Assembly (NCBI GenBank): GCA_964600755.1 | Contig: CAZRKQ010000236.1 | Span: forward strand, 812 to 64,811 | Length of the DNA: 64,000 nt | Direction of reading: 5' to 3' | Origin: an uncultured Thiotrichaceae bacterium | Lineage (GTDB): Bacteria; Pseudomonadota; Gammaproteobacteria; SZUA-229 | Notes under the pieces: generated by a model | Seen by the model: the letters and a program-made list of their open reading frames with translations, nothing else | Database searches by the model: none | Told to the model about the DNA's origin: nothing | Program-made: the position numbers and the translations under genes | Part shown: positions 1-64,000 of the stretch, in pieces | How the letters are laid out: each line of letters opens with the position of its first letter | How positions within the stretch are numbered: the stretch's first letter is position 1

Positions 1-471
1 GATGTCGACACGCTTCTTCAGTTCGATCAGGGCCTTGTTGTCCAGCTTATCGGATTCCTGCTTGATGACCTTGTACTTAACAGCCAGTGCTGCCAACCAT
101 TCATTTTCCTGAGTGTCATTATTATTGAGGGCATTCAGCAGGTGTTCTCTTTCACTCATGATTTTTTCGTTGGCCTGCAATATGCCCGAGCCGGTGAGGC
201 GGAAGAATATGTTTTTCTTGTCGCTGACTGGAATGGTCTGGGTGACTTTCTGCCAGCGTTGCGGAATATTCGTGAGTTCTATACGTGGTATTTCACGGAT
301 ACCGGCCTGCCATTGTTCAGCGGTATAGCCAATCTCGTTAAACAGTTGCAGAACATCATTGTAGTTCTTTGACTCGACGGTGCGGATAATGGCTGTGTCG
401 CTGTAGGCGGGCTGTAATCCACTCAGGGCTGTTAATGCAACACAGAGAAGGCTTCTGGCGGGCAGTATCAT
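1..471 (-). CDS. Bax-like exported glucosaminidase-domain protein (C-terminal part runs off the window edge)
   Basis: Manual translation, not in the ORF track: ATG at 471 with an AAGGA RBS, signal peptide MILPARSLLCVALTALSGLQPAYS, open to base 1 and ending ...LIELKKRVDI. In Bax-family proteins this segment precedes the LAQAAxESGWG motif, which would lie outside the window. Confidence 0.6.
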   Translation of the reverse strand, partial: MILPARSLLCVALTALSGLQPAYSDTAIIRTVESKNYNDVLQLFNEIGYTAEQWQAGIREIPRIELTNIPQRWQKVTQTIPVSDKKNIFFRLTGSGILQANEKIMSEREHLLNALNNNDTQENEWLAALAVKYKVIKQESDKLDNKALIELKKRVDI

Positions 472-483
472 TGTTATTATTCC

Positions 484-1548
484 TTATTGTTCTTTGCTTA
501 ACTCTGCAACCTGTTTTTCCAGCTGGCGCACTTGCTTGCGTAGCTCAACCAGCTTATGTGCCACAGCCGAATTTCTGAAATAGTCTTTAACCGGCTGGAT
601 CGGCGTGCCTGCGTACACGCCCGGCTCATCGATGTTGTTGATCACGCCAGCGCGTTGCACCAGGGTGACATCGTCGGTAATTTTCACGTGATCGGTAATG
701 GCACACTGGCCACTGACTACCACCCGTTGACCGAGCGTGCTGGAACCGGCAACACCGGTTTGCGCGACAATGATGCAGTCTTCGCCTATATCGGCATTGT
801 GCGCGATATGACACAGCGCATCAAACTTGCAGCCGGCACGGATGCGGGTTTCACTCCAGGCAGCACGGTCAATATTGCAGTTAGAGCCAATCATAACGTC
901 GTCTTCAATCACGACCCTTCCGGTCTGCGGGATGCGATGACTATGGCCTTTTTCATCCTGTGCAAAACCAAAACCTTCCATGCCGATGACGCAACCGGAT
1001 TTCAATATAACGCGATTACCCAGCTCGCATGCATATGAAACAACAACATTGGGGTGCACGATGCAGTCTTCGCCGATAACAACATCCTGCTCCAGCACAC
1101 TATTGGCCTTGATGATGCTGCCATTACCAACCTTTACATTACGACCGATTACAACGCCTGGCCCGATAATCACATCTTCAGCAATACTGGCAGTTTCGTG
1201 GATCGTTGCCGAGGGATGAATTGCAGGCCATTCAATGTCGCGGTGATCATGATCAGCATAGGCCTGGCGTATCAGTGCCTGTGCCAGCCGAACATTTTTA
1301 CTGGTCAGGATTGAAGTGGACGTTAACGATGAAAAACTCTCGACCATTTTGACATGGGTAACGAGGGCTGCAGGTTTTGACTTGATTACATGTTGTGCAA
1401 ACTCGGGGCTGTCGACAAATATCAGCGAGCCGGGGCTGCTGTTCTCAACAGGGGCAATGCTGGTGATGTCACTATCAGGCCCGATTATTTCTTCGAGTAT
1501 GCCCTGCGCCTGAAATGTTTCAAATATCTGGCTCGCCTTTATCTTCAT
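484..1548 (-). CDS. lpxD: UDP-3-O-acylglucosamine N-acyltransferase
   Basis: N-terminal LpxD domain (ITSIAPVENSSPGSLIF), hexapeptide repeats, GMEGFGF, PQTGRVVIEDDVMIGSNCNIDR, DALCHIAHN. Confidence 0.92.
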   Translation of the reverse strand: MKIKASQIFETFQAQGILEEIIGPDSDITSIAPVENSSPGSLIFVDSPEFAQHVIKSKPAALVTHVKMVESFSSLTSTSILTSKNVRLAQALIRQAYADHDHRDIEWPAIHPSATIHETASIAEDVIIGPGVVIGRNVKVGNGSIIKANSVLEQDVVIGEDCIVHPNVVVSYACELGNRVILKSGCVIGMEGFGFAQDEKGHSHRIPQTGRVVIEDDVMIGSNCNIDRAAWSETRIRAGCKFDALCHIAHNADIGEDCIIVAQTGVAGSSTLGQRVVVSGQCAITDHVKITDDVTLVQRAGVINNIDEPGVYAGTPIQPVKDYFRNSAVAHKLVELRKQVRQLEKQVAELSKEQ

Positions 1549-1594
1549 TCCGCGTCGTGCTGGTAGTGGGGTGGTTTGCTGGATTGTACCAGCA

Positions 1595-2221
1595 TTAATC
1601 GAATAGTCTCGATATGTGTTCAGCAGTGAAACAAATATTCCCTGCAGAAAACAGGCCGCTGATAAGGGCTGTCATGTCGGCGCCGGAATCAATGACACGC
1701 GCTACATTTGACTTGCCGATGCCGCCGATTGCGCAAACAGGTATTTCGAGCTGTGATTTTGCTTCGCTGATCAGCTCGCAACTTGCCGAACGTGCGTTCG
1801 GCTTGGTGGGCGATGTAAACATGGTGCCGAAAGCGACATAGTCAGCCCCGGCCGCCTGAGCTTCGTGCGCTCGTTGCAACTGGTTGTAGCATGAGATACC
1901 AATGATGGCCTCATCGCCCAGCATCAGCCTGGCCTGCTCGATTGTTACATCATCTTCACCAAGATGCACACCGTGTGCAGCAACAGCCTGTGCCAGTGCT
2001 ATATCATCATTAATGATCAAGGTTGCCTTAAACTGATTGCATAAGCTGCGTAATGCCGAAGCCTGTTCAAGCCGCTTTGTCTCGTTAGCGGATTTATCCC
2101 GGTACTGAATAATTGACGTGCCGCCCTGGAGTGCCTGCTTAATGGTCGCAATAAATCTGGCTTCGGGAATCAGGTTTTCATCGGTGATCGCATACAGACC
2201 ACGCAGTATTGCCGGGGTCAC
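1595..2221 (-). CDS. thiE: thiamine-phosphate synthase
   Basis: LYAITD, IQYRDK, LIINDD, HGVHLGEDD, DYVAFG, SPTK, PVCAIGGI; overlaps thiD by 4 nt. Confidence 0.93.
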   Translation of the reverse strand: MTPAILRGLYAITDENLIPEARFIATIKQALQGGTSIIQYRDKSANETKRLEQASALRSLCNQFKATLIINDDIALAQAVAAHGVHLGEDDVTIEQARLMLGDEAIIGISCYNQLQRAHEAQAAGADYVAFGTMFTSPTKPNARSASCELISEAKSQLEIPVCAIGGIGKSNVARVIDSGADMTALISGLFSAGNICFTAEHISRLFD

Positions 2222-3018
2222 TTGCTTTTTTGCTTTGTCCAGAAGAAGCGGTCAGGATGGTACTGGCCCATGCCGATGCGCTTGCCGTGAACAAGAGTTT
2301 TATGCGTGTAGTCGAGTGCCTGGTGCACGGCATTTTCAATTTCCGGTTCAATGGTCATCATTGCGGCCAGGCTGGCAGCAAGGGTGCAGCCAGAACCATG
2401 GTATTTGTGGGGCAGTCGCTCGTAACTATACCGTGTCAGTTCGCGATGATTGCTGAACAATGTGTGGACCACGTTCTGTGTTTTACCATGTGTGCCAGTC
2501 AGCAATACATACTGGCAATTTGTTTCCAGCAGAGCTACGGCAGCAGCGGCCGGCGTATCAGAGCCCGGCGCAAGCACATGGGCTTCAAAAATATTTGGCG
2601 TAAGCACGGTTGTCAAAGGCAGTAACAGGCTGCGCGCACTTTCAACCAGGCCAGGTGTGCTCAGGGCGCCGTCTTTTTCTGTACTGAATACCGGGTCGTA
2701 GACAACCTTTATCGAAGGGTAATCAACCAGGATGGAATGTATGGCTTCGGCGATCTCGGTGCTGCCGACCATGCCTATTTTGATTACACTGACCGGCATA
2801 TCTTCCAGTACAGCCCTGGCCTGTTCGATGAGCAGGTCTGGCGGCATGGGTGCGAAGGACATGACGTCCTGCGTGTCCTGTACTGTTGCCGCCGTTATAA
2901 TGGGTGCGCAAAGTGCGCCCTGGCTGCTAATGGACTCGATATCAGCAAGGATGCCCGCACCGCCCGAAGGGTCGAGTCCGGAAAAACAGAGTACTACAGG
3001 TGTTTGAGATTCAGTCAC
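2218..3018 (-). CDS. thiD: hydroxymethylpyrimidine/phosphomethylpyrimidine kinase
   Basis: SGLDPSGGAGILADI, TVQDT, IKIGM, VYDPV, LTPNIFEA, HGSGCTLAA. Confidence 0.9.
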   Translation of the reverse strand: MTESQTPVVLCFSGLDPSGGAGILADIESISSQGALCAPIITAATVQDTQDVMSFAPMPPDLLIEQARAVLEDMPVSVIKIGMVGSTEIAEAIHSILVDYPSIKVVYDPVFSTEKDGALSTPGLVESARSLLLPLTTVLTPNIFEAHVLAPGSDTPAAAAVALLETNCQYVLLTGTHGKTQNVVHTLFSNHRELTRYSYERLPHKYHGSGCTLAASLAAMMTIEPEIENAVHQALDYTHKTLVHGKRIGMGQYHPDRFFWTKQKSK

Positions 3019-3170
3019 GGGTTACAGTTTATTCCTGAATGCAGGGATGGCAAGCGTATTTTATAATCGTTAGATTTTAGTCTCGGGAACAGATCTGAAA
3101 TTATCTGCCGTTCCTGTGTTTTATAGATTATTTTGATGTGTACAATAACGCATCTTTCAAACAATGGGAA

Positions 3171-3350
3171 ATGCAAATGGTGTACAAAAAATGGGTCTGC
3201 ATTGTGTGTGGCTTTATTTACGATGAGGAACTGGGCGATCCTGAACATGGTATTGCTGCCGGCACGGCATGGGAAGATGTGCCTGATGACTGGGAATGTC
3301 CCGAGTGCAACGCGGCAAAATCCGATTTTGAAATGGAACCGGTTGATTAG
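3171..3350 (+). CDS. rubredoxin
   Basis: [15 protein letters not shown]...[13 protein letters not shown], two CxxC knuckles; start at 3171 or 3177 rather than 3138. Confidence 0.95.
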
Positions 3351-3360
3351 TGATTGCTGA

Positions 3361-4329
3361 ATGTTTGAATCCAACATTCAATCTGCAGCATTTCTCGATC
3401 TTGACTCGGTTGATCGGGACGATCTTGATCTGTCGAAACTGACTGCCGCAGTGGATAACTGGCAGTGGCATGGCCTGGTCAGGGATGAAGAGCTGCATGA
3501 AGTATTGTCCAGGGTTAATGTCGTTGTCAGTAATAAAGTGGTGCTGACAGACGAGCACCTTTCCAGGGCGCAAGATCTGAAGCTCGTTTGCATCGCTGCA
3601 ACCGGCACCAATAACATCGACCTGGAGGCTGCCGCCAGAAACAACATAGCCGTGTGCAATGTGGATGGTTATGCCACGCCTTCAGTCGTGCAGCATGTAT
3701 TTACATTGCTACTGACTCTTACCACACATTTCAATGAATACACCTCGGCCGTTAAAGATGGCGACTGGAGCAGAAGTAGATTCTTTTGTTTACTTGATTA
3801 CCCGATTCGCGAGCTTGCCGGTAAAACCATCGGTATTGTTGGTTATGGCCACCTGGGCAAGGCAGTGGCCGGTATTGCAGAGGCCTTTGGCATGGAGGTG
3901 CTGCTAGCCAGGCGTAATATGCAGGATGAAAGACCGGGACGTGTTGCATTGCATGATCTACTGCCCCAGGTTGATGTGCTGTCACTGCATTGCCCATTGA
4001 CTGAAGAAACCAGGGGAATGATTGGCGCGGATGAACTGGCTTTGATGAACAGGGGCGCGGTGCTGATCAATACCGCTCGCGGTGGCCTGGTCGATGAGGA
4101 TGCACTGCTTGATGCTCTGAAAATACAGCAAATAGGCGGGGCAGGCCTGGATGTACTGGAAAAAGAACCACCGCCTGCAGGCTATCCAATCCTTAAAGCC
4201 GATGTGCCGAACCTGATCATCACACCGCACATTGCATGGGCCAGTCGCGAGTCACGTCAGCGTTTGCTGGATGAAATTGCGTTGAATATTGGGGCCTTCA
4301 AGGCAGGCAAGATAAGAAACGCTGTTTAA
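3361..4329 (+). CDS. D-2-hydroxyacid dehydrogenase (glycerate dehydrogenase/hydroxypyruvate reductase-like)
   Basis: ATGTNNIDL, GIVGYGHLG, SLHCPLT, LINTARGGLVDE, LDVLEKEP, ITPHIAW. Confidence 0.88.
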   Translation: MFESNIQSAAFLDLDSVDRDDLDLSKLTAAVDNWQWHGLVRDEELHEVLSRVNVVVSNKVVLTDEHLSRAQDLKLVCIAATGTNNIDLEAAARNNIAVCNVDGYATPSVVQHVFTLLLTLTTHFNEYTSAVKDGDWSRSRFFCLLDYPIRELAGKTIGIVGYGHLGKAVAGIAEAFGMEVLLARRNMQDERPGRVALHDLLPQVDVLSLHCPLTEETRGMIGADELALMNRGAVLINTARGGLVDEDALLDALKIQQIGGAGLDVLEKEPPPAGYPILKADVPNLIITPHIAWASRESRQRLLDEIALNIGAFKAGKIRNAV

Positions 4330-4667
4330 TTTGTTTCCTCGGCAATAATAAAGTACCAACTCATACCATTATCTGTCTTTGCCACTATTCCTTCTTCTTC
4401 TAGCTGGTTCACGGTTTTCAACGAACGATTAAACTGGCTTTTACTTCGGGATTGTACCGTATTATCTATTTCTTTTTTGATGCATGTTTCCTGTTCTTTT
4501 GATGCATCATCGAGATCGTAGCAGCCTGCGTTGATGGCCGATTGTTGTGCCACATAGTAGACTCTATTGACATAGTCTACATGTGCTACATCAGATGACT
4601 CTGTTCTGATATCAGAACAGCCAGACAATAAAATAAGTGCAGTTGTAATAAATACCAGGTTTCTCAT
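4326..4667 (-). CDS. hypothetical lipoprotein
   Basis: Lipobox LLSGC after a hydrophobic N-terminus; no recognisable domain. Confidence 0.6.
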   Translation of the reverse strand: MRNLVFITTALILLSGCSDIRTESSDVAHVDYVNRVYYVAQQSAINAGCYDLDDASKEQETCIKKEIDNTVQSRSKSQFNRSLKTVNQLEEEGIVAKTDNGMSWYFIIAEETN

Positions 4668-4811
4668 TGGATCGCTCTCTGTTTGCGTCGTCTAGAACAA
4701 TAACTGTCCATGTAATCATAATCAACAATAGTCTTGCAATAATTTAATTCCCACCCCAGATCCCATTGCATTTCATCCAGGCCACTCTCCAGGAACAGAA
4801 TTTAGGGAAAG

Positions 4812-4963
4812 AATATTTACCGCAGAGGCGCAGAGACGCTGAGAAGTTATATATTTACATCTCACCCGAAAAAAGAGATCTCCCGAGGTATGCGAAATCT
4901 CTCCCTTAGGTAAAGAAAACAGTAATTATTTTCTCAGCGCCTCTGCGCCTCTGCGGTAATATT
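4812..4963. repeat. palindromic REP/MITE-like element (CGCAGAGGCGCAGAG family)
   Basis: Arms 4812-4845 (aatatttaccgcagaggcgcagagacgctgagaa) and 4931-4963 (ttctcagcgcctctgcgcctctgcggtaatatt) are near-perfect inverted repeats around an 85-bp spacer. Confidence 0.85.
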
Positions 4964-4966
4964 TAT

Positions 4967-5383
4967 TTATTCACCGGTCACGGTAATCGTCAATTTACGT
5001 TCAGCCGCGTGCGAACTTTGCTCCCATAAAAAGATTCCCTGCCACACGCCGATGGCTGGTTTGCCGTTGCTTATTGGTATGCTGATGCTGGTCCGGGCAA
5101 GTGCATAGCGCATGTTTTCAGGGATGGCATCCATACTGGCATTGATTTTGTTATCAATATTGTCGCTGCTGGGTGCAAGCTGTGCCATGAATGCAGCGGT
5201 CTCGTTTTTCGTGGACTCATCTGCGATATCGCCGATGAGCAATGAGGCGCTGCTGCTTTGAATAAACAACTGGCAGGTGCCTATGCGAATGCTGGATTCC
5301 TTGATGAAACCTTCTACAAGGTCGGTGATTTCATATGCGCCCTTGCCGCGATCAGATAGTTCAATTGTGTCCTGGTAAACCAT
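4967..5383 (-). CDS. YjbQ/UPF0047 family protein, degenerate paralog
   Basis: GKGAYEIT, GVWQGIFLWE and terminal RKLTITVTGE match the upstream YjbQ, but the HTSAS and AH motifs are replaced. Confidence 0.75.
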   Translation of the reverse strand: MVYQDTIELSDRGKGAYEITDLVEGFIKESSIRIGTCQLFIQSSSASLLIGDIADESTKNETAAFMAQLAPSSDNIDNKINASMDAIPENMRYALARTSISIPISNGKPAIGVWQGIFLWEQSSHAAERKLTITVTGE

Positions 5384-5799
5384 TATTCTCCCATCACTGT
5401 AACTGTTATCTTGCGATTATGCGGATGTGTGCGGTGCTCCCATAAATAGATGCCCTGCCACGTACCAAGTGTGTCTCTGCCACCTTCAACAGGTATAGAC
5501 AACGAGCTTTGCGTGAGCACGGTTCGAACGTGCGCCGGCATATCATCCGGACCTTCATCGGTGTGCTGAAACATGCTGTCACCATCGGGGATAATTTTTT
5601 TCATAAACGTTTCGAGGTCCGTGCGTACTGTCGGGTCAGCATTCTCACACAATATCAATGAGGCACTGGTGTGGTGAACGAATATCTGGCAGATACCCTG
5701 TTTTATGCCGGAGTCATGGATAACTTCATCAACTTGCTGGCTGATGTCAAAAGTGCCGCGTCCCCGGGTGGGGAATCGGAGTTGTTGCTGGTGAACCAT
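5383..5799 (-). CDS. yjbQ: YjbQ family protein (secondary thiamine-phosphate synthase family, UPF0047)
   Basis: HHTSASLILCENADPTVRTD, EGPDDMPAHVR, LGTWQGIYLWEHR. Confidence 0.9.
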   Translation of the reverse strand: MVHQQQLRFPTRGRGTFDISQQVDEVIHDSGIKQGICQIFVHHTSASLILCENADPTVRTDLETFMKKIIPDGDSMFQHTDEGPDDMPAHVRTVLTQSSLSIPVEGGRDTLGTWQGIYLWEHRTHPHNRKITVTVMGE

Positions 5800-5858
5800 G
5801 AAATTGAAATGTCCCTATTAAATTTATAAAGACTGCAATACTGCAAATTTTAGCAAGT

Positions 5859-6746
5859 TTACAGGCAGGAATAATAGCTCTCGGCCAGTTTGGTCATGAT
5901 TTTAAACCAGGTGTCTTCGCCCGGCTCATAGCGAGTACCCATCGCATCGAGTTCCAGTACCTCAACCCCAAGGCCGTGCGTCAATGTATCGACCAGGGCA
6001 GGGCGGTTTGGTGCTTCATAAAACAGACAGTGTAGTTGTTGTTGCTGGATTTTGTTGCGTAATTCACGAACATATTTCGCACTGGGGCTGATTTCTTCGC
6101 CGCTGCTGACAAAGCCGGAATTGTTCAGGCCATAGGCTTTTTCAAAATACTGGTAAGCGTCATGGTAGCTGAGAAAGGCGGATGTCTTGCCCGACAGTTT
6201 GCGCTGAATCTGACCATCGGTTTCGCTGATGTGCTGGTGCAAGCGTTTTCGGTTGGCCTCGTAGATGTGCGCATGCGCTGTATCCAGGCTGATGAGTTCA
6301 TTGGCAATGGCATCCACCATGACGTGTGCGTTGTCTGCAGATAACCAGATATGCGGGTCAGTACGCGATTGTGCTTTTGGGTGCTGATGTACAGTTCTGG
6401 CGGGTAAACGAAGCAGGCCTTTTGCCTCAATCAGGGCAACATTCGTGCTCGCGGGATCGAGGCTGTCCAGTATGCGTGGCATGAACGTTTCAAGTTCAGG
6501 CCCTACCCAGAAAATCAGCGATGCCCTGGCGAGAGCGCGACGTTCCGAGGGGCGCAGGCTGTAGTGGTGCGGGGATGCACCGGTGTTCATGATCAGCGAG
6601 GGCTCGCCAGCGCCTTTCATGATGCCTGCAACAAGCGAGTGCACGGGTTTTACAGTGACAGCGACGTTGAAGTCTTCGCTTGAAGTTTGCGCCTGCAGTG
6701 GAAATGCAACAATGAGCAGGGTGCAGAGAATGAGTGTGGTGCGCAT
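5859..6746 (-). CDS. znuA: zinc ABC transporter periplasmic binding protein
   Basis: Signal peptide, VTVKPVHSLV, SPHHYSLRPS, DPHIWLS, YHDAYQYFE; divergent from zur-znuCB. Confidence 0.9.
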   Translation of the reverse strand: MRTTLILCTLLIVAFPLQAQTSSEDFNVAVTVKPVHSLVAGIMKGAGEPSLIMNTGASPHHYSLRPSERRALARASLIFWVGPELETFMPRILDSLDPASTNVALIEAKGLLRLPARTVHQHPKAQSRTDPHIWLSADNAHVMVDAIANELISLDTAHAHIYEANRKRLHQHISETDGQIQRKLSGKTSAFLSYHDAYQYFEKAYGLNNSGFVSSGEEISPSAKYVRELRNKIQQQQLHCLFYEAPNRPALVDTLTHGLGVEVLELDAMGTRYEPGEDTWFKIMTKLAESYYSCL

Positions 6747-6773
6747 GGCAATAGAGGGTGGTGAGATTTTGTT

Positions 6774-6790
6774 ATGTTATAATATAACAT
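6774..6790. promoter_or_regulatory. Zur-binding box
   Basis: Perfect palindrome ATGTTATA-A-TATAACAT between divergent znuA and zur; matches the gammaproteobacterial Zur consensus GAAATGTTATAnTATAACATTTC. Confidence 0.9.
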
Positions 6791-6829
6791 TATTTCGCAC
6801 CATCCATGTGCTGACCGAGCAGAGCGACT

Positions 6830-7330
6830 ATGACCGAGCATTGTTCACACTCCGACATCGCCAGCTGTACCCTGCCCTCATCCGAGCAGGTCGCAAATTT
6901 TCTTGATCAGGCAGAGGCGCTGTGTGACAAGCGTAACCTGCGTTTCACCCAATTGCGCAAGCAGGTGCTGGAGCTTGTCTGTAAGGCCGAACAGCCGGTA
7001 GGTGCCTATCACCTGCTCGACGAGCTGCGCGAGTCCGGCCGCTCAGCGGCGCCGCCAACGGTTTATCGTGCACTGGATTTTTTACTCGAGCAGGGCCTGG
7101 TGCACCGCCTGGCGACCAACAATACCTATCTGGCCTGCGCGCATCCGCAGCATCCACATGCTGCTGTATTCCTGGTGTGCAGCCACTGTGGCCACACCCA
7201 GGAAGTGCATAGCGGGGGCGTAATCGATCAGCTCAGGCAACAGGCGGGTGATTTCGACTTTGCGATCAAGCACGCTTCAGTAGAAGTCACCGGTTTGTGC
7301 AGCCGCTGCAGGAGCATAAATGAACAGTGA
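6830..7330 (+). CDS. zur: zinc uptake regulator (Fur family)
   Basis: RFTQLRKQVLELV, PPTVYRALDFL, CxxC pairs (CSHC, CSRC), context of znuABC. Confidence 0.92.
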   Translation: MTEHCSHSDIASCTLPSSEQVANFLDQAEALCDKRNLRFTQLRKQVLELVCKAEQPVGAYHLLDELRESGRSAAPPTVYRALDFLLEQGLVHRLATNNTYLACAHPQHPHAAVFLVCSHCGHTQEVHSGGVIDQLRQQAGDFDFAIKHASVEVTGLCSRCRSINEQ

Positions 7331-8105
7331 TGCTGGCAATGAAGTGCTGCTATCAGCTTCAAACCTGGGCTATACCATCCGGGGCCACCAGGTTCTCGAT
7401 GCGGTGTCGCTGCAGCTGCATGGCAACGAGATCGTTACCCTGATCGGTCCCAACGGTGCAGGAAAAACCAGCCTCGTGCGCATCCTCCTGGGACTGAAAA
7501 AAGCGACCTCTGGCGAGGTCTACCGCAAGCCTGGTATAAAAATCGGTTACGTACCGCAAAAATTGCATATCGACCCGGTATTGCCCTTGCGGGTTCGTGA
7601 CTTTCTGCTGACTGTCGGCCGCTTCGACGAAGCGCAATTAATCAGGGTGCTTGAAGAAGTACAGATGTCACATCTGCTCAAATCGGCAGTACAGACATTG
7701 TCGGGTGGTGAATTTCAGCGCGTGCTTCTGGCACGCGCATTACTGAAGCAGCCGGATTTACTGGTGCTGGATGAACCGGCGCAGGGTATCGATATTATCG
7801 GGCAGCAGGCGCTGTATCAGACCATCAAGCATATTCGAGACCGGCATGCATGCGGTGTGCTCATGGTATCGCATGATCTGCACCTGGTAATGGCATCAAC
7901 TGACCAGGTGGTCTGTCTGAATACACATATTTGCTGTACCGGGCATCCTGATGATGTCAGTGCGCACCCGGAGTACCTGAAAATATTCGGCCAGGCAATG
8001 GAAGGCCTTGCGCCGTATTCACATCAACATGATCATGCGCACGATGCCCACGGTAATGTGATTCCGCTGAACCATGAGCATGAGGCTGGCTCGCATGATA
8101 GATGA
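7320..8105 (+). CDS. znuC: zinc ABC transporter ATP-binding protein
   Basis: Walker A GPNGAGKT, LSGGEFQR, LDEP, SHDL, CCTGHP, His-rich C-terminus. Confidence 0.93.
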   Translation: MNSDAGNEVLLSASNLGYTIRGHQVLDAVSLQLHGNEIVTLIGPNGAGKTSLVRILLGLKKATSGEVYRKPGIKIGYVPQKLHIDPVLPLRVRDFLLTVGRFDEAQLIRVLEEVQMSHLLKSAVQTLSGGEFQRVLLARALLKQPDLLVLDEPAQGIDIIGQQALYQTIKHIRDRHACGVLMVSHDLHLVMASTDQVVCLNTHICCTGHPDDVSAHPEYLKIFGQAMEGLAPYSHQHDHAHDAHGNVIPLNHEHEAGSHDR

Positions 8106-8889
8106 CTTCATCATAAATGCACTGCTTGCAGGTATTGCGGTGGCTCTTGTTGCCGGGCCTCTTGGTTGTGTTGTGGTTTGGCGGCGCATGGCTTACTTTG
8201 GCGATACACTGGCACATTCCTCGTTGCTGGGCGTAGCGCTTGCGGTATCTGCCGAACTGGTTCCTATCCTGGGGGTAGTGTTTATCGGTGCAGTGCTGGC
8301 GGCGTTGCTGTTCTGGCTGGAGCAGAGAAGAGAGCTGTCTGTGGATACTTTGCTGGGCATACTGTCACACAGTGCGCTCGCGCTGGGTTTGATTGTTTTC
8401 TCACTGATCCAGGCGCGCGTGCCAGGTATAGATCTGATGGCGTACCTGTTCGGTGACATTCTCGCGGTTAATCAAACAGAGGTTGTGTGGATGTATGTTG
8501 GGTCGGTTTTTATTTTATCGGTGTTCGCGTGGCTGTGGCGGGCATTGATATCAGTTTCTGTCAATGAGGACATGGCGCGTACCGATGGTATTAACGTTTC
8601 GTTGGTACGCTTCGTCTTTATGTTGCTGCTGGCCATGGTCATTGCAGCTGCAATAAAGGTGGTTGGTATTCTGCTGATAACTGCATTGCTGATTATTCCT
8701 GCAGCTAGTGCGCGTGCATTTTCAAACACGCCGGTACAGATGGTCATATTGTCCACATTCATTGCCGTGGCTGCTGTCGTGATTGGCCTGGGTGCTTCTT
8801 TCTATCAGGACCTGCCGGCAGGCCCGGCTATCGTGGTTGCTGCAGCGCTGGGCTTTTTTATGACACGAGTAACAAGCCTCAGGAACTAG
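8095..8889 (+). CDS. znuB: zinc ABC transporter permease
   Basis: GPLGCVVVWRRMAYFGDTLAH, YLFGDILAV, GILLITALLIIPAASAR; start at ATG 8095. Confidence 0.93.
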   Translation: MIDDFIINALLAGIAVALVAGPLGCVVVWRRMAYFGDTLAHSSLLGVALAVSAELVPILGVVFIGAVLAALLFWLEQRRELSVDTLLGILSHSALALGLIVFSLIQARVPGIDLMAYLFGDILAVNQTEVVWMYVGSVFILSVFAWLWRALISVSVNEDMARTDGINVSLVRFVFMLLLAMVIAAAIKVVGILLITALLIIPAASARAFSNTPVQMVILSTFIAVAAVVIGLGASFYQDLPAGPAIVVAAALGFFMTRVTSLRN

Positions 8890-9623
8890 TCTTGTAAAAA
8901 CCTGCGGACTTCTGCTTCAGCATACCTTGCAAGTTCATCGCGGCTTTTGTTTTTAGCACTCACGGCTTCACCAAAGAACATTTCCACTTCCAGTTGCCTT
9001 GCTGCGAGCATGCGCTTGCTCGAATCTGCAAAACTCATATCATCGATGAACAACGCAGCGGGGTGTACCTTGTTGCCATCTGGATCAGGATAGCGAATTG
9101 CAACCGGTTGTACATAGGCGCCACTGTCAACTGCGCTTTGTATCAAGCGACTATGAAATCTTTTGACGTTGCCACCAGTAGTGGTTCCTTCGGCAAATAG
9201 TACGACGTTATGTTTTAAAGACAGGGCTTCGGCCATGACTTCGTTTGTTTTAACCGCAGCTTCCCTGCCGCCGCGTTCGATATAAAGCGTACCGGCACGT
9301 GTTGCCAGCCAGCCCATTAATGGCATGTGTTTAACTTCTATCTTGGAAAGAAAGCGAACCGGCAGCACGCTGCCCAGTGCTGCAATATCAAATGGTGATA
9401 CGTGGTTGCTGACAAACAGGGTCGCCTGTTTACGCGGCTCACCATAAACACGTACCGGTATACCGAGACTTTTTGCAATGCCGCGGTGCCACCAGCGTGT
9501 AATGTGGCTCTGGATTCCTTTAGGGGGCAATGTGCCGCGTTGAAACAGCACGGTAAGAATGCTGCCTGTTGAAACAACCAGGCTGAGCATAGCCAATCTG
9601 TAGCCGATTCTTATCTTGCTCAT
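8886..9623 (-). CDS. lysophospholipid acyltransferase (PlsC/OlsA family)
   Basis: NHVSPFD (HX4D), FLSKIE, FAEGTTT, VQPVAIRY. Confidence 0.85.
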   Translation of the reverse strand: MSKIRIGYRLAMLSLVVSTGSILTVLFQRGTLPPKGIQSHITRWWHRGIAKSLGIPVRVYGEPRKQATLFVSNHVSPFDIAALGSVLPVRFLSKIEVKHMPLMGWLATRAGTLYIERGGREAAVKTNEVMAEALSLKHNVVLFAEGTTTGGNVKRFHSRLIQSAVDSGAYVQPVAIRYPDPDGNKVHPAALFIDDMSFADSSKRMLAARQLEVEMFFGEAVSAKNKSRDELARYAEAEVRRFLQD

Positions 9624-9643
9624 TACAACAGGCTGTCTGTGGC

Positions 9644-10477
9644 TTACATGGAAAAGCGCATCGACAGGTCGATGGCGCTGATATCTTTTGTTAGTGATCC
9701 TGTAGATATGAAGTCGACACCGGTTTCGGCGTATTCGCGAATGTTTTCCAGGGTAATGCCACCCGAAGCTTCGAGTGGAATTTTGCCGCTACTGAGTTTA
9801 ACTGCCTGTCGAATCTCATCTGTAGTGAAATTATCCAGCAGTATGCGATCAACGCCGGCGTTAATCGCTTGTTCCAGTTGTGCAGTGCCTTCAACTTCGA
9901 TTTCAACGGGGTAGCCGGGGCTGTGAAACCTTGCTTCTTCAACCGCAGTTTGGATGTTGCCTGCGGCAAGTATGTGGTTTTCCTTGATCAGGATCGCATC
10001 GAACAATCCCATGCGATGGTTCTGGCAGCCGCCGCATGTGACGGCATATTTCTGTGCAGCGCGTAAGCCGGGAATGGTTTTGCGTGTATCAAGTACGACG
10101 GCATTTGTACCTTCCACAGCTGCGGCGTACCTGGATGCAAGTGTTGCAGTCGCTGATAATGTTTGTACAAAGTTGAGTGCAGTGCGTTCACCGGTCAGCA
10201 GTGAGCGCGAAGGTCCGCTGATACTGCAAATGGTTTCTTCGGCTTCAATGCTGTCGCCATCCTCGACATGCCATTCAACAAATACTTCGTCATCGATTTG
10301 CCTGAATACTTCTTCAAACCAGTCCATGCCGCAAAATACACAATCTTGCCGGCTGATAACATTGGCGAGCGATACAGCATCGGCGGGAATCAGCTCGGCA
10401 GTGATATCGCCATCACCTACATCTTCATGCAGTGCTATATGTACAGTCTCTTCGATAGTGCTTTGTGTAACAGACAT
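9644..10477 (-). CDS. nadC: quinolinate phosphoribosyltransferase
   Basis: EDVGDGDIT, ERTALNF, DTRKTIPG, NHRMGLFDAILIKENHI, EASGGI, ISTG. Confidence 0.96.
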   Translation of the reverse strand: MSVTQSTIEETVHIALHEDVGDGDITAELIPADAVSLANVISRQDCVFCGMDWFEEVFRQIDDEVFVEWHVEDGDSIEAEETICSISGPSRSLLTGERTALNFVQTLSATATLASRYAAAVEGTNAVVLDTRKTIPGLRAAQKYAVTCGGCQNHRMGLFDAILIKENHILAAGNIQTAVEEARFHSPGYPVEIEVEGTAQLEQAINAGVDRILLDNFTTDEIRQAVKLSSGKIPLEASGGITLENIREYAETGVDFISTGSLTKDISAIDLSMRFSM

Positions 10478-10495
10478 AGAGTATTTGTCCCGATA

Positions 10496-11827
10496 CTAGC
10501 CCAGGTGTTTACGTAACACTTTTGATTTGCGCTGATAGTTATACAGTTCTTTCTTTTTCATTGGTAAGCCTTCGGGACTTGACTCGGTAAAGCCGCGTTC
10601 CTGGAACCAGTGCATGGTTTGTGTGGTTAATGTATACATTTCTTCCATGTGCTGTTTACGTGCCTGCCATTCGATGTGTTGCATAAGCTCATTACCACGG
10701 CCATGTTCCTGGTAGTCAGGATGCACTGCAAGGCAGGCAAGTTCACAGGCCTTCTCTTTTTCGAAACAGAACAAGGCGGCACAGGCGATGATCATGCCGT
10801 CACGCTCGATAACGGTGAAGTTATGGATATCGAGTTCAAGTTGTTCACGAGAGCGCTTCATAAGTGCGCCTTGCTCTTCCAGTGGCACGATCAGTTCAAG
10901 TATGCCGCCTATGTCATCGATCGTTGCTGTGCGCAGTCCTTCATAATTATCGGCAGTCACCAGTGTGCCGATACCATCACGGGTATACAGTTCGAGTAAT
11001 AATGAGCCATCAATGTTGCGGCTGACGAGGTGTACACGACGAACACCACCCCTGCATGCATGTGCGGCATTATCCAGATGCGCTTGTGTGTCACGCGCTT
11101 CCTGTTGTGTAATTTCCTTGTTGCCCTTTCCATGGTTCTTGAACCACTGTTCAGCCTGCGGCAGCTTGAGTTGATGCAGAAGCTCGCCTTTGCCGTTAAT
11201 TACACCAATGGTTTCCATGACAAAAACCAGTTTGTCTGCATTCAGTGCGATAGCAATATCAGTGGCAACATCTTCGGCGCGCAGGTTGAATATTTCTCCT
11301 GTTTGCGAATAGCCAATGGGTGAGGCCAGTACCATATTGTTCTGGTTTAATTGCTCTTCGATGCCTTCGGCATCAACATTTCTGACATTGCCGGTCTGGC
11401 AGTAATCGACACCGTCTCGAATACCGAAAGGCTGTGCGGTGACGAAGTTGCCGGAAACTACACGAACGGATGCATGCGCCATGGGTGTGTTCGGCAAGCC
11501 CATGGAAAGCTTGGATTCGATAATCATTCGTACCTGGCCAGCCGCCTGTTCGACGCCCGGCATGGCATCAGTTGTGGTGATACGCAGGTCGTTGACGAAC
11601 TCCGTGTTGATGTTGAGTGTCTCCAGCTGGCGTTCGATTTGCGGACGTGCACCATGCACCAGCACCAGGCGTACTCCCAGGCTGCCGAGCAGGGCGATGT
11701 CATTGATCAGGTGATGAAAACATTCATTCTCAACGGCTTCGCCACCGAACAGCACGACTACGGTTTTGCCTCTGTGTGCATGAATATATGGCGCCGAGTT
11801 TCTGAACCATTCAACGTGTTCGCTCAT
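10496..11827 (-). CDS. argA: amino-acid N-acetyltransferase
   Basis: WFRNSAPYIHAHRGKT, VHGARPQI, LELYTRDGIGT, C-terminal GNAT domain, YNYQRKSKV; alternative TTG start at 11845. Confidence 0.95.
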   Translation of the reverse strand: MSEHVEWFRNSAPYIHAHRGKTVVVLFGGEAVENECFHHLINDIALLGSLGVRLVLVHGARPQIERQLETLNINTEFVNDLRITTTDAMPGVEQAAGQVRMIIESKLSMGLPNTPMAHASVRVVSGNFVTAQPFGIRDGVDYCQTGNVRNVDAEGIEEQLNQNNMVLASPIGYSQTGEIFNLRAEDVATDIAIALNADKLVFVMETIGVINGKGELLHQLKLPQAEQWFKNHGKGNKEITQQEARDTQAHLDNAAHACRGGVRRVHLVSRNIDGSLLLELYTRDGIGTLVTADNYEGLRTATIDDIGGILELIVPLEEQGALMKRSREQLELDIHNFTVIERDGMIIACAALFCFEKEKACELACLAVHPDYQEHGRGNELMQHIEWQARKQHMEEMYTLTTQTMHWFQERGFTESSPEGLPMKKKELYNYQRKSKVLRKHLG

Positions 11828-12208
11828 GTCTGGCGATTTTTTCAAGCCTCTCGCTCCTCAAAGTGTAAAAGTTGCCTCGATCGGGCGCTCACATCCCTTA
11901 GCTTTTCAATTACTTACTGTATTTTAAAATGGTAGCACATTCATCTGATATATGAAGTTCTGAATAATGCTGAAGTTGCTGTAATATACGCATCTTTTCC
12001 GTGCCAAGTGCACGAAGATGGCTGGAAATTCTGATTTCATCAGGCTTTTCGCAGTACATGGATGCCCTGCCATTTTAATGATTTATAACTCATTGATAGT
12101 GGAGCCGAATAGGGATACTTGGGAAAAACCGCATTTTTCTTTTTCGGCCTCTGAAATTACAGCATGTAATTATTCAGAGATTAAATATAGTTACTCCGGT
12201 AAGTTCTG

Positions 12209-13885
12209 ATGGCAAACGATAAAACACGTAAATTTTCTTCGGTAATTGTAGATGGTGTAGCACAGGCGCCAAGCCGTGCCATGCTGCATGCCGTAGGCTT
12301 TGAAGATGAAGACTTCAACAAACCTCAAGTCGGTATTGCATCAACCTGGAGTATGGTGACGCCATGCAATATGCATATCAACAAGCTGGCTGAGGATGCT
12401 GGCGAGGGTGTAGACGGCGCAGGCGGCAAGAGTGTGATCTTCAACACCATCACGGTATCGGACGGTATCTCCATGGGTACACCGGGAATGCGTTATTCAC
12501 TGGTATCGCGCGAGGTCATTGCAGATTCGATTGAAACTGTCACCGGTGCGCAGGGATTTGATGGCCTCGTCGCAATCGGTGGCTGCGACAAGAACATGCC
12601 GGGTTGCATGATGGCGCTGGCTCGACTCAACCGCCCCGGTATCTTTGTTTACGGTGGCACCATCAAGCCGGGCGCGAAGCGCCGTGACATCGTTTCAGTG
12701 TTCGAAGCTGTTGGTGGCCACGCTGCCGGCAAGGTCAGCGATGAAGAGCTGCATGAAGTAGAGCAGACGGCAATTCCGGGCCCGGGTTCCTGTGGCGGTA
12801 TGTACACCGCCAATACAATGGCATCTGCGATCGAGGCACTGGGCATGAGCCTGCCCAATAGTTCGGCACAGGAAGCGATTTCCGATGCCAAGAAAAATGA
12901 TTGTCATCGTGCCGGCGAGGCCGTGCTTGAGCTTATAAAGAACGATATCAAGCCGTGCGACATCATGACGCGTGAAGCATTTGAGAACGCGATTACAGTC
13001 GTTATCGCCCTTGGCGGATCCACAAACGCAGTGCTGCATCTGTTGGCGATGGCACACACTGCCGGTGTCAGACTCGAACTGGATGATTTCACCCGTATTG
13101 GTGCAAAAGTGCCGGTGCTGGCCGATGTGAAACCCAGCGGTAAGTATTTAATGTCAGAGCTGATAGCGATCGGCGGCATTCAGCCGTTGATGAAAACCCT
13201 GCTGGATGCAGGATTGCTGCACGGTAACTGTATGACAGTGACCGGTAAAACCATGGCGCAGAACCTGGCTGATGTAAAGCCGTATCCTGCCGATCAGGAC
13301 ATCGTGCGCCCGCTTGATAATCCAATCAAGAAAGACAGTCATCTTGTCGTGCTCTACGGCAACCTGGCACCAACCGGTGCCGTGGCAAAAATTTCAGGCA
13401 AGGAAGGATTGAGCTTCAGCGGTAATGCGCGTGTGTTTGAATCGGAAGAATCGGCGCTTGCTGCCATTCTTGATGGTAGCGTGGTTAAAGACGATGTCAT
13501 CGTGATCCGGCATGAAGGCCCTGTTGGCGGTCCTGGCATGCGGGAAATGCTCAGCCCGACCGGCGCGATCATGGGCAAGGGCATGGGCAAGGATGTCGCG
13601 TTAATAACCGACGGCCGCTTTTCAGGCGGTAGTCATGGTTTTGTTGTGGGTCACGTCACACCCGAGGCTGCGGTTGGCGGACCGATTGCAATTATCCAGG
13701 ATGGTGATGGCATTACCATCGATGCTGAAAAGAAAGAACTCAGCCTCAATATTTCGCAGGATGAGCTGGATCAGCGCCTGGCTGCATGGAAAGCACCAGC
13801 ACCTAAAGAAAACCGCGGTATTCTAGCCAAGTATGCCAGGCTGGTTAGCTCGGCATCCGAAGGCGCGGTTACGGATAAGTTTTAG
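12209..13885 (+). CDS. ilvD: dihydroxy-acid dehydratase
   Basis: [54 protein letters not shown]. Confidence 0.97.
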
Positions 13886-13893
13886 TTGATCAA

Positions 13894-14026
13894 GCCGGGA
13901 ACGGCTACCGTCTTATCCCGGCCTGTCAGTAAAGTGGCGAGGGATAAGTGGCAAGTGGCAAGTGGCCAAAACCAAACTGGTTGTAGCGATTTAAACCTCG
14001 CCCCTCGTCACTCCTCCCTCGCCACT
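13894..14026. repeat. hairpin plus inverted/tandem repeat between convergent ilvD and ydbL
   Basis: GCCGGGA..TCCCGGC stem at 13894-13922; AGTGGCGAGGGA at 13933 is the exact reverse complement of TCCCTCGCCACT at 14015; tandem AAGTGGC x3. Confidence 0.7.
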
Positions 14027-14027
14027 G

Positions 14028-14351
14028 TCATTTTTGTTGCCAGCTGCCGCCAACCTTGACGTAATTGCCCGGGGCGGATTTTTCAATGGCTTTCTTGCCG
14101 GCAAGCTGTTCTACAGCTTGCAGCGATGTATTGTTACGCGCAGCTATTTCCTTGAATTTTTGGTTGCGCCTGGCGTTAATGCTTTCGATAAGTGCAGATA
14201 CTTCCGGCGAAGGTGATTTTACTGCTGCCAGGTAACCGCTGGGTGTTTCGCCTACCAGTCCCTGGTCTTTGGCTGATTGCAGATCGATCGCAAATACGGG
14301 CTGCGCTATGAGCAGCAAACATGTTGTGAATAATGCTAATAATGTTTTCAT
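14028..14351 (-). CDS. ydbL: YdbL family protein (DUF1318)
   Basis: Signal peptide, AKDQGLVGETPSGYL, INARRNQKF, VGGSWQQK; start at ATG 14351. Confidence 0.88.
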   Translation of the reverse strand: MKTLLALFTTCLLLIAQPVFAIDLQSAKDQGLVGETPSGYLAAVKSPSPEVSALIESINARRNQKFKEIAARNNTSLQAVEQLAGKKAIEKSAPGNYVKVGGSWQQK

Positions 14352-14364
14352 TGTTGGCGCTCCG

Positions 14365-14550
14365 TTAGAAAAGTCCACTGTCTTCGCTGAATATGTCATC
14401 AAGTTCTTTATCTACTTTGACGCGAATTTCATGTTCTATCTTGACGTTGAGATTGATGGTGATGGGCTCGTCAGGTGGTTCCACCTTGACGGTTGGAGAG
14501 CAGTTCAGTAAAAAAGCTCCCATCGCTAGTATTAACAGTTGTCTGTACAT
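14365..14550 (-). CDS. ynbE: YnbE family lipoprotein
   Basis: Lipobox LLNC, PTVKVEPPDEPITINLNVKIEHEIRVKVDKELD. Confidence 0.9.
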   Translation of the reverse strand: MYRQLLILAMGAFLLNCSPTVKVEPPDEPITINLNVKIEHEIRVKVDKELDDIFSEDSGLF

Positions 14551-14553
14551 GAT

Positions 14554-16764
14554 TTATTCAGCCTGTTTGCTGTTCCTGGTTTTTTCGTAATGAAGGCGTA
14601 CTTTCTGATCAATGCCTGTACTCACGCCTTCAGCGAAACGTAAACTTTTGAGTAGCGAAAGCAGGTTTTGTTCAGTATTTATATTTAAATGTACGGGGCG
14701 CCTGGTATCAAGCTCCGGACTGGTGCCTTTCAGCTGGAGATTGATAGTAAGCATACCTTCCGGGGTGAAGTTTACATCAGCGGACAGGTGGCTGTAATGA
14801 AAATCCTTCAGCGCATCCAGCGCGAACCCGGTGAGGAGGTTTTGCTTGAGTTGATCGGCTCCAGCAGCGGGGTTGTAACGAATTGTTCCGGCGCGTACAT
14901 TATTTATGAATGCGCCATTTTCAATAAAAATGCCTTTATCATTGATCTCTACAGGGATGGTGCCATCGATCCTTCCTGTAACTATGATGTCCTCAAGTTG
15001 TTGTGTTTCAACGATTTTTGCCAGGTCTATATCTGTCGCTTTTATCTTGAAACTGTTTTTGCTCCTGTTCAAGTCAAACACAAAATTATCGCCTGAAAAG
15101 GTGCCGTCAAATATTTCGCCCTGCAGGCCTTGAATTATGAGTTGCGGTTGAGGGCCAGTGTTTGTTGTCTGCAGCGTGATATTGGTGCTGATATTGCTCG
15201 AGGTGACGCCGCTATCCAGTTGCTTGAGATTGATCTTACTTGTCTGGATTGAATGTAATTCTGGCAAAATTTCGAGCTCATGATCAAAAGAGAGCCCCGA
15301 AAATACAAGCTCGCCATAGTGGCCGCCAACATCATCAAGCTTGATCCTGGTTGTCAGTCTGAAATCATTGTTATGTGACCATGCAGCATCTGATGTCAGC
15401 TTAATGCTTCCGCTTAACAGGTCGAAGGGGTAAGGCCACGGTGTCAACAGCAAGCTCAGTTTGTTGTCCCCGGTGCTTAAATCGAGCACTTTTATCGGTT
15501 TGATGGTAAGCCAGCCTAGCGATTGATTAAAATCATGATCAAGTTCAAATGCAAATTGCGCTGGTACGTTCGCTGTAGAGAGGTTTCCATCAGCTTCCAG
15601 ATTAGCGGAACTGGCTGAAATACGTGCAGCAATATCTTCGAGCTGAATAACTTTCGAGTCGTAATTAACCGCGAGTATTTTTGCACTCACACCACCTGTG
15701 AATTGCCAGTCGCCGGCAGAAATTGACAGGTCGCCAACCATGTTTATCAGGCTGTCGCCAAGTGAGAGGTTACTGTATCTGAAGCTGTCGGCTTTGATAT
15801 AGCTGCCGGTTTTAATTTTTATGTGCTGGATAGGATTGGTGGTCGGGTTTACAAATTTCAACTTGACGGCAATATTATTTGCGGCGTATTTCCTGAAAGC
15901 ATACATATCGGAAATGGCGGTAATGGTTGAAGCGATCTCGTTTTCAGATTCAAAGCTGGATGAAAATGTACCGCTAACATTTTTTGTTTCAGTGATATTA
16001 TCTATGGTTATAATGGGTTGCAGCCAGTGCTGCAACTGCTGAGGGTGTAAATTGTAGCTGCCTGTGATTTGTGTATCGAGGATATTGAGCTCAAGCCTTG
16101 CAGGCACAATATCGGGTGCTGTTGAAAGCCTTAATTCTGTTATGAGTGAGTTCTGCGAAAGATTCGTGATAACAAGCTGACGTAGATTATCTTGTTGAAC
16201 GGAAGCAGGCTGATCCTGCAAGGTGAATTCTGCATATATTGTTCCTGCATCATTTGTGCCATCCAGTTGAAACGGTTTACCTTGAAGCGCCCCAAATGAA
16301 TCACCGTCCAGTGTGATGTTTTCAACAGTGAACGTGTTAAAGATTATATATTCACGTAGTGCATGTCTCAGCGCCGCTATTATTTTAAGTGGTTCCAGTG
16401 CTTCACTGACGCTATGTGTGTCTCCTGGTGTTTTGTTGATGCCCTGGTAATACAGTCCGAGATCTTTTATCGCCAGCTTATCAGCGCGGCCTTGTGCTAT
16501 TTGTTTGAGGTTGTAGTCCATGCTTATGTCATGTGCTTCAAGCTTGAACAGTCCTGTTTCAGTGGCAAGGGTAAATCCGAAACGGGATATGTGGCTTTGG
16601 CCCGGGCCAAGATGATGAATGTCGGTGGTAACATTCTTCAGCCCAAAAGCATGCATGCTTGATGAAATGACTAGTTCGGAGAGCTGTGCGCGACCAATCC
16701 AGATAGCCAGCAATAGAGCAAGTATGAGAAATAGATATAGATGCCGAGGCTTCAGGGGTAGCAT
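14554..16764 (-). CDS. ydbH: YdbH-domain intermembrane (AsmA-like) protein
   Basis: N-terminal TM anchor, beta-rich body, C-terminal GRIDGTIPV...ALKDFHY..L...PVHLNINTEQNLLSLLKSL; operon with ynbE and ydbL. Confidence 0.8.
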   Translation of the reverse strand: MLPLKPRHLYLFLILALLLAIWIGRAQLSELVISSSMHAFGLKNVTTDIHHLGPGQSHISRFGFTLATETGLFKLEAHDISMDYNLKQIAQGRADKLAIKDLGLYYQGINKTPGDTHSVSEALEPLKIIAALRHALREYIIFNTFTVENITLDGDSFGALQGKPFQLDGTNDAGTIYAEFTLQDQPASVQQDNLRQLVITNLSQNSLITELRLSTAPDIVPARLELNILDTQITGSYNLHPQQLQHWLQPIITIDNITETKNVSGTFSSSFESENEIASTITAISDMYAFRKYAANNIAVKLKFVNPTTNPIQHIKIKTGSYIKADSFRYSNLSLGDSLINMVGDLSISAGDWQFTGGVSAKILAVNYDSKVIQLEDIAARISASSANLEADGNLSTANVPAQFAFELDHDFNQSLGWLTIKPIKVLDLSTGDNKLSLLLTPWPYPFDLLSGSIKLTSDAAWSHNNDFRLTTRIKLDDVGGHYGELVFSGLSFDHELEILPELHSIQTSKINLKQLDSGVTSSNISTNITLQTTNTGPQPQLIIQGLQGEIFDGTFSGDNFVFDLNRSKNSFKIKATDIDLAKIVETQQLEDIIVTGRIDGTIPVEINDKGIFIENGAFINNVRAGTIRYNPAAGADQLKQNLLTGFALDALKDFHYSHLSADVNFTPEGMLTINLQLKGTSPELDTRRPVHLNINTEQNLLSLLKSLRFAEGVSTGIDQKVRLHYEKTRNSKQAE

Positions 16765-16871
16765 AACTAAGAGTCAGGATTTGTCAGTATTGGCCGCTAG
16801 AGAAATTTATAATAGATATTAATCTAATTTAACTAAGCATGTTAAATAACGGTTTGCATCCTGGTCATGCA

Positions 16872-16920
16872 ATAAAAAGGGGATAAAGAGTATTTTATGC
16901 TCTTTATCCCCTTTCTTTTA
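16872..16920 (-). terminator. rho-independent terminator downstream of phoH
   Basis: 15-bp stem AAAGGGGATAAAGAG (16876-16890) / CTCTTTATCCCCTTT (16900-16914), with T-rich tails on both strands. Confidence 0.8.
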
Positions 16921-16934
16921 TCAGGCTTGACTAT

Positions 16935-17720
16935 TTAAAAGGCATTGCAAAAACGATAACTTGGTGGATTTCTGGTTTCGTATTTCATAATGATGTCTTT
17001 CACTATATTACTGCGCACTATATCTTCATAGGTGAATTCATGAACATGTACACCGCGAACATCGTGAACGCGGTTGATGGCATCGTGCAGGCCTGAGCAG
17101 CTGTCTATGTCTGACTGGCTCAGATCGCCATTAATGACTACAGTTGAGTTTATGCCGATTCGTGTCATGAACATTTTTAATTCTTCCGGTGCGCAGTTTT
17201 GCGCTTCATCAAGAACGACAAAGCAGCGGTTAAATGTTTTGCCGCGCATGTATGCCAGAGGCTCGACCACAATATTGCCATTTTTTACGGCACATTCGAC
17301 TACGCCTTTTCCTGTGTTACTGATGAGACAGGACTTGAACGCACTGAAGTAAGGATCAAATTTGTCCTCAAGTTTCCCGGGAAGAAAACCCATGCTGTTG
17401 CCGGTTTCAACGGCTGGGCGGGTGAAGATGATCCTGTCTGTGTCGCCCGATATGAGCGCTTCTGCAGCCATTGCTGCTGTGCAGTAGCTTTTGCCTGTTC
17501 CTGCCGGGCCGAGGCCGAAAACCAGGGTATTGCTCTTGATTGCAGCCATAAACTGACCTTGTGACTGGTTTTTGGCTTGAATGGGTTTAGGGAGACCGGG
17601 ATGTTTATGTGGGGGGTTGAAGGGGGTGGTGTTCGCTTGAAGATCTATTACCGTCGAGTCTCCTTGTAAGTAGTCAATATTATATTTATTATTTTTATGC
17701 CTGCCATTCTTTCGCGACAT
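16935..17720 (-). CDS. phoH: PhoH family ATPase (short form)
   Basis: GPAGTGKS, RPAVE, MGFLPG, LAYMRGKTF, DEAQN, GDLSQSD, IVRS; GAGGTG RBS before ATG 17720. Confidence 0.88.
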   Translation of the reverse strand: MSRKNGRHKNNKYNIDYLQGDSTVIDLQANTTPFNPPHKHPGLPKPIQAKNQSQGQFMAAIKSNTLVFGLGPAGTGKSYCTAAMAAEALISGDTDRIIFTRPAVETGNSMGFLPGKLEDKFDPYFSAFKSCLISNTGKGVVECAVKNGNIVVEPLAYMRGKTFNRCFVVLDEAQNCAPEELKMFMTRIGINSTVVINGDLSQSDIDSCSGLHDAINRVHDVRGVHVHEFTYEDIVRSNIVKDIIMKYETRNPPSYRFCNAF

Positions 17721-17902
17721 GTATACACCTCGGATGAATGTTAAAGGATCGTTAAATGCTATTACAGTATTCAACACCATCTAAATTAACGATAGCAGTC
17801 ATATATGTCAATATTGTTACTAAAAGATAACGTATTTATCTTGTTCGCAAGCATCAGTAACTTTATTGCTTTTGCTGTTTGGCGCAAACATTTGAGTCCA
17901 TT

Positions 17903-18751
17903 ATGGCCAGAATATTAATAGCAGGTTGTGGAGATATTGGCTCTGCTGCAGGTCGACTGCTCGCAGACGATGGTCATTATGTCGTTGGATTGAAAAGACA
18001 TCCTCCAGCTAATGGTAATAAAATCAGTTATATAAAGGTCGACTTGATGCGTCCTGGTGATCTGGAGGGCATCGACACCCGTTTTGATCTTGTGATCTGC
18101 GTGCTTACACCTGATGACCGCAGTGAGCAGGCATACAGAAACATATTCGAGCTTGGTGTTGCTAATCTGCTGAATATTTTTTCGCGGAATAATCCGGAAA
18201 CAAGATTTATATTCGTTTCATCTACCAGTGTGTATGGCCAGACGTATGGCGAATGGGTCGATGAGGAGTCTGTGACCGAGCCCGGCACTATTACAGGCAA
18301 GATCATATTACAGGCAGAAAAGTCCTTTCTTTCACATGGCGTTAATAATTGCATCATTCGCTTTTCAGGCATATATGGCCGCAGCAGAAGCCGTCTGCTG
18401 GATACTGTAGCATCAGGCGGCAAGGTTCAATATAAACCACCGTATTATATGAACAGGATACACAGGAAAGACTGCATTGGGGTGCTGTGCTTCATTGCTA
18501 ACAAGATGATTGCCGGGATTAATCTTGAGCCGATATACCTGGCTTCCGACGATGACCCTGCACCCAGGTGGGATGTGTTTAATTTTATAGCCGACAAGCT
18601 CGGGACTGGGAGACCGGAAAAGCAAATATTGCCGCACAACAGTGATCAAAACAAACGCTGCAGTAACAAGCGTCTTAAGCAGCTGGGATATGAATTTCTC
18701 TATAAAAGTTACAGGAATGGCTATGATTTTATCGAGCAATTAGATAGCTAG
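17903..18751 (+). CDS. NAD-dependent epimerase/dehydratase (atypical SDR, YeeZ-like)
   Basis: ILIAGCGDIG, VSSTSVYGQ, GEWVDE, RFSGIYG, NRIH, NKRCSNKRLK. Confidence 0.85.
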   Translation: MARILIAGCGDIGSAAGRLLADDGHYVVGLKRHPPANGNKISYIKVDLMRPGDLEGIDTRFDLVICVLTPDDRSEQAYRNIFELGVANLLNIFSRNNPETRFIFVSSTSVYGQTYGEWVDEESVTEPGTITGKIILQAEKSFLSHGVNNCIIRFSGIYGRSRSRLLDTVASGGKVQYKPPYYMNRIHRKDCIGVLCFIANKMIAGINLEPIYLASDDDPAPRWDVFNFIADKLGTGRPEKQILPHNSDQNKRCSNKRLKQLGYEFLYKSYRNGYDFIEQLDS

Positions 18752-18819
18752 TACCCGTTAACTAGTTACCTTAAATAATGGGTCTTCCCCAAATACAGTG
18801 GGCTGATACGATGAAAACT

Positions 18820-19430
18820 TTGCCACAGAGGCACAGAGAATACAGAGGCTTTTGTTGTTAGTAGTACCTGCTTTAGTTGCTAGCTTAAGTTGATCGTATT
18901 TATCAACATTTTATTTCGCCTTGATGGCGAGTCACTTTTCTTTGCCCATGTAAAATTTCTAGGCAAAGAAAAGTAACCAAAAGAAAAGACACCCTGACCA
19001 GTTTGCCCTTCGGGTTCCCTCACCATTCACCTTTGCCTACGGGCCGTCCTGACTCGCCGTCCAGGCTCGACATGACTAAATTCGACGTCCCTGTCGGCCA
19101 TCAGTTTATTTCCAGGGCCCTACCAAAGCCGAATGCCTCGGCAAACTTCAAGGGGAGGAATCCCTCTTTACAGTCAAACAGCGTGTAGGGTGCAATAGCG
19201 AAGCGTATTGCACCGACTGCATCCGGCGGATTACGGCTAACGCCTAATCCGCCCTACGGGTATGCGAAGCACGAGCGCCCGGGGCGCATTTTTTGGGCGA
19301 GCAAAAAAGGTAACTCGCTCCAACAGGAGCGAAATAAAATGTTGATAAATACGATCAACTTAAGTTAGCGACTAATGTCGCCTCTACAAAATAATAAAAA
19401 ACCTCTATGTTCTCTACGCCTCTGTAGCAA
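18820..19430. mobile_element. nested composite of non-autonomous inverted-repeat elements (MITE/REP-like)
   Basis: Three concentric inverted-repeat pairs (18820-18848/19402-19430; 18879-18919/19329-19369; 18927-18947/19295-19318) enclosing a GTAG-ended REP doublet (19185-19214, 19225-19257); no transposase ORF. Confidence 0.8.
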
Positions 19431-19466
19431 TCATTTGAAGTTTACCCACTTGATGTGGTGAAGACC

Positions 19467-21386
19467 CTAAATAATAAGCGGTGGCACAGGGCAATCAAGT
19501 ATTGCAGAGATGGCGCGATATATCTCCACTTCATTCGCAGTGATCTGCTGGTCAGCAGTTATACAGACGGCGCAGGCTTTAAGCAGGCGGGGTTTCTCCA
19601 GCGGTTTCAGCTTCGCCAGTCTGTCGAGTGAGCTGTTCAGGGTTTCCAGCTTGATCTCGCTTGTCGCCAGCAGTGATAAATCCAGTCCACCCAGTTGCCT
19701 GGTGGCTTGATTAAATGCGTCGCTTTCACTGATTCCCTGCTGCTTGCCTGAATAAACCAGGACGGATAACAGTACTGCGCATGCATCTTGTGCCTGCGCC
19801 AGCACCAGGTTCTGGCGTGTGGTTCCCGGTTTTGTAATAAACACGGGGTCGAGGTGATGAAATACGATTTTTCGAATGGACCACTCAAGCAGGCTGACTT
19901 TGCTGTCAATTTCAATCAGCGTATTCAGGTTCTCCTTGAATAACCTGTATTGATTCGTTGACAGCTGATGCAGGGTTGCCAGTGCCAGGTCTACTATGGG
20001 TAGACGATATTCTTTTTTCAGTTCATAGCCGGCGCGCACCAGCTTCATTGTTTCTTCATAAACACCGGTATCAGCAGCAGATTTCAGGTGCTGAAGCTGC
20101 TCATTATGCACCGCCTTGTCTTTATCCAGCAGCATGAAATAAATAACCGCACGTGCAGCAAAAGGGTCGTTTACTGCTGATGCAAATTCGGGCGGTAAGT
20201 CATGTATCAGCTTATGGGCATAGGCCAGGTGCGATGGTGTTGGCTGCCCGATTTTGTCGATAATCTCTCCGCTGGTCATTGCCGCAGCTATTGCTGCCAT
20301 GGTTGCAACTTGTTGTGCGGATCGCTGATCAGTCACTGTGTCTTCATCTGTGACCTGGTCGACATCTGCCGGTAGTGAATAATCAAATTCGCCATCCCAA
20401 TTGGGCTGTATGCTGTAAATACGCTTCTCCAGGGGTGGGTGGGTAGCATAGAGATTGCCTAGCCACGTTTTAATGCCCTGGCTGAACAGGGCATGGCTGA
20501 TTTGTACGCCTGAGGGGTTTTCTATAATCGAGCCAGTGGCATCACCACCGATACGCTTGAGAGCGCCGCCAATACCATCCGGATTTCTGGTGAACTGTAC
20601 TGCGGATGCGTCAGCAAGAAATTCGCGTTGCCGGCTGACCGCAGCCTTGATCAGGTTGCCGAAGAAGGTGCCGGCAAAGCCGATCACAACCAGGCCCAGG
20701 CCAAGCACAGCTGCGCCGCCACTGTCTTTTGAGCGGCGTGAATGTGATGCACTTCTCAATATGTAGTAGCCAATCATGCCGATCAGCAGAATGCCGTGCA
20801 GCAGGCCAATCAGTCGAATATTCAGCTTCATGTCGCCATTCAGCACATGGCTGAACTCGTGGGCAATAACGCCCTGCAGCTGTTCACGGCCAAGTTTTTC
20901 TATGGCGCCTCGGGTTACACCGATTATTGCATCACCTGGTTTGTAACCCGCAGCGAAGGCATTAATACCGTCTTCATCAAGCAGGTATACTGGAGGTACA
21001 GGTGTGCCTGAAGCAATTGCCATTTCTTCGACAACGTTAAGTAGTCGTTGTTTCCTGAAGTCATTGCCGCCGTTCACAACCAGCTCGGCATCGAGCATTT
21101 CGGCGACACGAGCCCCGCCTCCTGCAAGGGCAAGAATTTTATACAGGCTGCCAAGCGCGATGGTGATTGTTACTGCGGCACCGATCACGAGGAATACCTG
21201 CCAGTCGATCTCCCGGATAAGTTGTTCTGTATTGATCGTGCCGGTTTGCTCGACGTTGATATAGCCAAAAGCGAACATTACCAGCAGGTTAGTCATCACT
21301 ACCAGCGAGATCACAGCAAGTAAGAACAGGACGACGAGCCGGCCTGTATTACGACGGGCCTCATCCTGCGATTTGAAGAAATTCAT
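19467..21386 (-). CDS. M48 family (HtpX-like) membrane zinc metalloprotease with C-terminal extension
   Basis: INAFAAG, HEFSH zinc motif, SRQREFLADASAVQFTRNP, ATHPPLEKRI; downstream of lemA. Confidence 0.9.
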   Translation of the reverse strand: MNFFKSQDEARRNTGRLVVLFLLAVISLVVMTNLLVMFAFGYINVEQTGTINTEQLIREIDWQVFLVIGAAVTITIALGSLYKILALAGGGARVAEMLDAELVVNGGNDFRKQRLLNVVEEMAIASGTPVPPVYLLDEDGINAFAAGYKPGDAIIGVTRGAIEKLGREQLQGVIAHEFSHVLNGDMKLNIRLIGLLHGILLIGMIGYYILRSASHSRRSKDSGGAAVLGLGLVVIGFAGTFFGNLIKAAVSRQREFLADASAVQFTRNPDGIGGALKRIGGDATGSIIENPSGVQISHALFSQGIKTWLGNLYATHPPLEKRIYSIQPNWDGEFDYSLPADVDQVTDEDTVTDQRSAQQVATMAAIAAAMTSGEIIDKIGQPTPSHLAYAHKLIHDLPPEFASAVNDPFAARAVIYFMLLDKDKAVHNEQLQHLKSAADTGVYEETMKLVRAGYELKKEYRLPIVDLALATLHQLSTNQYRLFKENLNTLIEIDSKVSLLEWSIRKIVFHHLDPVFITKPGTTRQNLVLAQAQDACAVLLSVLVYSGKQQGISESDAFNQATRQLGGLDLSLLATSEIKLETLNSSLDRLAKLKPLEKPRLLKACAVCITADQQITANEVEIYRAISAILDCPVPPLII

Positions 21387-21406
21387 AGGATGACTTCAGT
21401 GCATTT

Positions 21407-22003
21407 CTAGAAGGACACTTTGGGCGCTTCCTGAATAGCGGCACTGTCTTCGAATTCGAGCAGGGTGGCGTCCTGGGCGTGGCCGAAGGTGGCAGCAAAT
21501 ATTACCGGTGGGAATGTCTGTTTGTAGGTATTGTATTCCATCACGGCATCATTGAATGCCTGGCGGGCAAACGCGACCTTGTTTTCAGTGGTAGTAAGCT
21601 CTTCGCTCAGTTGCATCATGTTCTGATTGGCTTTGAGATCAGGGTAGGCCTCCATCACAACATTGAACCTGCCCAAAGCACTCGCGAGTGCGCCCTCGGC
21701 ACCGATCAGCTCATTGATTGCAGCAGCGTTACCCGGGTCTGAAGCGGCCGCAGCCAGGCCGTTGGCGGCAGCGTTTCGTGCCTTGATGACGGAATCCAGT
21801 GTTTCGCGCTCGTGCTTCATGTAGCCTTTAGCGGTTTCAATCAGGTTCGGAATCAGGTCATAGCGGCGTTTCAACTGAACCTCGATCTGTGCGAATGCGT
21901 TTTTGTAACGGTTGCGCAAGCTGACCAGGCTGTTGAAGATGTTTATGATATAAAGAATGATCACCGCGATGATGACCAGGATCACGATCGTTGATGTTTG
22001 CAT
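21407..22003 (-). CDS. lemA: LemA family protein
   Basis: N-terminal [43 protein letters not shown]. Confidence 0.95.
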
Positions 22004-22106
22004 GGGTGTTTCCTGTGTGTGAGTGGAAATTCAGGCCTGCACAAGATTAAAGACTATATCCCTTAACCCCGCAAGTATCTGGACTAATGACATTTTACAA
22101 TCTATT

Positions 22107-22559
22107 TTATAGTTCATGTGGTCTACCCCAGTTGTTTATGCCGATACTGCCAGGCATTAAAAACAGAACGAGATAAAAAATCAGTACCACGGCATAAAAG
22201 ACGAATAATATCGGCTGAATTTTTTCCAGTAATGGGGCGATATGAATATTCAGCAGCATCAGATTATGCACGTCCAGCAGCAGCGCGGCCCAGGCCAGCC
22301 AGACACGATTGCCCTTGATATCCAGGTCATGTAGTCGCTTGATTATTGAAGGTGTCAACAAGGCCAACAGCAGGGCAGATTGCACACTTTTTACATACAG
22401 ATAGATGGTCAACGCATTTTCCGTGCGCCGAATGTATTCATGATTAATAAAAGACAGTACTATAAACAGGCATAGTATTATGATGAATGAGTGAAGAAAT
22501 CCGATCCTGTTTAAACGGCCACCAGCAGACAACAGGTTTTTCAGAAAATTCTTCAACAC
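22107..22559 (-). CDS. DUF805 family membrane protein
   Basis: GRLNRIGF, IKRLHDLD, C-terminal PGSIGINNWG. Confidence 0.75.
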   Translation of the reverse strand: MLKNFLKNLLSAGGRLNRIGFLHSFIIILCLFIVLSFINHEYIRRTENALTIYLYVKSVQSALLLALLTPSIIKRLHDLDIKGNRVWLAWAALLLDVHNLMLLNIHIAPLLEKIQPILFVFYAVVLIFYLVLFLMPGSIGINNWGRPHEL

Positions 22560-22773
22560 TTGTTCCTGTCAGTTAAAGAGTTGCGTGTAGTGCTACTGGA
22601 GCAATACTATATGTAACCGGATAATAATTATACTCACAACCAGGCATTAAATAGACATCGAAAATCGAAGTCCAGTGGTGCGAGGCTATAAGCAGTAGTT
22701 ACTGCTGTTATATGCCCACGTTTTATCCGGTATTATATTTTCACAATTTAACAGTACAGTCATCTGCCAGGCA

Positions 22774-23250
22774 ATGAAAGACAATATGAATACCATTTTA
22801 ATCATCCTTTTAATTTGCGGGATTGCTTACCTGGCATTTTTCCACAGGCCAAAACACGATACGGTGCCAGAGCTGAAAAACTGGTTCAGCAGTCAGCTCA
22901 TCACTATAAGCGAGAATCTGGAAAAAGATATAGAGCTGGACAAGCAGGGGCATTACGCACACCCCGGAAAACAATCTTTCGAGCCAAGGGGAAGCATTAC
23001 ATACACCTTGCTGGATAAAAACCTGTCCAGGTTCGAATTGTCGCAATTCAGCGAACTGACTTCCGGGGATATTGAATCAACACCCGGCTTCGAACAGCTC
23101 AGGAAAACGGTCGGCAGGCTGGGTTTGAGTATTAAGCTTGATGAGATCGAGGTTGAGGGCGATGGCGTAGAAACATGGAATGAGCTTGACGAGTATGTCG
23201 ATGATATTCCGAGATTCTATAGCATTACCGTCTCTGGCTGGTCTGTTTGA
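22774..23250 (+). CDS. hypothetical membrane-anchored protein
   Basis: 158-aa ORF with an N-terminal TM helix and acidic body; no recognisable family. Confidence 0.55.
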   Translation: MKDNMNTILIILLICGIAYLAFFHRPKHDTVPELKNWFSSQLITISENLEKDIELDKQGHYAHPGKQSFEPRGSITYTLLDKNLSRFELSQFSELTSGDIESTPGFEQLRKTVGRLGLSIKLDEIEVEGDGVETWNELDEYVDDIPRFYSITVSGWSV

Positions 23251-23272
23251 GCTGTGAGATGATGGGCCCTGC

Positions 23273-23494
23273 ATGCCAAAATCATTAGGCACATGGCTGA
23301 TACTTGGCGGTATTCTACTTGTTGTTATAGGTGTACTTGCCAATAGCGGATGGCTGTCCTGGGTTGGCCGTCTGCCTGGCGATATCAGGATCGAGCGCGA
23401 TAATGTGCGCTTCTACTTTCCAATAGTCAGCATGGTTGTGATTTCAGTTGCCGCGTCACTTGTGTTCTATTTTTTCGGCAGGTTCTGGAAATGA
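23273..23494 (+). CDS. DUF2905 small membrane protein
   Basis: GRLPGDIRIER..VRFYFPIVSMVVIS. Confidence 0.85.
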   Translation: MPKSLGTWLILGGILLVVIGVLANSGWLSWVGRLPGDIRIERDNVRFYFPIVSMVVISVAASLVFYFFGRFWK

Positions 23495-23508
23495 TTCCAT
23501 CACCTCTG

Positions 23509-23667
23509 TCACATCAGGCCGTTCGTTTCTGATACCGGCATATCATCATCCAGAATTTCGAATAATTCATCGTCATCGACCAGGTTAAAGTCTATGTCAT
23601 CTGCGATTGACTCGGCCAGCTGCCTTTTGGCGGCCATGATGCGTTCAATATCTACTTCAGTTAGCAT
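23509..23667 (-). CDS. small acidic hypothetical protein (52 aa), not in ORF track
   Basis: AGGAGAGAACC RBS before ATG; MLTEVDIERIMAAKRQLAESIADDIDFNLVDDDELFEILDDDMPVSETNGLM; fills the gap between two genes. Confidence 0.6.
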   Translation of the reverse strand: MLTEVDIERIMAAKRQLAESIADDIDFNLVDDDELFEILDDDMPVSETNGLM

Positions 23668-23803
23668 GGTTCTCTCCTGTGTTTAATGGGTTAGCACCAT
23701 GCTTTATAGGCGGCCAATATGTCTTTTCTGTTACAAAATCATGAATAATGTATGGCATGTGAGGTTGGCTATTAAATTTAACTTACAAAGGGTAACTGTA
23801 AAA

Positions 23804-24389
23804 ATGTGGGATAAACGCTACGATACAACTGAATACATTTATGGTCCTGATCCGAACGAATTTCTGAATGAAGTTGTAAACCAGGTCCCTAAAGGCAGAA
23901 CCTTGTGTATAGCCGAAGGCGAGGGCCGCAACGCGGTGTTCCTTGCAGGGCATGGCCATGAAGTTGTTGCTGTTGATTCTTCTGCTATTGGACTGGAAAA
24001 AGCCAGGAAGCTGGCGAGTGAGCGTGGAGTTGAAATCGAAACGCTTGTTGAAGACCTGGCGAATTTTGATATTGAAGCCGATAGCTGGGATGCGATCGTA
24101 TCAATTTTTGCGCATGTTCCAGCGGATATTAGAAAACCGCTGCATCGGATTGTGTCCAGGGATTACGTTCAGGTGGTGTGCTCGTGCTCGAGGCCTATAC
24201 ACCTGAGCAAATCAAGCTGGGAACGGGGGGGCGCCTGTTGCCGAGTTGACCATGACACTGGATGCGTTGCGTGTAGAGCTGGATGGGCTGGAACTCAGGC
24301 ACGCGGTGGAACTGGAGCGTGATGTTATAGAAGGCCAGTTCCACACTGGCAAAGGTGTTGTGGTGCAGGTGCTTGCCGTTAAGCCCTGA
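23804..24389 (+). pseudogene. class I SAM methyltransferase (TehB-like) with two apparent single-base deletions
   Basis: MWDKRY...AEGEGRNAVFLA; the family-like continuations GLRSGGVLVLEAYTPEQ and ...EGQFHTGKGVVVQVLAVKP* are reached only by frameshifts at ~24158-24161 (AGGG) and ~24225-24232 (G7). Span 586 nt = 588 minus 2. Confidence 0.75.
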
Positions 24390-24401
24390 ATTGGTTAAGT
24401 A

Positions 24402-26474
24402 TCAGAAGTCCCAGCGGTAACCAAGGAGGAAAAATAAATTATTAGTACCAAGTGATTGTCCGTTCATTTCTTCGCTGGTGTCATCGTAGCCGACCTCAAA
24501 ATCAAAACGGACCTTGTTAAGATAACGGTAGTCAGTTCTGACTAATGCCCTGATCTTGTTCTGTGTACGACCGTCCGAGCTTTTGCGTATATCAAATTGC
24601 AGGCGGGGATTAATCCGCCAGTTTCTGGATACGGGAATTCTGGTGTTGGCAATCAGTGAGTAGGTGTCTGATAGTTTGGTATCCAGGTAACGAAAACCAA
24701 GTACGCCCGTATCTCTTTTCAATATCAGGTTGTTACCAACAATCTGTGTACTAAAAAAATAATCTGTGCCGGTGGAGGGTGTTGCGGGTACACCCCCCGA
24801 GGCTTCCGTTCCACCAACTTTTGAGAAAGTGATATCAGCATTAGCCTGAAACTTTTCACTTATAGGCTGTGAGCCACCAAATGTAATCGTCGCGCTATCG
24901 GCTGTACGATCACGCGCAAGTTGATAAATCTGCTCAATGTTCAGAGTTTCCATGAGCTCCTCTATAGAACTTTCTGGCCGGCCTATGAGTGCATTACTTG
25001 TTGCGAGTACAGGTGTTTTACGCAGGAATGCGTTCATATAGGCGGCACGACCTCTGTCGAAAAGGAGATTGGCATTCAGTTGCAGTATATTAACTTCCTT
25101 AAATGTCAGATCATAATCAATCATGCCGAACAGTGACTTGGTATTATCGTTGTAACGAACTTCTGTACCGGTACTGGTTCGATCATCTACTCCATCGATA
25201 TCCTGGTCGAAATAGAACAGGTTCATATCCCAATGTTCGAGAAACGTTCCTGTTTCAAAAATGAATCCATAGAAAGTTTTGTGTTTATTAATAGAAGTCT
25301 TGTTATCAATATCGACCGGATAGCCTGCAAGCGCATTCAGGCGCATTTCAGGAGTGAGCTGATAGCCGGCCGAGATTCCATCAAATCGGTTGAGGATACC
25401 GCCGATGCGTAATGCTTGCCTGCCTACTCGCCCTGACGTCCCGCTTTTTCTTGAGCTCAAGTCATAAAACATTTCGATAAATCTGAATGAGTTGCTTTCA
25501 TCATCGTCTAGAAAGTCATAGGTATCATCTGCAGAGAAACGAAAGTTCTGGTCGAAGCCGGACGTCTGGTACGTTGTATTGAGATCAAGAAACGTGATCA
25601 ACTGAGACAGGGTCCTGATTGACCCATCGGTGTCATCTGTTTCAGCTGTGTCGCTACGGTAAAACTGCGAAAAACTTCCATATGTTGTCATCCTTCCTTT
25701 TTCTCCATCTGCTTCCATGTTGATTTTATCTCTTGGGGCCTGAGTGGATGTTATCAGTCCCGAGAGGCGTTGCTTGACACGTATGGCGTCCTCACTTGTC
25801 GGGTATTTTTCAAGATAATCTTTATAAATAGCGGCAGCATGGGCATTCTGTCCCTTTCGTTGCCTTGATAGCCCCAGCAATTCAAATGCTTCCATCGAGT
25901 ATTTGTGATCGCCAGCGGTTATGATTGCCGTTAAATAACGAATAGCCTGCGAGTAGTCTTGCTTCTTGAAATCGGTTTTTGCGCGCTGCATCAGGCTGTC
26001 AAGTTGTTTGTCAGTTAACGTTGATTTGTTGCTTGCTATTGATTTCTTCTTTGCCGTGGTTGTTTTCACTGGTGCCGATATTTTTGAAACTGGTACGACC
26101 AATGCTTTGTTTGATGCTGCTTTGATTTCGCCTGTACTTGCTTGCCTCAGCCATGCACCAGGATAGATATTTTGTATATCATTCAACACCAGAACGGCTT
26201 TCTGGCGGCTGCTGAAGAAGCCCAGATTCAACCGTTCCCATGGCTTACCTTTAACTGTTGTTCGAGTGACATATACAGTACGACCTTCAAGCAGCTTGCT
26301 TTTTTTAGGCTGCCATTTCAGATCTGTGCCCGGTGCAGAAGCGAGCACGATAACGTATGGAGACGAATTGCTCGCAGCATGAACATCACTCAAAGCAATA
26401 AACTGTATGATGATCAATGCTATGAAAATTAAGCACGTTATAGATGGTTGGCGCAACATTTTAGGTGGCGTCAT
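24402..26474 (-). CDS. outer-membrane beta-barrel with N-terminal SPOR and TPR domains (porin of a porin-cytochrome conduit)
   Basis: Signal peptide; SPOR-like RLNLGFFSSRQKA...YPGAWL; TPR-like helices (YSQAIRYL, YKDYLEKYP); amphipathic beta-strands; C-terminal FFLLGYRWDF (Bam signature). Confidence 0.8.
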   Translation of the reverse strand: MTPPKMLRQPSITCLIFIALIIIQFIALSDVHAASNSSPYVIVLASAPGTDLKWQPKKSKLLEGRTVYVTRTTVKGKPWERLNLGFFSSRQKAVLVLNDIQNIYPGAWLRQASTGEIKAASNKALVVPVSKISAPVKTTTAKKKSIASNKSTLTDKQLDSLMQRAKTDFKKQDYSQAIRYLTAIITAGDHKYSMEAFELLGLSRQRKGQNAHAAAIYKDYLEKYPTSEDAIRVKQRLSGLITSTQAPRDKINMEADGEKGRMTTYGSFSQFYRSDTAETDDTDGSIRTLSQLITFLDLNTTYQTSGFDQNFRFSADDTYDFLDDDESNSFRFIEMFYDLSSRKSGTSGRVGRQALRIGGILNRFDGISAGYQLTPEMRLNALAGYPVDIDNKTSINKHKTFYGFIFETGTFLEHWDMNLFYFDQDIDGVDDRTSTGTEVRYNDNTKSLFGMIDYDLTFKEVNILQLNANLLFDRGRAAYMNAFLRKTPVLATSNALIGRPESSIEELMETLNIEQIYQLARDRTADSATITFGGSQPISEKFQANADITFSKVGGTEASGGVPATPSTGTDYFFSTQIVGNNLILKRDTGVLGFRYLDTKLSDTYSLIANTRIPVSRNWRINPRLQFDIRKSSDGRTQNKIRALVRTDYRYLNKVRFDFEVGYDDTSEEMNGQSLGTNNLFFLLGYRWDF

Positions 26475-26565
26475 GAAGATGCTTTTTATGTTTGGTTAAA
26501 TTATTATTTTTGTATTATTTTGATATGCATTTACTAGCAGTTATATGCCAGTGCTTGGTAGTTAC

Positions 26566-27870
26566 CTACCATCCACTAGCGCTAGGGCGGTGTTCGTTCA
26601 TTTTGATCCCGTCTTTGAGGTGACAACTTCCACTGCAATCACGTAATTCGCTGACCGAGAGGGGCACATCGCCAGGACCCTTGTGCGAATCAGGTTTGTA
26701 ATCATCGGCGTGGCAACCTGCGCAATCCGGCTGGTATGCAGGGAAAGTCCAGGCAATAACCTGGTTATTGGTTCTATGGCAGTCAACACATAGTACGCCG
26801 GTTCTGTGATCGCCTGGGTAATCAGGTGAATCATGTCTGAACAGAATCAGAGGTATCCAACTCGCAGTACTGTGGCAGCGATCGCAATCCAGAGTTGTTA
26901 CAAAGTGCGTCGTTGATTTTCCTGTAGCAGTTGAACCATTATGACAGCTGAGGCAAAGACCTGTGACCGTTGAATGGTCAAAGCTGGCACCTAACCATGT
27001 ATTTGTTGTATGGCAGTTGTTGCATTCAGCTATAGTCGGTAAATGTGCCGGATGCTTGCCGGTGGCTGTGACGCCATTGTGACAGCTGCTGCACGGGCCA
27101 GTCACGCTAACATGGTCAAAGCCGGCGCCGAGCCATGTATTTGTATTATGGCAATTGTCACATTCAACCGTAGTCTGTAAATGTGCCGGATGCTTGCCAG
27201 TAGCTGCTACACCATTGTGACAACTGCTGCATGCGCCTGTCACGTTGCTGTGATCGAAGCGCGCTCCTCTCCAGGTGTTAGTATTATGGCAAGTGTCACA
27301 CTGGGCATTTGTAGCAATATGCCGGGGTGACATGCCGCTGGCCTGAACCCCGTTATGGCAGGAATTGCATGTGCCTAAAACGGAGCCATGGTCAACCCTG
27401 CCAACACGGCCAAAGGTAATTGTGTTGTGGCAGTCTTCGCATGTAGATGTAGTGGCTATATGAGATGGCGACAAGCCAACGGCAATTGAATTGTTGTGGC
27501 AGCTCTCACACGGCGCGAAGATACCACTATGATCGAATCTTGCGCCTATCCAGGTGTCAGTTGTGTGGCAATCATCGCAAATATTACTGCTGACAACATG
27601 CCCTGGATTTTTACCTGGTGCGCGGCTTCTGTTATGACACAAAGCGCATTCAAGCGGTGTGCCCTTGAAAATTCCGCCGATATGGCAGCTGGAACAGTCT
27701 AAAAACTGATGCTTGCCAGTTAAAGGGAATCCGGTTGTGAAATGGTCGAAGCTTTCCACGTTATCGGCAGCATGTATTGAAGTATTAAAAATTATGGATG
27801 AGACTGATAGCAGCATCAGCAAGAGAGCTGTTATGGAGAAACCGAGTAATCTTTTATTATTCTGACTCAT
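26566..27870 (-). CDS. exported multiheme c-type cytochrome, 15 CxxCH + 1 CxxxCH
   Basis: Motifs counted by hand from CSSCH to CAGCH, plus CSGSCH; Sec signal ending IHA, no lipobox; ~46-aa diheme repeats. Confidence 0.92.
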   Translation of the reverse strand: MSQNNKRLLGFSITALLLMLLSVSSIIFNTSIHAADNVESFDHFTTGFPLTGKHQFLDCSSCHIGGIFKGTPLECALCHNRSRAPGKNPGHVVSSNICDDCHTTDTWIGARFDHSGIFAPCESCHNNSIAVGLSPSHIATTSTCEDCHNTITFGRVGRVDHGSVLGTCNSCHNGVQASGMSPRHIATNAQCDTCHNTNTWRGARFDHSNVTGACSSCHNGVAATGKHPAHLQTTVECDNCHNTNTWLGAGFDHVSVTGPCSSCHNGVTATGKHPAHLPTIAECNNCHTTNTWLGASFDHSTVTGLCLSCHNGSTATGKSTTHFVTTLDCDRCHSTASWIPLILFRHDSPDYPGDHRTGVLCVDCHRTNNQVIAWTFPAYQPDCAGCHADDYKPDSHKGPGDVPLSVSELRDCSGSCHLKDGIKMNEHRPSASGW

Positions 27871-27884
27871 GGGGTGTGTACCGA

Positions 27885-29483
27885 TTATCGTTTGATTTTG
27901 GCGTCTTTAAAGCTTTCTGTGCTATGGCATTTCCCACACTGTCTGCCGAACTGCCTGTTATGGATATCCTGGCTGCGATGACAGAAAATACAGTCACTAG
28001 ATGCCTTCAATTTCCCTTTGGAATTTGTTTTATGGCAATCGTAACAACCCACTTCTTCGTGGGCGCCAACTATCTTGAAGCGTGTTTCCTTATCATGATC
28101 GAACAGCCAGTTCTCCCACGAATTTGGATTGTGACAAGTTTCGCAGTCAGTACCGAGGCGGGTTTTGTGTACATCATCTCCGGCGTGGCATGAATTGCAT
28201 TCTCTATCGGCCGAGCTGTAGACTGAAGTAAGGTGACATTCTTCGCACTGGATTGCGGCATGCATGCCAATCAGCGGGAAGCTGGACAGGTCGTGGTCGA
28301 AAAAGACATTATTACGCCAGCCTTTTTCATTATGGCAATTACTGCACTGCTTACCCTGTTTGCCCTGGTGAACATCATCTTGTTTATGGCATTCAACACA
28401 GGCTGATTTCAGCTCATCTTTTTCAAGATTACCCTTGTGGCAGAATGAGCAAGACAGTTCTTTGTGTTTTCCTAAAAGAGGAAAGTCAGTTTTTTTGTCG
28501 TGATCAAATTTATGCTTTTGCCATGATTTGGAGTTATGGCAGTCATTGCATTTCTTCCCGTTTTTGCCTTTATGGCTGTCATCGTGCTTATGACAGCCAT
28601 AACAGTCAGTTGGAAGTTTCTCTTTATTTTTCTTTTTCTTTTTTAAGCTTTCGGGTGTGTGGCAACTAGTGCACGAAGCTTTCTCATGCCGGCCGAGTAA
28701 GCGAAAATCCGTTTCCTTTCCGTGGTCGAAAGTGATTTCGTCCCAGCGTTTAGAGGTATGGCAGGTATCGCATTTTTCTCCGTAACCGCCCTGGTGGATG
28801 TCCTGGATCTTATGGCAGCCTATACATTTAGAAGGCGTGTCCTTGTATTTCTGGTTGATATGACAGGAAGAGCAGTTGGTGTCTTTATGTGCGCCTTTGA
28901 GCGGAAAATCCGTTTTCTTATCGTGATCAAATTCTGATTGTTTCCAGCTGGATGCCGAGTGGCAGTCGCCGCATTTTTTTCCGTGCTCGCCGTCATGAAC
29001 ATCAGATTCCTTGTGGCAACTGTAACAATCCTGCGCTGCCTCGGAGTACTTCTTCTCAGCCTGGTGGCAGCCGGTGCAGCTGGTTTTTGCGTGCATGCCC
29101 TTGAGTAAAAAATCGGTTGCGGAATGGTCGAATGTCGATGGGTTCAATAATATGATTTTTGCATCTCTGCCTTCATGTTCGGTGTGGCAGTGCTTACAAT
29201 TTGTTCTTACTGCTGCAGGCAGTCGCCCATGAAAACCTTTTTTACTGCGCACATCATCACGTATGTTTTTATGATCATGGCACTGCATGCACAGTTGTCC
29301 CTGCTTTGACTTGTCAGAGGTGTCATGGCACTGGCCGCAGTCCTTTTCGTATTTCTGGTGGGCCTTGACCACAGGGCCTGGCATCAACAGAGATTCCAGG
29401 GATTCTGCGTTGCTGGCAGGTATTATGAACATGGTCGAGATGGTGAGGATTAGCCTTATCCAGACTTGTATTTGGAATCGCAT
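27885..29483 (-). CDS. periplasmic multiheme c-type cytochrome, 21 CxxCH
   Basis: 21 motifs counted from CGQCH to CGKCH; signal peptide; six FDH..FxLxGxH triheme modules; Lys-rich. Confidence 0.93.
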   Translation of the reverse strand: MRFQIQVWIRLILTISTMFIIPASNAESLESLLMPGPVVKAHQKYEKDCGQCHDTSDKSKQGQLCMQCHDHKNIRDDVRSKKGFHGRLPAAVRTNCKHCHTEHEGRDAKIILLNPSTFDHSATDFLLKGMHAKTSCTGCHQAEKKYSEAAQDCYSCHKESDVHDGEHGKKCGDCHSASSWKQSEFDHDKKTDFPLKGAHKDTNCSSCHINQKYKDTPSKCIGCHKIQDIHQGGYGEKCDTCHTSKRWDEITFDHGKETDFRLLGRHEKASCTSCHTPESLKKKKKNKEKLPTDCYGCHKHDDSHKGKNGKKCNDCHNSKSWQKHKFDHDKKTDFPLLGKHKELSCSFCHKGNLEKDELKSACVECHKQDDVHQGKQGKQCSNCHNEKGWRNNVFFDHDLSSFPLIGMHAAIQCEECHLTSVYSSADRECNSCHAGDDVHKTRLGTDCETCHNPNSWENWLFDHDKETRFKIVGAHEEVGCYDCHKTNSKGKLKASSDCIFCHRSQDIHNRQFGRQCGKCHSTESFKDAKIKR

Positions 29484-29508
29484 CTTATGTAATCAGGCAC
29501 TATCGCTA

Positions 29509-30444
29509 TCAGTACATATGTACTGCAAAAATGTGAATGACAGCCGTGATTATCATCATGATGAATAGTGGCATGTGAAGAATATGCCACAGTGAAAACA
29601 GTCGCTCATAAATACGAAAAGCGACAATTTTTCGCAGTGCGGTAGTATAACGTTTGATAAACTCTTTAGCGACTGCACTGTCTGGTAGTGCTGTTGATGA
29701 ACCGTCATTCTGGCTGCTGTTCAGCAAACGCTTAAACTTCGACTGTAAACGTTGCGCATCAAAAGTTAGTGATATCAAATGCAGCAAGCTCATCGAGATG
29801 CCTGTATATTGCTGCAAAGCCTTGCTTTCCATTGCTGACATCATCTTGTTCAGATTTGCGTTCAGCTTGTAAATGTACAAAAGCTCCGTATTTTTGGTTT
29901 CAATCTCGTGCTTCAGTTCATTGAGCGTAATGCGTTTGCCATACAGGCCATGATGAATGTGTGTATATATATAACGACCTATCAGCCCACTGCCTGCGAC
30001 CAGTAACATGCAGATCAATGCGATTGAACTGTTGGTGGAGCCAAGGTGGAAATTGGAGTGGAACAGAACCATAACCGGTCCGATGATGCCAAATAGCATG
30101 TGAATACCAAACCAGTACCGAACCGGTATCATGCGGGTCAGTACTGACAACCTTTTGCTCAGTGGATAGAGCAGTAATAACAACATCAAGCTGCCACCAA
30201 CAATTCCCAATATATAGCCAGTTCCATTTTCGGCAGTCAGATAATTGTTATTACGATTGTTCCAGCCCAACAGAAGTACGGCTATCACACTGATGGAAAA
30301 AAGATGGGAGTACAGAAATAGCAACGGCGTGGTTAATATTTCAAATGTATTTTTCCCTCGCCGGGCCACATTATCTGCCGGCAATTGCTGGCTTGCACGG
30401 TTGCTGTTTATAGTATTTATGCTGCTCATGAAAGGTGTCGTCAA
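29509..30444 (-). CDS. inner-membrane ferric-reductase-like (diheme b) protein
   Basis: TM helices with two H-x13-H pairs (H115/H129 and H290/H304) separated by a ~120-aa soluble insertion. Confidence 0.7.
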   Translation of the reverse strand: MTTPFMSSINTINSNRASQQLPADNVARRGKNTFEILTTPLLFLYSHLFSISVIAVLLLGWNNRNNNYLTAENGTGYILGIVGGSLMLLLLLYPLSKRLSVLTRMIPVRYWFGIHMLFGIIGPVMVLFHSNFHLGSTNSSIALICMLLVAGSGLIGRYIYTHIHHGLYGKRITLNELKHEIETKNTELLYIYKLNANLNKMMSAMESKALQQYTGISMSLLHLISLTFDAQRLQSKFKRLLNSSQNDGSSTALPDSAVAKEFIKRYTTALRKIVAFRIYERLFSLWHILHMPLFIMMIITAVIHIFAVHMY

Positions 30445-30710
30445 CTCCCGTTATAAATTTGGTATAATAATCCCAAACGTATTATAATTGTTCGCTCAGT
30501 TGAGTCTAGTAAAACTGTAAAAATAGTTATAATAATGTCGTAATATTTTTCACCTATTGTCGGGATAATTTGCACTATATCTGCTATATACTCGTATAAT
30601 CAATAAGTTACGTCTATTTCATTTGTCCAATAAATACTCATACTATATATGATGATATTTTTTCTTGTGCCGCGTTCAGGCCCTGGAATTTGTTCCACAG
30701 GATTTACATC

Positions 30711-32009
30711 ATGACACCAGTTATGTGGCTTTACTCACTGCCGTTGTTGGCAATTTTCGGTATATATTTCTGGAAACGGTCAGGCAAACAACGCACCAGC
30801 AGGCACATTCTTGAGGAAGCGGTTGCTTCAGGGATGACGGAGCCGGCTTCTCTGCACCCGGTAGTTGATCACGTCCGTTGCCTGGGGTGTGCCAGCTGCG
30901 TTAAGGCATGCCCTGAAAAAAATGTTTTGGGGATTATTCACGGTAAAGCGAACCTGATTGATCCGACCCATTGTATCGGTCACGGGGCCTGCAAGAAGGC
31001 ATGTCCATTCAGTGCCATCGAGCTTGTGTTTGGAACCGAGAAGCGGGGATTAGATATTCCGCAGGTTAAAGAGGATTTTCAGACCAATGTTGCTGGTATT
31101 TATATTGCGGGCGAACTTGGAGGTATGGGGCTGATACGGAATGCCGTTATCCAGGGTGTACAGGCGGTTGATTCAATTCGCAAGCTTGATGGTATCGGCA
31201 GCAAGGACAGGCTTGATCTTGTTATCGTTGGCGCCGGGCCGGCTGGAATCGGAGCATCACTGGCGGCCATGTCGGCTAAACTCAAAGTTGTCACGCTGGA
31301 ACAGGAGTCACTTGGCGGAACTGTCTCACATTATCCCCGCGGGAAAATCGTGATGACAGCGCCGGTAAAGCTGCCCGTAATAGGCAAAATGCATTTCAGA
31401 GAAACCACCAAGGAAGCGTTAATAGAGTTCTGGGAGGGGGTAGTAGAATCAACCGGGCTGCGAATTAATGATAATGAACGCGTTGAAAGTATCGAGTCTG
31501 AAGCTGCCGGCTTCATTGTTAAAACCACGAAACAAAGCTACCAAACCAGGGCGGTATTACTGGCGATTGGTCGTCGTGGTACACCTCGTACGCTCGGTGT
31601 GCCGGGTGAAAATAAAACAAAGGTGGTCTACCGCCTGATAGATCCCGAACAGTATCTGAACCAGCATGTTCTGGTTGTCGGTGGAGGCGACAGTGCACTG
31701 GAGGCGGCAGTCAGTATTGCCAATGAGGCAGGAACAACAGTGACCATATCATACAGAAGCGAAGCATTCTCCCGTGCCAAGGAAAAGAACCGCATCAAGG
31801 TTGATACTGCGCAAAAGGAAGGCAGATTGAATGTATTAATGAGCTCGAATGTAAAACAGATTACCGATTACAAGGTTGTTATTGAGGCAGGCGACAAAGA
31901 AGTAAGCATCGATAATGATGCTGTTATTGTATGCGCCGGCGGGATTCTTCCAACTCCATTTCTCAAGTCCATTGGTATTGAAGTAGAAACAAAGTTTGGT
32001 ACAGCATGA
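30711..32009 (+). CDS. membrane-anchored ferredoxin-fused FAD/NAD(P)H oxidoreductase (TrxR/YpdA-like)
   Basis: N-terminal TM; CLGCASCVKACP and CIGHGACKKACP; VIVGAGPAG (FAD); VVGGGDSALEAA and YRSEAFSR (NADPH-type); no redox CxxC. Confidence 0.85.
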   Translation: MTPVMWLYSLPLLAIFGIYFWKRSGKQRTSRHILEEAVASGMTEPASLHPVVDHVRCLGCASCVKACPEKNVLGIIHGKANLIDPTHCIGHGACKKACPFSAIELVFGTEKRGLDIPQVKEDFQTNVAGIYIAGELGGMGLIRNAVIQGVQAVDSIRKLDGIGSKDRLDLVIVGAGPAGIGASLAAMSAKLKVVTLEQESLGGTVSHYPRGKIVMTAPVKLPVIGKMHFRETTKEALIEFWEGVVESTGLRINDNERVESIESEAAGFIVKTTKQSYQTRAVLLAIGRRGTPRTLGVPGENKTKVVYRLIDPEQYLNQHVLVVGGGDSALEAAVSIANEAGTTVTISYRSEAFSRAKEKNRIKVDTAQKEGRLNVLMSSNVKQITDYKVVIEAGDKEVSIDNDAVIVCAGGILPTPFLKSIGIEVETKFGTA

Positions 32010-33997
32010 TATACCGATTTTCTATATTGCCATTGTTGCTGTTGCTGGTAGCGCTTACGGCCGAAGCTGTGACACTATCAGATGCAAAAATGGCTATTCG
32101 CACCAGGGACTTTACCAAGGCTGTGAAGATACTTGACCCGTTATCGCGTAATGGCGACAAAGAGGCGCAATATCATCTTGCAGTGATGTACCGTAATGGC
32201 CAGGGCACTCGTGAAGATGCCGGCAAAGCAGCGTACTGGATGAATAAGTCAGCCAGCCAGGGATATAAGCGTGCACAGTACTCACTGGGTGTTCTTTATG
32301 AAGATGGTATTGGTGTAAATAAGGACCTGAAAAAAGCGGCTTACTGGTACAGGCAGGCTGCCAGCCAGGGCTATAGCAATGCTGCAAAGCGACTGACCAG
32401 GCTCGAAGCTGGCAGTGCTGGCGACCCGGCGATTGTCGGCAATATGAAACCCGGGAAAGCGCTGGTGTTGGCAGTGGCTGCTGGTGATATAGCGACAGCT
32501 AAAGAATCACTAAAAGCCGGTGCTGATGTGAATGCAACAGATGCTTACAAGCGAACAGTTTTGATGGAAGCCGTTGCAAGAAAAAATGTAGATATGGTGC
32601 GACTCCTGCTGGAGAATGGTGCTGATGCTAATGTTGTTGATGCCTACAAGGACAGGCCCTTGATGATAGCGTCATCTAATGGCGAAGCCGTGATTGTTCG
32701 TGAGTTGATCAGGTATAACGCCAGGCTGGATTACAAAGATGCAAATGGTAATACGGCCCTGATGCTGGCGGCAGCTAAAGGACATAAAAATACTGTTGCC
32801 GTATTGTTAAAAAGCCGGGCATCGCATAAGACCAGGAATCGTAATGGTGAGAATGCAATTGTACTGGCTGCAAAAGCAGAGCATAAATCGACTGTAAAGC
32901 TGTTGGAAAAATATGGGGCGCGTTTACCTGTCGCGCGTAAAGATGGTCTGACGGCAGCTCAGAAACTGGCGGCGATAAATACGGGTGTAGACAGCGTTTA
33001 TAAAAACTGGACTCCGTTGATGATTACCGTATGGCGAGGACAGGATGATGTTCTGGCGTTGTTGTTAAAAAAAGGGGCTGATCCCAATCAGGTGGATAAT
33101 GAGGGATATACACCACTAACACGCGCCGCTGTACAGGGCTATGAAACTGTTGCCGGTCTGCTTATTGATGCTGGTGCCAATGTGAACAGGAAAGATCGCA
33201 GTGGCAAGACGCCGCTCATGTGGGCGTCAGAGCATGGAAAAGACAAGGTTGTGAAAACACTGTTAACAGCCGGCGCCGATGTTAGCTTACTTGGTAAAAA
33301 ACAACAAAGCGCCCTGTACTTTGCAATTGCTGGTGGCAACGAAGCTGTGACGACTCTTCTGCTTGATGCGGGCGCAAGGCCGGAGAATATCCTGATAGAA
33401 GGTAAAAGTGATTTAATGATGGCGGCTAGTAGTATGTCATTAACAACTGTCAGTCATTTGTTGCGCTCAGGTGGTGATGCGAGCTTGCGTGATGAAAATG
33501 GTCATGACGCACTCTGGCATGCTACAGGCTCTGGTAATGCTGACCTGGTCAAGCTGTTGCTTGAGAATTACACGTATATAGACAGAAAGGATAAACGTGG
33601 CTTTTCATTGTTGCACAATGCCGCTACATCAGACAATCCTGATATTGTAACTCTGATTATTAATAAGGAGATGGATGTTGATGTTAGGGCAAGTGACGGA
33701 AATACGCCATTAATGATTGCTGCAAGTAGAGGTAATGCAGGTTCTGTCAGGGCGCTGATTGCAAAAGGTGCTGATGTTAACAGCAAGAATAATATTGGCA
33801 ACACCCCGCTGATTCTTTCAGTGTTGGCGGATAGCTCTGAATCCGTATCAATATTGTTAGATGCCGGCGCCAATATTGATGTGAGAAACAACAAGCGTGA
33901 ACAGGCTATAAACCTGGCTGAGTTGGGCGAGAAAACTTCTATTATCGAGTTATTGCGCAAGCATAAGAGCGAAAAGAAGCTGTTTGGTATTTTCTAG
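32006..33997 (+). CDS. exported SEL1-repeat + ankyrin-repeat protein
   Basis: Signal peptide; two full SEL1 repeats (AQYHLAVMYRNGQG, AQYSLGVLYEDGIG); about 15 ankyrin repeats (GxTPLMxA...LLxxGAdvN); ATGA overlap with the oxidoreductase. Confidence 0.88.
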   Translation: MIYRFSILPLLLLLVALTAEAVTLSDAKMAIRTRDFTKAVKILDPLSRNGDKEAQYHLAVMYRNGQGTREDAGKAAYWMNKSASQGYKRAQYSLGVLYEDGIGVNKDLKKAAYWYRQAASQGYSNAAKRLTRLEAGSAGDPAIVGNMKPGKALVLAVAAGDIATAKESLKAGADVNATDAYKRTVLMEAVARKNVDMVRLLLENGADANVVDAYKDRPLMIASSNGEAVIVRELIRYNARLDYKDANGNTALMLAAAKGHKNTVAVLLKSRASHKTRNRNGENAIVLAAKAEHKSTVKLLEKYGARLPVARKDGLTAAQKLAAINTGVDSVYKNWTPLMITVWRGQDDVLALLLKKGADPNQVDNEGYTPLTRAAVQGYETVAGLLIDAGANVNRKDRSGKTPLMWASEHGKDKVVKTLLTAGADVSLLGKKQQSALYFAIAGGNEAVTTLLLDAGARPENILIEGKSDLMMAASSMSLTTVSHLLRSGGDASLRDENGHDALWHATGSGNADLVKLLLENYTYIDRKDKRGFSLLHNAATSDNPDIVTLIINKEMDVDVRASDGNTPLMIAASRGNAGSVRALIAKGADVNSKNNIGNTPLILSVLADSSESVSILLDAGANIDVRNNKREQAINLAELGEKTSIIELLRKHKSEKKLFGIF

Positions 33998-34080
33998 ATT
34001 TTAAAGTCTTCTGTTCTGGTTTCGGCTTAATTAGGTAGTTGCTGAATGTTTCGCCTGGCCAATAAAGCGACCATAACATC

Positions 34081-34313
34081 CTGTTTTCTCGCAAAGGCGC
34101 AAAGCCCGTAAAGTAAAAAGAATTTACTCTCGCAGAGGCGCAGAGCACGCAGAGAATAACGATATTTTTAATGAAAAAACAGGTATTACCTAAGCGTTCT
34201 CTGCGCCTCTGCGAGAGTAAATATCTATAGCCTTTTCTATATACCCGATCCTGACTGTACTGACAAAAAATCATAGCCGGAGTTTGAAATGATATGACAC
34301 TGACTGTCAGACT
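34081..34313 (-). mobile_element. MITE-like element, left copy (inverted relative to the copy at 45355)
   Basis: Reverse complement aligns by eye with 45355-45590 (agtctgacagt.agtgtcata...aaactcc..ctatgattttt.tcagtacag...tatagatatttactctcgca); contains CGCAGAGGCGCAGAG arms. Confidence 0.8.
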
Positions 34314-34392
34314 AAAAAGTCTGACCATTACAGGTCATTACTGTTGCCTGCGCGATTTATGAGATGAAAAGTATGGGGTGCGTCTTGAAAGG

Positions 34393-34956
34393 CTAGAACA
34401 ATTCGGTTCTACCGATTGCCAGCGTTGATTGCTTAACCGGGTTTTCCTTTTCCAGTTCAGTGCGTAAATTTTCAACATCCTGTTTTATTTCCTGAACTCT
34501 TGATATAAAAGCTGGATCATTATTGTGGTCCAGGGTTTTCAATTCCTTCAGGGCGTCGGCCAGTTTTTTGAACGTGTCCTGAATACGTCTTGCTCTGTTC
34601 TGGGCATGTTTGGTCAATTGCTGCACAATATCGTCAAACTGCAGGGCAGTGACAATTCTGACGCGGTTGTCCCTGTGCTTGTTGTCTACTCTTTTACATT
34701 GCTCAAGTAGTGCTTCATTGTCCGTGGTGTTTAATTGTGAAGCCAAACTGATCATTGTGTTCTGCTCGATGGCCAATATATTTATTTCGTCAAAGCCCGC
34801 TGTTAGTGACCTGGTGGCATCACCAACCAGCTGTCTGACATGTTCAAGCTCCTGGTGGATATATTGATGCTCTCTAATCATTAAATTGACGAGGTCATCT
34901 GCCAGGTCTGACAGTATGGCGCTTAATTCTTCATTTGTTGTGCTTGAGTCATTCAT
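34393..34956 (-). CDS. chemotaxis-associated coiled-coil protein (CheZ-like DxxxQ motif)
   Basis: ALQFDDIVQQ and C-terminal NPVKQSTLAIGRTELF; last gene of the che operon. Confidence 0.55.
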   Translation of the reverse strand: MNDSSTTNEELSAILSDLADDLVNLMIREHQYIHQELEHVRQLVGDATRSLTAGFDEINILAIEQNTMISLASQLNTTDNEALLEQCKRVDNKHRDNRVRIVTALQFDDIVQQLTKHAQNRARRIQDTFKKLADALKELKTLDHNNDPAFISRVQEIKQDVENLRTELEKENPVKQSTLAIGRTELF

Positions 34957-34983
34957 GAGGTATTGAGTGATTGTCGGTCACGG

Positions 34984-36060
34984 TCATTTTTTCATAAGTG
35001 TAGTTACTTTGTCTGCTATTTTGTTTAACGGTAGAATAAAATCAGCAGCCTGTAATTTAACAGCTTCACCGGGCATACCCCAGACGATACTACTTTGCTC
35101 GTCCTGGGCAATCGTTATTGCGCCTGCGTCATGTATATCTTTTAATCCAAGTGCACCGTCTGAGCCCATGCCTGTTAGCAGGATTCCAATGGCGTTGCTG
35201 CCGGCAGACATGCAAACAGATCTGAATAATACATCAACAGATGGCTTGTGGCGGTTTACCGGCTCCCCGTCATTCAACTTGCAGTGGTATGAGCTGCTGT
35301 TTCCATCGCGAACGATTATAAGATGTCGGTCTCCTGGTGCAATGTAAACATGGCCGGGAAGAATCGCCTGGTTGTCTTTTGCTTCGCAAACATCAAGTGC
35401 CGAAATCTTGTTGATGCGTTCTGCAAATGCTCTGCTGAATGCGCTTGGTATATGCTGTACGACAATAACGCTATATGAGTCGGGTTGCAAACGGGTGATT
35501 ATTTCCTTAATGGCCTCCGTGCCGCCTGTAGAGGCACCAATCACAACAAGCGCCTGATGATTATTTGTCTTAAGTAAGGTTTTCGAAGAGGCCTCAACAG
35601 GGGGTGAAGCCCCGGCAACTGGAATTTTCATGGATGCGCCAGGCGCGCGGTTAATTGAAGCTGCCATCTTGATTTTGCTAATGATTTCCTCTGAGTAGTC
35701 GGCCAGGCTGGTCTCGCTAATCACATCGGGTTTTCCTACATAATCAACGGCGCCCAGTCCCAGGGCTTCTAATGCAACATCCGCACCTTTTTGCGTCAGC
35801 GATGATACCATCACAACGGGCATGGGCCTGAGCCGCATTAAGTTCTTCAGAAAACTGATGCCATTCATTTTGGGCATCTCGACATCCAGTGTCAGTACAT
35901 CAGGATTTAACTGTTTGATTTTCGTTCTGGCTATATATGGGTCCATTGCTGTGCCAACGACTTCGATATCATCGTCCGATGAAAGTATTTCACGCAGGAT
36001 TTTTCTGGTTAGCGCCGAGTCATCGACTATGAGTACGCGAATTGATTTTTTGGGCGTCAT
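34984..36060 (-). CDS. cheB: chemotaxis methylesterase/glutaminase
   Basis: REC domain (VDDS, LDVEMP) plus GASTGG, VQHIP, HKPSVDVLF, LTGMGSDGA. Confidence 0.96.
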   Translation of the reverse strand: MTPKKSIRVLIVDDSALTRKILREILSSDDDIEVVGTAMDPYIARTKIKQLNPDVLTLDVEMPKMNGISFLKNLMRLRPMPVVMVSSLTQKGADVALEALGLGAVDYVGKPDVISETSLADYSEEIISKIKMAASINRAPGASMKIPVAGASPPVEASSKTLLKTNNHQALVVIGASTGGTEAIKEIITRLQPDSYSVIVVQHIPSAFSRAFAERINKISALDVCEAKDNQAILPGHVYIAPGDRHLIIVRDGNSSSYHCKLNDGEPVNRHKPSVDVLFRSVCMSAGSNAIGILLTGMGSDGALGLKDIHDAGAITIAQDEQSSIVWGMPGEAVKLQAADFILPLNKIADKVTTLMKK

Positions 36061-36062
36061 CG

Positions 36063-36713
36063 TTAAAACAGGTCAATCTTGCCTTCGACAGGTGACTTAC
36101 TAATCGTCTCAATATAGGAGGATTCGCGTCTGGTTAGCGTGTCGTTGTGCAGGCTATTCAGGCTTTTGACTCTGACTCTGCCAGTATTGGGGAAGTATTG
36201 AATTTTTCTTGGTCGGTTGCCGCCAACATCTTCGGCGGCTATTTTAAATCCTTCTGTAACTAGATAACGTTTTACAAAATCAATATTTTTACCGCCAATA
36301 TCGGTATTGATCTGTAATACTTTGCCGCCACCGAACAGTTTGATCTCAAGATTTTCACGTTTTCCACCACCGGCCAGAATAACGTTAATCAATCGCTCCA
36401 TCGCGATATTTCCATAGCGCGTTTGCGAATTCACTGGTGTGTTGCCCCATGATTTTCCGTCGCGGCTTATGTCTATCGGAAGCATGAAATGATTCATGCC
36501 ACCAATTCCTGTTACAGTATCGCGAATACAGGCTGATACACATGAGCCTAGTACCGTAGTTATTAATTCTCCGTTCATAGACACGTAAAATTCACCCGGC
36601 AATAATTTTGCGGCATATATATTATTCGAGGCGTCCCAGTAGCGATTAATCGACTCGAATCCGGCGAGTGCCCTTGGTAGTTCCATACGAGGTTTTTCGT
36701 TTCGCGTGCTCAT
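36063..36713 (-). CDS. cheD: chemoreceptor glutamine deamidase
   Basis: LLPGEFY, TVLGSCVSAC, GGMNHFMLP, KLFGGG. Confidence 0.95.
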   Translation of the reverse strand: MSTRNEKPRMELPRALAGFESINRYWDASNNIYAAKLLPGEFYVSMNGELITTVLGSCVSACIRDTVTGIGGMNHFMLPIDISRDGKSWGNTPVNSQTRYGNIAMERLINVILAGGGKRENLEIKLFGGGKVLQINTDIGGKNIDFVKRYLVTEGFKIAAEDVGGNRPRKIQYFPNTGRVRVKSLNSLHNDTLTRRESSYIETISKSPVEGKIDLF

Positions 36714-37570
36714 TATGTAACCTTCTGGTGAATAGTAAGGCCTTTATTCTCAAACCTGTTGGTAACACCTATCAGGCTCTCTGCATGTCCTACGAAAAGT
36801 GTACCGTTTTCATCCAGGTGGTCAGCAAATTTGTTCAATAGCTTAATTTGTGTATCTCTTTTAAAGTAAATGGCAACGTTGCGAAAGAAAACGCAGTCGA
36901 ACGTGCCATGGACAGGCCAGGTCTCGGTCAGGTTGAGCTGCTTGAAATGCACCAGGTTTCGGATGCTTGTTTTGATTTTTACACTACCTTTTTTTGTCCC
37001 CGTCCCTATAAGCGTCCATCTTTTTTTACGCTCAATCGAGACTTCACTCACACGGTTAATCGGGTATTCACCTTTGTTCGCTATTTCAAGAACGTTTGAG
37101 TCGAGGTCGGTAGCAAGTATCTTTGCGTCCCACCTGTCAATGTCCTTGATATTTTCTCTCAATACCATTGCGATGGAATAGGGTTCTTCTCCTGTTGAGC
37201 ATCCTGCCGACCATATGCGTAAACGGGGGTACGCCGCACCCGTGTTCTTCCTGATAATGTCTGGTACTATCTTTTTTGCAAGATATTCAAAATGATGTTC
37301 TTCCCTGAAAAATGATGTCACATTTGTAGTGATCGAGTTTATAAAGTGTGTGAATTCTCCGGAATTATTTTGCCTTAGTAGATCGCAATATTCACTGAAG
37401 CTGTTGATGCCCAGCAGGCGTAGTCGCTTGGCAACGCGGCCATACACGAGTTCACGTTTATCTTCGGTCAGGTTAATACCGGCATTTTTACCTACCAGGT
37501 CGCTAAGGAAATAAAAATCCTCATTGGTAAATTGAAACTCCTTATCGAGATTATTGATCAATTCATTCAT
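36713..37570 (-). CDS. cheR: chemotaxis methyltransferase
   Basis: ITTNVTSFFREEHHF, RIWSAGCSTGEEPYSIAM, ATDLD, FRNVAIYF, VGHAESL. Confidence 0.96.
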   Translation of the reverse strand: MNELINNLDKEFQFTNEDFYFLSDLVGKNAGINLTEDKRELVYGRVAKRLRLLGINSFSEYCDLLRQNNSGEFTHFINSITTNVTSFFREEHHFEYLAKKIVPDIIRKNTGAAYPRLRIWSAGCSTGEEPYSIAMVLRENIKDIDRWDAKILATDLDSNVLEIANKGEYPINRVSEVSIERKKRWTLIGTGTKKGSVKIKTSIRNLVHFKQLNLTETWPVHGTFDCVFFRNVAIYFKRDTQIKLLNKFADHLDENGTLFVGHAESLIGVTNRFENKGLTIHQKVT

Positions 37571-37579
37571 GAGCTGTTG

Positions 37580-37987
37580 TCAGGCCATGCCCATGTGTTG
37601 GTTCAGGCCAAGTAAGGTTGCGCGAGATACGAATTCATCAGATGGTTTGATCCAGTTGACTGTGTGATTGTTAGCTCGAATTTTCATAACAAAAGCGAAT
37701 AACATTTGCAAAACAGCGGTGTCGATCATTTCTACCGCGGAAGCATCAATATTGATATCAGTGTTACCGGCTATTTGGCTAAAGTCCTGATACAGCGATT
37801 TGGCGTTATTAATGACAGCTATAGAGTCAAGCGTGAGTGTCTGTATCGAAGCGTGTTTACTGGCGTTTGTTCCTGTGGAAGCTCTTTTGACAACTTTCTT
37901 TTTCGGCGCAGCTTTTTTCTTGCTGACCCTTTTTTTTCTCACGGCCGGTGCTTTTTTATTCGCTACTGTTTTTTTTGTCGTGGACAC
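37580..37987 (-). CDS. STAS-domain protein with Lys/Ala-rich N-terminal tail
   Basis: IDASAVEMIDTAVLQML (STAS_2-like); first 36 aa very basic. Confidence 0.75.
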   Translation of the reverse strand: MSTTKKTVANKKAPAVRKKRVSKKKAAPKKKVVKRASTGTNASKHASIQTLTLDSIAVINNAKSLYQDFSQIAGNTDINIDASAVEMIDTAVLQMLFAFVMKIRANNHTVNWIKPSDEFVSRATLLGLNQHMGMA

Positions 37988-38020
37988 GGGTTATCTCCAG
38001 CAGGTGCTAAACATTTGCAG

Positions 38021-40018
38021 CTAACCTGTATTTAGTAAATTGCCAGGTTGATTATGTCGAGAGGCGAGGCCAAGAACATCAAGGATAAGTGCTACTGAGC
38101 CATCACCCAATACTGTCGCGCCGGCCAGTCCTGGCACAGACTTATAATTATTTTCAAGGCTCTTTATAACTACCTGTTGCTGGCCAATGACGTCATCAAC
38201 CAATATGCCGACGTGTTTTTCTCCTATGTCAAATACAACAAGTAGTTGAGGGTGGTCGCTGTCTATATCGGGTTCAATATTGAACAATTCATATAACCGG
38301 GTCACCGATATATATTCGTCACGGTATTTGTACAATTCTGCTTTGCCTGCGACTGTGTTTGCATTCTTGTCATTGAACATTACCGTTTCTTTGATTGAAT
38401 GAAGAGGTATTATGAAGATCTGGTTACCGACCCGTACGATCTGGCCATCGAGGATGGCAAGTGTTAATGGCAGCTTGATGGTAAATGTGCTGCCAACACC
38501 TTGTTCAGACCAGATATCGACCGTTCCACCCAGGTCCGAGATATTTCGTTTTACCACATCCATGCCGACACCACGTCCGGATATGTCAGTTACTTCAGCG
38601 GCTGTAGAAAAGCCGGGCAGGAAAATCAGGTTCTGTATCTGGTTGTCAGAGAGTTCTTCATCCTCAGCCACAAGATTATGTTCTATGGCGTTAGCCAGTA
38701 CTTTTTCCGGGTTAATGCCACTGCCGTCATCAGAGATTCTCAGCATGACATAACCGCCCTCGTGTGAGGCATTGATTCTGATCACGCCTTGTTCAGGTTT
38801 TCCCTGTAAAGTGCGTGTTTCTGGCGTCTCGATACCATGGTCAAGTGCATTTCTGACAAGATGAACAAGCGGATCGCCTATTTTCTCAAGCACTGTCTTG
38901 TCGAGTTCCGTGGTTTCACCTGAAAACTCGAGCGCGACCTGTTTTCCCTGCGTAATACTCAGGTCATGAACAATTCGTGGAATTCTTTGAAATGCATTGT
39001 CTACAGGAAGCATTCTTATGCTCATGGTTTGCTCCTGCAGGTCACGGGTGTTACGTTCGAGCTGTTCCAGGCAATCCAGTAATTTCTCAGATGGTCCCGA
39101 GCCAAGCTCATTACATACACGGTTGAGTATTGACTGCGTTATTACCAGCTCGCCAACCAGGTTAAGCATGTTGTCAATTTTGTCCGTGCTCACGCGGATC
39201 GAGCGCTGTTCAGTATCGGTTTTTCTGCGGCCAGGCTGGATGGAGTCGCTCCTGCGGTCTGTAGTTGTTCTTCGTTCTAATTCCCTGTTTATTTCCAGCC
39301 TGCAGTCGCCTTCAACCCATGCAAACACTTCTTCGATTTGTTCTCGTGTAATGTGTCCCTGTAACTGAATACGCCAGCCCAGGTAGCAGTTATGTACATC
39401 GAGATCATCAAATCCAGGTACATTATCTACTTCGGCCTTGATGGCAAACTCTCCAAGAGTCTGCAGTTCTCTTATTAATCGTAGAGGATCGTTGCCGGTG
39501 TAAAACAGTTTTTCATCTGGAAAGAAACCGATTCTCCATCTTTGCTCAGGATTGTCATCTGTCGTTTCAGCCTGTGTATCATCGGAATCAGGTTTTGAGT
39601 CGGCTGCTGTGCTTTCTGTCGCGGCTTGTGATGAAAATATTTCAAGCTGTGCTGAAACATTTTCTACTATCGTGGTATCGTGTGGCTTGCCTTCCTTGTC
39701 GCTGATGAGCATGTTGTTTAAAGAATCAACCGCAGAGAGTAATACGGAGATGAGTTCCTGTGTTATTTCAAGCTCATCATTACGCATTTTGTCCAGCACG
39801 GTTTCCATCTTGTGGGTGAAATCTGAAATTATACTGAAACCGAAAGTGCTGGCACTGCCCTTAATTGAATGAGCGGCGCGAAATATTGTGTTGATAATTT
39901 CCTTGTCTGCCGTCCCTGGAGACAGATTCAATAATTCTGACTCCATTGATTCTATTCCTTCGAATGATTCTTCGAAGAAAATATCGTGGAATTGCGACAG
40001 ATTAATATCTATTTCCAT
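38021..40018 (-). CDS. cheA: chemotaxis histidine kinase
   Basis: Hpt IFRAAHSIKG, LNLVGELVI, HLVRNALDHGIE, GFST...SGRGVGMDVV, C-terminal CheW domain. Confidence 0.97.
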   Translation of the reverse strand: MEIDINLSQFHDIFFEESFEGIESMESELLNLSPGTADKEIINTIFRAAHSIKGSASTFGFSIISDFTHKMETVLDKMRNDELEITQELISVLLSAVDSLNNMLISDKEGKPHDTTIVENVSAQLEIFSSQAATESTAADSKPDSDDTQAETTDDNPEQRWRIGFFPDEKLFYTGNDPLRLIRELQTLGEFAIKAEVDNVPGFDDLDVHNCYLGWRIQLQGHITREQIEEVFAWVEGDCRLEINRELERRTTTDRRSDSIQPGRRKTDTEQRSIRVSTDKIDNMLNLVGELVITQSILNRVCNELGSGPSEKLLDCLEQLERNTRDLQEQTMSIRMLPVDNAFQRIPRIVHDLSITQGKQVALEFSGETTELDKTVLEKIGDPLVHLVRNALDHGIETPETRTLQGKPEQGVIRINASHEGGYVMLRISDDGSGINPEKVLANAIEHNLVAEDEELSDNQIQNLIFLPGFSTAAEVTDISGRGVGMDVVKRNISDLGGTVDIWSEQGVGSTFTIKLPLTLAILDGQIVRVGNQIFIIPLHSIKETVMFNDKNANTVAGKAELYKYRDEYISVTRLYELFNIEPDIDSDHPQLLVVFDIGEKHVGILVDDVIGQQQVVIKSLENNYKSVPGLAGATVLGDGSVALILDVLGLASRHNQPGNLLNTG

Positions 40019-40072
40019 GGGTGCTGTGGATTCAACGGTGATCTATTGATGCCGGCATTGTAGCGGCTGTCG

Positions 40073-40432
40073 TTACAGAACCCGGTCTACAGTAGAAAGT
40101 AGATGGTCAGGGTCAAATGGCTTTTCAATCCAGCCCGTTGCGCCCGCCGCTTTGCCCTCCTGCTTTCTGGCTTCGCTGGTTTCCGTTGTCAGGATCAGGA
40201 TAGGAGTGAATTTTAATGAGTCGATCTCCCGCAGCTTTCCAGTCAGAATTATGCCATCCATGTTTGGCATGTTGACATCCGTGATTACCAGGTTGAATGC
40301 ATTGTCCCTTACTACATCAAGTGCCTGAACGCCATCTTCTGCCTCAACAACATCGTGTCCAGCTTCTTTGAGTGTAAACGAAACCATCTCACGCATAGAG
40401 ACAGAATCATCTACCAGTAATATATTTGCCAT
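40073..40432 (-). CDS. cheY: chemotaxis response regulator
   Basis: LVDDS, ITDVNMPNMDG, LTTE, WIEKPF. Confidence 0.92.
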   Translation of the reverse strand: MANILLVDDSVSMREMVSFTLKEAGHDVVEAEDGVQALDVVRDNAFNLVITDVNMPNMDGIILTGKLREIDSLKFTPILILTTETSEARKQEGKAAGATGWIEKPFDPDHLLSTVDRVL

Positions 40433-40621
40433 GTGCTTTGCCCAGTTTTTTGTTTTTATATCTATAGACTAGTATAGACATTGATACTGATATAGCAGTA
40501 GAACATACAAAATGCGTGCTGACGGTAAATTTCGGATTTCCGGCGTAACGGCGGATAATATTGCCTTTCAGAGAAGAGGTGCTAATCTTCCGGATATAAC
40601 AATGTGTTTTGACAAATAAGA

Positions 40622-40993
40622 ATGCCTAAAACAATACTTGTAGTTGATGACTCAAAAGCCATACTTTCGATAATTCGCACCGTTCTGGATGTGGCAGGGT
40701 ATGAGGTATTGACGGCTTCTGATGGAGTAGAAGGCCTGTCTATACTCAAATCCGGCAAGCAGGTCGATATCGTGGTGACTGATCTGAATATGCCCAACAT
40801 GGATGGCATCGAATTTATTTGGGAAATCAGGAAGTTACCTAATCACGTATTCACCCCGATATGCATGCTGACCACGGAATCAGAGCAGTCAAAGCTGATC
40901 GAGGGGGAGTCCATTTCTATCGATGCCTGGATCAAGAAGCCGATTCAGCCGGTCCACGTATTAAATATAGTCAGCAAGATCGTCCCGCCCTAG
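40622..40993 (+). CDS. cheY: second CheY-like response regulator
   Basis: VVDDS, VTDLNMPNMDG, LTTE, WIKKP. Confidence 0.85.
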   Translation: MPKTILVVDDSKAILSIIRTVLDVAGYEVLTASDGVEGLSILKSGKQVDIVVTDLNMPNMDGIEFIWEIRKLPNHVFTPICMLTTESEQSKLIEGESISIDAWIKKPIQPVHVLNIVSKIVPP

Positions 40994-41192
40994 CCGGTAG
41001 TGTTCTTTATCTTCCCGCTTACGCCAACATATCCTGGTCACCACTGATCAAATATTATTCATTTTTAGCCGTTTTTCGCCAGAGTTCAGCTAAAAAACCT
41101 GATTATTGTGCTATCTATCTAGTAATTAAGAAGAAAAATTTACTCCGTATTACTTTTGCTGGGCTCTAGACGGCAGTAACCAAACATGGGCA

Positions 41193-41747
41193 ATGATGAA
41201 TATCAATACTGATCATTCGAATCAGGGAGCTATACTGCAGGATCAAAACATCGACACAAACCAGTTCCTTACATTTATGTTAGGAGACGAGGAGTATGGT
41301 GTTGATATTTTGAATGTGCAGGAGATAAGAAGTTGGGAGTCAGCTACCGCAATACCGAACACACCTGAATATGTGCTTGGTGTTATAAATCTTCGCGGCC
41401 TTGTTGTGCCGATTGTCGATCTGCGTAAAAGGTTTGCAATGAGTCAGGCGGAATTCGGACCGACAACAATAATCGTCATCGTTAAATTATCGGGCAAGTC
41501 AAACTCTTCAAAAACAGTTGGCATGGTCGTAGATGAAGTGTCTGATGTATACAACATACTGGATAATGATATTGGAGAAATGCCTGATTTTGGTAGTGTT
41601 GTAGGCACGGAGTTCATCAAAGGCGTGGCAAATGTCAACGATAAAATGGTCATCGTTCTCAATATTGATTCTCTGATAAATACTGGCGTCTTGGGTGACG
41701 ATGTAACACCTGAATGCACCGAAGATCAGGCCGGGTTGGCCGAATAA
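41193..41747 (+). CDS. cheW: chemotaxis coupling protein
   Basis: [48 protein letters not shown]. Confidence 0.95.
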
Positions 41748-41770
41748 TAACGTACGATAAAGGTGGGAGC

Positions 41771-43516
41771 ATGAAACTATTAACAAAATTAGCAGGCATG
41801 GTCGTTATATTGCTCGCCATCACCTTCTTTGTTGCAGGCTTCGGTATGGTCAGTATCACTAATGTTGGTGAAAACCTGCGTGGTATCGCGAATGCTGATG
41901 TACCTCTGTTGAATTCAATTACAAGAATTACAATGAACCAGCTTGAACAATCTGTATGGTTTGAACGCGCATTGATATCCGTCGAGCAGGATGACTGGTC
42001 TTCATATGATAAAGCTGAATCTGAATTAGTAACTACGGCGTACGTGGCCAATAACGAATTTGATCTGAGTATGCAGTTGCTTACAACCACCATCGAGGAA
42101 GCGGCTAACGAGGAGAGCAGTGCTAAATACGCTGATATCTCCAAGCGCCTGAATGAAGTCTTTACTGAGTATAAGGATTTAAACGAGGGTACTCAGGAAA
42201 TGTTGATCCACATGAAGAACGGCACAATATCCAGTGCAGATATCGATATGTCGCTGGTGAAGCAGCAGGTTCAGGCGGTAAGTGAAAAGTTGTTGGCGTT
42301 AACAGCTGAAATAAGCGGTGCTACACAATCACTGGCTGTCATCACTAAGCAACAGGAATCTGATGCCACGAGCATGATGACAGTAATTTCAGTGCTGACA
42401 TTATTCATGGCAGTCGCGCTGGGTTTCTGGATTATCCGAAGTGTTCGCAACCAGTTGGGAGCTGACCCTTCTGTCCTTTTAAGCGTTTCAGAATCGTTAT
42501 CTAAAGGTGCGCTGGATATTAAGCATGACGGTATCGATATAGGTGTATATGGTTCTATCAATAAAACACTGGGTAAATTAAAAGAAATTATAAGTGGCAT
42601 TAAATCAGGTTCACACGAGGTCAGCATCGCAGCTGAGCAGGTGTCCCAGGGAAACGCAAACTTGAGCCAACGCACACAGGAACAGGCATCAAGCCTGGAA
42701 GAAGTTGCATCAAGCATGGAACAAATGACTGGTACAACTTCGCAAAACGCATCGAACGCACAACTGACCAACCAGTTGACACAGGACGCCAGAGAGCATG
42801 CTGAAAATGGTGTGAAGGTTGTGCGCAATGCTGTGCAGGCAATGAGTGAGATCGACAGCTCAAGCAATAAAATTGCTGACATCATTAAAGTCATAGATGA
42901 GATTGCTTTCCAGACAAACCTGCTGGCTTTAAATGCTGCAGTAGAAGCGGCAAGAGCAGGTGAGCAGGGACGGGGATTTGCAGTAGTTGCCAGTGAAGTG
43001 AGGAACCTGGCAGGCCGAAGCGCTACAGCTGCAAAGGAGATCAAGGTGCTTATCGAGGACAGCGTGGCCAAGGTTGAAACTGGAGCTGAGCTGGTTAACG
43101 AATCAGGCAAGTCCCTGGAGGAAATAGTAACTGCTGTGAAAAAAGCCAGTGTTATGGCTACTGAAATAGCCGAAGCCAGTAAAGAGCAATCCGAGGGCAT
43201 TGAGCAGGTGAATAAAGCAATACTGCAGATGGATGAGATGACACAGCAAAATGCGTCTTTGGTCGAACAGGCCGCTGCTGCAAGCGAGGCAATGGGTGCA
43301 CAGGCACAGGAACTGAGTGCGCTGGTGTCTTATTTCGATCTTGGTTACCAGGAAGATGCTGTGAGTTACGCTGATATCCGGCAGATAACCAGCGATAACA
43401 ATGTAGAGCAGAATGATAATGGCATCAAGCCGGATATTCCCGCGCTTGATTTACCTCCAGAAGTGACCGCCCAGGATCCGGCTGCTGTAGCAGATGAAGA
43501 GTGGAAAGAGTTTTAG
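41771..43516 (+). CDS. transmembrane methyl-accepting chemotaxis protein with C-terminal pentapeptide
   Basis: Two TM helices around a helical periplasmic domain; hairpin [30 protein letters not shown]; ends EWKEF; ATG 41771 after GGAG. Confidence 0.93.
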
Positions 43517-43545
43517 GTAACACAGTCTTGTCGCAGTCCCATGCC

Positions 43546-44646
43546 ATGATCGATAACGCAGAACCAGTTGATGAAGTGCTGATTGTTGACGATTCTCCTA
43601 CAGTAATCGCAACAGCAAAAAAAATGCTGGAAGACAGATATGTTGTCTCTACTGCTACAAATGGGCAGGAAGCGTGGGACATATTGCAAAGTAATCTGTC
43701 GATATCGATGGTTTTTTCAGACCTGCAAATGCCCGTGATGAACGGTCTTGAATTGTTACTGAAAATACGCAACTCAAATGACAGTCGACTGGCGACAATG
43801 CCTGTAGTTATAGTAACTGGAAAAAGTGACACTGCGGCAGGTAAACAGGCGGTTTTCAATATTGGGGCAACGGACTTTATCGGTAAACCATTTAATGCGC
43901 TGGACCTGCTGTCGAGGGCGAGAGCGCATATAGATGGCAAGCAGATTAACCGAAAAAGAAGAATGTCCGATGTGGTCCAGGCAGAACACGAACTGCTTGC
44001 AAGCCCAAGTGCATTTCATAGTATCGGGTGCCAGGCACTGGAATACGCAATTGAAAATAACACCGAATTTATGGTTGTCTACATTGAGCTGGTTAATTAC
44101 AGCGAAATTGAGGAACTTGTTGGTGAGAAGAATGCCAAGGCAATATTTTTGGTAGTCGCCAAAGGGCTGAACGAAACAATCAGGGAAGAAGATGTTGCAA
44201 CGCGCCTGGGGAAAAACAAACTGGCAGTTATCTATAATCTTGTTGGAGATACGGCCGACTCTGTTATTAATCGTTTAAACGAGCATATGAAAAGCCTTGC
44301 ATTTGAGCATGATAGCCAGGCACTGGATATCGATATTGCACATGGTTTTGAAAGCTCATGTTCCTATGGCAAGAACAGCACCTTCACTGAAATCTGTATG
44401 CATGCCGATGAAAAGCTTCAGGTATCTACCGGTGGTATTGCTGATAGCTTAAGTATAAAAAACGTCGTGCCGGAGCTCAGTGAGAGCATTTTTAAAGGAT
44501 TTAAATCTCGCGGTAAAAAAATCGGGCTTTGGTTTGCACTTAAGCATGTAATTGATGATGACTATGATGCCATACCGGAGCAGCATCAACGAGATCTAAT
44601 TGAAAACATGAAAAAATACATCGAATATGTTGAAGGCAAAGATTGA
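43546..44646 (+). CDS. response regulator with degenerate GGDEF domain
   Basis: REC domain (VDDS, SDLQMP, FIGKPF); REEDVATRLGKNKL in place of RxxDxxxRxGGDEF. Confidence 0.8.
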   Translation: MIDNAEPVDEVLIVDDSPTVIATAKKMLEDRYVVSTATNGQEAWDILQSNLSISMVFSDLQMPVMNGLELLLKIRNSNDSRLATMPVVIVTGKSDTAAGKQAVFNIGATDFIGKPFNALDLLSRARAHIDGKQINRKRRMSDVVQAEHELLASPSAFHSIGCQALEYAIENNTEFMVVYIELVNYSEIEELVGEKNAKAIFLVVAKGLNETIREEDVATRLGKNKLAVIYNLVGDTADSVINRLNEHMKSLAFEHDSQALDIDIAHGFESSCSYGKNSTFTEICMHADEKLQVSTGGIADSLSIKNVVPELSESIFKGFKSRGKKIGLWFALKHVIDDDYDAIPEQHQRDLIENMKKYIEYVEGKD

Positions 44647-44705
44647 CATAATGAAAATGTATTAAGGATATCGAGTACGAACAGATAAATACAGAGATTT
44701 CTCTT

Positions 44706-45320
44706 ATGCGAAATATAAACGAACATACAAGTATTAATATTCCATCTGAAAAGATAAGAGAGCTTTCGGGTGAAATGAAGATAATCAGTGATAACTCTAC
44801 CCAGGTAAATACTCTATCTGAAAGAGCCCGCGAAAGTGCTGAGCAGGGCGAGCAGGCCTTGTCAGATGTAAGAAGTACACTTGACGCATTTGTTGAAAGC
44901 TCGGTGCAGATTAATACTTTTCTTGAAGAAATCAACCTGCTTACTCAACAGGTGCATATACTGGGTGTTAATGCAGCGATCGAGGCGGCTAGCGCAGGTC
45001 AGCACAGCGGTGGTTTTTCAATAATTGCCGAAGAAATGCGCAGGATTGCCGGCAAGGTTAAGGATACATCCGGAAATATACACACCGTGTTGGAAAACTC
45101 CGGCACACTGGCTGACAATACAGTCAACGCAATTCAGGCGGCAAGTGAAACCCTGGAGTTGCTGGTAGTGAGTGCCGACCTGTCCATTGAATTATCAAGA
45201 GCCATTTCAGAATCAGCAAACATGCGCTGTGATAACCTGAAATTGTACCTTCCCACGGCTGTCATTGAGAATAGCGATGATACGCAAGCAGAGCTGGATG
45301 AAGGCGCTGCCGAACCTTGA
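44706..45320 (+). CDS. soluble MCP signalling-domain-only protein (divergent)
   Basis: QVHILGVNAAIEAASAGQHSGGFSIIAEEMR; no TM or sensor domain. Confidence 0.75.
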   Translation: MRNINEHTSINIPSEKIRELSGEMKIISDNSTQVNTLSERARESAEQGEQALSDVRSTLDAFVESSVQINTFLEEINLLTQQVHILGVNAAIEAASAGQHSGGFSIIAEEMRRIAGKVKDTSGNIHTVLENSGTLADNTVNAIQAASETLELLVVSADLSIELSRAISESANMRCDNLKLYLPTAVIENSDDTQAELDEGAAEP

Positions 45321-45354
45321 TTATTCATCAATTACCTTGTAATAGTCGGGATTG

Positions 45355-45633
45355 AGTCTGACAGTTAGTGTCATATTGATCCAAACTCCGTCTATGATTT
45401 TTTATCAGTACAGCCACGACTGGCCATATCGAAAAGAATATAGATATTTACTCTCGCAAAGGCGCAAAGCCCGCAAAGTAAAAAGAATTTACTCTCGCAG
45501 AGGCGCAGGGAACGCAGAGGTAACACCTGTTATTTTTCATTCAAAAATATCGTTTTTCTCTGCGTTCCCTGCGCCTCTGCGAGAAAATAGTGGCTGATTT
45601 TCGCTTATAAGAAAATCGTCAACAACTGTCAGA
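45355..45633 (+). mobile_element. MITE-like element, right copy, with 10-bp terminal inverted repeats
   Basis: TCTGACAGTT (45357-45366) and AACTGTCAGA (45624-45633); internal CGCAGAGGCGCAG inverted arms; homologous to 34081-34313. Confidence 0.8.
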
Positions 45634-45909
45634 TTAAGTCGGAACCAGTACAAATAACTAGCCTGATAATTTGATATAAGCCACTTCTCATCCAGGATGC
45701 ACCAGATCCCTCCCAGGCCACAGCCAGAAACGACATCAGTATAAGTTTTAAAATTAAATCCTGTACAAAATCTACGGGTTCTGAAATGAATGCTTGTGCT
45801 TTATTTGGTGCAAGCCTGTTTTCTGGTTATAGGGAACAAGGCTATCGATTATGGTCTACATATATGGAATCTACCTGATAACAACGGCACTTTGCGAAAT
45901 AGCATAATC

Positions 45910-46860
45910 ATGCATGCTTCTGATTCAAAAATACGAAATGCGGCAACGGCAATCCTGCAGCGTACGGTTGGGGAGATTGGCAGGATAATACTGGGTAAGG
46001 ATGACCAGATCCGCCTCGCCCTGACCTGTCTTGTCGCACGCGGCCATCTGTTGATAGAGGATTTGCCGGGCGTTGGCAAAACCACGCTGGCACATGCGAT
46101 AGCGCAGGTCATGGGTCTCGATTTTCAGCGTATTCAGTTTACTTCCGATCTGCTGCCCGCTGATGTGCTGGGTGTGGCTGTATACGAGCGTGAGCGTGCC
46201 GTGTTTGAATTTCACCAGGGCCCTATTTTTTCACACTTCATTCTTGCCGACGAGGTTAACAGGGCGACGCCAAAAACGCAGAGTGCTTTGCTTGAAGCGA
46301 TGGAAGAGTACCAGGTGACGGTGGAAGGTGAGACACGCGACCTGCCGCAGCCGTTTTTTGTTATTGCCACGCAGAACCCGATGCACCAGATAGGCACTTA
46401 TCCCTTGCCTGAATCGCAGCTGGATCGCTTTCTAATGCGGCTGCATCTTGGTTTCCCGGACAAGGAAGCTGAACGAGAGTTGCTACAGGGTGATGACAGG
46501 CGTGACATGATAGAACATATCAACCCGGTTCTTGATGCCGGAAAATTAATTTCCATTCAAAAGCAGGCAGCTGACATATATGTGGCTGATGCATTACTTG
46601 ACTACGTGCAGTCGATACTGGAATTTACCAGAAATTCTCCGATGTTTGAGTTTGGGCTTTCTCCTCGTGGCGGCCTGGCATTGCTCAGTTCAGCCAAGGC
46701 CCTGGCATTAATTGACGCCAAGGAATTTGTTCTGCCTGAACATATCAAGCAGGTGTTACCAGCCGTTGTAAACCATCGACTGGTCAAAACCTCTGATGAA
46801 CTGGATACAAACAAACAGACAATCGCAGATTTCATATCTGCGTCGGTTCCAGTTCCCTGA
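45910..46860 (+). CDS. moxR: MoxR family AAA+ ATPase
   Basis: HLLIEDLPGVGKTT, RIQFTSDLLPAD, DEVNRATPKTQSALLEAM, ATQNP, LPESQLDRF. Confidence 0.93.
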   Translation: MHASDSKIRNAATAILQRTVGEIGRIILGKDDQIRLALTCLVARGHLLIEDLPGVGKTTLAHAIAQVMGLDFQRIQFTSDLLPADVLGVAVYERERAVFEFHQGPIFSHFILADEVNRATPKTQSALLEAMEEYQVTVEGETRDLPQPFFVIATQNPMHQIGTYPLPESQLDRFLMRLHLGFPDKEAERELLQGDDRRDMIEHINPVLDAGKLISIQKQAADIYVADALLDYVQSILEFTRNSPMFEFGLSPRGGLALLSSAKALALIDAKEFVLPEHIKQVLPAVVNHRLVKTSDELDTNKQTIADFISASVPVP

Positions 46861-46871
46861 TGAGTTAAGTC

Positions 46872-47849
46872 TTGTCTATATCATCAATTTTAAGGCTTCC
46901 GGATTTTACGCGTAAGCCTGCGTTCAAGTTTATTTCAAAGCGTAGCGGCCCTTTCGAAGGCGAGGTGACGCTGGATAAGAACCGGGTTTACATATTACCT
47001 ACAAAAATCGGTTTCATATTCAGTTTACTTTTAGTCATCCTGCTATTGGGCTCAGTAAATTACGGTAAGAGTCTTGGTTACTTGCTGGTATTTCTGCTTG
47101 CTGGTGTTGGTAATGTGGCGATGTTTGCAACGTGGAGAAATCTCGCTGGATTACGACTGCGCGCAGGTGGATGTTCCCCGGTTTTTTCAGGTGAGGAAGC
47201 AAGATTTGCAGTACAGCTGCAGAACCGCGATCCGGTAACTCGTTATTCAATTGCAATTAGCCAGGACGGGATTGAATATGAGGTTGCTGACGTGCCGCCA
47301 GACAGTGTCTGCCAGGTCCATTTCAGAAAAACAGCCGGACATCGTGGTGTACTCAGTGCCGGTCGTTTTCGCCTTTGTACTGAATTTCCTACAGGGTTAT
47401 TTGTAGCCTGGACATGGATAGAGCTAAGTATGCAATGCGTTGTTTATCCAAAGCCCGCCAGAACCGCATCGATGCCAGAGGGCATTACTGTCGTTGATGG
47501 AGAGAGTGAATTACACGGCGATGGTATTGAGGAATATACCGGTCTGCGTAAATACCAGGCAGGTGATTCGTGGCGCAGAGTATCATGGAAAGCGACTGCA
47601 AAAAGCGATGAGCTGCATACCAAGGAGTTTGCTGGTGGCCAGCCGGAATTGCAGTGGATTGAATGGAATGCGATAGCCGCCAGTGGTACTGAAGAGCGTC
47701 TTTCTATCATGACACGACTGGTGATCAATGCGGAATCCGGGCATCGATATTATGGGCTCAGAATGCCAGACGTTGAGTTTTCTCCAGATAATGGCAACAA
47801 GCATTTTCAACAGTGTTTGAAGGTGCTGGCATTGTACGGAAGAAATTAA
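46872..47849 (+). CDS. DUF58 domain protein
   Basis: RVYILPT, FPTGLFVAW, VVYP, LRKYQAGDSWRRVSWKA; between moxR and the transglutaminase. Confidence 0.88.
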   Translation: MSISSILRLPDFTRKPAFKFISKRSGPFEGEVTLDKNRVYILPTKIGFIFSLLLVILLLGSVNYGKSLGYLLVFLLAGVGNVAMFATWRNLAGLRLRAGGCSPVFSGEEARFAVQLQNRDPVTRYSIAISQDGIEYEVADVPPDSVCQVHFRKTAGHRGVLSAGRFRLCTEFPTGLFVAWTWIELSMQCVVYPKPARTASMPEGITVVDGESELHGDGIEEYTGLRKYQAGDSWRRVSWKATAKSDELHTKEFAGGQPELQWIEWNAIAASGTEERLSIMTRLVINAESGHRYYGLRMPDVEFSPDNGNKHFQQCLKVLALYGRN

Positions 47850-47968
47850 AATGAAATTCTTAACCGTGCTGTTTACGCAGTGTCTTTCGACAAGCCTGCT
47901 AAAAGTATTGATGTGCCAGCGACACAATTATAACGATAACACCATAATCGTTTTTTACGGTCCCGGGC

Positions 47969-49948
47969 ATGGCGGAGATAATGGCTTTGTCGGCTAATCC
48001 ACTCACGCAAAAAATCACACCGGTACTGCTTGGTATTCATCTTGTAGCGCTGCCACTATATCCCCATATACCCTTAATGGTGTTGCTTGCCATTGCATTT
48101 TTTACTATATGGCTGTTGCTTATTATTAATGGACGGGTTTCACAACCCGGCCGTTTTATGATGTTTATACTAACGGTAATCGTTGTCGCGATATTAGTGC
48201 AATCATTCGGCACAATACTTGGCCAGCAACCTGGTTCTACCATGTTGCTGTTGCTCTCATTCCTGAAGTTATTCGAGATGAGGTCGACACGAGATATCGC
48301 GATAGTGATATTTATGGGCTACTTCCTGTTGGCGAGTAAATTCTTCTATTCACAGAGCCTGTTGATAGCGATTCATGTGTTTGTCGTTGTTGTGTATCTC
48401 ACATCTTTACTGATCGTGTTCAGCGATCGCCTGGGTTCAACGAATTTTAATACACGAATACATAAGTCTTTACGCATGATTGTTCAGGCAGTGCCTTTTA
48501 TGCTGATTCTTTTCGTATTGTTCCCACGCATACCAGGACCATTATGGGGATTGCCCACGGATGCACAATCAGCGGCAACAGGGATCTCTGATGAAATGTC
48601 GCCTGGCAGTATCAATCGACTGGTTAGTTCCGGTGAAGTGGCTTTTCGCGTGAAATTCAATGCTGACCCGCCACCGCGTCCAGCCCTCTACTGGCGCGGA
48701 CTTGTGCTATCGAATTACGATGGCAAAACATGGCGTTTGCAGAATGCGCCTTCTAAAGCACAGCCTTTCATTGTTGCCTCCGCCAGTAATGAATCTGAAT
48801 ATGGGTATACGCTGATGCTGGAGCCACATAATCAGCGCTGGCTGTTTGCTCTTGAGACCATGATTGAGTTCGAAGGTCTGTTTGCGCTCACGCGGGAAAT
48901 GCAACTGCTGTCGCGCAATAAGGTTACGGATGTAATGAGCTATACCTTGCGTTCAGACATCGGTGCGGAAATCAGAGGGCTGTTTGAAGCTGAGCGCAGA
49001 AAGAACCTGGCATTGCCGGATGGTCTGAACAGCGAGACCATGGAGTTTGCTAGAAACCTGTTCAATGAGTCGAACCGGGATGACAGCATATACATCAGCA
49101 AGGTATTGAAGCACTTTAATAATAATGAGTTCTTCTACACATTATCACCGCCATTGCTGGGAGAGAACGCGATGGATGATTTTCTGTTCAGTACACGCCG
49201 TGGTTTTTGTGAACACTACTCCAGCGCATTTGTGTACCTGATGCGCGCTGCAGGTATACCGTCACGTGTTGTAGTCGGATACCAGGGTGGTGCAATGCAT
49301 CCATTTGATGATTACATGATAGTGCGCCAGTCTGATGCACATGCATGGACAGAAGTTTGGCTTGAAGACGAAGGATGGGTGCGAGTTGACCCAACAGCGT
49401 CGGTGTCACCGACCAGGATAGAAAACGGTATTCAAAATGCAGGTCTTGAACGTGATCTGCTGCCATCAATATTAATTTCAGATAATGTAATATTTCAACG
49501 CGCACGTTTCATGTGGGACAGTGTTCATAATAGCTGGAACCAATGGGTTGTTGGTTATAATCAACAACGTCAAAAAGAGTTGTTCGAGCTGCTTGGGTAT
49601 AAAAATGTAAACAGTGGCGATCTTGTAATGTGGCTGGTTGTGTTGATGACGCTTGGCGGTGGTCTTGTTGCGTGGTGGGTGATTCGCAAGGAGCCCTCAA
49701 AACAAAAAGACATAATCAAGTTTTACTACGACAGGTTCTGTCACAAACTGGATAAAGCCGGTATACCTTATCATCCGCATGAAGGTGCCACGGAATTGAT
49801 GACGCGTGCAGCAAGGATCTTACCTGCTCAGCAACGGGAGCTCGCTGTAATAACAAGCGATTATGAAAGTTTGCGTTATGGCAGTGATGATAATGACCAA
49901 CGTGTCAAACGCTATATTCGTGCAGTCAGGCGCTTCAGGGTTAAGTGA
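47969..49948 (+). CDS. tgpA: TgpA-like transglutaminase (DUF3488 + TGase + DUF4129)
   Basis: Multi-TM N-terminus, LYWRG, GFCEHYSSAF (catalytic Cys), DAHAWTEVW, RVDPT. Confidence 0.88.
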   Translation: MAEIMALSANPLTQKITPVLLGIHLVALPLYPHIPLMVLLAIAFFTIWLLLIINGRVSQPGRFMMFILTVIVVAILVQSFGTILGQQPGSTMLLLLSFLKLFEMRSTRDIAIVIFMGYFLLASKFFYSQSLLIAIHVFVVVVYLTSLLIVFSDRLGSTNFNTRIHKSLRMIVQAVPFMLILFVLFPRIPGPLWGLPTDAQSAATGISDEMSPGSINRLVSSGEVAFRVKFNADPPPRPALYWRGLVLSNYDGKTWRLQNAPSKAQPFIVASASNESEYGYTLMLEPHNQRWLFALETMIEFEGLFALTREMQLLSRNKVTDVMSYTLRSDIGAEIRGLFEAERRKNLALPDGLNSETMEFARNLFNESNRDDSIYISKVLKHFNNNEFFYTLSPPLLGENAMDDFLFSTRRGFCEHYSSAFVYLMRAAGIPSRVVVGYQGGAMHPFDDYMIVRQSDAHAWTEVWLEDEGWVRVDPTASVSPTRIENGIQNAGLERDLLPSILISDNVIFQRARFMWDSVHNSWNQWVVGYNQQRQKELFELLGYKNVNSGDLVMWLVVLMTLGGGLVAWWVIRKEPSKQKDIIKFYYDRFCHKLDKAGIPYHPHEGATELMTRAARILPAQQRELAVITSDYESLRYGSDDNDQRVKRYIRAVRRFRVK

Positions 49949-50636
49949 TGTTGTTGGCCTTGTGTTTAAACATATAAGCGAAGTCACGTGAAAACACATC
50001 TGTGTTTTTAAACAGTTTTTTTAGTATGCCTTTTTTTGACTCAGGGAAAATGGTATAGGAGTCGAGGGAGCAGCCTGCCCTGCGCGCAATTTCCAATGCC
50101 ATCGTGGGCGTGAACCATGCGATATGGTCAGCATTAACGAATGCCTTGTTCTTTAGGTATTTCTTTATATGGTCGATGTAATATGGATTTGGGGTTTTAG
50201 CGATGACCCTTCCTCCCTCATTCAGATGCCTTATTGCAAATCGAACCAGGTTGATCGGATTTTCAACATGCTCGATGACATCGCCGATTATGACAACATC
50301 GAATTTTTCACCAAGAAAAGTATCGGAGGTTGCATCGCATACCCTGACATCAAATCCTCGTTGTTTGATCACTTCAACGTATTCATCAAGTATATCGATG
50401 CCGACGGTATGGCTAGCCGCCTGCGATACCAGTTTATGTTTCCATGTCGGCAACTCGGTAAAGGACAGATCATGTTCAATTGCGCCTATATCCAGGCAGC
50501 TTTTATCCACAACCTGCTGAAGTAGCCAGTCGATATATTGTGAGGTTTCGACCTCTCGCAGAGAAAGCAGGTAGGCAAGCATTTGCTTCTGCATTTCACC
50601 ATTCGTTGGGTCTGTTGTCTGGGTTGTCCAGTCCAT
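49941..50636 (-). CDS. class I SAM-dependent methyltransferase
   Basis: CLDIGA motif I, GIDI, FDVVIIGDVIEHVENP, TPNP, NADHIAWF. Confidence 0.8.
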   Translation of the reverse strand: MDWTTQTTDPTNGEMQKQMLAYLLSLREVETSQYIDWLLQQVVDKSCLDIGAIEHDLSFTELPTWKHKLVSQAASHTVGIDILDEYVEVIKQRGFDVRVCDATSDTFLGEKFDVVIIGDVIEHVENPINLVRFAIRHLNEGGRVIAKTPNPYYIDHIKKYLKNKAFVNADHIAWFTPTMALEIARRAGCSLDSYTIFPESKKGILKKLFKNTDVFSRDFAYMFKHKANNIT

Positions 50637-50660
50637 AAAAAATCTGATTGGTATGCGCGG

Positions 50661-51812
50661 TTACATGCAGTGTCGTTTGATGAGCTTGCGAACGAGTTTA
50701 ATATATTTGTCCATCATAATGGTGTCGATGTACTCATCGGGCTGATGAGCCTGCTGGATATTGCCTGGGCCCAGGACAACCGTTTCTACCCCAATAGCAT
50801 TCAGGTAGGGTGCTTCGGTTGCGTAGGCGGCCGATACTGCAGTGTTACCAGTGAGCTCCTCTGTGGTTTTGACAATAGCGGAGCTTGCTGCTGTTTCCAT
50901 TGCAGCAACGCCGTCGAACAACGCAATGGTTTCATAACTGATCCCGGTGTCTCGAAGCGATGTGTACAGGCGATGTTCAAGTTCACCTCTCAGGTCTGAT
51001 AACTGCATTCCCGGTAAGGGGCGAATATCGATTTGCAGTTCGCAGTGGCCGCAAATTCTGTTCGGGTTATCACCGCCATGTATGTGGCCGAGGTTCATTG
51101 TTGGTACCGGTATTTCGAATAGCGGATTTTTATTTGTGTTTTGCAGCTCCTCGCGCCATTTCATCAGTTCGGTCATGACCATGTGCATGGCTTCAAGTGC
51201 GCTGTTCCCCAGGGCGGGGTTACTTGAGTGTCCGGACAAACCTGTAAGCTTGATGGCTTCCATCATCATGCCTTTGTGCATACGCACCGGTTTTAAACCT
51301 GTAGGCTCACCAATAAGTGCAAAACGCGCGCCTGACAAATGGCTGGCGCTGACTGCCTTGGCACCGCTCATGCTGGTTTCTTCATCAGCCGTGGCCAGAA
51401 TGATCAATGGCTGCTGCAGGCTGGACAGGTCAAGATCACGTATGGCTTCTATGATCAGCGCAAAAAAGGATTTCATGTCGGCCGTGCCGAGCCCGTAAAG
51501 CCGATTATCTGCCTCGGTAAGCTTGAAGGGATCGTAGTTCCAGCAGTTTTCATCGAAGGGCACTGTATCAGTGTGGCCTGCCAGTACCAGCCCGTTGCTG
51601 CCTTTACCGATGGTGGCGATCAGGTTGGCCTTGCTGCCATCACTATTAAGCGGCTGTATCTCCGCAGTAAAGCCCAGGTCTTCCAGCCAGTTGGCCAATG
51701 TATTGATGACATTGCGGTTGCCCTGGTCAAGCTCGGGTTTGGTGCAGCTGATTGAAGGCAGTGCAATCAGTTGTTGCAATAAGCCGGTAAGTTGCGGTGC
51801 TTTAGCAGTCAT
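50661..51812 (-). CDS. argE: acetylornithine deacetylase
   Basis: GHTDTVP, GLGTADMK, ADEETSM, IGEPT, GHSS, GGDNPN, GPGNIQQAHQPDE. Confidence 0.93.
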   Translation of the reverse strand: MTAKAPQLTGLLQQLIALPSISCTKPELDQGNRNVINTLANWLEDLGFTAEIQPLNSDGSKANLIATIGKGSNGLVLAGHTDTVPFDENCWNYDPFKLTEADNRLYGLGTADMKSFFALIIEAIRDLDLSSLQQPLIILATADEETSMSGAKAVSASHLSGARFALIGEPTGLKPVRMHKGMMMEAIKLTGLSGHSSNPALGNSALEAMHMVMTELMKWREELQNTNKNPLFEIPVPTMNLGHIHGGDNPNRICGHCELQIDIRPLPGMQLSDLRGELEHRLYTSLRDTGISYETIALFDGVAAMETAASSAIVKTTEELTGNTAVSAAYATEAPYLNAIGVETVVLGPGNIQQAHQPDEYIDTIMMDKYIKLVRKLIKRHCM

Positions 51813-51954
51813 TCAGGCAGTTATACACTGCTGATGGTATTAGGCAAGCGGTTTAATCGGACAGTAACTTTCGTCTACTTTGACCGATATCAGTTACAAT
51901 CACACGTAATCAATACATGCTGTGTATTTAAACAATAACAACTAAAGCCATTCG

Positions 51955-54864
51955 ATGAGTTCTACGCCTGAGCAGTTGCTGTCCCAAGTACCAGAGTCCC
52001 TGCAACCGACTGTATCCAACTACTGGCTTGACTGGTCTGTCGCCTGCGACAAAGCCGGGATCAGTCCACAAACTGAATTGTCGGTAGTAGGGAAAATCTG
52101 GGCCTGCAGCGAGTTTGTTGCTCGATTATGCATCCGCAGGCCCGCTATGGTCGATGAGCTTGCCAGGGAAGGTATTGAACAAGACCGTTCAGCCGACAAC
52201 TATCAGCAGCTCGTGGCAGATGCCATTGCCAATGCCGAGCCGACCGAGGAAGGTCTGATGCGTGCGCTGCGTTTGTTGAGACAAAAGGAAATGGTGCGTA
52301 TAGCCTGGCGTGATCTGGCCGGTCATGCCGAGGTGGAACAGGTGCTGCATGAACTCAGCGATTTTGCCGAGGCTGTAATAAGCCTGACACTCGATCATCT
52401 CTATCAGCAAACAACCGAGTCCCTGGGTATACCGAAAAATGCCAGGGGCGAAGCTCAGCAAATGCTGGTGCTGGAAATGGGCAAGCTCGGTGGCCGCGAA
52501 CTGAATTTTTCATCAGATATCGACCTGATTTTTGCCTATGCAGAAGAAGGCAGCACTGTAGGCGGTCGACAATTGTCCAACCATGAGTTTTTTGCGCGCC
52601 TGGGCAGAAAGCTGGTCAGGGTGCTGGATGAAATAACACAGGATGGCTTTGTTTTTCGTGTCGATACACGTTTGCGACCTAATGGCGAAAGTGGTCCGCT
52701 GGCGATGAATTTCAATGCCATGGAGCAGTACTATCAATTGCAGGGCCGTGACTGGGAACGTTACGCAATGATCAAGGCAAAGATCATCGGTGGCGATGAA
52801 GCTGACAGAAAACAACTGGCATCGATGCTGCGGCCTTTCATCTACCGCCGCTATCTCGATTTCGGTGCCTTTGAATCCATACGCGAAATGAAGGGTATGA
52901 TCGAGGCCGAGATGCGTCGCAAGGGCATGAAAAACAATGTCAAGCTGGGCAGTGGCGGAATCCGGGAAATCGAATTCATCGGCCAGACTTTCCAGCTGAT
53001 TCGCGGCGGCCCCATGCCTGAACTGCAGGTGAGGAGTATCTTGCAGGTGCTGTCGCTACTGGCAGAATTCGGCTACCTCGAGCAGGATGAAGCGAACAAG
53101 CTGAGGGCGAGCTATTTATTTCTGCGCAGGCTGGAAAACCGCCTGCAAATGGAGCGCGACCAGCAGACCCATATACTGCCTGTTGACGAGCTGTCCAGAG
53201 AACGCATTCGACTGGCGATGGGATTTGATGACTGGGACGCTTTAATGCAGGCGCTGGATCTGCATCGCCAGGCGGTTTCACAGGTGTTCGACTCGGTGAT
53301 CTCTTCCGAGGATCAGCCTGAAGCAGACAGCCTGCATTCATTACAGCTGTTCTGGACCGATACTGACAACAGTGAAGGCCTGGGCCACTGGCTCGACCAG
53401 GCCGGCTGTGACAACGTCGAGGGTGTTATCGAGGTACTTGCCCGCTTCAGGAGCTCGGCCAGGATACGCACCCTCGCTGAAGACGGTACCCGGCGCTTGC
53501 AGCAACTGCTGCTGAAGCTGCTGCAGCGCATTGCAGCTTATGATAATTCGCTGCTGCTTTTGAGCCGGGTGCTTGAAATTCTCAGCGCTATCGTCGGGCG
53601 CCCTGTTTACATCAGTCTGCTGCTTGAGTATCCCAGTGCCCAGCAACAGATGCTTGAATTATGTGCTGCCAGCCAGTGGTTTACCAATGAGCTGGCACGT
53701 TACCCGCTGCTGCTCGATGAATTGCTCGATCCCCAGGAGCTGTTCAGACAGAATGATCGTGAACAGCTGACGACAGAACTGGAACGTCTGATGGCACAGG
53801 TTGATGAAGATGACCTGGAACAGCAAATGGAACGCTTGCGCCAGTTCAGGCGCACGGAGATATTCAAGCTGGCAGCAACGGATGTCATTCATGTGCACGA
53901 GATATGGGATGTCGGTGCCAAGCTGAGCACGATTGCCGATGTGGTGCTGGAGAAAGTATTGCAGCTGTCATGGAATGCCATGTGCAAACGCCATGGCATA
54001 CCGGTATGCAGCATTGGCGGCACGGAATATCATCCGGGGATGGCGATCGTCGCCTATGGCAAGCTGGGCGGCCTGGAAATGGGCTATGGCTCGGACCTGG
54101 ATATCGTTTTTCTTCACGACAGTTCGGGTGAAAAGCAGTACACCAACGGCGAAAAAAGCATCGACAATACCCAGTTTTTCAGCCGCGTGGCGCAGAAGGT
54201 GCTCCATATCCTGGGGACGCGCACCCACTCAGGCATGCTCTACGAGGCGGATACCCGGCTGCGGCCGGACGGGCGTGCCGGCTTGATGGTAAGCAGTGTC
54301 AATGCATTTGAGGATTACCAGAACAACAAGGCCTGGACCTGGGAACACCAGGCGCTGTTGCGCACACGGACCATCACCGGAAGCGAGCCAGTCAGGCAGG
54401 AGTTTGATAGAATCCGTCAGTCTGTACTTGCGGTACCGCAGGATCCGGTAAAAATTTGCAGCGATGTGGTCGAAATGCGTGAAAAAATGCGCTCGCACCT
54501 GGCCAGTCGTGATGAAGCGAGTATCAACTTCAAGCAGGATCCGGGTGGCATGGTCGATATCGAGTTCACCACTCAGGCAGGTGTGCTACTGAACGCCGCC
54601 GGGCATGCCGAGGTGCTGAGCGTGAGTTCAACCCTGGAGTTTATCGAGTACCTGGCATCTGTAGGTTGGTACAGCAGCGATGAAGCGGATGATCTTGCGA
54701 CAGCTTACAAGCTGTTCCGGCAACAGACTAACAAGCAGGCGCTGGAAGTAGAGTTGCCCGCGAATATTAAGCAAACGCTGCAGCCGCATCTCGACAGAGT
54801 GGCAGAAATCTGGCACCGGCTGGTTGTGGCAAAAACAGCATCTGCTCCAGACAGTCCATCCTGA
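51955..54864 (+). CDS. glnE: bifunctional glutamine synthetase adenylyltransferase/adenylyl-removing enzyme
   Basis: Two nucleotidyltransferase halves: MGKLGGRELNFSSDIDL and YGKLGGLEMGYGSDLD; NVKLGSGGIREIEF; KQDPGGMVDIEF. Confidence 0.96.
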   Translation: MSSTPEQLLSQVPESLQPTVSNYWLDWSVACDKAGISPQTELSVVGKIWACSEFVARLCIRRPAMVDELAREGIEQDRSADNYQQLVADAIANAEPTEEGLMRALRLLRQKEMVRIAWRDLAGHAEVEQVLHELSDFAEAVISLTLDHLYQQTTESLGIPKNARGEAQQMLVLEMGKLGGRELNFSSDIDLIFAYAEEGSTVGGRQLSNHEFFARLGRKLVRVLDEITQDGFVFRVDTRLRPNGESGPLAMNFNAMEQYYQLQGRDWERYAMIKAKIIGGDEADRKQLASMLRPFIYRRYLDFGAFESIREMKGMIEAEMRRKGMKNNVKLGSGGIREIEFIGQTFQLIRGGPMPELQVRSILQVLSLLAEFGYLEQDEANKLRASYLFLRRLENRLQMERDQQTHILPVDELSRERIRLAMGFDDWDALMQALDLHRQAVSQVFDSVISSEDQPEADSLHSLQLFWTDTDNSEGLGHWLDQAGCDNVEGVIEVLARFRSSARIRTLAEDGTRRLQQLLLKLLQRIAAYDNSLLLLSRVLEILSAIVGRPVYISLLLEYPSAQQQMLELCAASQWFTNELARYPLLLDELLDPQELFRQNDREQLTTELERLMAQVDEDDLEQQMERLRQFRRTEIFKLAATDVIHVHEIWDVGAKLSTIADVVLEKVLQLSWNAMCKRHGIPVCSIGGTEYHPGMAIVAYGKLGGLEMGYGSDLDIVFLHDSSGEKQYTNGEKSIDNTQFFSRVAQKVLHILGTRTHSGMLYEADTRLRPDGRAGLMVSSVNAFEDYQNNKAWTWEHQALLRTRTITGSEPVRQEFDRIRQSVLAVPQDPVKICSDVVEMREKMRSHLASRDEASINFKQDPGGMVDIEFTTQAGVLLNAAGHAEVLSVSSTLEFIEYLASVGWYSSDEADDLATAYKLFRQQTNKQALEVELPANIKQTLQPHLDRVAEIWHRLVVAKTASAPDSPS

Positions 54865-54891
54865 GCTTGTCGAAGGAAGCTTGTCGAAGGA
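54859..54891. repeat. REP-like CCTGAGCTTGTCGAAGG element with a 14-bp tandem duplication
   Basis: AGCTTGTCGAAGGA occurs exactly twice (54864-54877, 54878-54891) and overlaps the glnE stop codon. Confidence 0.65.
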
Positions 54892-54987
54892 CGCAGAAAG
54901 TTTTTAATTTTATTTATGTGTTACTCATGTACGGCTTGTCATTTTGGTATGGCGCCATGAGCGACACACCGTTTATTGGAGATACAT

Positions 54988-55917
54988 ATGCAAACCATGG
55001 CCGACCATGACGGCGTAATCTGGTTTGATGGTGAAATGGTACCGTGGCGCGAAGCCCAGGTTCATGTTCTTACGCACACGCTTCATTATGGCATGGGCGT
55101 GTTCGAAGGCGTGCGTGCCTATAAGACCGGGCAGGGTACAGCAATCTTTCGTCTGCAGGCACACACCGACCGTTTGTTCGATTCGGCTCATATCATGATG
55201 ATGAATATGCCGTTCGATAAAGACACCATTAACCAGGCGCAGCGTGCAGCGGTTCGTGAGAACAAGCTGGAAACCGCCTATATCAGGCCCATGTGTTTTT
55301 ATGGCTCAGAAGGTATGGGCCTGCGCGCAGACAATCTCAAGGTTCATGTGATCGTTGCCGCCTGGGAATGGGGTGCCTACCTTGGCCAGGAAAACCTGGA
55401 GCGCGGCATACGTATCAAAACATCCAGTTTTACCCGTCATCACGTCAATATCAGCATGTGCAAAGCCAAGGCGAACGGGCACTATATCAATTCCATGCTG
55501 GCGCTGAATGAAGCCTTAACTGATGGTTATGATGAAGCCATGCTGCTCGATGTGGAAGGTTATGTTGCGGAAGGCAGTGGCGAAAATATTTTTGTTGTCC
55601 GCGATAACATCATCTATACACCTGATCTGACATCAGCCTTGAACGGCATCACACGCAACACCATTTTTGCGCTGGCAAATGAAGTTGGTTACGAGATGCG
55701 TGAAAAACGCATCACGCGTGATGAAGTTTATGTTGCCGATGAAGTTTTCTTTACCGGCACCGCTGCAGAAGTTACGCCGGTTCGAGAGGTCGATAACCGC
55801 AAGATCGGTAATGGTGGTCGTGGCCCGGTCACGGAAAAACTGCAAACAATGTATTTTGACCTGGTGCACGGTCGTCTGGATAAGCATCCGGAATGGCTGA
55901 CGCTGGTTAATGACTAA
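54988..55917 (+). CDS. ilvE: branched-chain amino acid aminotransferase
   Basis: HTLHYGMGVFEG, YIRP, KAKANGHY, EGSGEN, GITR, TGTAAEVTP; GGAG RBS. Confidence 0.96.
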   Translation: MQTMADHDGVIWFDGEMVPWREAQVHVLTHTLHYGMGVFEGVRAYKTGQGTAIFRLQAHTDRLFDSAHIMMMNMPFDKDTINQAQRAAVRENKLETAYIRPMCFYGSEGMGLRADNLKVHVIVAAWEWGAYLGQENLERGIRIKTSSFTRHHVNISMCKAKANGHYINSMLALNEALTDGYDEAMLLDVEGYVAEGSGENIFVVRDNIIYTPDLTSALNGITRNTIFALANEVGYEMREKRITRDEVYVADEVFFTGTAAEVTPVREVDNRKIGNGGRGPVTEKLQTMYFDLVHGRLDKHPEWLTLVND

Positions 55918-55937
55918 CACGTATCAGGGGAATCATA

Positions 55938-56147
55938 ATGCCTAATCCGCATACTGCAACACAACAGGGGCTGGATACACCCAACAAGCAATCACGCTAT
56001 GAAGTTACACGCGATGATTTGCCTGTGCACTGTCCCATGCCTGGTACCAGCCTGTGGGATTCACACCCGCAGGTTTATATACCTGTTGAAGATCACGGTT
56101 CGGCGAAATGCCCTTACTGCGGCGCTGAATACGTGCTCAAGGATTAA
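55938..56147 (+). CDS. zinc-finger CHCC-type small protein
   Basis: HCP...WDSHPQVY...KCPYCG. Confidence 0.88.
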   Translation: MPNPHTATQQGLDTPNKQSRYEVTRDDLPVHCPMPGTSLWDSHPQVYIPVEDHGSAKCPYCGAEYVLKD

Positions 56148-56158
56148 ATATTTTAATG

Positions 56159-56350
56159 ATCCACAGATGAACGCAGATAAACGCAGATACTACGTTAATG
56201 TTCATAACTACAGCATTGCCTCATAGATTGAGCAATGAGAGACGTCCAAGGTTAAAGAAGATGTCATGCCATCAATTTCGTTTCAGGGTATACAAATGAA
56301 CCGCGCATTAATTAATACATTATCCGTGTTCATCTGCGTTCATCTGTGGA
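56159..56350. repeat. palindromic MITE-like element (CCACAGATGAACGCAGAT family)
   Basis: 56159-56188 and 56322-56350 are near-perfect inverted repeats with 9-nt internal periodicity. Confidence 0.85.
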
Positions 56351-56405
56351 CATTTGTTTTTATATGTTCAGGTAGAGCACAGCCTCTGCTACGGGGCTGA
56401 TTTCC

Positions 56406-57833
56406 ATGCACATAACTATTCCGGAATTCTCTAAAGCCCGTGTGCTGGTTGTCGGCGATTTGATGCTGGATCGTTACTGGCATGGCCCGACATCGCGTAT
56501 TTCCCCTGAAGCGCCGGTACCGGTAGTGCATGTGCATGATATTGAAGAACGCCCCGGTGGTGCCGGCAACGTTGCGCTGAATATCGCCAAACTGGGCGCG
56601 CAATCGACTGTGCTGGGTTTGACCGGTGATGATGATGCGGCCAACGCGCTGGAAAAAAACCTGCAGGCTGCGGGTGTCAAAACCTGTTTTGTCCGCCTCG
56701 ACGAAAACGCGACAGTCACCAAGCTGCGTGTTATCAGCCGCCACCAGCAGTTAATCAGGCTGGATTTTGAAGATGGTTTTATCGGCCAGGACATCTCCGG
56801 CCAGGAAACCGAGTTTGCCAGATTACTCGATCAACACGATGTTGTAGTCTGTTCCGATTATGGCAAGGGCTCGCTGCGTGACGTGCAATCACTGATCGCC
56901 CTGTGCAGGGAGAAAAATATCCCGGTACTGATTGATCCCAAGGGAACTGATTTTGACAGGTATTCCGGTGCCAGCCTGGTAACGCCAAACCTGCCGGAGT
57001 TCGAAGCAATAGCAGGGGCGTGTGAGAATGAAGACGAGCTGGTTGAGAAGGGGCAGCAGCTGTGTGTGCAATGCAATTTTGATGCATTGCTGATAACACG
57101 CAGTGAATATGGCATGACATTAATACAGGGCGATGGTGAAGTGTTTCATCTGCCCACGCGTGCTCGTGAAGTCTACGATGTCACCGGTGCCGGTGATACC
57201 GTTATTTCCACGCTGGCTGCTGCGCTTGCGGCGGGTGATGACATGCATAACGCAATTGCACTGGCTAACCTGGCAGCAGGTATTGTTGTAGGCAAGCTGG
57301 GTACCGCCAGCGTCTCACCGGAAGAGCTGTACCAGGAAGTTCACAAGCACATTGCGGTCAAACGCGGTGTCGTTAGCAAGGAAGAGTTGATAACGGCAAC
57401 CAACCAGTGTCGTCAACGCGGCGAGGTCGTTGTCATGACCAATGGATGTTTCGATATCCTGCATGCTGGGCATGTGACCTATTTACAGCAAGCACGGGAG
57501 CAGGGTGATCGTTTAATTGTTGCAGTAAATATCGATGAGACAGTGCGTAATCTAAAAGGCGAAGACCGGCCGGTTAATCCACTGGAGCATCGTATGCGCA
57601 TGCTGGCCGCACTCGAATGTGTTGACTGGGTGCTGCCATTTGAAGAAGAAACACCAAAACGGCTGATTTGCGAAGTGCTGCCGGACATCCTGGTTAAAGG
57701 CGGTGATAATGATCCGGACAAGATACCCGGCGGAGATTGCGTTCGAGAAAATGGTGGTGAGGTACGTGTACTTTCCTATGTTGAAGGTGTATCTACAACT
57801 GAAATAATTGGCACCATACGCGGGAAATCATAG
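56406..57833 (+). CDS. hldE: bifunctional heptose 7-phosphate kinase / heptose 1-phosphate adenylyltransferase
   Basis: [49 protein letters not shown]. Confidence 0.96.
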
Positions 57834-57848
57834 GAGCTGGCCATCGCC

Positions 57849-59024
57849 ATGAAGGTTGATGTAGATGCAGTTATCGTTGGCGGTGGTATAGCAGGCTTGT
57901 GGACATTGGCCCGTCTGCGCGATGAAGGATACAGTGCAGTACTGCTTGAAGACGAAGCGCTCGGTGCCGGGCAGACCCGTTATGCGCAGGGCATCATACA
58001 CGGTGGCACCAAGTATGCCCTTACCGGCAAACTCACCGCATCATCTGAAGCAGTATCAAATATGCCATCTATCTGGCGTGCATGTCATGCAGGCAATGGC
58101 GAGCTTGATCTGAGCAGTGCTGCAATGATATCCGATGCGCACTACCTGTGGTCGACAGCAAACCTGGCGTCAAAAGTTACTGGTTTCTTTGCCAGTCAGG
58201 TCATGCGCGCGCGCACTACGGCGTTAAAGCCGGAACAACGTCCGGCAATTTTTCAGCACAAGAATTTCAAGGGAAGCATCTATCGTCTTGATGAACCGGT
58301 GTTCGACACCATCAGCGTGTTGCGTGCTTTAGCCGAGCCGGCAATGTCAGCTATTCCTGCAATCAGGAAAGGCAGCATGCAGTTGCTGTCTTCAAGCCTG
58401 AAAGTCGAAGCGGTGAATAGGGATGGCTATGAAATCGGTTTCAACAAATTGATACTGATGGCCGGGCAGGGTAACGAAGACCTGTTGTTGTCAGCAGGTT
58501 TAACCAGGCCCGCGATGCAGCTCAGGCCGTTAAAGATGGTGATGGTGCGCGGCGGTCTAACTGAAAAAGTGTTCGCGCATTGCATGGGTGCCGGTATCAA
58601 TCCCCGCGTTACCATTACAACGCACACAGATAATGATAATAACATCGTCTGGTATATAGGAGGGCAGCTCGCTGAAGATGGCGTACGTCGTTCCAATGAT
58701 GAACAAATCGCCAGGGCAGAGAAAGAGCTGGCCGCGCTGATTCCATGGCAGAAGCTGGATGCTGCGCAATGGGCAATACTGGATATTGATCGTGCCGAAG
58801 TCAGACATACCGATGGCCACAGGCCGGATACTTTCTACGTCGATCAACAGGGCGATATCATCACGGCCTGGCCAACGAAACTGGCACTTGCACCCTTGCT
58901 GGCCCAGCAGATAGTTGACCTGGTCTCTGGTATCGAGAAGACAACGGCAGAGTTGCCAGCCTGGCCGTCTGCGCCGTTGGCGGAGTTCCCCTGGTGCGAG
59001 CAAGCAAGATGGGGTAAGGCATGA
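57849..59024 (+). CDS. FAD-dependent oxidoreductase (DAO/GlpD-like), function unknown
   Basis: IVGGGIAG, GAGQT..AQGIIHGGTKY, WPTKLALAP. Confidence 0.8.
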   Translation: MKVDVDAVIVGGGIAGLWTLARLRDEGYSAVLLEDEALGAGQTRYAQGIIHGGTKYALTGKLTASSEAVSNMPSIWRACHAGNGELDLSSAAMISDAHYLWSTANLASKVTGFFASQVMRARTTALKPEQRPAIFQHKNFKGSIYRLDEPVFDTISVLRALAEPAMSAIPAIRKGSMQLLSSSLKVEAVNRDGYEIGFNKLILMAGQGNEDLLLSAGLTRPAMQLRPLKMVMVRGGLTEKVFAHCMGAGINPRVTITTHTDNDNNIVWYIGGQLAEDGVRRSNDEQIARAEKELAALIPWQKLDAAQWAILDIDRAEVRHTDGHRPDTFYVDQQGDIITAWPTKLALAPLLAQQIVDLVSGIEKTTAELPAWPSAPLAEFPWCEQARWGKA

Positions 59025-59791
59025 GGCTGAGGCCGCTGGGTTCAAGCGGCATCGATATCAGCCCGCTGGGTCTGGGTACGGTAAAAATAGGGCGTAACGA
59101 ACAGGTAAAGTATCCGCAGGGCTTCGACATACCCGATGACGCTCGTGTAAGCGAGTTGCTGAACCTGGCATGGGAGCTAGGCATCAACTTTATTGATACC
59201 GCCCCTGCCTACGGAAGCAGTGAAGTACGTCTTGGAAAATTACTACCTAATGCTGATGACTGGGTGATTATGACCAAGGTAGGTGAAATCTTCGAAAATG
59301 GTAAATCCAGGTTCGATTTTTCTGCAAAACATACCCGACAATCCATCGAAAACAGTTTGAAAAAACTCAAGCGTGACATGGTTGATGTTGTTCTGGTGCA
59401 TTCAGATGGCAACGATATGAACATCATCAATAATGAAGCCGCGCTGGAGACGCTGGACAAGATGAAGCAGGAGGGGTTGATACGCGCCTATGGTATGTCG
59501 ACCAAGACAATCGAAGGAGGCTGCTGGATTGTCGAGAACACGGATGTGGTTATGGCCACATATAACCTGGAAACAGATGACGAGCTGCCTGTCATTGAGC
59601 TCGCGCATGAATTAAACAAGGGTGTTGTTATCAAGAAGGGATTACAGAGTGGCCATGCAGACAGTGTAGAGGATGCATTCAGGCATGTGCTGGTACAGCC
59701 CGGTGTCAGCAGCATGATTATCGGTACTATCAACGCAAACCATCTGCGGGACAATGTCGCTATTTGCAACAACATTGTGTTTGATATCTAA
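59021..59791 (+). CDS. aldo/keto reductase
   Basis: LGLGTVK, IDTAPAYG, TKVG, DVVLVHS, YGMS, IIGT. Confidence 0.88.
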   Translation: MRLRPLGSSGIDISPLGLGTVKIGRNEQVKYPQGFDIPDDARVSELLNLAWELGINFIDTAPAYGSSEVRLGKLLPNADDWVIMTKVGEIFENGKSRFDFSAKHTRQSIENSLKKLKRDMVDVVLVHSDGNDMNIINNEAALETLDKMKQEGLIRAYGMSTKTIEGGCWIVENTDVVMATYNLETDDELPVIELAHELNKGVVIKKGLQSGHADSVEDAFRHVLVQPGVSSMIIGTINANHLRDNVAICNNIVFDI

Positions 59792-59806
59792 AGTTATATT
59801 TTATAC

Positions 59807-60913
59807 ATGGACGCCCTGAGATTTTTATTCATCATTGATGCGCTGGAGACAGGCGGTGCTGAAAGACTGGTATTGTCTTTGACAGAGAAGCTTATCGAGC
59901 TTGGGCACGATGTTAACTTGCTGGTTATAAAAGACGCCATAGCTCTGCAAGTGCCTACGGGTGTAAAATTGCACATTCTGAACTACAGGAAGTCAACTCT
60001 CCTTCCATATAACCTGCTGTTCGCAATCCGACTGCGTCGACTTGTATCCCGACTTGTTGAGGAAGACGGTGTATTTGAACTGATCACATCAAATCTGAAT
60101 TTGTCCAACCGTTTAACGCATATTGCCCGGTTGTCGAATGTTTATTACTGTGTGCATGAGGCGGTTTCAATTAGCAGCCTGGCGAAAAGAAAAGGATTGA
60201 AGCGGTTTTTCAGGAGATTGAGGTTCAAACGTATACTTGATGGGAAGGATATCATTACTGTTTCCGATGGTGTTAAGGATGATCTTCTGAATATCGTCAA
60301 CATTAAGCCTCGCAGCATAAAGGCAATATACAATGGTGTGAATTTCGGTAGAATAAAATCTTTGGCTGAAACAGGAGCAAATACCATTGCGGGTGAGTAT
60401 GTCGTTCATGTAGGCAGGCTTTCCAAAGAGAAACGTCATGACATCTTGCTGGCAGCTTTTAAAAAATCAGGAATTGATTGTAAGTTAGTAATAGTCGGAG
60501 ATGGACCAGAAAGATCTAACATCGAGCATATGGTCAGGAAGCTGGCATTGGAAGACAGGGTGATAATGACTGGCCGACTGGAAAACCCGTATCCAGTAAT
60601 GAAGGGTGCAATGATGACTTTGCTCTCATCTGATTATGAAGGGCTGCCAACTGTTTTGGTGGAATCAATTGTGCTATCAACGCCAGTCGTGAGTGTAGAT
60701 TGCCGATATGGACCTGGAGAAATCCTGGGAGAGAAGTATAAGAAATATCTGGCGCAGCAAGGTGATGTAGATGACCTGGCAGGTAAAATAAGGATGGCCA
60801 TGGATGATATTCAGCATAATCAGTTAGTGACTAGCCCTGCATACATAAAACAATTCGATATTGATAATGTAGTGAAGGAGTATATCAGCTTGGTGGTGAT
60901 GCTGCGCCTGTAG
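59807..60913 (+). CDS. GT4 family glycosyltransferase
   Basis: GGAER, YNGV, VGRLSKEK, SDYEGLPTVLVE. Confidence 0.9.
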   Translation: MDALRFLFIIDALETGGAERLVLSLTEKLIELGHDVNLLVIKDAIALQVPTGVKLHILNYRKSTLLPYNLLFAIRLRRLVSRLVEEDGVFELITSNLNLSNRLTHIARLSNVYYCVHEAVSISSLAKRKGLKRFFRRLRFKRILDGKDIITVSDGVKDDLLNIVNIKPRSIKAIYNGVNFGRIKSLAETGANTIAGEYVVHVGRLSKEKRHDILLAAFKKSGIDCKLVIVGDGPERSNIEHMVRKLALEDRVIMTGRLENPYPVMKGAMMTLLSSDYEGLPTVLVESIVLSTPVVSVDCRYGPGEILGEKYKKYLAQQGDVDDLAGKIRMAMDDIQHNQLVTSPAYIKQFDIDNVVKEYISLVVMLRL

Positions 60914-60982
60914 TAGGACGTTGATAGGATTTCGCATGAGAGCGCTATATATGAACGCAATAACTATTAGTGATGAATATCT

Positions 60983-62020
60983 GTGAATCCATCTGAAGTA
61001 TATCGATATCTAATAGTAGGCCCTTCATGGGTAGGTGATATGGTGATGGCTCAGTCATTGTTTATCACTTTGAAGAAGCTTCATCCTGGCTGCGTTATTG
61101 ATGTGGTCTCACCACAATGGTCATTACCGATTCTGGAGAGAATGCCAGAGGTAAAAAAGGGTATTGCATTGCCAGTGGCGCATGGAGAATTCAGCTTTAG
61201 TGCTCGATACAAACTTGGGCGATTGCTCAGAAACAGGAACTACGCCCATGCAATCGTGTTGCCAAGATCATGGAAATCAGCACTGGTACCGCTCTTTGCG
61301 GGGGTGCCGATACGTACAGGATACAAGGGTGAAATGCGCTATGGATTATTAAATGATATTCGTCACCTGAATACTACGGTTCTGACTCAGACAGTACAGC
61401 GTTATGTGGCTCATGCGTATGATGAATCCGAGTGTTCAGTGGCGCCGCCCGAGACCCCCTATCCTGAATTGCAGTCGGATAAACAAAATACAGACCGGAT
61501 ACTTGAGACGCTCCAACTGAATTTGGATAAGCCGATAATAGGGTATATGCCCGGAGCTGAGTATGGGCCGGCCAAGCAATGGCCGACGGAATATTTTGCA
61601 GAACTGGCGGCAATGTTGATTAAACAAGGCTACCAGGTGTGGGTGCTAGGTTCGGCGAAAGAAAAAGAACTGGGTGACGAGATAGTGAGAGAATTGCACT
61701 CTGAGGCATATAACTTGTGCGGAAAAACTGAGTTGGTGGATGTTGTTGATCTGATTGCATGTGTTGAGCAGGTTGTTAGCAATGACTCGGGTTTGATGCA
61801 TATTGCAGCCGCAATGGGTGTGAAAGTGAATGTGATTTATGGGTCATCGACGCCTGACTACACTCCACCCTTAACTGATGGTGCTGAAATTATATATAAG
61901 CGACTACCATGTAGCCCATGTTTTGCAAGAACATGTAAGTACAAGCATTATGATTGCTTAAGGAGAATATCACCTTCAGAGGTGTTTGATAAAATGCTGT
62001 CTATTAGAGAAGTTCAATAA
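60983..62020 (+). CDS. waaF: lipopolysaccharide heptosyltransferase II
   Basis: GPSWVGDMVM, PRSWKSAL, PGAEYGPAKQWP, SNDSGLMHIAAA, YGSSTPDYTPPL. Confidence 0.93.
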   Translation: MNPSEVYRYLIVGPSWVGDMVMAQSLFITLKKLHPGCVIDVVSPQWSLPILERMPEVKKGIALPVAHGEFSFSARYKLGRLLRNRNYAHAIVLPRSWKSALVPLFAGVPIRTGYKGEMRYGLLNDIRHLNTTVLTQTVQRYVAHAYDESECSVAPPETPYPELQSDKQNTDRILETLQLNLDKPIIGYMPGAEYGPAKQWPTEYFAELAAMLIKQGYQVWVLGSAKEKELGDEIVRELHSEAYNLCGKTELVDVVDLIACVEQVVSNDSGLMHIAAAMGVKVNVIYGSSTPDYTPPLTDGAEIIYKRLPCSPCFARTCKYKHYDCLRRISPSEVFDKMLSIREVQ

Positions 62021-62021
62021 T

Positions 62022-63365
62022 ATGTTTTTTTCATCAGCTATTCAGAAATACAGGCAATGGCTCGATAAGGCCGAGCCCACATTCAATACCTGTGCTAATC
62101 ACCTTATAGTGATTTTTGCTTTTTCAGTCCCAGTATTAGTTGAGGCCAGGAGAACAAGTCTGGCTTTATTGGTATTGTTGTTTCTAGCTCGTGGGCGAAT
62201 ATTTTTCCGTATGCGAGAGGTCTTGCGCGATCCTGTTGTATTGGCGTTCACACTGTATTTCCTGGTTCATGTGATTTGGGTGGTGGGTACGGATGATGTA
62301 ACTAGAGTCGGTGAAGTTATCCATGACGCAGCGTTTTTGTTAATTCCTTTGTTGTTTTCGACATTTATAGATAGCCGTTTTGTGCCAAGGATTACAAGTG
62401 CTTTTTTTGCTGGCATGCTTATTAGTGTTGTAATTTCATTTGGAATATTTTTTGAGTTGATGCCTGCCATGATGCATGATGGAAATCAGGGTGACTGGAG
62501 GGATCCGACGCCTTTTTATCATCATACCCATTATGGATACATGCTCGCACTAACGTCAGTATTATTGCTGCAGAAAATAATTTCATTAGATGACAATAGA
62601 GCTCTGAAGGCTTTTTCTTTTATTTTTATGGTAGTTGCTGCGGCAAATATATTCATTATCGCAGGTCGTAGTGGTTTTGTTTTGTTGGTAATCCTTTTGC
62701 CGGCTTTATATTTATTGGTGTACAGGAATAAAGCCCTCAAGCCACTGTTGGCAGTGTCGGTGATTATAACTTTGGCAACTGTGCTTGCGTATAATATAAG
62801 TCCAACGTTTAGTCACAGGATTGATACCACAAAGGAGTCCATCGAGAAAATTATTTACGATAAGGATTATTACTCATCACTTGGAGGCAGGGCTGCAATT
62901 ATAATAATTTCATTTGACTTGGTGTCTGATAACTGGGCTTTAGGAATGGGGACTGCTGATCATACGGGCGCAATACAAGAAATCATACAGGAGGAGTATA
63001 GTAATCTAACGTTCCTGTCGACAATACTGGCGCATCCTCACAATGAGTATCTCAATGCGTTACTTCAGTTTGGCATCCTTGGGTTAATAGTTTTTCTTAA
63101 TATTCCTTATCAATTGATGAGATATAAAAACGAGAATAAAGATAAGGAGATCATGTTCAAGTTGCTCGGGGTGGGTATATTATTTTATGTGCTTCAGGAT
63201 GTCATGGTTATAGATCTTGGTATGCTATTCACCACTGTGGTGTTAGTTGCTACTGGGTTGCGGAATTATGCGGTCACGAATGCCAGTTACGAGGAGTTCA
63301 GTTCGAAGCAAGGGGCTGTATATGTTTTGGCAATGGCGATATTTTATTTGCTTAAGCAAATATGA
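62022..63365 (+). CDS. O-antigen ligase family protein
   Basis: Multi-TM protein, GRSG, periplasmic loop YSSLGGR, HPHNEYL. Confidence 0.85.
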   Translation: MFFSSAIQKYRQWLDKAEPTFNTCANHLIVIFAFSVPVLVEARRTSLALLVLLFLARGRIFFRMREVLRDPVVLAFTLYFLVHVIWVVGTDDVTRVGEVIHDAAFLLIPLLFSTFIDSRFVPRITSAFFAGMLISVVISFGIFFELMPAMMHDGNQGDWRDPTPFYHHTHYGYMLALTSVLLLQKIISLDDNRALKAFSFIFMVVAAANIFIIAGRSGFVLLVILLPALYLLVYRNKALKPLLAVSVIITLATVLAYNISPTFSHRIDTTKESIEKIIYDKDYYSSLGGRAAIIIISFDLVSDNWALGMGTADHTGAIQEIIQEEYSNLTFLSTILAHPHNEYLNALLQFGILGLIVFLNIPYQLMRYKNENKDKEIMFKLLGVGILFYVLQDVMVIDLGMLFTTVVLVATGLRNYAVTNASYEEFSSKQGAVYVLAMAIFYLLKQI

Positions 63366-63414
63366 CCAGTTGCTCGAGCTCGCTATTTAATGACTACTTA
63401 ATGGTGTATTGATC

Positions 63415-64000
63415 TTGTCAAAAAATATTGGAGCCACGGCCGTAATGTGCTTCTCGAGTGGAGGCGGCGGCATGGAGCTGGACGCTATCAAGCTAGCTGA
63501 CTTGCTGTGTAACGATTGTGAGATTGTGCTGTTATGCAAGGAGGATTCATATATACATGAGCAGTACATGGAGGACCAGAAAGCATACGCGTGTGAGCCG
63601 ATTATGTTCAGAAGCAGAACATTCAGCCCGTCAATGCTGTTTAAGGTAAGGAGTATATTAAAATCGTATGAAATTAAAAATGTAATATATTTTGGCGCGT
63701 CTGAATTGAAAACGCTCTATTTTTCATTTCTCGGGTTTGATCTAAACGTAATTGTAAGGCACGGAACCACAAAAAGCACAGTCAAGCGGGGGCCAGTGCA
63801 TCAGCTGGTTTATTCATGCGTTAACTATCATGTGGCGCTGTCTAAACATCTGTTGAAAAATGCAAAAAGTATCGTCCCTGCCGACAAGCGTACTCAATTC
63901 AAAATAATCACTTCCTCCTATGCGCATAGCGATACACCTGATCAAAAAGAGCCTGCTGGCGACGTCCAGCAACTACAAATTATTCTCGTCGGAAGAGTCG
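63415..64000 (+). CDS. GT4 family glycosyltransferase (partial, runs off the window edge)
   Basis: Manual translation: ...CFSSGGGGMELDAI...RHGT...IILVGRV; start uncertain (TTG 63409/63415 or ATG 63445). Confidence 0.75.
   Translation, partial: MSKNIGATAVMCFSSGGGGMELDAIKLADLLCNDCEIVLLCKEDSYIHEQYMEDQKAYACEPIMFRSRTFSPSMLFKVRSILKSYEIKNVIYFGASELKTLYFSFLGFDLNVIVRHGTTKSTVKRGPVHQLVYSCVNYHVALSKHLLKNAKSIVPADKRTQFKIITSSYAHSDTPDQKEPAGDVQQLQIILVGRV

Follow-up and report, generated by a model that had tools for sequence, protein, structure and literature searches.

The intergenic gap between two convergent genes in the 64,000-nucleotide stretch of DNA analyzed here (the window) is occupied by a 688-bp element, at 18780-19467, which is probably a composite non-autonomous transposable element: a nest of known kinds of repeat, inserted at the stop codon of an M48 peptidase gene with an 8-bp target duplication. 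Its boundaries and target duplication can be read in the window, relatives carry empty and shell-only alleles of the same site, and each of its layers exists separately elsewhere. A first-pass annotation of this DNA had drawn attention to nested inverted repeats between convergent genes; the observation was confirmed, down to the flanking genes and every sequence quoted, and its interpretation was partly supported. From left to right, the features are as follows.

17879-18751, plus strand: NAD-dependent epimerase gene, the left convergent flank.
18772-18779: left 8-bp target-site duplication TAAATAAT, an exact direct repeat of 19468-19475, just outside the terminal inverted repeats.
18780-18819, plus strand: shell end A1, an ISL3-type terminal inverted repeat (GGGTCTTCCCCAAATACAGTGGG…) that pairs with 19445-19467.
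18820-18848, plus strand: left module B, tandem nonamers TTGCCACAGAGG CACAGAGAA TACAGAGG, the left member of the annotation's outer pair.
18849-18885, plus strand: T-rich linker and decayed REP-d hairpin (family consensus GTAGGAGCGACTTTAGTCGCGAA), recognized in stacked left flanks.
18884-18919, plus strand: left terminal repeat of the interior unit, 36-bp core.
18886-19364: interior palindromic repeat unit of TwoAYGGAY type, 479 bp; the shell-only allele lacks it (window compared with L082 and L038 at the same site).
18915-18931, plus strand: left hairpin D, TTCGCC TTGAT GGCGAG and then a T-rich run; terminator-like, facing inward.
18931-18977: hairpin GTCACTTTTCTTTGCC … GGCAAAGAAAAGTAAC, with 16-nt arms that are 94% complementary.
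19001-19149, minus strand: first, TwoAYGGAY-like module, degenerate, with its two GGAC-loop hairpins kept and its closing stem P1 mispaired.
19185-19257: GTAG-headed REP doublet in inverted orientation (REP a, 19185-19214, plus strand; REP b, 19225-19257, minus strand).
19275-19297, plus strand: module F, terminator-like hairpin GCGCCCGGGGCGC and then TTTTTT, conserved in the family.
19314-19333, minus strand: right hairpin D, TTCGCTCC TGTT GGAGCGAG and then a T-rich run; terminator-like, facing inward.
19329-19364, minus strand: right terminal repeat of the interior unit, 36-bp core.
19365-19401, minus strand: REP-d hairpin GTAGAGGCGACATTAGTCGCTAA and A/T-rich linker, the intact counterpart of the decayed left REP-d.
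19402-19430, minus strand: right module B, three nonamers TTGCTACAGAGG CGTAGAGAA CATAGAGG.
19431-19467, minus strand: shell end A2, an ISL3-type terminal inverted repeat (GGGTCTTCACCACATCAAGTGGG…).
19467-21386, minus strand: M48 peptidase gene, the right convergent flank.
19468-19475: right 8-bp target-site duplication TAAATAAT, an exact direct repeat of 18772-18779.

The same chromosomal site could be followed in relatives (related loci are given here by L numbers), which gives the comparison with an empty site that the first-pass annotation had called for. In L080 and L081, whose M48 peptidase is 83% identical at the protein level, the element is absent and the spacer measures 7 nt. L082 carries only a 184-bp shell with a single central hairpin, TAGGAGCGACTTTAGTCGCTCCTAC, while full versions at the equivalent site measure 767-795 bp; the 767-bp version, in L038, lies next to an M48 gene whose adjacent 600 nt are 96% identical to those of L082. 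In L001, L038 and L082, too, the element at this site is bordered by the same 8-bp duplication (TAAATAAT / TAAGTAAT in L082). Target duplications were also found at the independent loci L026 and L032, so that there are three in all, matching at 8/8 positions in the window and at 7/8 in each of the other two. The last base of the window element, in shell end A2, is the G of the M48 stop codon TAG; the stop at the equivalent place in the empty relative L080 is TAA, as the codon would also have read here before insertion. The shell-only and full alleles are not related by a clean insertion, as the left arm also differs between L082 and L038, so that the interior may have been gained, lost or exchanged by allelic replacement. 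An all-against-all search of the fetched loci returned duplications and REP insertions within the unit and one unrelated 227-bp insertion, and no clean filled/empty pair for the interior. L079 (Thiotrichales bacterium CP070838.1) has a different synteny, with part of the locus masked.

The outermost layer places the element among the MITEs. It is small (688 bp) and has no transposase gene, its terminal inverted repeats (18780-18802 / 19445-19467) are bordered by the TAAATAAT duplication, and A-bounded copies occupy about eight independent loci, with empty sites in L080 and L081. The shell ends start with GGGTCTTC or GGCTCTTC, like published ISL3 ends, and have the GGCTCTT-like form of that family: those in the window read GGGTCTTCCCC and GGGTCTTCACC, those in L026, L032 and L075 read GGCTCTTCCC, the end of ISArsp7 reads GGCTCTTCGCGG (PMC6305408), and the ends of Microcystis aeruginosa ISL3 elements and a MITE derived from them read GGCTCTTCG (PMC11448079). 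ISL3 insertion sequences and MITEs share with the window element both ends starting GGCTCTTC and an 8-bp duplication (PMC6305408, PMC11448079), and ISL3 MITEs are likewise small, non-coding and present in many copies. In contrast to these, the window element has unusually long, mosaic arms and a cargo that is itself a repeat family, and its cognate transposase was not found among the 15 window ORFs checked. The 184-bp shell of L082 would by itself pass for an ordinary ISL3 MITE, to which the window form adds a 479-bp guest.

The shell is itself assembled from parts. An A1-type end occurs at about seven other independent loci, always adjoining the nonamer module; module B alone forms the inverted ends of an unrelated element of about 150 bp in L041 (6170-6320) and L074; and each arm carries REP-d, a REP-like hairpin consisting of GTAG plus a stem. 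A Pfam scan covering 15 of some 65 window ORFs found no ISL3 transposase and no RAYT among the 15, all of which are housekeeping genes. Searching a plasmid collection with the whole element or the A2 + B end gave nothing useful, the matches being only 19-nt exact matches to the nonamer array in Nostoc and Anabaena plasmids (E = 4). The core motif and the A2 end had no match in viral contigs, and thus there is no sign of carriage by phage. By blastn, the other 63 kb of the window hold no further copy of any layer.

The first-pass annotation had described three concentric inverted-repeat pairs spanning 18820-19430. The repeats are real. In the outer pair, TTGCCACAGAGGCACAGAGAATACAGAGG at 18820-18848 has an imperfect inverse at 19402-19430 (34-nt arms, 82% complementary). 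The middle pair consists of the 36-bp core CTTAAGTTGATCGTATTTATCAACATTTTATTTCGC at 18884-18919 and its exact inverse at 19329-19364, a match that grows to 47 nt at 95.7% (E = 2e-16, blastn within the window). These 36 nt are the longest exact inverted repeat, against a maximum of 20 among 200 shuffled versions of the intergenic region. The inner, GCGAGTYAC pair joins GCGAGTCACTTTT at 18927-18939 with the inverse of GCGAGTTACCTTT at 19306-19318, and the hairpin CTTTTCTTTGCC / GGCAAAGAAAAG is found at 18935-18946 and 18962-18973. They are not, however, separately spaced: all three line up collinearly within a single gapped alignment of the arms, about 166 nt long and 82% identical, and the structure continues outward to a further inverted pair (18780-18802 / 19445-19467) and the direct repeat TAAATAAT. 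The layers were also drawn differently from those we recognize: the middle and inner pairs are the terminal and subterminal repeats of a single TwoAYGGAY-type unit, and the outer pair is the tandem-nonamer module of a shell whose true transposon ends and target duplication lie farther out. Arm-to-arm copying is the probable reason why the 36-bp core is perfect. As expected from such copying, the window left arm is nearest to the right arm of L038 (88%, vs 84% to any left arm); in L001, the left copy of the core has diverged.

The identity of the guest became clear only from related loci, as the window by itself gives only sub-threshold Rfam matches. Its match to the TwoAYGGAY family (RF01731) lies at 19043-19102 on the minus strand, covers model positions 48-110 only and, at 26.5 bits (E = 0.27), falls short of the 43-bit gathering score, which makes the window copy a degenerate homologue rather than a scoring member. 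Across 20 related loci, we found 24 matches at or above the gathering score (43.3-61.9 bits), on the same strand, and the window core is 88% identical to that of L017, which exceeds the threshold. Within the core family, 98.4% of cells are paired, vs 94.8% in shuffles (none of 500 as high), double-change cells number 89 vs 33 in shuffles, and P1 shows compensatory changes at pairs 36:152, 37:151, 39:149 and 43:145. The core family is thus structured, with compensatory changes, and an excess of G·U over A·C (70 vs 11) points to the minus strand. In the window copy, by comparison, the two sides of P1 are different alleles (GAGGC vs GGTGA) and unpaired, and the fold is no better than shuffles (z = -1.2). 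The proposal of one large structured RNA/DNA element, also made in the first-pass annotation, is partly right, and for the core alone, which belongs to a structured family although the window copy is degenerate. On the minus strand, the window loops are AGGGAC and CUGGAC, which retain GGAC without the Y at position 2; relatives have AUGGAC, AUGGAU, AGGGAC and CGGAC.

The hairpins around the core connect this lineage with the Psychromonas sequences in the TwoAYGGAY seed, which carry the same flanking hairpins. Left hairpin D is kept at the left end of nearly all family members and also stands beside the Psychromonas copies, which are flanked as well by a homologue of the 18931-18977 hairpin; the stem of right hairpin D differs from that of the left, with pairing preserved. 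Family members resemble TwoAYGGAY in having a pair of adjacent hairpins, with GGAY-type loops, inside a long P1 stem; a T-rich hairpin on the flank, the D hairpin and also a CCTAC module are common to them and the Psychromonas seeds. They differ from the described motif, apart from the low score and mispaired P1 of the window copy, in that the motif here forms part of a high-copy palindrome that has inverted ends of its own and usually contains two opposite modules, and in that the modules of this lineage are bounded by GTAGG on both sides (GGTAGGG … CCCGTAGGC), whereas the Rfam consensus has no GTAGG. Weinberg et al. 2010 give neither a function nor a mobile context for the TwoAYGGAY RNA motif (PMC2864571), and it is a new point that this orphan motif is the core of a high-copy palindromic repeat. 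An automated search for the ends of the interior unit, a target duplication or a fixed target gave no definition because many copies are chimeric, with left and right ends of different subtypes.

The innermost layer is a REP doublet. Both of its units have a GTAG head and an imperfect palindrome (GTAGGGTGCAATAGCGAAGCGTATTGCACC and GTAGGGCGGATTAGGCGTTAGCCGTAATCCGCC), and the doublet gives a weak Rfam match to naRNA4, a REP/BIME-type family. Of 45 family members, 11 contain it, with the same junctions, in place of the unit's second TwoAYGGAY module and starting exactly at the GTAGGG of that module. Across the fetched loci there are 38 REP a/b units, including two stand-alone doublets (L015 2215-2290 and L032 10448-10520) that are more than 2 kb from any core. 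GTAG REPs are substrates of RAYT/TnpA-REP HUH nucleases, and some insertion sequences target REP palindromes. REP, BIME and REPIN elements and their RAYT (TnpA-REP) enzymes, reportedly treated by Nunvar in 2010, Bertels and Rainey in 2011 and Ton-Hoang in 2012, share with the doublet the GTAG head, the imperfect palindrome and the inverted pairing, as well as the presence of several distinct REP families in related DNA and of one doublet in several contexts. Unlike these, REPs are sparse here, with one doublet in 64 kb and no RAYT among the 15 window ORFs, and the doublet, rather than lying in plain intergenic DNA, occupies the place of a structured module, beginning at a shared GTAGGG.

The distribution of the parts bears on how the nest arose. 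We found the core at 68 metagenomic loci and one MAG locus, about 64 independent loci after collapsing, in marine-sediment Gammaproteobacteria whose nearest named relative is a Thiotrichales MAG; a scan of a genome collection with a degenerate 36-bp-core pattern gave three matches, only one of them real (L009). Of the 55 independent loci that could be assessed, 19 have the nonamer module on the left side and about 8 have A ends, so that outer modules accompany the core in only about one third. In sediment metagenomes, the depth of the core is 40-100 times that of its flanks.

These data suggest a model in which the layers run, from outside in, through ISL3-type ends, nonamers and one REP-d per arm to the 479-bp unit, with its own 36-bp-core ends, subterminal GCGAGTYAC hairpins and central minus-strand TwoAYGGAY-class module, and finally to the REP doublet. 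An ISL3-family DDE transposase acting in trans would have moved the shell with its contents, and a RAYT-type HUH enzyme may have introduced or exchanged the doublet at GTAG. Copying or recombination between the arms would keep them alike and yield the perfect 36-bp core, and recombination with paralogous copies would make the left arm differ between strains. The first-pass annotation was right in essence to propose successive insertion of different non-autonomous elements, as the layers separate in related DNA and the site occurs empty, shell-only and full. Several other loci have composites in which the junctions are the same, indicating that parts of the nest travelled already nested and that it need not have been built at the window locus.

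The GTAGG borders also raise a reading of the module itself, one that we regard as doubtful: in this Thiotrichales-like lineage, the TwoAYGGAY module would not be an RNA gene but would act as a signal in single-stranded DNA, similar to a REP and cleaved by a RAYT or IS200-type HUH nuclease. It is allowed by GTAGG bounding each module on both sides, by the exchange of the module, from its GTAGGG, for ordinary GTAG REP doublets, and by the strand asymmetry, since tolerance of G·T fits single-stranded DNA as well as RNA. If true, the orphan motif would gain a function as a recognition structure of mobile DNA, and the nesting of the repeats would be explained.

Returning to the composite element, we weighed it against a single MITE, an element always moving as a unit, whose inverted-repeat blocks would all be conserved stretches of the same long terminal repeat. 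The three pairs are indeed in register in one 166-nt arm alignment, and at L026 and L032 there are A-bounded composites that have the same A-B junction and 8-bp duplications of their own; the last transposition probably did move the whole composite. As a complete account, however, a single MITE is contradicted by partial copies and is quite unlikely: the layers do not always occur together, the core lacking the B and A modules at about two thirds of independent loci and the shell lacking an interior at the same chromosomal site in L082, while B-type ends bound an unrelated small element, the REP a/b doublet is found alone, and the orientation of the shell relative to the core varies, being flipped in L032 and L075.

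We give an equally low probability to one large functional RNA gene, or a cis-acting RNA such as a bidirectional terminator/insulator hairpin for the convergent mRNAs, kept at this locus. Both arms have inward hairpin-plus-T-runs (18915-18931, plus strand; 19333-19314, minus strand), a third hairpin-plus-T-run lies at 19275-19297, covariation in the core family comes with a strand asymmetry, and metatranscriptome contigs hold family members. However, close relatives get by with the 7-nt spacer or the 184-bp shell in place of the full element, and the window core lacks its closing stem and folds like shuffled sequence. Three terminator-like sites are not clearly above the number in shuffles (mean 1.2, sd 1.2), and the depth ratio to flanks in RNA is about that in DNA, in unstranded data. 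At the window locus, the composite element is most likely selfish DNA in decay, whose inward hairpin-plus-T-run motifs may incidentally terminate both convergent transcripts. A non-mobile palindrome made in place by inverted duplication or template switching at replication would account for long arms with a perfect 36-bp core and a single copy within the 64-kb window, but it is already contradicted, to the point of being highly improbable, by dozens of copies with unrelated flanks in other contigs, the 8-bp target duplications in the window and at two other loci, the transposon-type ends and the empty site in a relative.

Other bacteria have intergenic repeats of comparable form. The ERIC/IRU and YPAL sequences of enterobacteria are imperfect intergenic palindromes of one to several hundred bases, often between convergent genes, with longer variants arising from insertions at fixed internal positions. 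To our knowledge, they have no sequence similarity to the window element, and ERIC has neither ISL3-type ends nor an 8-bp duplication. The nest illustrates neatly how repeats come to lie within repeats in nature; it is no novel type of system, and the copy at the window locus is probably ordinary selfish DNA. It belongs to a series rarely met in nature, made up at one chromosomal site of an empty state, a shell alone, a shell with its guest, and a guest with a REP doublet, which shows bacterial intergenic DNA growing by nesting of repeat in repeat and then being reshuffled through recombination between copies. It also gives a genomic context to TwoAYGGAY, a motif to which the 2010 source paper assigned no function. 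In Gammaproteobacteria of marine sediment and, to judge from its flanks, in Psychromonas too, this motif forms the core of a palindromic repeat that is present in high copy and carries conserved flanking hairpins together with REP-like modules. Its function thus becomes testable as that of a mobile-element signal and not of a housekeeping RNA.

Such elements break metagenome assemblies, and many contigs here begin or end inside one. They can also be mis-called as small genes. The only ORFs inside the window element encode 48 and 61 amino acids, and we rejected both as genes because family copies vary in length and swap modules through the same stretch.

Between the convergent genes for an NAD-dependent epimerase (17879-18751, +) and an M48 peptidase (19467-21386, -), the window carries a 688-bp composite element (18780-19467). 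The first-pass annotation had described three concentric inverted-repeat pairs around a REP doublet at 18820-19430, and we found all of its quoted sequences in place, along with the convergent gene arrangement. The three pairs exist, but they are collinear blocks of one arm alignment rather than separate repeats: the left arm (18780-18945) and the reverse complement of the right arm (19300-19467) form a single gapped alignment with 82% identity, and a fourth, outermost pair had been missed.

Inverted repeats and hairpins of the window element
18780-18802 and 19445-19467: fourth, outermost inverted pair, GGGTCTTCCCCAAATACAGTGGG / CCCACTTGATGTGGTGAAGACCC
18820-18848 and 19402-19430: outer pair
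18884-18919 and 19329-19364: perfect 36-bp core pair
18927-18939 and 19306-19318: GCGAGTYAC pair
18935-18973: small hairpin
19185-19214 (+): REP a
19225-19257 (-): REP b

The longest exact inverted repeat, at 36 nt, exceeded that of all 200 shuffles; at 95.7% identity, the pair can be followed over 47 nt (E = 2e-16). Immediately outside the outermost pair, the 8-bp sequence TAAATAAT is repeated exactly and in direct orientation as a target duplication. The M48 stop codon TAG takes its G from the final base of the element; without the element, it would be TAA.

Each layer of the element belongs to a known kind (ISL3-type MITE, TwoAYGGAY motif, and REP/BIME elements); what is new is that a single site displays the nesting states as a natural series. 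Among numbered related loci from metagenome contigs and MAGs, we recovered this site in four states: empty, shell only (the ends A1/A2, a nonamer module, and the REP-d hairpin), full at 767 bp, and full at 688/795 bp. L080 and L081 (M48 83% identical) lack the element, and their two stop codons lie 7 nt apart. L082 (86%) holds a 184-bp shell between TAAATAAT and TAAGTAAT, consisting of end A1, three nonamers, a single central hairpin (TAGGAGCGACTTTAGTCGCTCCTAC), three nonamers, and end A2. L038 carries the 767-bp version, yet in the 600 nt of the M48 gene next to the element it matches L082 at 96% identity. The window (688 bp) and L001 (795 bp), with flanks 98% identical, have identical right halves and different left arms, that of L001 containing an additional REP doublet (GTAGGGTGGGCTTTGCCCACC…), a diverged copy of the 36-bp core, and a 50-nt insertion. 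As the interior is absent from L082 and present in L038, the window, and L001, the shell and the 479-bp interior (18886-19364) are separable at a single site. The change from L082 to L038 is not a clean indel, since the left arm differs too; recombinational replacement with paralogous copies would be as likely an origin as insertion or deletion.

Compared with an empty-site relative (…GYEFV*, L080 4931-4945), the epimerase of the window lineage is longer by five C-terminal residues (…EQLDS*, 18734-18751). Together with the altered M48 end, this means that each of the two convergent genes has a 3' end that varies between lineages around the insertion site.

The interior unit has the 36-bp core as its terminal repeat. 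Overall, the window left arm is 88% identical to the reverse complement of the L038 right arm, whereas its closest match among left arms is at 84%. Homogenisation of the arms, by copying from one to the other or by recombination with each other and with paralogous copies, would explain both the local perfection of the core and the strain-to-strain differences in left arms.

Scanning metagenomes with a 24-mer taken from the best-conserved stretch gave 68 loci, which collapse to ~64 independent places. Module maps and stacked flanks revealed a common unit order: hairpin D, T-rich hairpin, structured core, variable centre, terminator-like module F, T-rich hairpin, and hairpin D. The nonamer module was present on the left side in 19 of the 55 assessable loci and A-type ends in ~8. 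Had the layers always occurred together, they would be one MITE, as the first-pass annotation recognized; across loci, they separate. B-type ends without the rest of the nest bound an unrelated ~150-bp element (L041 6170-6320 and L074 5690-5910), which has the same tandem nonamers (CACCACAGAGGCACAGAGTACACAGAGG) as inverted ends but an interior with no relationship to the TwoAYGGAY unit, indicating that the nonamer array is an end module of more than one element. Stand-alone REP a/b doublets occur in L015 and L032, >2 kb from any core. A-bounded copies at two independent loci have their own 8-bp duplications (TTACTTGA / TTATTTGA in L026, ATCTATCT / ATTTATCT in L032). The shell is oriented relative to the core as in the window in L020, L026, L037, and L054 and is flipped in L032 and L075, as expected for inversion across long arms or for entry in either orientation. 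Summed over the contigs of sediment metagenomes, depth at the core is 40-100x that of the flanks.

In L015 (2100-2420), a stand-alone REP a/b doublet is bracketed by two directly oriented half-shells, each consisting of a REP-d hairpin and a nonamer array with the same ATCATGTGTGTAATCGA flank, a layout that suggests a larger duplicated arrangement. Many contigs of the 68 loci start or stop inside the repeat, and one predicted "gene" of 31 aa on a metagenome contig (L005 5014-5109) falls entirely within the element; the family thus breaks assemblies and yields spurious gene calls.

Rfam gave a sub-threshold TwoAYGGAY (RF01731) match on the minus strand of the window (26.5 bits; gathering score, 43) and, on 20 related loci, 24 matches at or above threshold in the corresponding orientation (best, 61.9 bits); the window core is 88% identical to copies that pass the threshold. 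From an alignment of 59 distinct cores we built a 36-pair consensus. Compensatory changes were found in the first hairpin (CG/UA, CG/AU, and AU/GC in 15-22 sequences) and in the closing stem P1. Paired cells amounted to 98.4%, versus 94.8% in shuffles (0/500 as high), and double-change cells to 89 versus 33, in an alignment whose members are related and whose second hairpin was partly preset by the search pattern; slid controls gave 31-48% pairing. G·U pairs outnumbered A·C mismatches by 70 to 11, which places the structure on the window's minus strand, as RNA or single-stranded DNA. That the module is a single-stranded-DNA substrate of an HUH nuclease and not an RNA would be a novel reading, but seems rather unlikely to us. 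The window copy itself is degenerate, its two P1 sides being different alleles, and its fold was not better than shuffles (z = -1.2).

The 2010 paper describing TwoAYGGAY reported it from human-gut sequences, Clostridia, and gamma-proteobacteria, with an often very large P1, and gives no function (PMC2864571). In the flanks printed in its alignment, the Psychromonas ingrahamii copies share the arm architecture, with a T-rich hairpin (TTTTGGTTACTTTTCTTT … AAAGAAAAGTAAC), a D-type hairpin (CGCCGTCAGGGCG), and a …GCCTAC A-rich module. The repeat unit therefore exceeds the Rfam model in size and predates the window lineage. Also new is that this orphan motif forms the core of a palindromic repeat that is present in high copy, is flanked by conserved hairpins, and shows REP-like features.

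Canonical family members contain two TwoAYGGAY modules in opposite orientation, as judged from partial Rfam matches on the other strand and the sequences themselves. In the window, and with the same junctions in 11 of 45 loci, the REP a/b doublet sits inside the unit in place of the second module, exactly from its GTAGGG; at or beside this point, a different GTAG REP doublet (GTAGCCTGGATG…) is present in other loci. The recurrence of composites with shared junctions indicates that pieces of the nest move jointly. Unlike in the Rfam consensus, GTAGG bounds each module on both sides in this lineage. These bounds and the swap at GTAGGG would fit exchange at GTAG by a RAYT-type enzyme acting on the REPs; a Pfam search of 15 window ORFs found no RAYT. 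At least four further GTAG-headed REP families (GTAGGGTGGGCTTTGCCCACC, GTAGGAGCGACTTTAGTCGCGAA, GTAGCCTGGATGCAACGAAGTGGAATCCGGG, and GTAGGGTGCGCCGTGCGCACC) occur in related DNA, often inside or beside the TwoAYGGAY unit (L001 9170-9245, -; L026, L029, L030, L035, and L042; L077).

We assign the shell to ISL3 because its ends start GGGTCTTC / GGCTCTTC and its duplication is 8 bp, features shared with ISArsp7 (PMC6305408) and with the Microcystis ISL3 elements and their MITE (PMC11448079); it was probably moved in trans by an ISL3-family transposase. For the interior unit, a search for its ends across family copies defined no duplication or fixed target.

Each arm has a D hairpin with a T-run pointing inward, and module F also resembles a terminator; the number of terminator-like sites is not clearly above chance. 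These predicted terminators may cause the element to end the two convergent transcripts as a side effect, but close relatives lack the element. Metatranscriptome assemblies, which lack strand information, hold family sequences with no excess over DNA.

Marine-sediment metagenome contigs were the only source of genes identical or near-identical to those of the window. Among named M48 homologues, the closest (81%) belongs to a "Thiotrichales bacterium" MAG, and a related repeat copy is present in an "uncultured Gammaproteobacteria" MAG.

L041 also carries a 227-bp insertion (2131-2359) with inverted ends (AGCCCGCATATTGCA … TGCAACATGCGGGCT), absent at 1695/1696 from the otherwise 94% identical contig L074, that looks like another, unrelated small mobile element. 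A 19-mer from the A2+B family query, CCACAGAGGCACAGAGAAC, was exact in four Nostoc/Anabaena plasmids (NC_020157.1, NZ_CP091915.1, NZ_CP046705.1, and NZ_CP040273.1; E = 4 each, which is chance level) and differs by one base (…GAAT) from the window nonamer array at 18827-18845; these recurrent though chance-level matches may reflect similar tandem-nonamer repeats in cyanobacteria. Elsewhere in the window, two UPF0047-family paralogues of 138 aa each (4967-5383 and 5383-5799, -) are direct neighbours, with the stop of one abutting the start of the other.

Follow-up and report, generated by a model that had tools for sequence, protein, structure and literature searches.

Gene content of the locus

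The window, by which we mean the whole 64,000-nucleotide stretch of DNA analysed here, carries a gene for an inner-membrane protein (IMP) that is followed on the reverse strand by genes for two multihaem cytochromes and an outer-membrane protein, and that faces, on the forward strand, a divergent flavoprotein gene and an ankyrin-repeat gene. These genes, and the segments of the IMP gene that encode its main features, are:

24402..26474, reverse strand: outer-membrane protein (the PCC3 'porin', a predicted barrel), 690 aa with a signal peptide, assigned also on cluster position
26566..27870, reverse strand: second multihaem cytochrome, counterpart of the PCC3 'extracellular' cytochrome, with 15 CxxCH and one CxxxCH (16 haems)
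27885..29483, reverse strand: periplasmic 21-haem cytochrome c with 21 CxxCH, a predicted Sec signal peptide and a Cytochrome_C7 match (Pfam, 1.4e-26)
29509..30444, reverse strand: PCC3 inner-membrane protein (IMP), five transmembrane (TM) helices, N-terminus in and C-terminus out (from the open reading frame, its translation and homologues)
29512..29604, reverse strand: TM5 of IMP, with W286-H287-x2-H290-x13-H304, and H309 at its periplasmic end
29605..29961, reverse strand: all-helical insertion of IMP, residues ~162-280, between TM4 and TM5 (AF2 model and alignment)
29962..30036, reverse strand: TM4 of IMP, with S152-G153-x-x-G156, then the juxtamembrane R157-Y-x-Y160...H164-x-G-L-Y-G
30049..30117, reverse strand: TM3 of IMP, with W111-x3-H115-x13-H129, H115 lying towards the cytoplasm and H129 towards the periplasm
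30690..32009, forward strand: divergent flavoprotein, likely ATG start at 30711, matching Pyr_redox_3 (3e-44) and Fer4_10 (Pfam)
32006..33997, forward strand: protein of Sel1 and ankyrin repeats, predicted to be periplasmic from its Sec signal peptide

IMP is likely to start at the ATG at 30429, giving a protein of 306 aa (homologues of 303-306 aa begin MSN there); residue numbers are counted from the TTG start, and helix limits from the AF2 model are given in Met numbering. The 21-haem cytochrome, made of cytochrome-c7-type triheme repeats, begins 25 nt past the end of the IMP gene. The outer-membrane protein has an N-terminal TPR/SPOR-like region and ends in ...GYRWDF, with an aromatic final residue, and the start of the Sel1/ankyrin gene overlaps the flavoprotein stop by 4 nt. 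IMP, both cytochromes and the outer-membrane protein were syntenic in 81 genome loci, a set biased towards Gammaproteobacteria, besides which diverse representatives and Bacteroidota contexts were examined. A homologue of the 21-haem cytochrome adjoins IMP in 79 of the 81 loci, and the Sel1/ankyrin gene is co-conserved in 68. Literature searches on Thiodiazotropha and sulfur oxidisers with multihaem or ankyrin proteins returned nothing relevant.

He et al. 2017 (PMC5566968, Front Microbiol 8:1584) described a PCC3 IMP with five TM helices, SGxxG on TM4 and both histidine motifs, drew the analogy with ferric reductases, predicted two b haems and gave a median of 21 haems for the periplasmic cytochrome. 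The window protein has all four PCC3 IMP traits (~300 aa with five TM helices, two W-x3-H-x13-H motifs, SGxxG and the cluster partners), and it is the subunit that a trans-envelope multihaem conduit of the PCC3 type has in the inner membrane. It matches published PCC3 IMPs, such as Slit_0870 and Slit_1446 of Sideroxydans lithotrophicus ES-1, in size, helices, motifs, SGxxG and cluster partners, and differs from them in nothing essential, being a gammaproteobacterial (Thiotrichales-like, uncultured) member. The four-histidine motif and the ferric-reductase analogy, from which the earlier note on this DNA had set out, were therefore already published in 2017. Published accounts treat PCC3 as four genes coupled to quinone; we found no mention in those accounts of the flavoprotein/ankyrin pair, of a flavoprotein partner for IMP or of the cytoplasmic insertion. 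Whilst the motif adds nothing to the 2017 account, the pairing with the flavoprotein does extend it.

Two invariant histidine pairs on parallel helices

The two histidine pairs read WFGIH115MLFGIIGPVMVLFH129 and LH290MPLFIMMIITAVIH304 in the translation, the same residues as had been reported from the sequence, and both lie on TM helices as was then proposed. Hydropathy delimits five hydrophobic segments, of which both His-pair segments are at least 19 residues long, and an AF2 model built from a 127-sequence alignment (pLDDT 86.7) has five TM-length helices with both His-pair segments helical; an earlier model from a 24-sequence alignment was poor (pLDDT 64) and was discarded. Each pair belongs to a W-x3-H-x13-H motif, one on TM3 (W111/H115/H129) and one on TM5 (W286/H290/H304), with the C-terminus only seven residues past H304. 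Two such motifs are hardly expected by chance (P=1e-5 in 100,000 shuffles of IMP), and at least three H-x13-H spacings arise with P=0.009 in the same number of shuffles. A third H-x13-H, H165/H179, is not conserved. The description of the motifs as separated by ~120 soluble helical residues needs amending: the insertion is indeed helical, but TM4 (~137-161) also intervenes, so that the insertion separates TM4 from TM5 rather than the two motifs as a whole.

The IMP family comprises 3892 homologues in 2677 representative clusters, and conservation was assessed on 150 aligned representatives clustered at 50% identity. Conservation of the four histidines, one of the checks named in the earlier note, is the decisive evidence for the motif: H115, H129, H290 and H304 occur in 150/150 representatives (H290 and H304 in 150/151 aligned sequences), and a Bacteroidota homologue at 29% identity keeps all four. 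Near-invariant too are W111, W286, G119, P123 and the SGxxG of TM4 (S152-G153-L-I-G156 in the window protein), the S, G and G of which are invariant in the diverse alignment. When faces were computed from column conservation, W111, F112, H115, G119, G122, P123 and H129 fell on one face of TM3, and each pair sits on the conserved face of its helix, together with conserved Gly, Pro and Ser-Gly. Three further histidines are conserved almost as well, H164 in 142/151, H287 in 144/151 and H309 in 146/151 aligned sequences. A histidine-box di-iron enzyme (desaturase or AlkB-like) was considered and rejected, H164 alone being conserved in the THIHH stretch.

The side of the membrane on which the insertion lies could be read from its charge. 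The insertion carries K+R 21.5 vs D+E 12.3, the N-terminus and loop 2-3 carry K+R of 3.0 and 3.4, and the periplasmic loops 1-2 and 3-4 are nearly devoid of K/R (1.2 and 0.2), so that by the positive-inside rule the insertion is predicted to be cytoplasmic, as the earlier proposal requires. The same charge bias has TM3 and TM5 both running from cytoplasm to periplasm; they are therefore parallel, with the His pairs at matching depths. This rejects the topology of bc1-type cytochrome b, in which the His helices are the second and fourth and run in the periplasmic-to-cytoplasmic direction. The insertion, ~120 residues long and cytoplasmic, is a hallmark of the IMP family, present in all 150 representatives (84-144 aa, median 125). 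In the AF2 model it consists of helices 169-178, 181-189, 191-205, 211-241 and 251-305, the last being continuous with TM5. Its mean column conservation is low, 0.35 vs ~0.7 for TM2-TM5, and only the N-terminal tail and TM1 are less conserved.

Relationship to known dihaem families

Family searches gave little purchase on the window protein, which had no match in Pfam or NCBIfam scans and none to Ferric_reduct (PF01794) even at E<=10. Across 127 family members, weak signal was concentrated on dihaem cytochrome b families, sub-threshold throughout: Ferric_reduct in 4/127 (best E=0.015, none at gathering score), Ni_hydr_CYTB (PF01292) in 16/127 (last helix only, none at gathering score) and DUF4405 (PF14358) in 40/127 (best E=0.0017, against a gathering score of 26.7 bits). 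The DUF4405 matches span the TM3 W-x3-H region only, and the window protein itself gives none. In sequence searches of the PDB, neither the window protein alone nor a profile retrieved more than chance matches to coiled-coil-like segments of the insertion. Comparison by hhalign with E. coli MsrQ, as a single sequence and as a profile, gave a probability of 0.1-0.3%, the MsrQ profile being a shallow one (14 sequences, homologues >=82% identical), and with E. coli YodB 0.1%. Foldseek found no match in the PDB at E<=0.001; its best matches, non-significant, were dihaem cytochromes b561, and the NOX5 TM domain 5O0T ranked 38th (E=6.1, TM-score 0.16-0.21), a helical bundle with a large insertion being a weak case for Foldseek. 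Matches to ABC exporters probably reflect long TM helices reaching into the cytoplasm rather than homology. By PDB sequence search, Foldseek and hhalign alike, solved dihaem proteins thus offer no significant sequence or structure match to IMP.

As a family label, 'NOX/ferric-reductase-type', the term used in the earlier note, is consequently not supported: with no Pfam match at threshold, nothing against MsrQ and NOX5 at rank 38, these comparisons do not show IMP to be a member of the ferric-reductase family. What IMP shares with NOX/DUOX, FRE/FRO, STEAP and bacterial MsrQ (including the two-component MsrQ-Fre) is an arrangement, namely His pairs on TM3 and TM5 and a cytoplasmic N-terminus, as judged from hydropathy, the positive-inside rule and conservation, together with a cytoplasmic NAD(P)H flavoenzyme as the likely donor. 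The haem-ligand histidines of NOX2 are H101/H115 and H209/H222, and the H-x13-H spacing of IMP resembles theirs. In contrast to ferric reductases, IMP is without detectable sequence or profile similarity or significant structural match to them, has five TM helices where their core has six, and has its 120-residue insertion at the position of the D-loop of NOX; the predicted acceptor is a multihaem cytochrome, whereas those of ferric reductases are O2, Fe(III) or MsrP.

Two other groups bear comparison. DUF4405, PepSY-like (FoxB, PDB 7ABW) and FezC proteins likewise have four central, highly conserved histidines in a TM bundle, and haem b binding has been shown experimentally for FezC and for a DUF4405 protein (PMC11334425). 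DUF4405 proteins, however, are described as having six TM helices and are tied to ApbE flavinylation systems, not to multihaem cytochromes or Fe-S flavoproteins. The Tmc/Hmc/Qmo complexes of sulfate reducers also link a periplasmic multihaem cytochrome, through a membrane dihaem b, to a cytoplasmic Fe-S/flavin protein; yet their cytochrome b belongs to the NarI/HdrE family, with a His pattern and topology unlike those of IMP, their cytoplasmic partners are HdrD- or HdrA-like, and they have no outer-membrane module.

Having no database family and three further conserved histidines (H164, H287, H309), IMP might be read as something other than a cytochrome, its histidines binding a non-haem metal or serving in transport or sensing. 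This reading is most improbable, since many features point to haem: the pairs share a spacing and a depth and run parallel, they stand in a W-x3-H context on faces of small residues, IMP is strictly associated with an Fe-S flavoprotein and with multihaem cytochromes, and its sub-threshold matches fall on dihaem families. Taken together, the invariant histidines, their conserved faces, the cytoplasm-to-periplasm helices and the adjacent 21-haem cytochrome fit, indirectly, the earlier proposal of a transmembrane relay of two b haems.

A membrane-anchored flavoprotein as the probable partner

The divergently encoded flavoprotein consists, in order, of an N-terminal signal-anchor TM helix, a ferredoxin domain of the 2x[4Fe-4S] type and a two-dinucleotide-binding domain for FAD and NAD(P)H; its nearest solved structures are YpdA/Bdr and the TrxR-type ferredoxin-NADP reductases. 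Its dehydrogenase is thus of the TrxR/YpdA type with two Fe-S clusters, and is non-homologous to the FNR-type domain of ferric reductases. Each of 74 homologues has the TM anchor, with K+R of 5.3 after it against 0.2 before it, an N-out/C-in orientation by which the domains for Fe-S, FAD and NAD(P)H would lie on the cytoplasmic side.

The gene adjoins that of IMP in 76/81 genome loci and in 6/6 other sampled contigs with enough flank. The association crosses phyla: in Emticicia, Aquirufa and Saprospiraceae the flavoprotein gene follows IMP with gaps of 1-4 nt, and cross-phylum identity of the flavoprotein is 47%. An exception is the second PCC3 cluster of Sideroxydans ES-1 (Slit_1446-1449), which no flavoprotein gene adjoins. 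Fusions of the two proteins were not seen among the best 120 Bacteroidota homologues listed, nor in a Pfam scan of ten long homologues (three with N-terminal TPR-type/SPOR domains, seven with no match). Gene neighbourhood across phyla strongly supports the flavoprotein as the partner of IMP, a partnership that the earlier note had already assumed; such neighbourhood is evidence of functional linkage and not of direct contact.

The same note had the inserted domain dock the flavoprotein, and this part of the proposal did not find support. The insertion is poorly conserved (0.35) whereas the flavoprotein is well conserved (0.75-0.80), which disfavours a specific docking surface, and the flavoprotein brings a TM anchor of its own. 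The insertion may help to hold the flavoprotein, but the juxtamembrane motifs of IMP and the TM helix of the flavoprotein are at least as likely to be the contact site.

The Bacteroidota contexts also bear on a different role, in which IMP and the flavoprotein would supply reductant or handle haem during cytochrome assembly, as maturation or maintenance factors outside the working electron path. There a fused cytochrome c biogenesis gene of the ccsBA type lies immediately upstream of IMP, and in some loci CcmH/CycH-like TPR proteins adjoin IMP. Conserved TM histidines are, moreover, found in the haem sites of haem-handling proteins such as CcsBA and CcmF. Parallel H-x13-H helices with pairs at matching depths are, however, the classic arrangement for two fixed stacked haems and not for a haem channel. 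IMP lacks a WWD domain, biogenesis genes are absent from the gammaproteobacterial clusters, and in every locus the cytochrome operon opens with IMP; a role in maturation consequently seems very unlikely.

Direction of electron flow and the quinone question

We consider it probable that IMP is a two-b-haem relay that carries electrons outward from flavoprotein-oxidised NAD(P)H to the 21-haem cytochrome, bypassing the quinone pool. IMP would hold two stacked b haems, one ligated by H115 and H290 on the cytoplasmic side and one by H129 and H304 on the periplasmic side. The proposed cytoplasmic donor is the membrane-anchored flavoprotein, passing electrons from NAD(P)H to FAD, on to the two Fe-S clusters and then to IMP. 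From IMP they would pass to the periplasmic 21-haem cytochrome, which would connect with the barrel in the outer membrane and with the outer, 16-haem cytochrome. Inward electron movement opposes the inside-negative membrane potential, and reduction of NAD(P)+ by donors at the level of Fe(II) is redox-uphill; as both oppose inward flow, the direction is most likely outward, with NAD(P)H as the source and an acceptor outside the cell.

The published model differs on both source and direction. It treats IMP as a quinone-coupled cytochrome b that trades electrons with the (ubi/mena)quinone pool, like CymA, CbcL or the cytochrome b of hydrogenase and bc1 complexes, so that PCC3 would bring in electrons from Fe(II) or minerals, or export those of quinol, and the flavoprotein would be an accessory or serve some other redox purpose. 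In the account of He et al. 2017 (PMC5566968), IMP is coupled to quinones and inward flow from Fe(II) is assumed. In keeping with this, PCC3 is enriched in iron oxidisers and common in Fe(II)-oxidising Gallionellaceae and Leptothrix, the second ES-1 cluster has no adjacent flavoprotein, and the 16 family members with sub-threshold Ni_hydr_CYTB signal resemble a quinone-reactive family. Against it, no quinone site was identified in IMP, PCC3 transcripts were down on Fe(II) in Sideroxydans ES-1 (PMC8788666), and the near-universal, cross-phylum linkage to the flavoprotein, tightened to 1-4 nt in Bacteroidota, would be odd for an accessory. The constancy of this pairing suggests instead that the conduit draws on cytoplasmic NAD(P)H and not on quinones. 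Our literature searches returned no report linking PCC3 to NAD(P)H or to a flavoprotein. The quinone model and the flavoprotein model are not mutually exclusive; as the account of what IMP does, we regard quinone coupling as unlikely.

The choice between these sources matters because PCC3 is among the most widespread predicted trans-envelope electron conduits, with an IMP family of thousands of members across Pseudomonadota, Bacteroidota and Thermodesulfobacteriota, and genome surveys routinely score it as a putative iron oxidase. To our knowledge, no PCC3 component has been characterised so far. The flavoprotein partner points to a concrete source of the electrons that can be put to the test, and would imply an outward, NAD(P)H-driven flow opposite to the usual annotation of PCC3. 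If this is true, PCC3 genes in metagenomes of iron oxidisers, symbionts and sediments would have to be reinterpreted.

The arrangement of helices invites a further, more tentative and indeed somewhat doubtful possibility, that PCC3 is a self-contained, quinone-independent 'split NOX' spanning both membranes, which would use NAD(P)H to reduce an acceptor outside the cell, and not a quinone-linked iron oxidase. The five TM helices of IMP and the N-out/C-in helix of the flavoprotein would together resemble the NOX plan of six TM helices plus a cytoplasmic dehydrogenase, as though NOX had been cut at its last outer loop; only the flavoprotein anchor could supply a sixth helix. The five-TM dihaem IMP and the single-TM Fe-S flavoprotein would then form a six-helix core with a cytoplasmic dehydrogenase, the cytoplasmic insertion and a His-ligated Fe-S cluster serving as the electron entry port. 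Such a core would feed a 21-haem wire across the periplasm as well as an outer cytochrome with 16 to 68 haems, and would allow sulfur-oxidising symbionts, Thiotrichales, iron oxidisers and freshwater Bacteroidota to discharge cytoplasmic reductant directly to minerals, O2 or partner cells. The upper figure comes from Ca. Thiodiazotropha, in which homologues of the 16-haem cytochrome reach ~1650 aa with 68 CxxCH.

The inner-membrane protein and its gene cluster

The open reading frame at 29509-30444 (-) encodes 311 aa if translated from its TTG start, but its homologues are 303-306 aa long and begin with MSN where the in-frame ATG at 30429 falls, so the true product is probably the 306-aa protein; residues are numbered here from the TTG (Met numbering + 5), as in an earlier note on this DNA. 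Translation placed the histidine pairs exactly where that note had put them, H115/H129 in WFGIHMLFGIIGPVMVLFH and H290/H304 in LHMPLFIMMIITAVIH. Chance alone is a modestly unlikely source of the motif: in shuffles of the protein, three or more H-x13-H occurred with P = 0.009 and W-x3-H-x13-H occurred twice with P = 1e-5. The gene belongs to a six-gene module that was fully syntenic in a complete Thiotrichales MAG chromosome.

Genes of the module
29509-30444 (-): inner-membrane protein
(-), gap 25 nt: 21-haem cytochrome, 532 aa, with 21 CxxCH, c7-type triheme repeats and a signal peptide
26566-27870 (-), gap 14 nt: second (outer) cytochrome, 434 aa, 15 CxxCH + 1 CxxxCH
(-), gap 91 nt: outer-membrane protein, 690 aa, N-terminal TPR/SPOR-like region, C-terminal aromatic residue
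30690-32009 (+), divergent, 260 nt from the inner-membrane protein gene: flavoprotein, 432/439 aa, N-terminal TM helix, two-cluster ferredoxin domain, TrxR/YpdA-type FAD + NAD(P)H domain
32006-33997 (+), 4-nt overlap with the flavoprotein stop: ankyrin protein, Sel1 + ankyrin repeats, Sec signal peptide

The porin-cytochrome cluster PCC3 was described as a conserved inner-membrane protein of ~300 aa encoded together with a porin and two multihaem cytochromes, one extracellular (median 34 haems) and one periplasmic (median 21) (He et al. 2017, PMC5566968). For the inner-membrane protein, the same study noted SGxxG on the fourth of five TM helices and W-x3-H-x13-H on both TM3 and TM5, and proposed that the protein binds two b haems and may be a quinone-active cytochrome b. 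The observation and core interpretation of the earlier note were therefore a rediscovery of a published bioinformatic hypothesis; the window is a new uncultured gammaproteobacterial member of PCC3, with a motif already known. Known hosts include tubeworm endosymbionts (PMC5566968), and we also detected the family in the tubeworm endosymbiont Endoriftia. More recent studies continue to describe PCC3 as four genes of putative function (PMC10734462, PMC12442390, PMC13386937), and the inner-membrane protein Slit_1446 has been found in proteomes (PMC12016527).

Conservation, topology and histidine-pair geometry

The family is large, with 3892 matches at E ≤ 1e-3 in a 90%-clustered database, 2677 clusters at 50% identity and >7331 matches from a Bacteroidota-seeded search. 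When the window protein was aligned with 150 representatives sharing 32-63% identity with it, every aligned sequence kept H115, H129, H290 and H304, bearing out the conservation that the earlier note relied on. Essentially invariant residues also included W111, F112, G119, G122/P123, N138, R157, Y160, W286 and P292, together with S152-G153-x-x-G156. A bound porphyrin needs small residues on the helix face, and the conserved residues of TM3 and TM5 shared one helical face with both histidines (ideal-helix angles from column conservation). Three more histidines, none of them belonging to the four-histidine motif, were 94-97% conserved: H164 and H287 lie at the membrane surface on the cytoplasmic side, and H309 lies at the C-terminal end on the periplasmic side. 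They may partner haem propionates, form a third cofactor site or act as hand-off residues.

Hydropathy segments of the inner-membrane protein
TM1: residues ~36-62
TM2: residues ~73-97
TM3: residues ~110-132, carrying H115/H129
TM4: residues ~137-161
TM5: residues ~281-311, carrying H290/H304

Mean charges per segment over 151 sequences
N-terminal tail: K+R 3.0, D+E 2.1
Loop 1-2: K+R 1.2, D+E 2.5
Loop 2-3: K+R 3.4, D+E 0
Loop 3-4: K+R 0.2, D+E 0
Insertion: K+R 21.5, D+E 12.3

An AlphaFold2 model built from a 127-sequence alignment (pLDDT 86.7, pTM 0.79) had helices matching the hydropathy segments, an all-helical region between TM4 and TM5, and a final helix (251-305, Met numbering) continuous with TM5. 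The earlier note had the histidine helices split by a soluble insertion of ~120 residues; the insertion exists, but TM4 also intervenes and the insertion lies between TM4 and TM5. By the positive-inside rule, the K+R bias across segments predicts an N-in, C-out protein with the insertion in the cytoplasm, rather than in the periplasm where the docking proposal of the earlier note would fail, and with TM3 and TM5 both running from cytoplasm to periplasm. This parallel orientation would place H115/H290 near the inner face and H129/H304 ~21 Å further out, the classic geometry of two stacked bis-His haems.

Relationship to ferric reductases and other cytochromes b

The resemblance to ferric-reductase domains lies in histidine placement and topology, and membership of that family (PF01794), as the earlier note implied, could not be demonstrated. 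The window protein had no Pfam match even at E ≤ 10, and across all 127 members of a diverse family alignment the matches were sub-threshold only (DUF4405 in 40, DUF6713 in 23, Ni_hydr_CYTB in 16 and Ferric_reduct in 4). Comparison of the family profile by hhalign with E. coli MsrQ (single sequence and shallow profile) and YodB gave probabilities <1%, and Foldseek against the PDB returned no match at E ≤ 0.001, the top matches being eukaryotic dihaem cytochromes b561 (E = 0.34, probability 0.44), with the NOX5 TM domain at rank 38 (E = 6.1). That these weak matches concentrate on dihaem cytochrome b families, which presumably share one Pfam clan, favours a distant position among the bis-His transmembrane cytochromes. 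For one DUF4405 protein, binding of haem b is experimentally established (PMC11334425). Neither point speaks for membership of PF01794.

A conserved flavoprotein neighbour and probable partner

Across 81 loci from GTDB genomes (hosts in Thiotrichaceae, Ca. Thiodiazotropha, Sedimenticolaceae, Endoriftia, Woeseiaceae, Thiohalomonadales and two Thermodesulfobacteriota or 'Deltaproteobacteria'), the inner-membrane protein gene was followed by a 21-haem cytochrome homologue in 79 and a second cytochrome in 77, and was accompanied by the flavoprotein in 76 and the ankyrin protein in 68, with misses across module genes falling mostly at contig ends. At some loci a TPR or CcmH/CycH-like protein replaced or accompanied the ankyrin protein, which is predicted to be periplasmic and might, at a guess, help to scaffold or assemble the periplasmic cytochrome. 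Every divergent metagenomic representative (35-42% identity) with sufficient flanking sequence had a flavoprotein gene no more than ~4 kb away. Among plasmids, tblastn detected a 29%-identical inner-membrane protein, with all four histidines, on Emticicia oligotrophica pEMTOL02. The annotated order there is ccsA, a hypothetical protein (the inner-membrane protein), an NAD(P)-binding protein and two cytochrome c3 family proteins; over 414 residues, the NAD(P)-binding protein and the window flavoprotein share 47% identity. Aquirufa and Saprospiraceae had the same order, with gaps of 1-2 nt between inner-membrane protein and flavoprotein. We found no mention of FAD, pyridine-nucleotide or ankyrin genes in published PCC3 descriptions, and this linkage across phyla is new here. 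Together with the cytoplasmic insertion, it makes the inner-membrane end of PCC3 experimentally testable.

The nearest solved relatives of the flavoprotein are NADPH-dependent YpdA/Bdr and TrxR-type ferredoxin-NADP reductases. Both dinucleotide-binding motifs are present, and the protein lacks CxxC, so electron exchange between its FAD and its own Fe-S domain is the most plausible course. Among 74 sequences (73 proteobacterial homologues and the window protein) the first cluster motif was canonical, and the second (30972-31007 (+), residues 95-106) was C-x2-H-x2-C-x3-C-P, not C-x2-C-x2-C-x3-C-P, with the histidine in 74/74 and also in Emticicia; a His-ligated or 3Fe cluster here might serve as the exit cluster on the side towards the haem. 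The first motif of the Emticicia protein also lacks its second Cys (CIGSGAC). All 74 carried an N-terminal hydrophobic helix (window 30711-30800 (+)) and a conserved WLYxLP motif, and mean K+R of 0.2 before and 5.3 after the helix points to an N-out/C-in anchor with cytoplasmic catalytic domains. The inner-membrane protein has five TM helices and ends outside, and the flavoprotein anchor starts outside and adds one more; together they reproduce the NOX/FRE plan, in which a six-TM core leads into a cytoplasmic dehydrogenase, as though that plan had been divided at its final outer loop. In Bacteroidota the gene order, inner-membrane protein before flavoprotein, fits this topology; no natural fusions occurred among the matches listed.

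That the insertion docks the flavoprotein, as the earlier note proposed, agrees with its cytoplasmic side, but we consider this somewhat doubtful. All representatives have the insertion, at a length of 84-144 aa (median 125), and its mean column conservation was 0.35, versus 0.68-0.76 for TM2-TM5 and 0.49 and 0.74 for the short periplasmic loops, making it the least conserved part apart from the N-terminal tail and TM1. Better candidates for contact and electron entry are loop 2-3, the flavoprotein TM helix and the conserved juxtamembrane motifs R157-Y-x-Y...H164-x-G-L-Y-G after TM4 and Y-E-R-L-F-S-L-W-H before TM5.

A putative route from NAD(P)H to the outer cytochrome

Given these components, their sidedness and their linkage, the most economical reading is that electrons would pass at the cytoplasmic face from NAD(P)H to FAD and two Fe-S clusters, then to an inner haem b (H115/H290) and an outer haem b (H129/H304), and on through the 21-haem periplasmic wire to the outer-membrane barrel and outer cytochrome; haem binding, direct contact and direction of flow we infer. 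Of the earlier note, the observation stands, and the relay interpretation finds partial support in the invariant histidines, pair geometry and cytoplasmic insertion; membership of PF01794 was not demonstrated. On standard bioenergetic grounds, inward electron movement opposes the inside-negative membrane potential, and NAD(P)+ reduction from Fe(II)-level donors is uphill, so a simple haem relay with this partner should run outward.

The published quinone-coupled model is viable and compatible with a flavoprotein partner; it is favoured by the enrichment of PCC3 in iron oxidisers and by PCC3 cluster 2 of Sideroxydans ES-1, beside which we found no flavoprotein gene. Both ES-1 clusters are down-regulated on Fe(II) (PMC8788666). 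A role in maturation or haem handling is suggested by ccsBA and CcmH-like neighbours at some loci, but fits the motif geometry poorly. A role for the inner-membrane protein that does not involve haem is unlikely. Slit_0866 of S. lithotrophicus ES-1 (supplement of PMC12016527) is a candidate flavoprotein homologue on which we found no published comment.

Additional features of the loci

The outer cytochrome varies greatly in size: it has 16 haem motifs in the window and the Thiotrichales MAG and 33-34 in a gammaproteobacterium from groundwater, and in the lucinid symbionts Ca. Thiodiazotropha it is ~1500-1650 aa long with 61-68 CxxCH (compared loci L059:10436-15370, L060:10401-15353 and L032:10451-14944). 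One clade of inner-membrane proteins (homologues P0211, P0130, P0135 and relatives) is lengthened at the N-terminal, cytoplasmic end by long regions that give TPR-type or SPOR matches, and L087:1651-2892 encodes a separate TPR protein between flavoprotein and inner-membrane protein, which suggests variable cytoplasmic scaffolding.

Directly past the ankyrin gene lies a chemotaxis cluster (34393-43516; CheB, CheD, CheR, CheA-CheW, MCP and an unassigned 187-aa protein) that was not syntenic in the Thiotrichales MAG and is therefore probably unrelated to the module. The outer-membrane protein gene is closely followed by a gene for a TehB-like SAM methyltransferase (23804-24386 (+)) that carries two frameshifts, near 24148-24154 and 24219-24231, an intact Thiotrichales orthologue matching frames 1, 3 and 2 by tblastn; the broken gene is either a pseudogene or the product of sequencing errors. 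Two divergent loci carry a DUF6502 + DUF5666 gene pair next to the module genes, placed between those for the flavoprotein and the inner-membrane protein at L092:4841-7077 and just past the ankyrin-like gene at L085:2576-4833.
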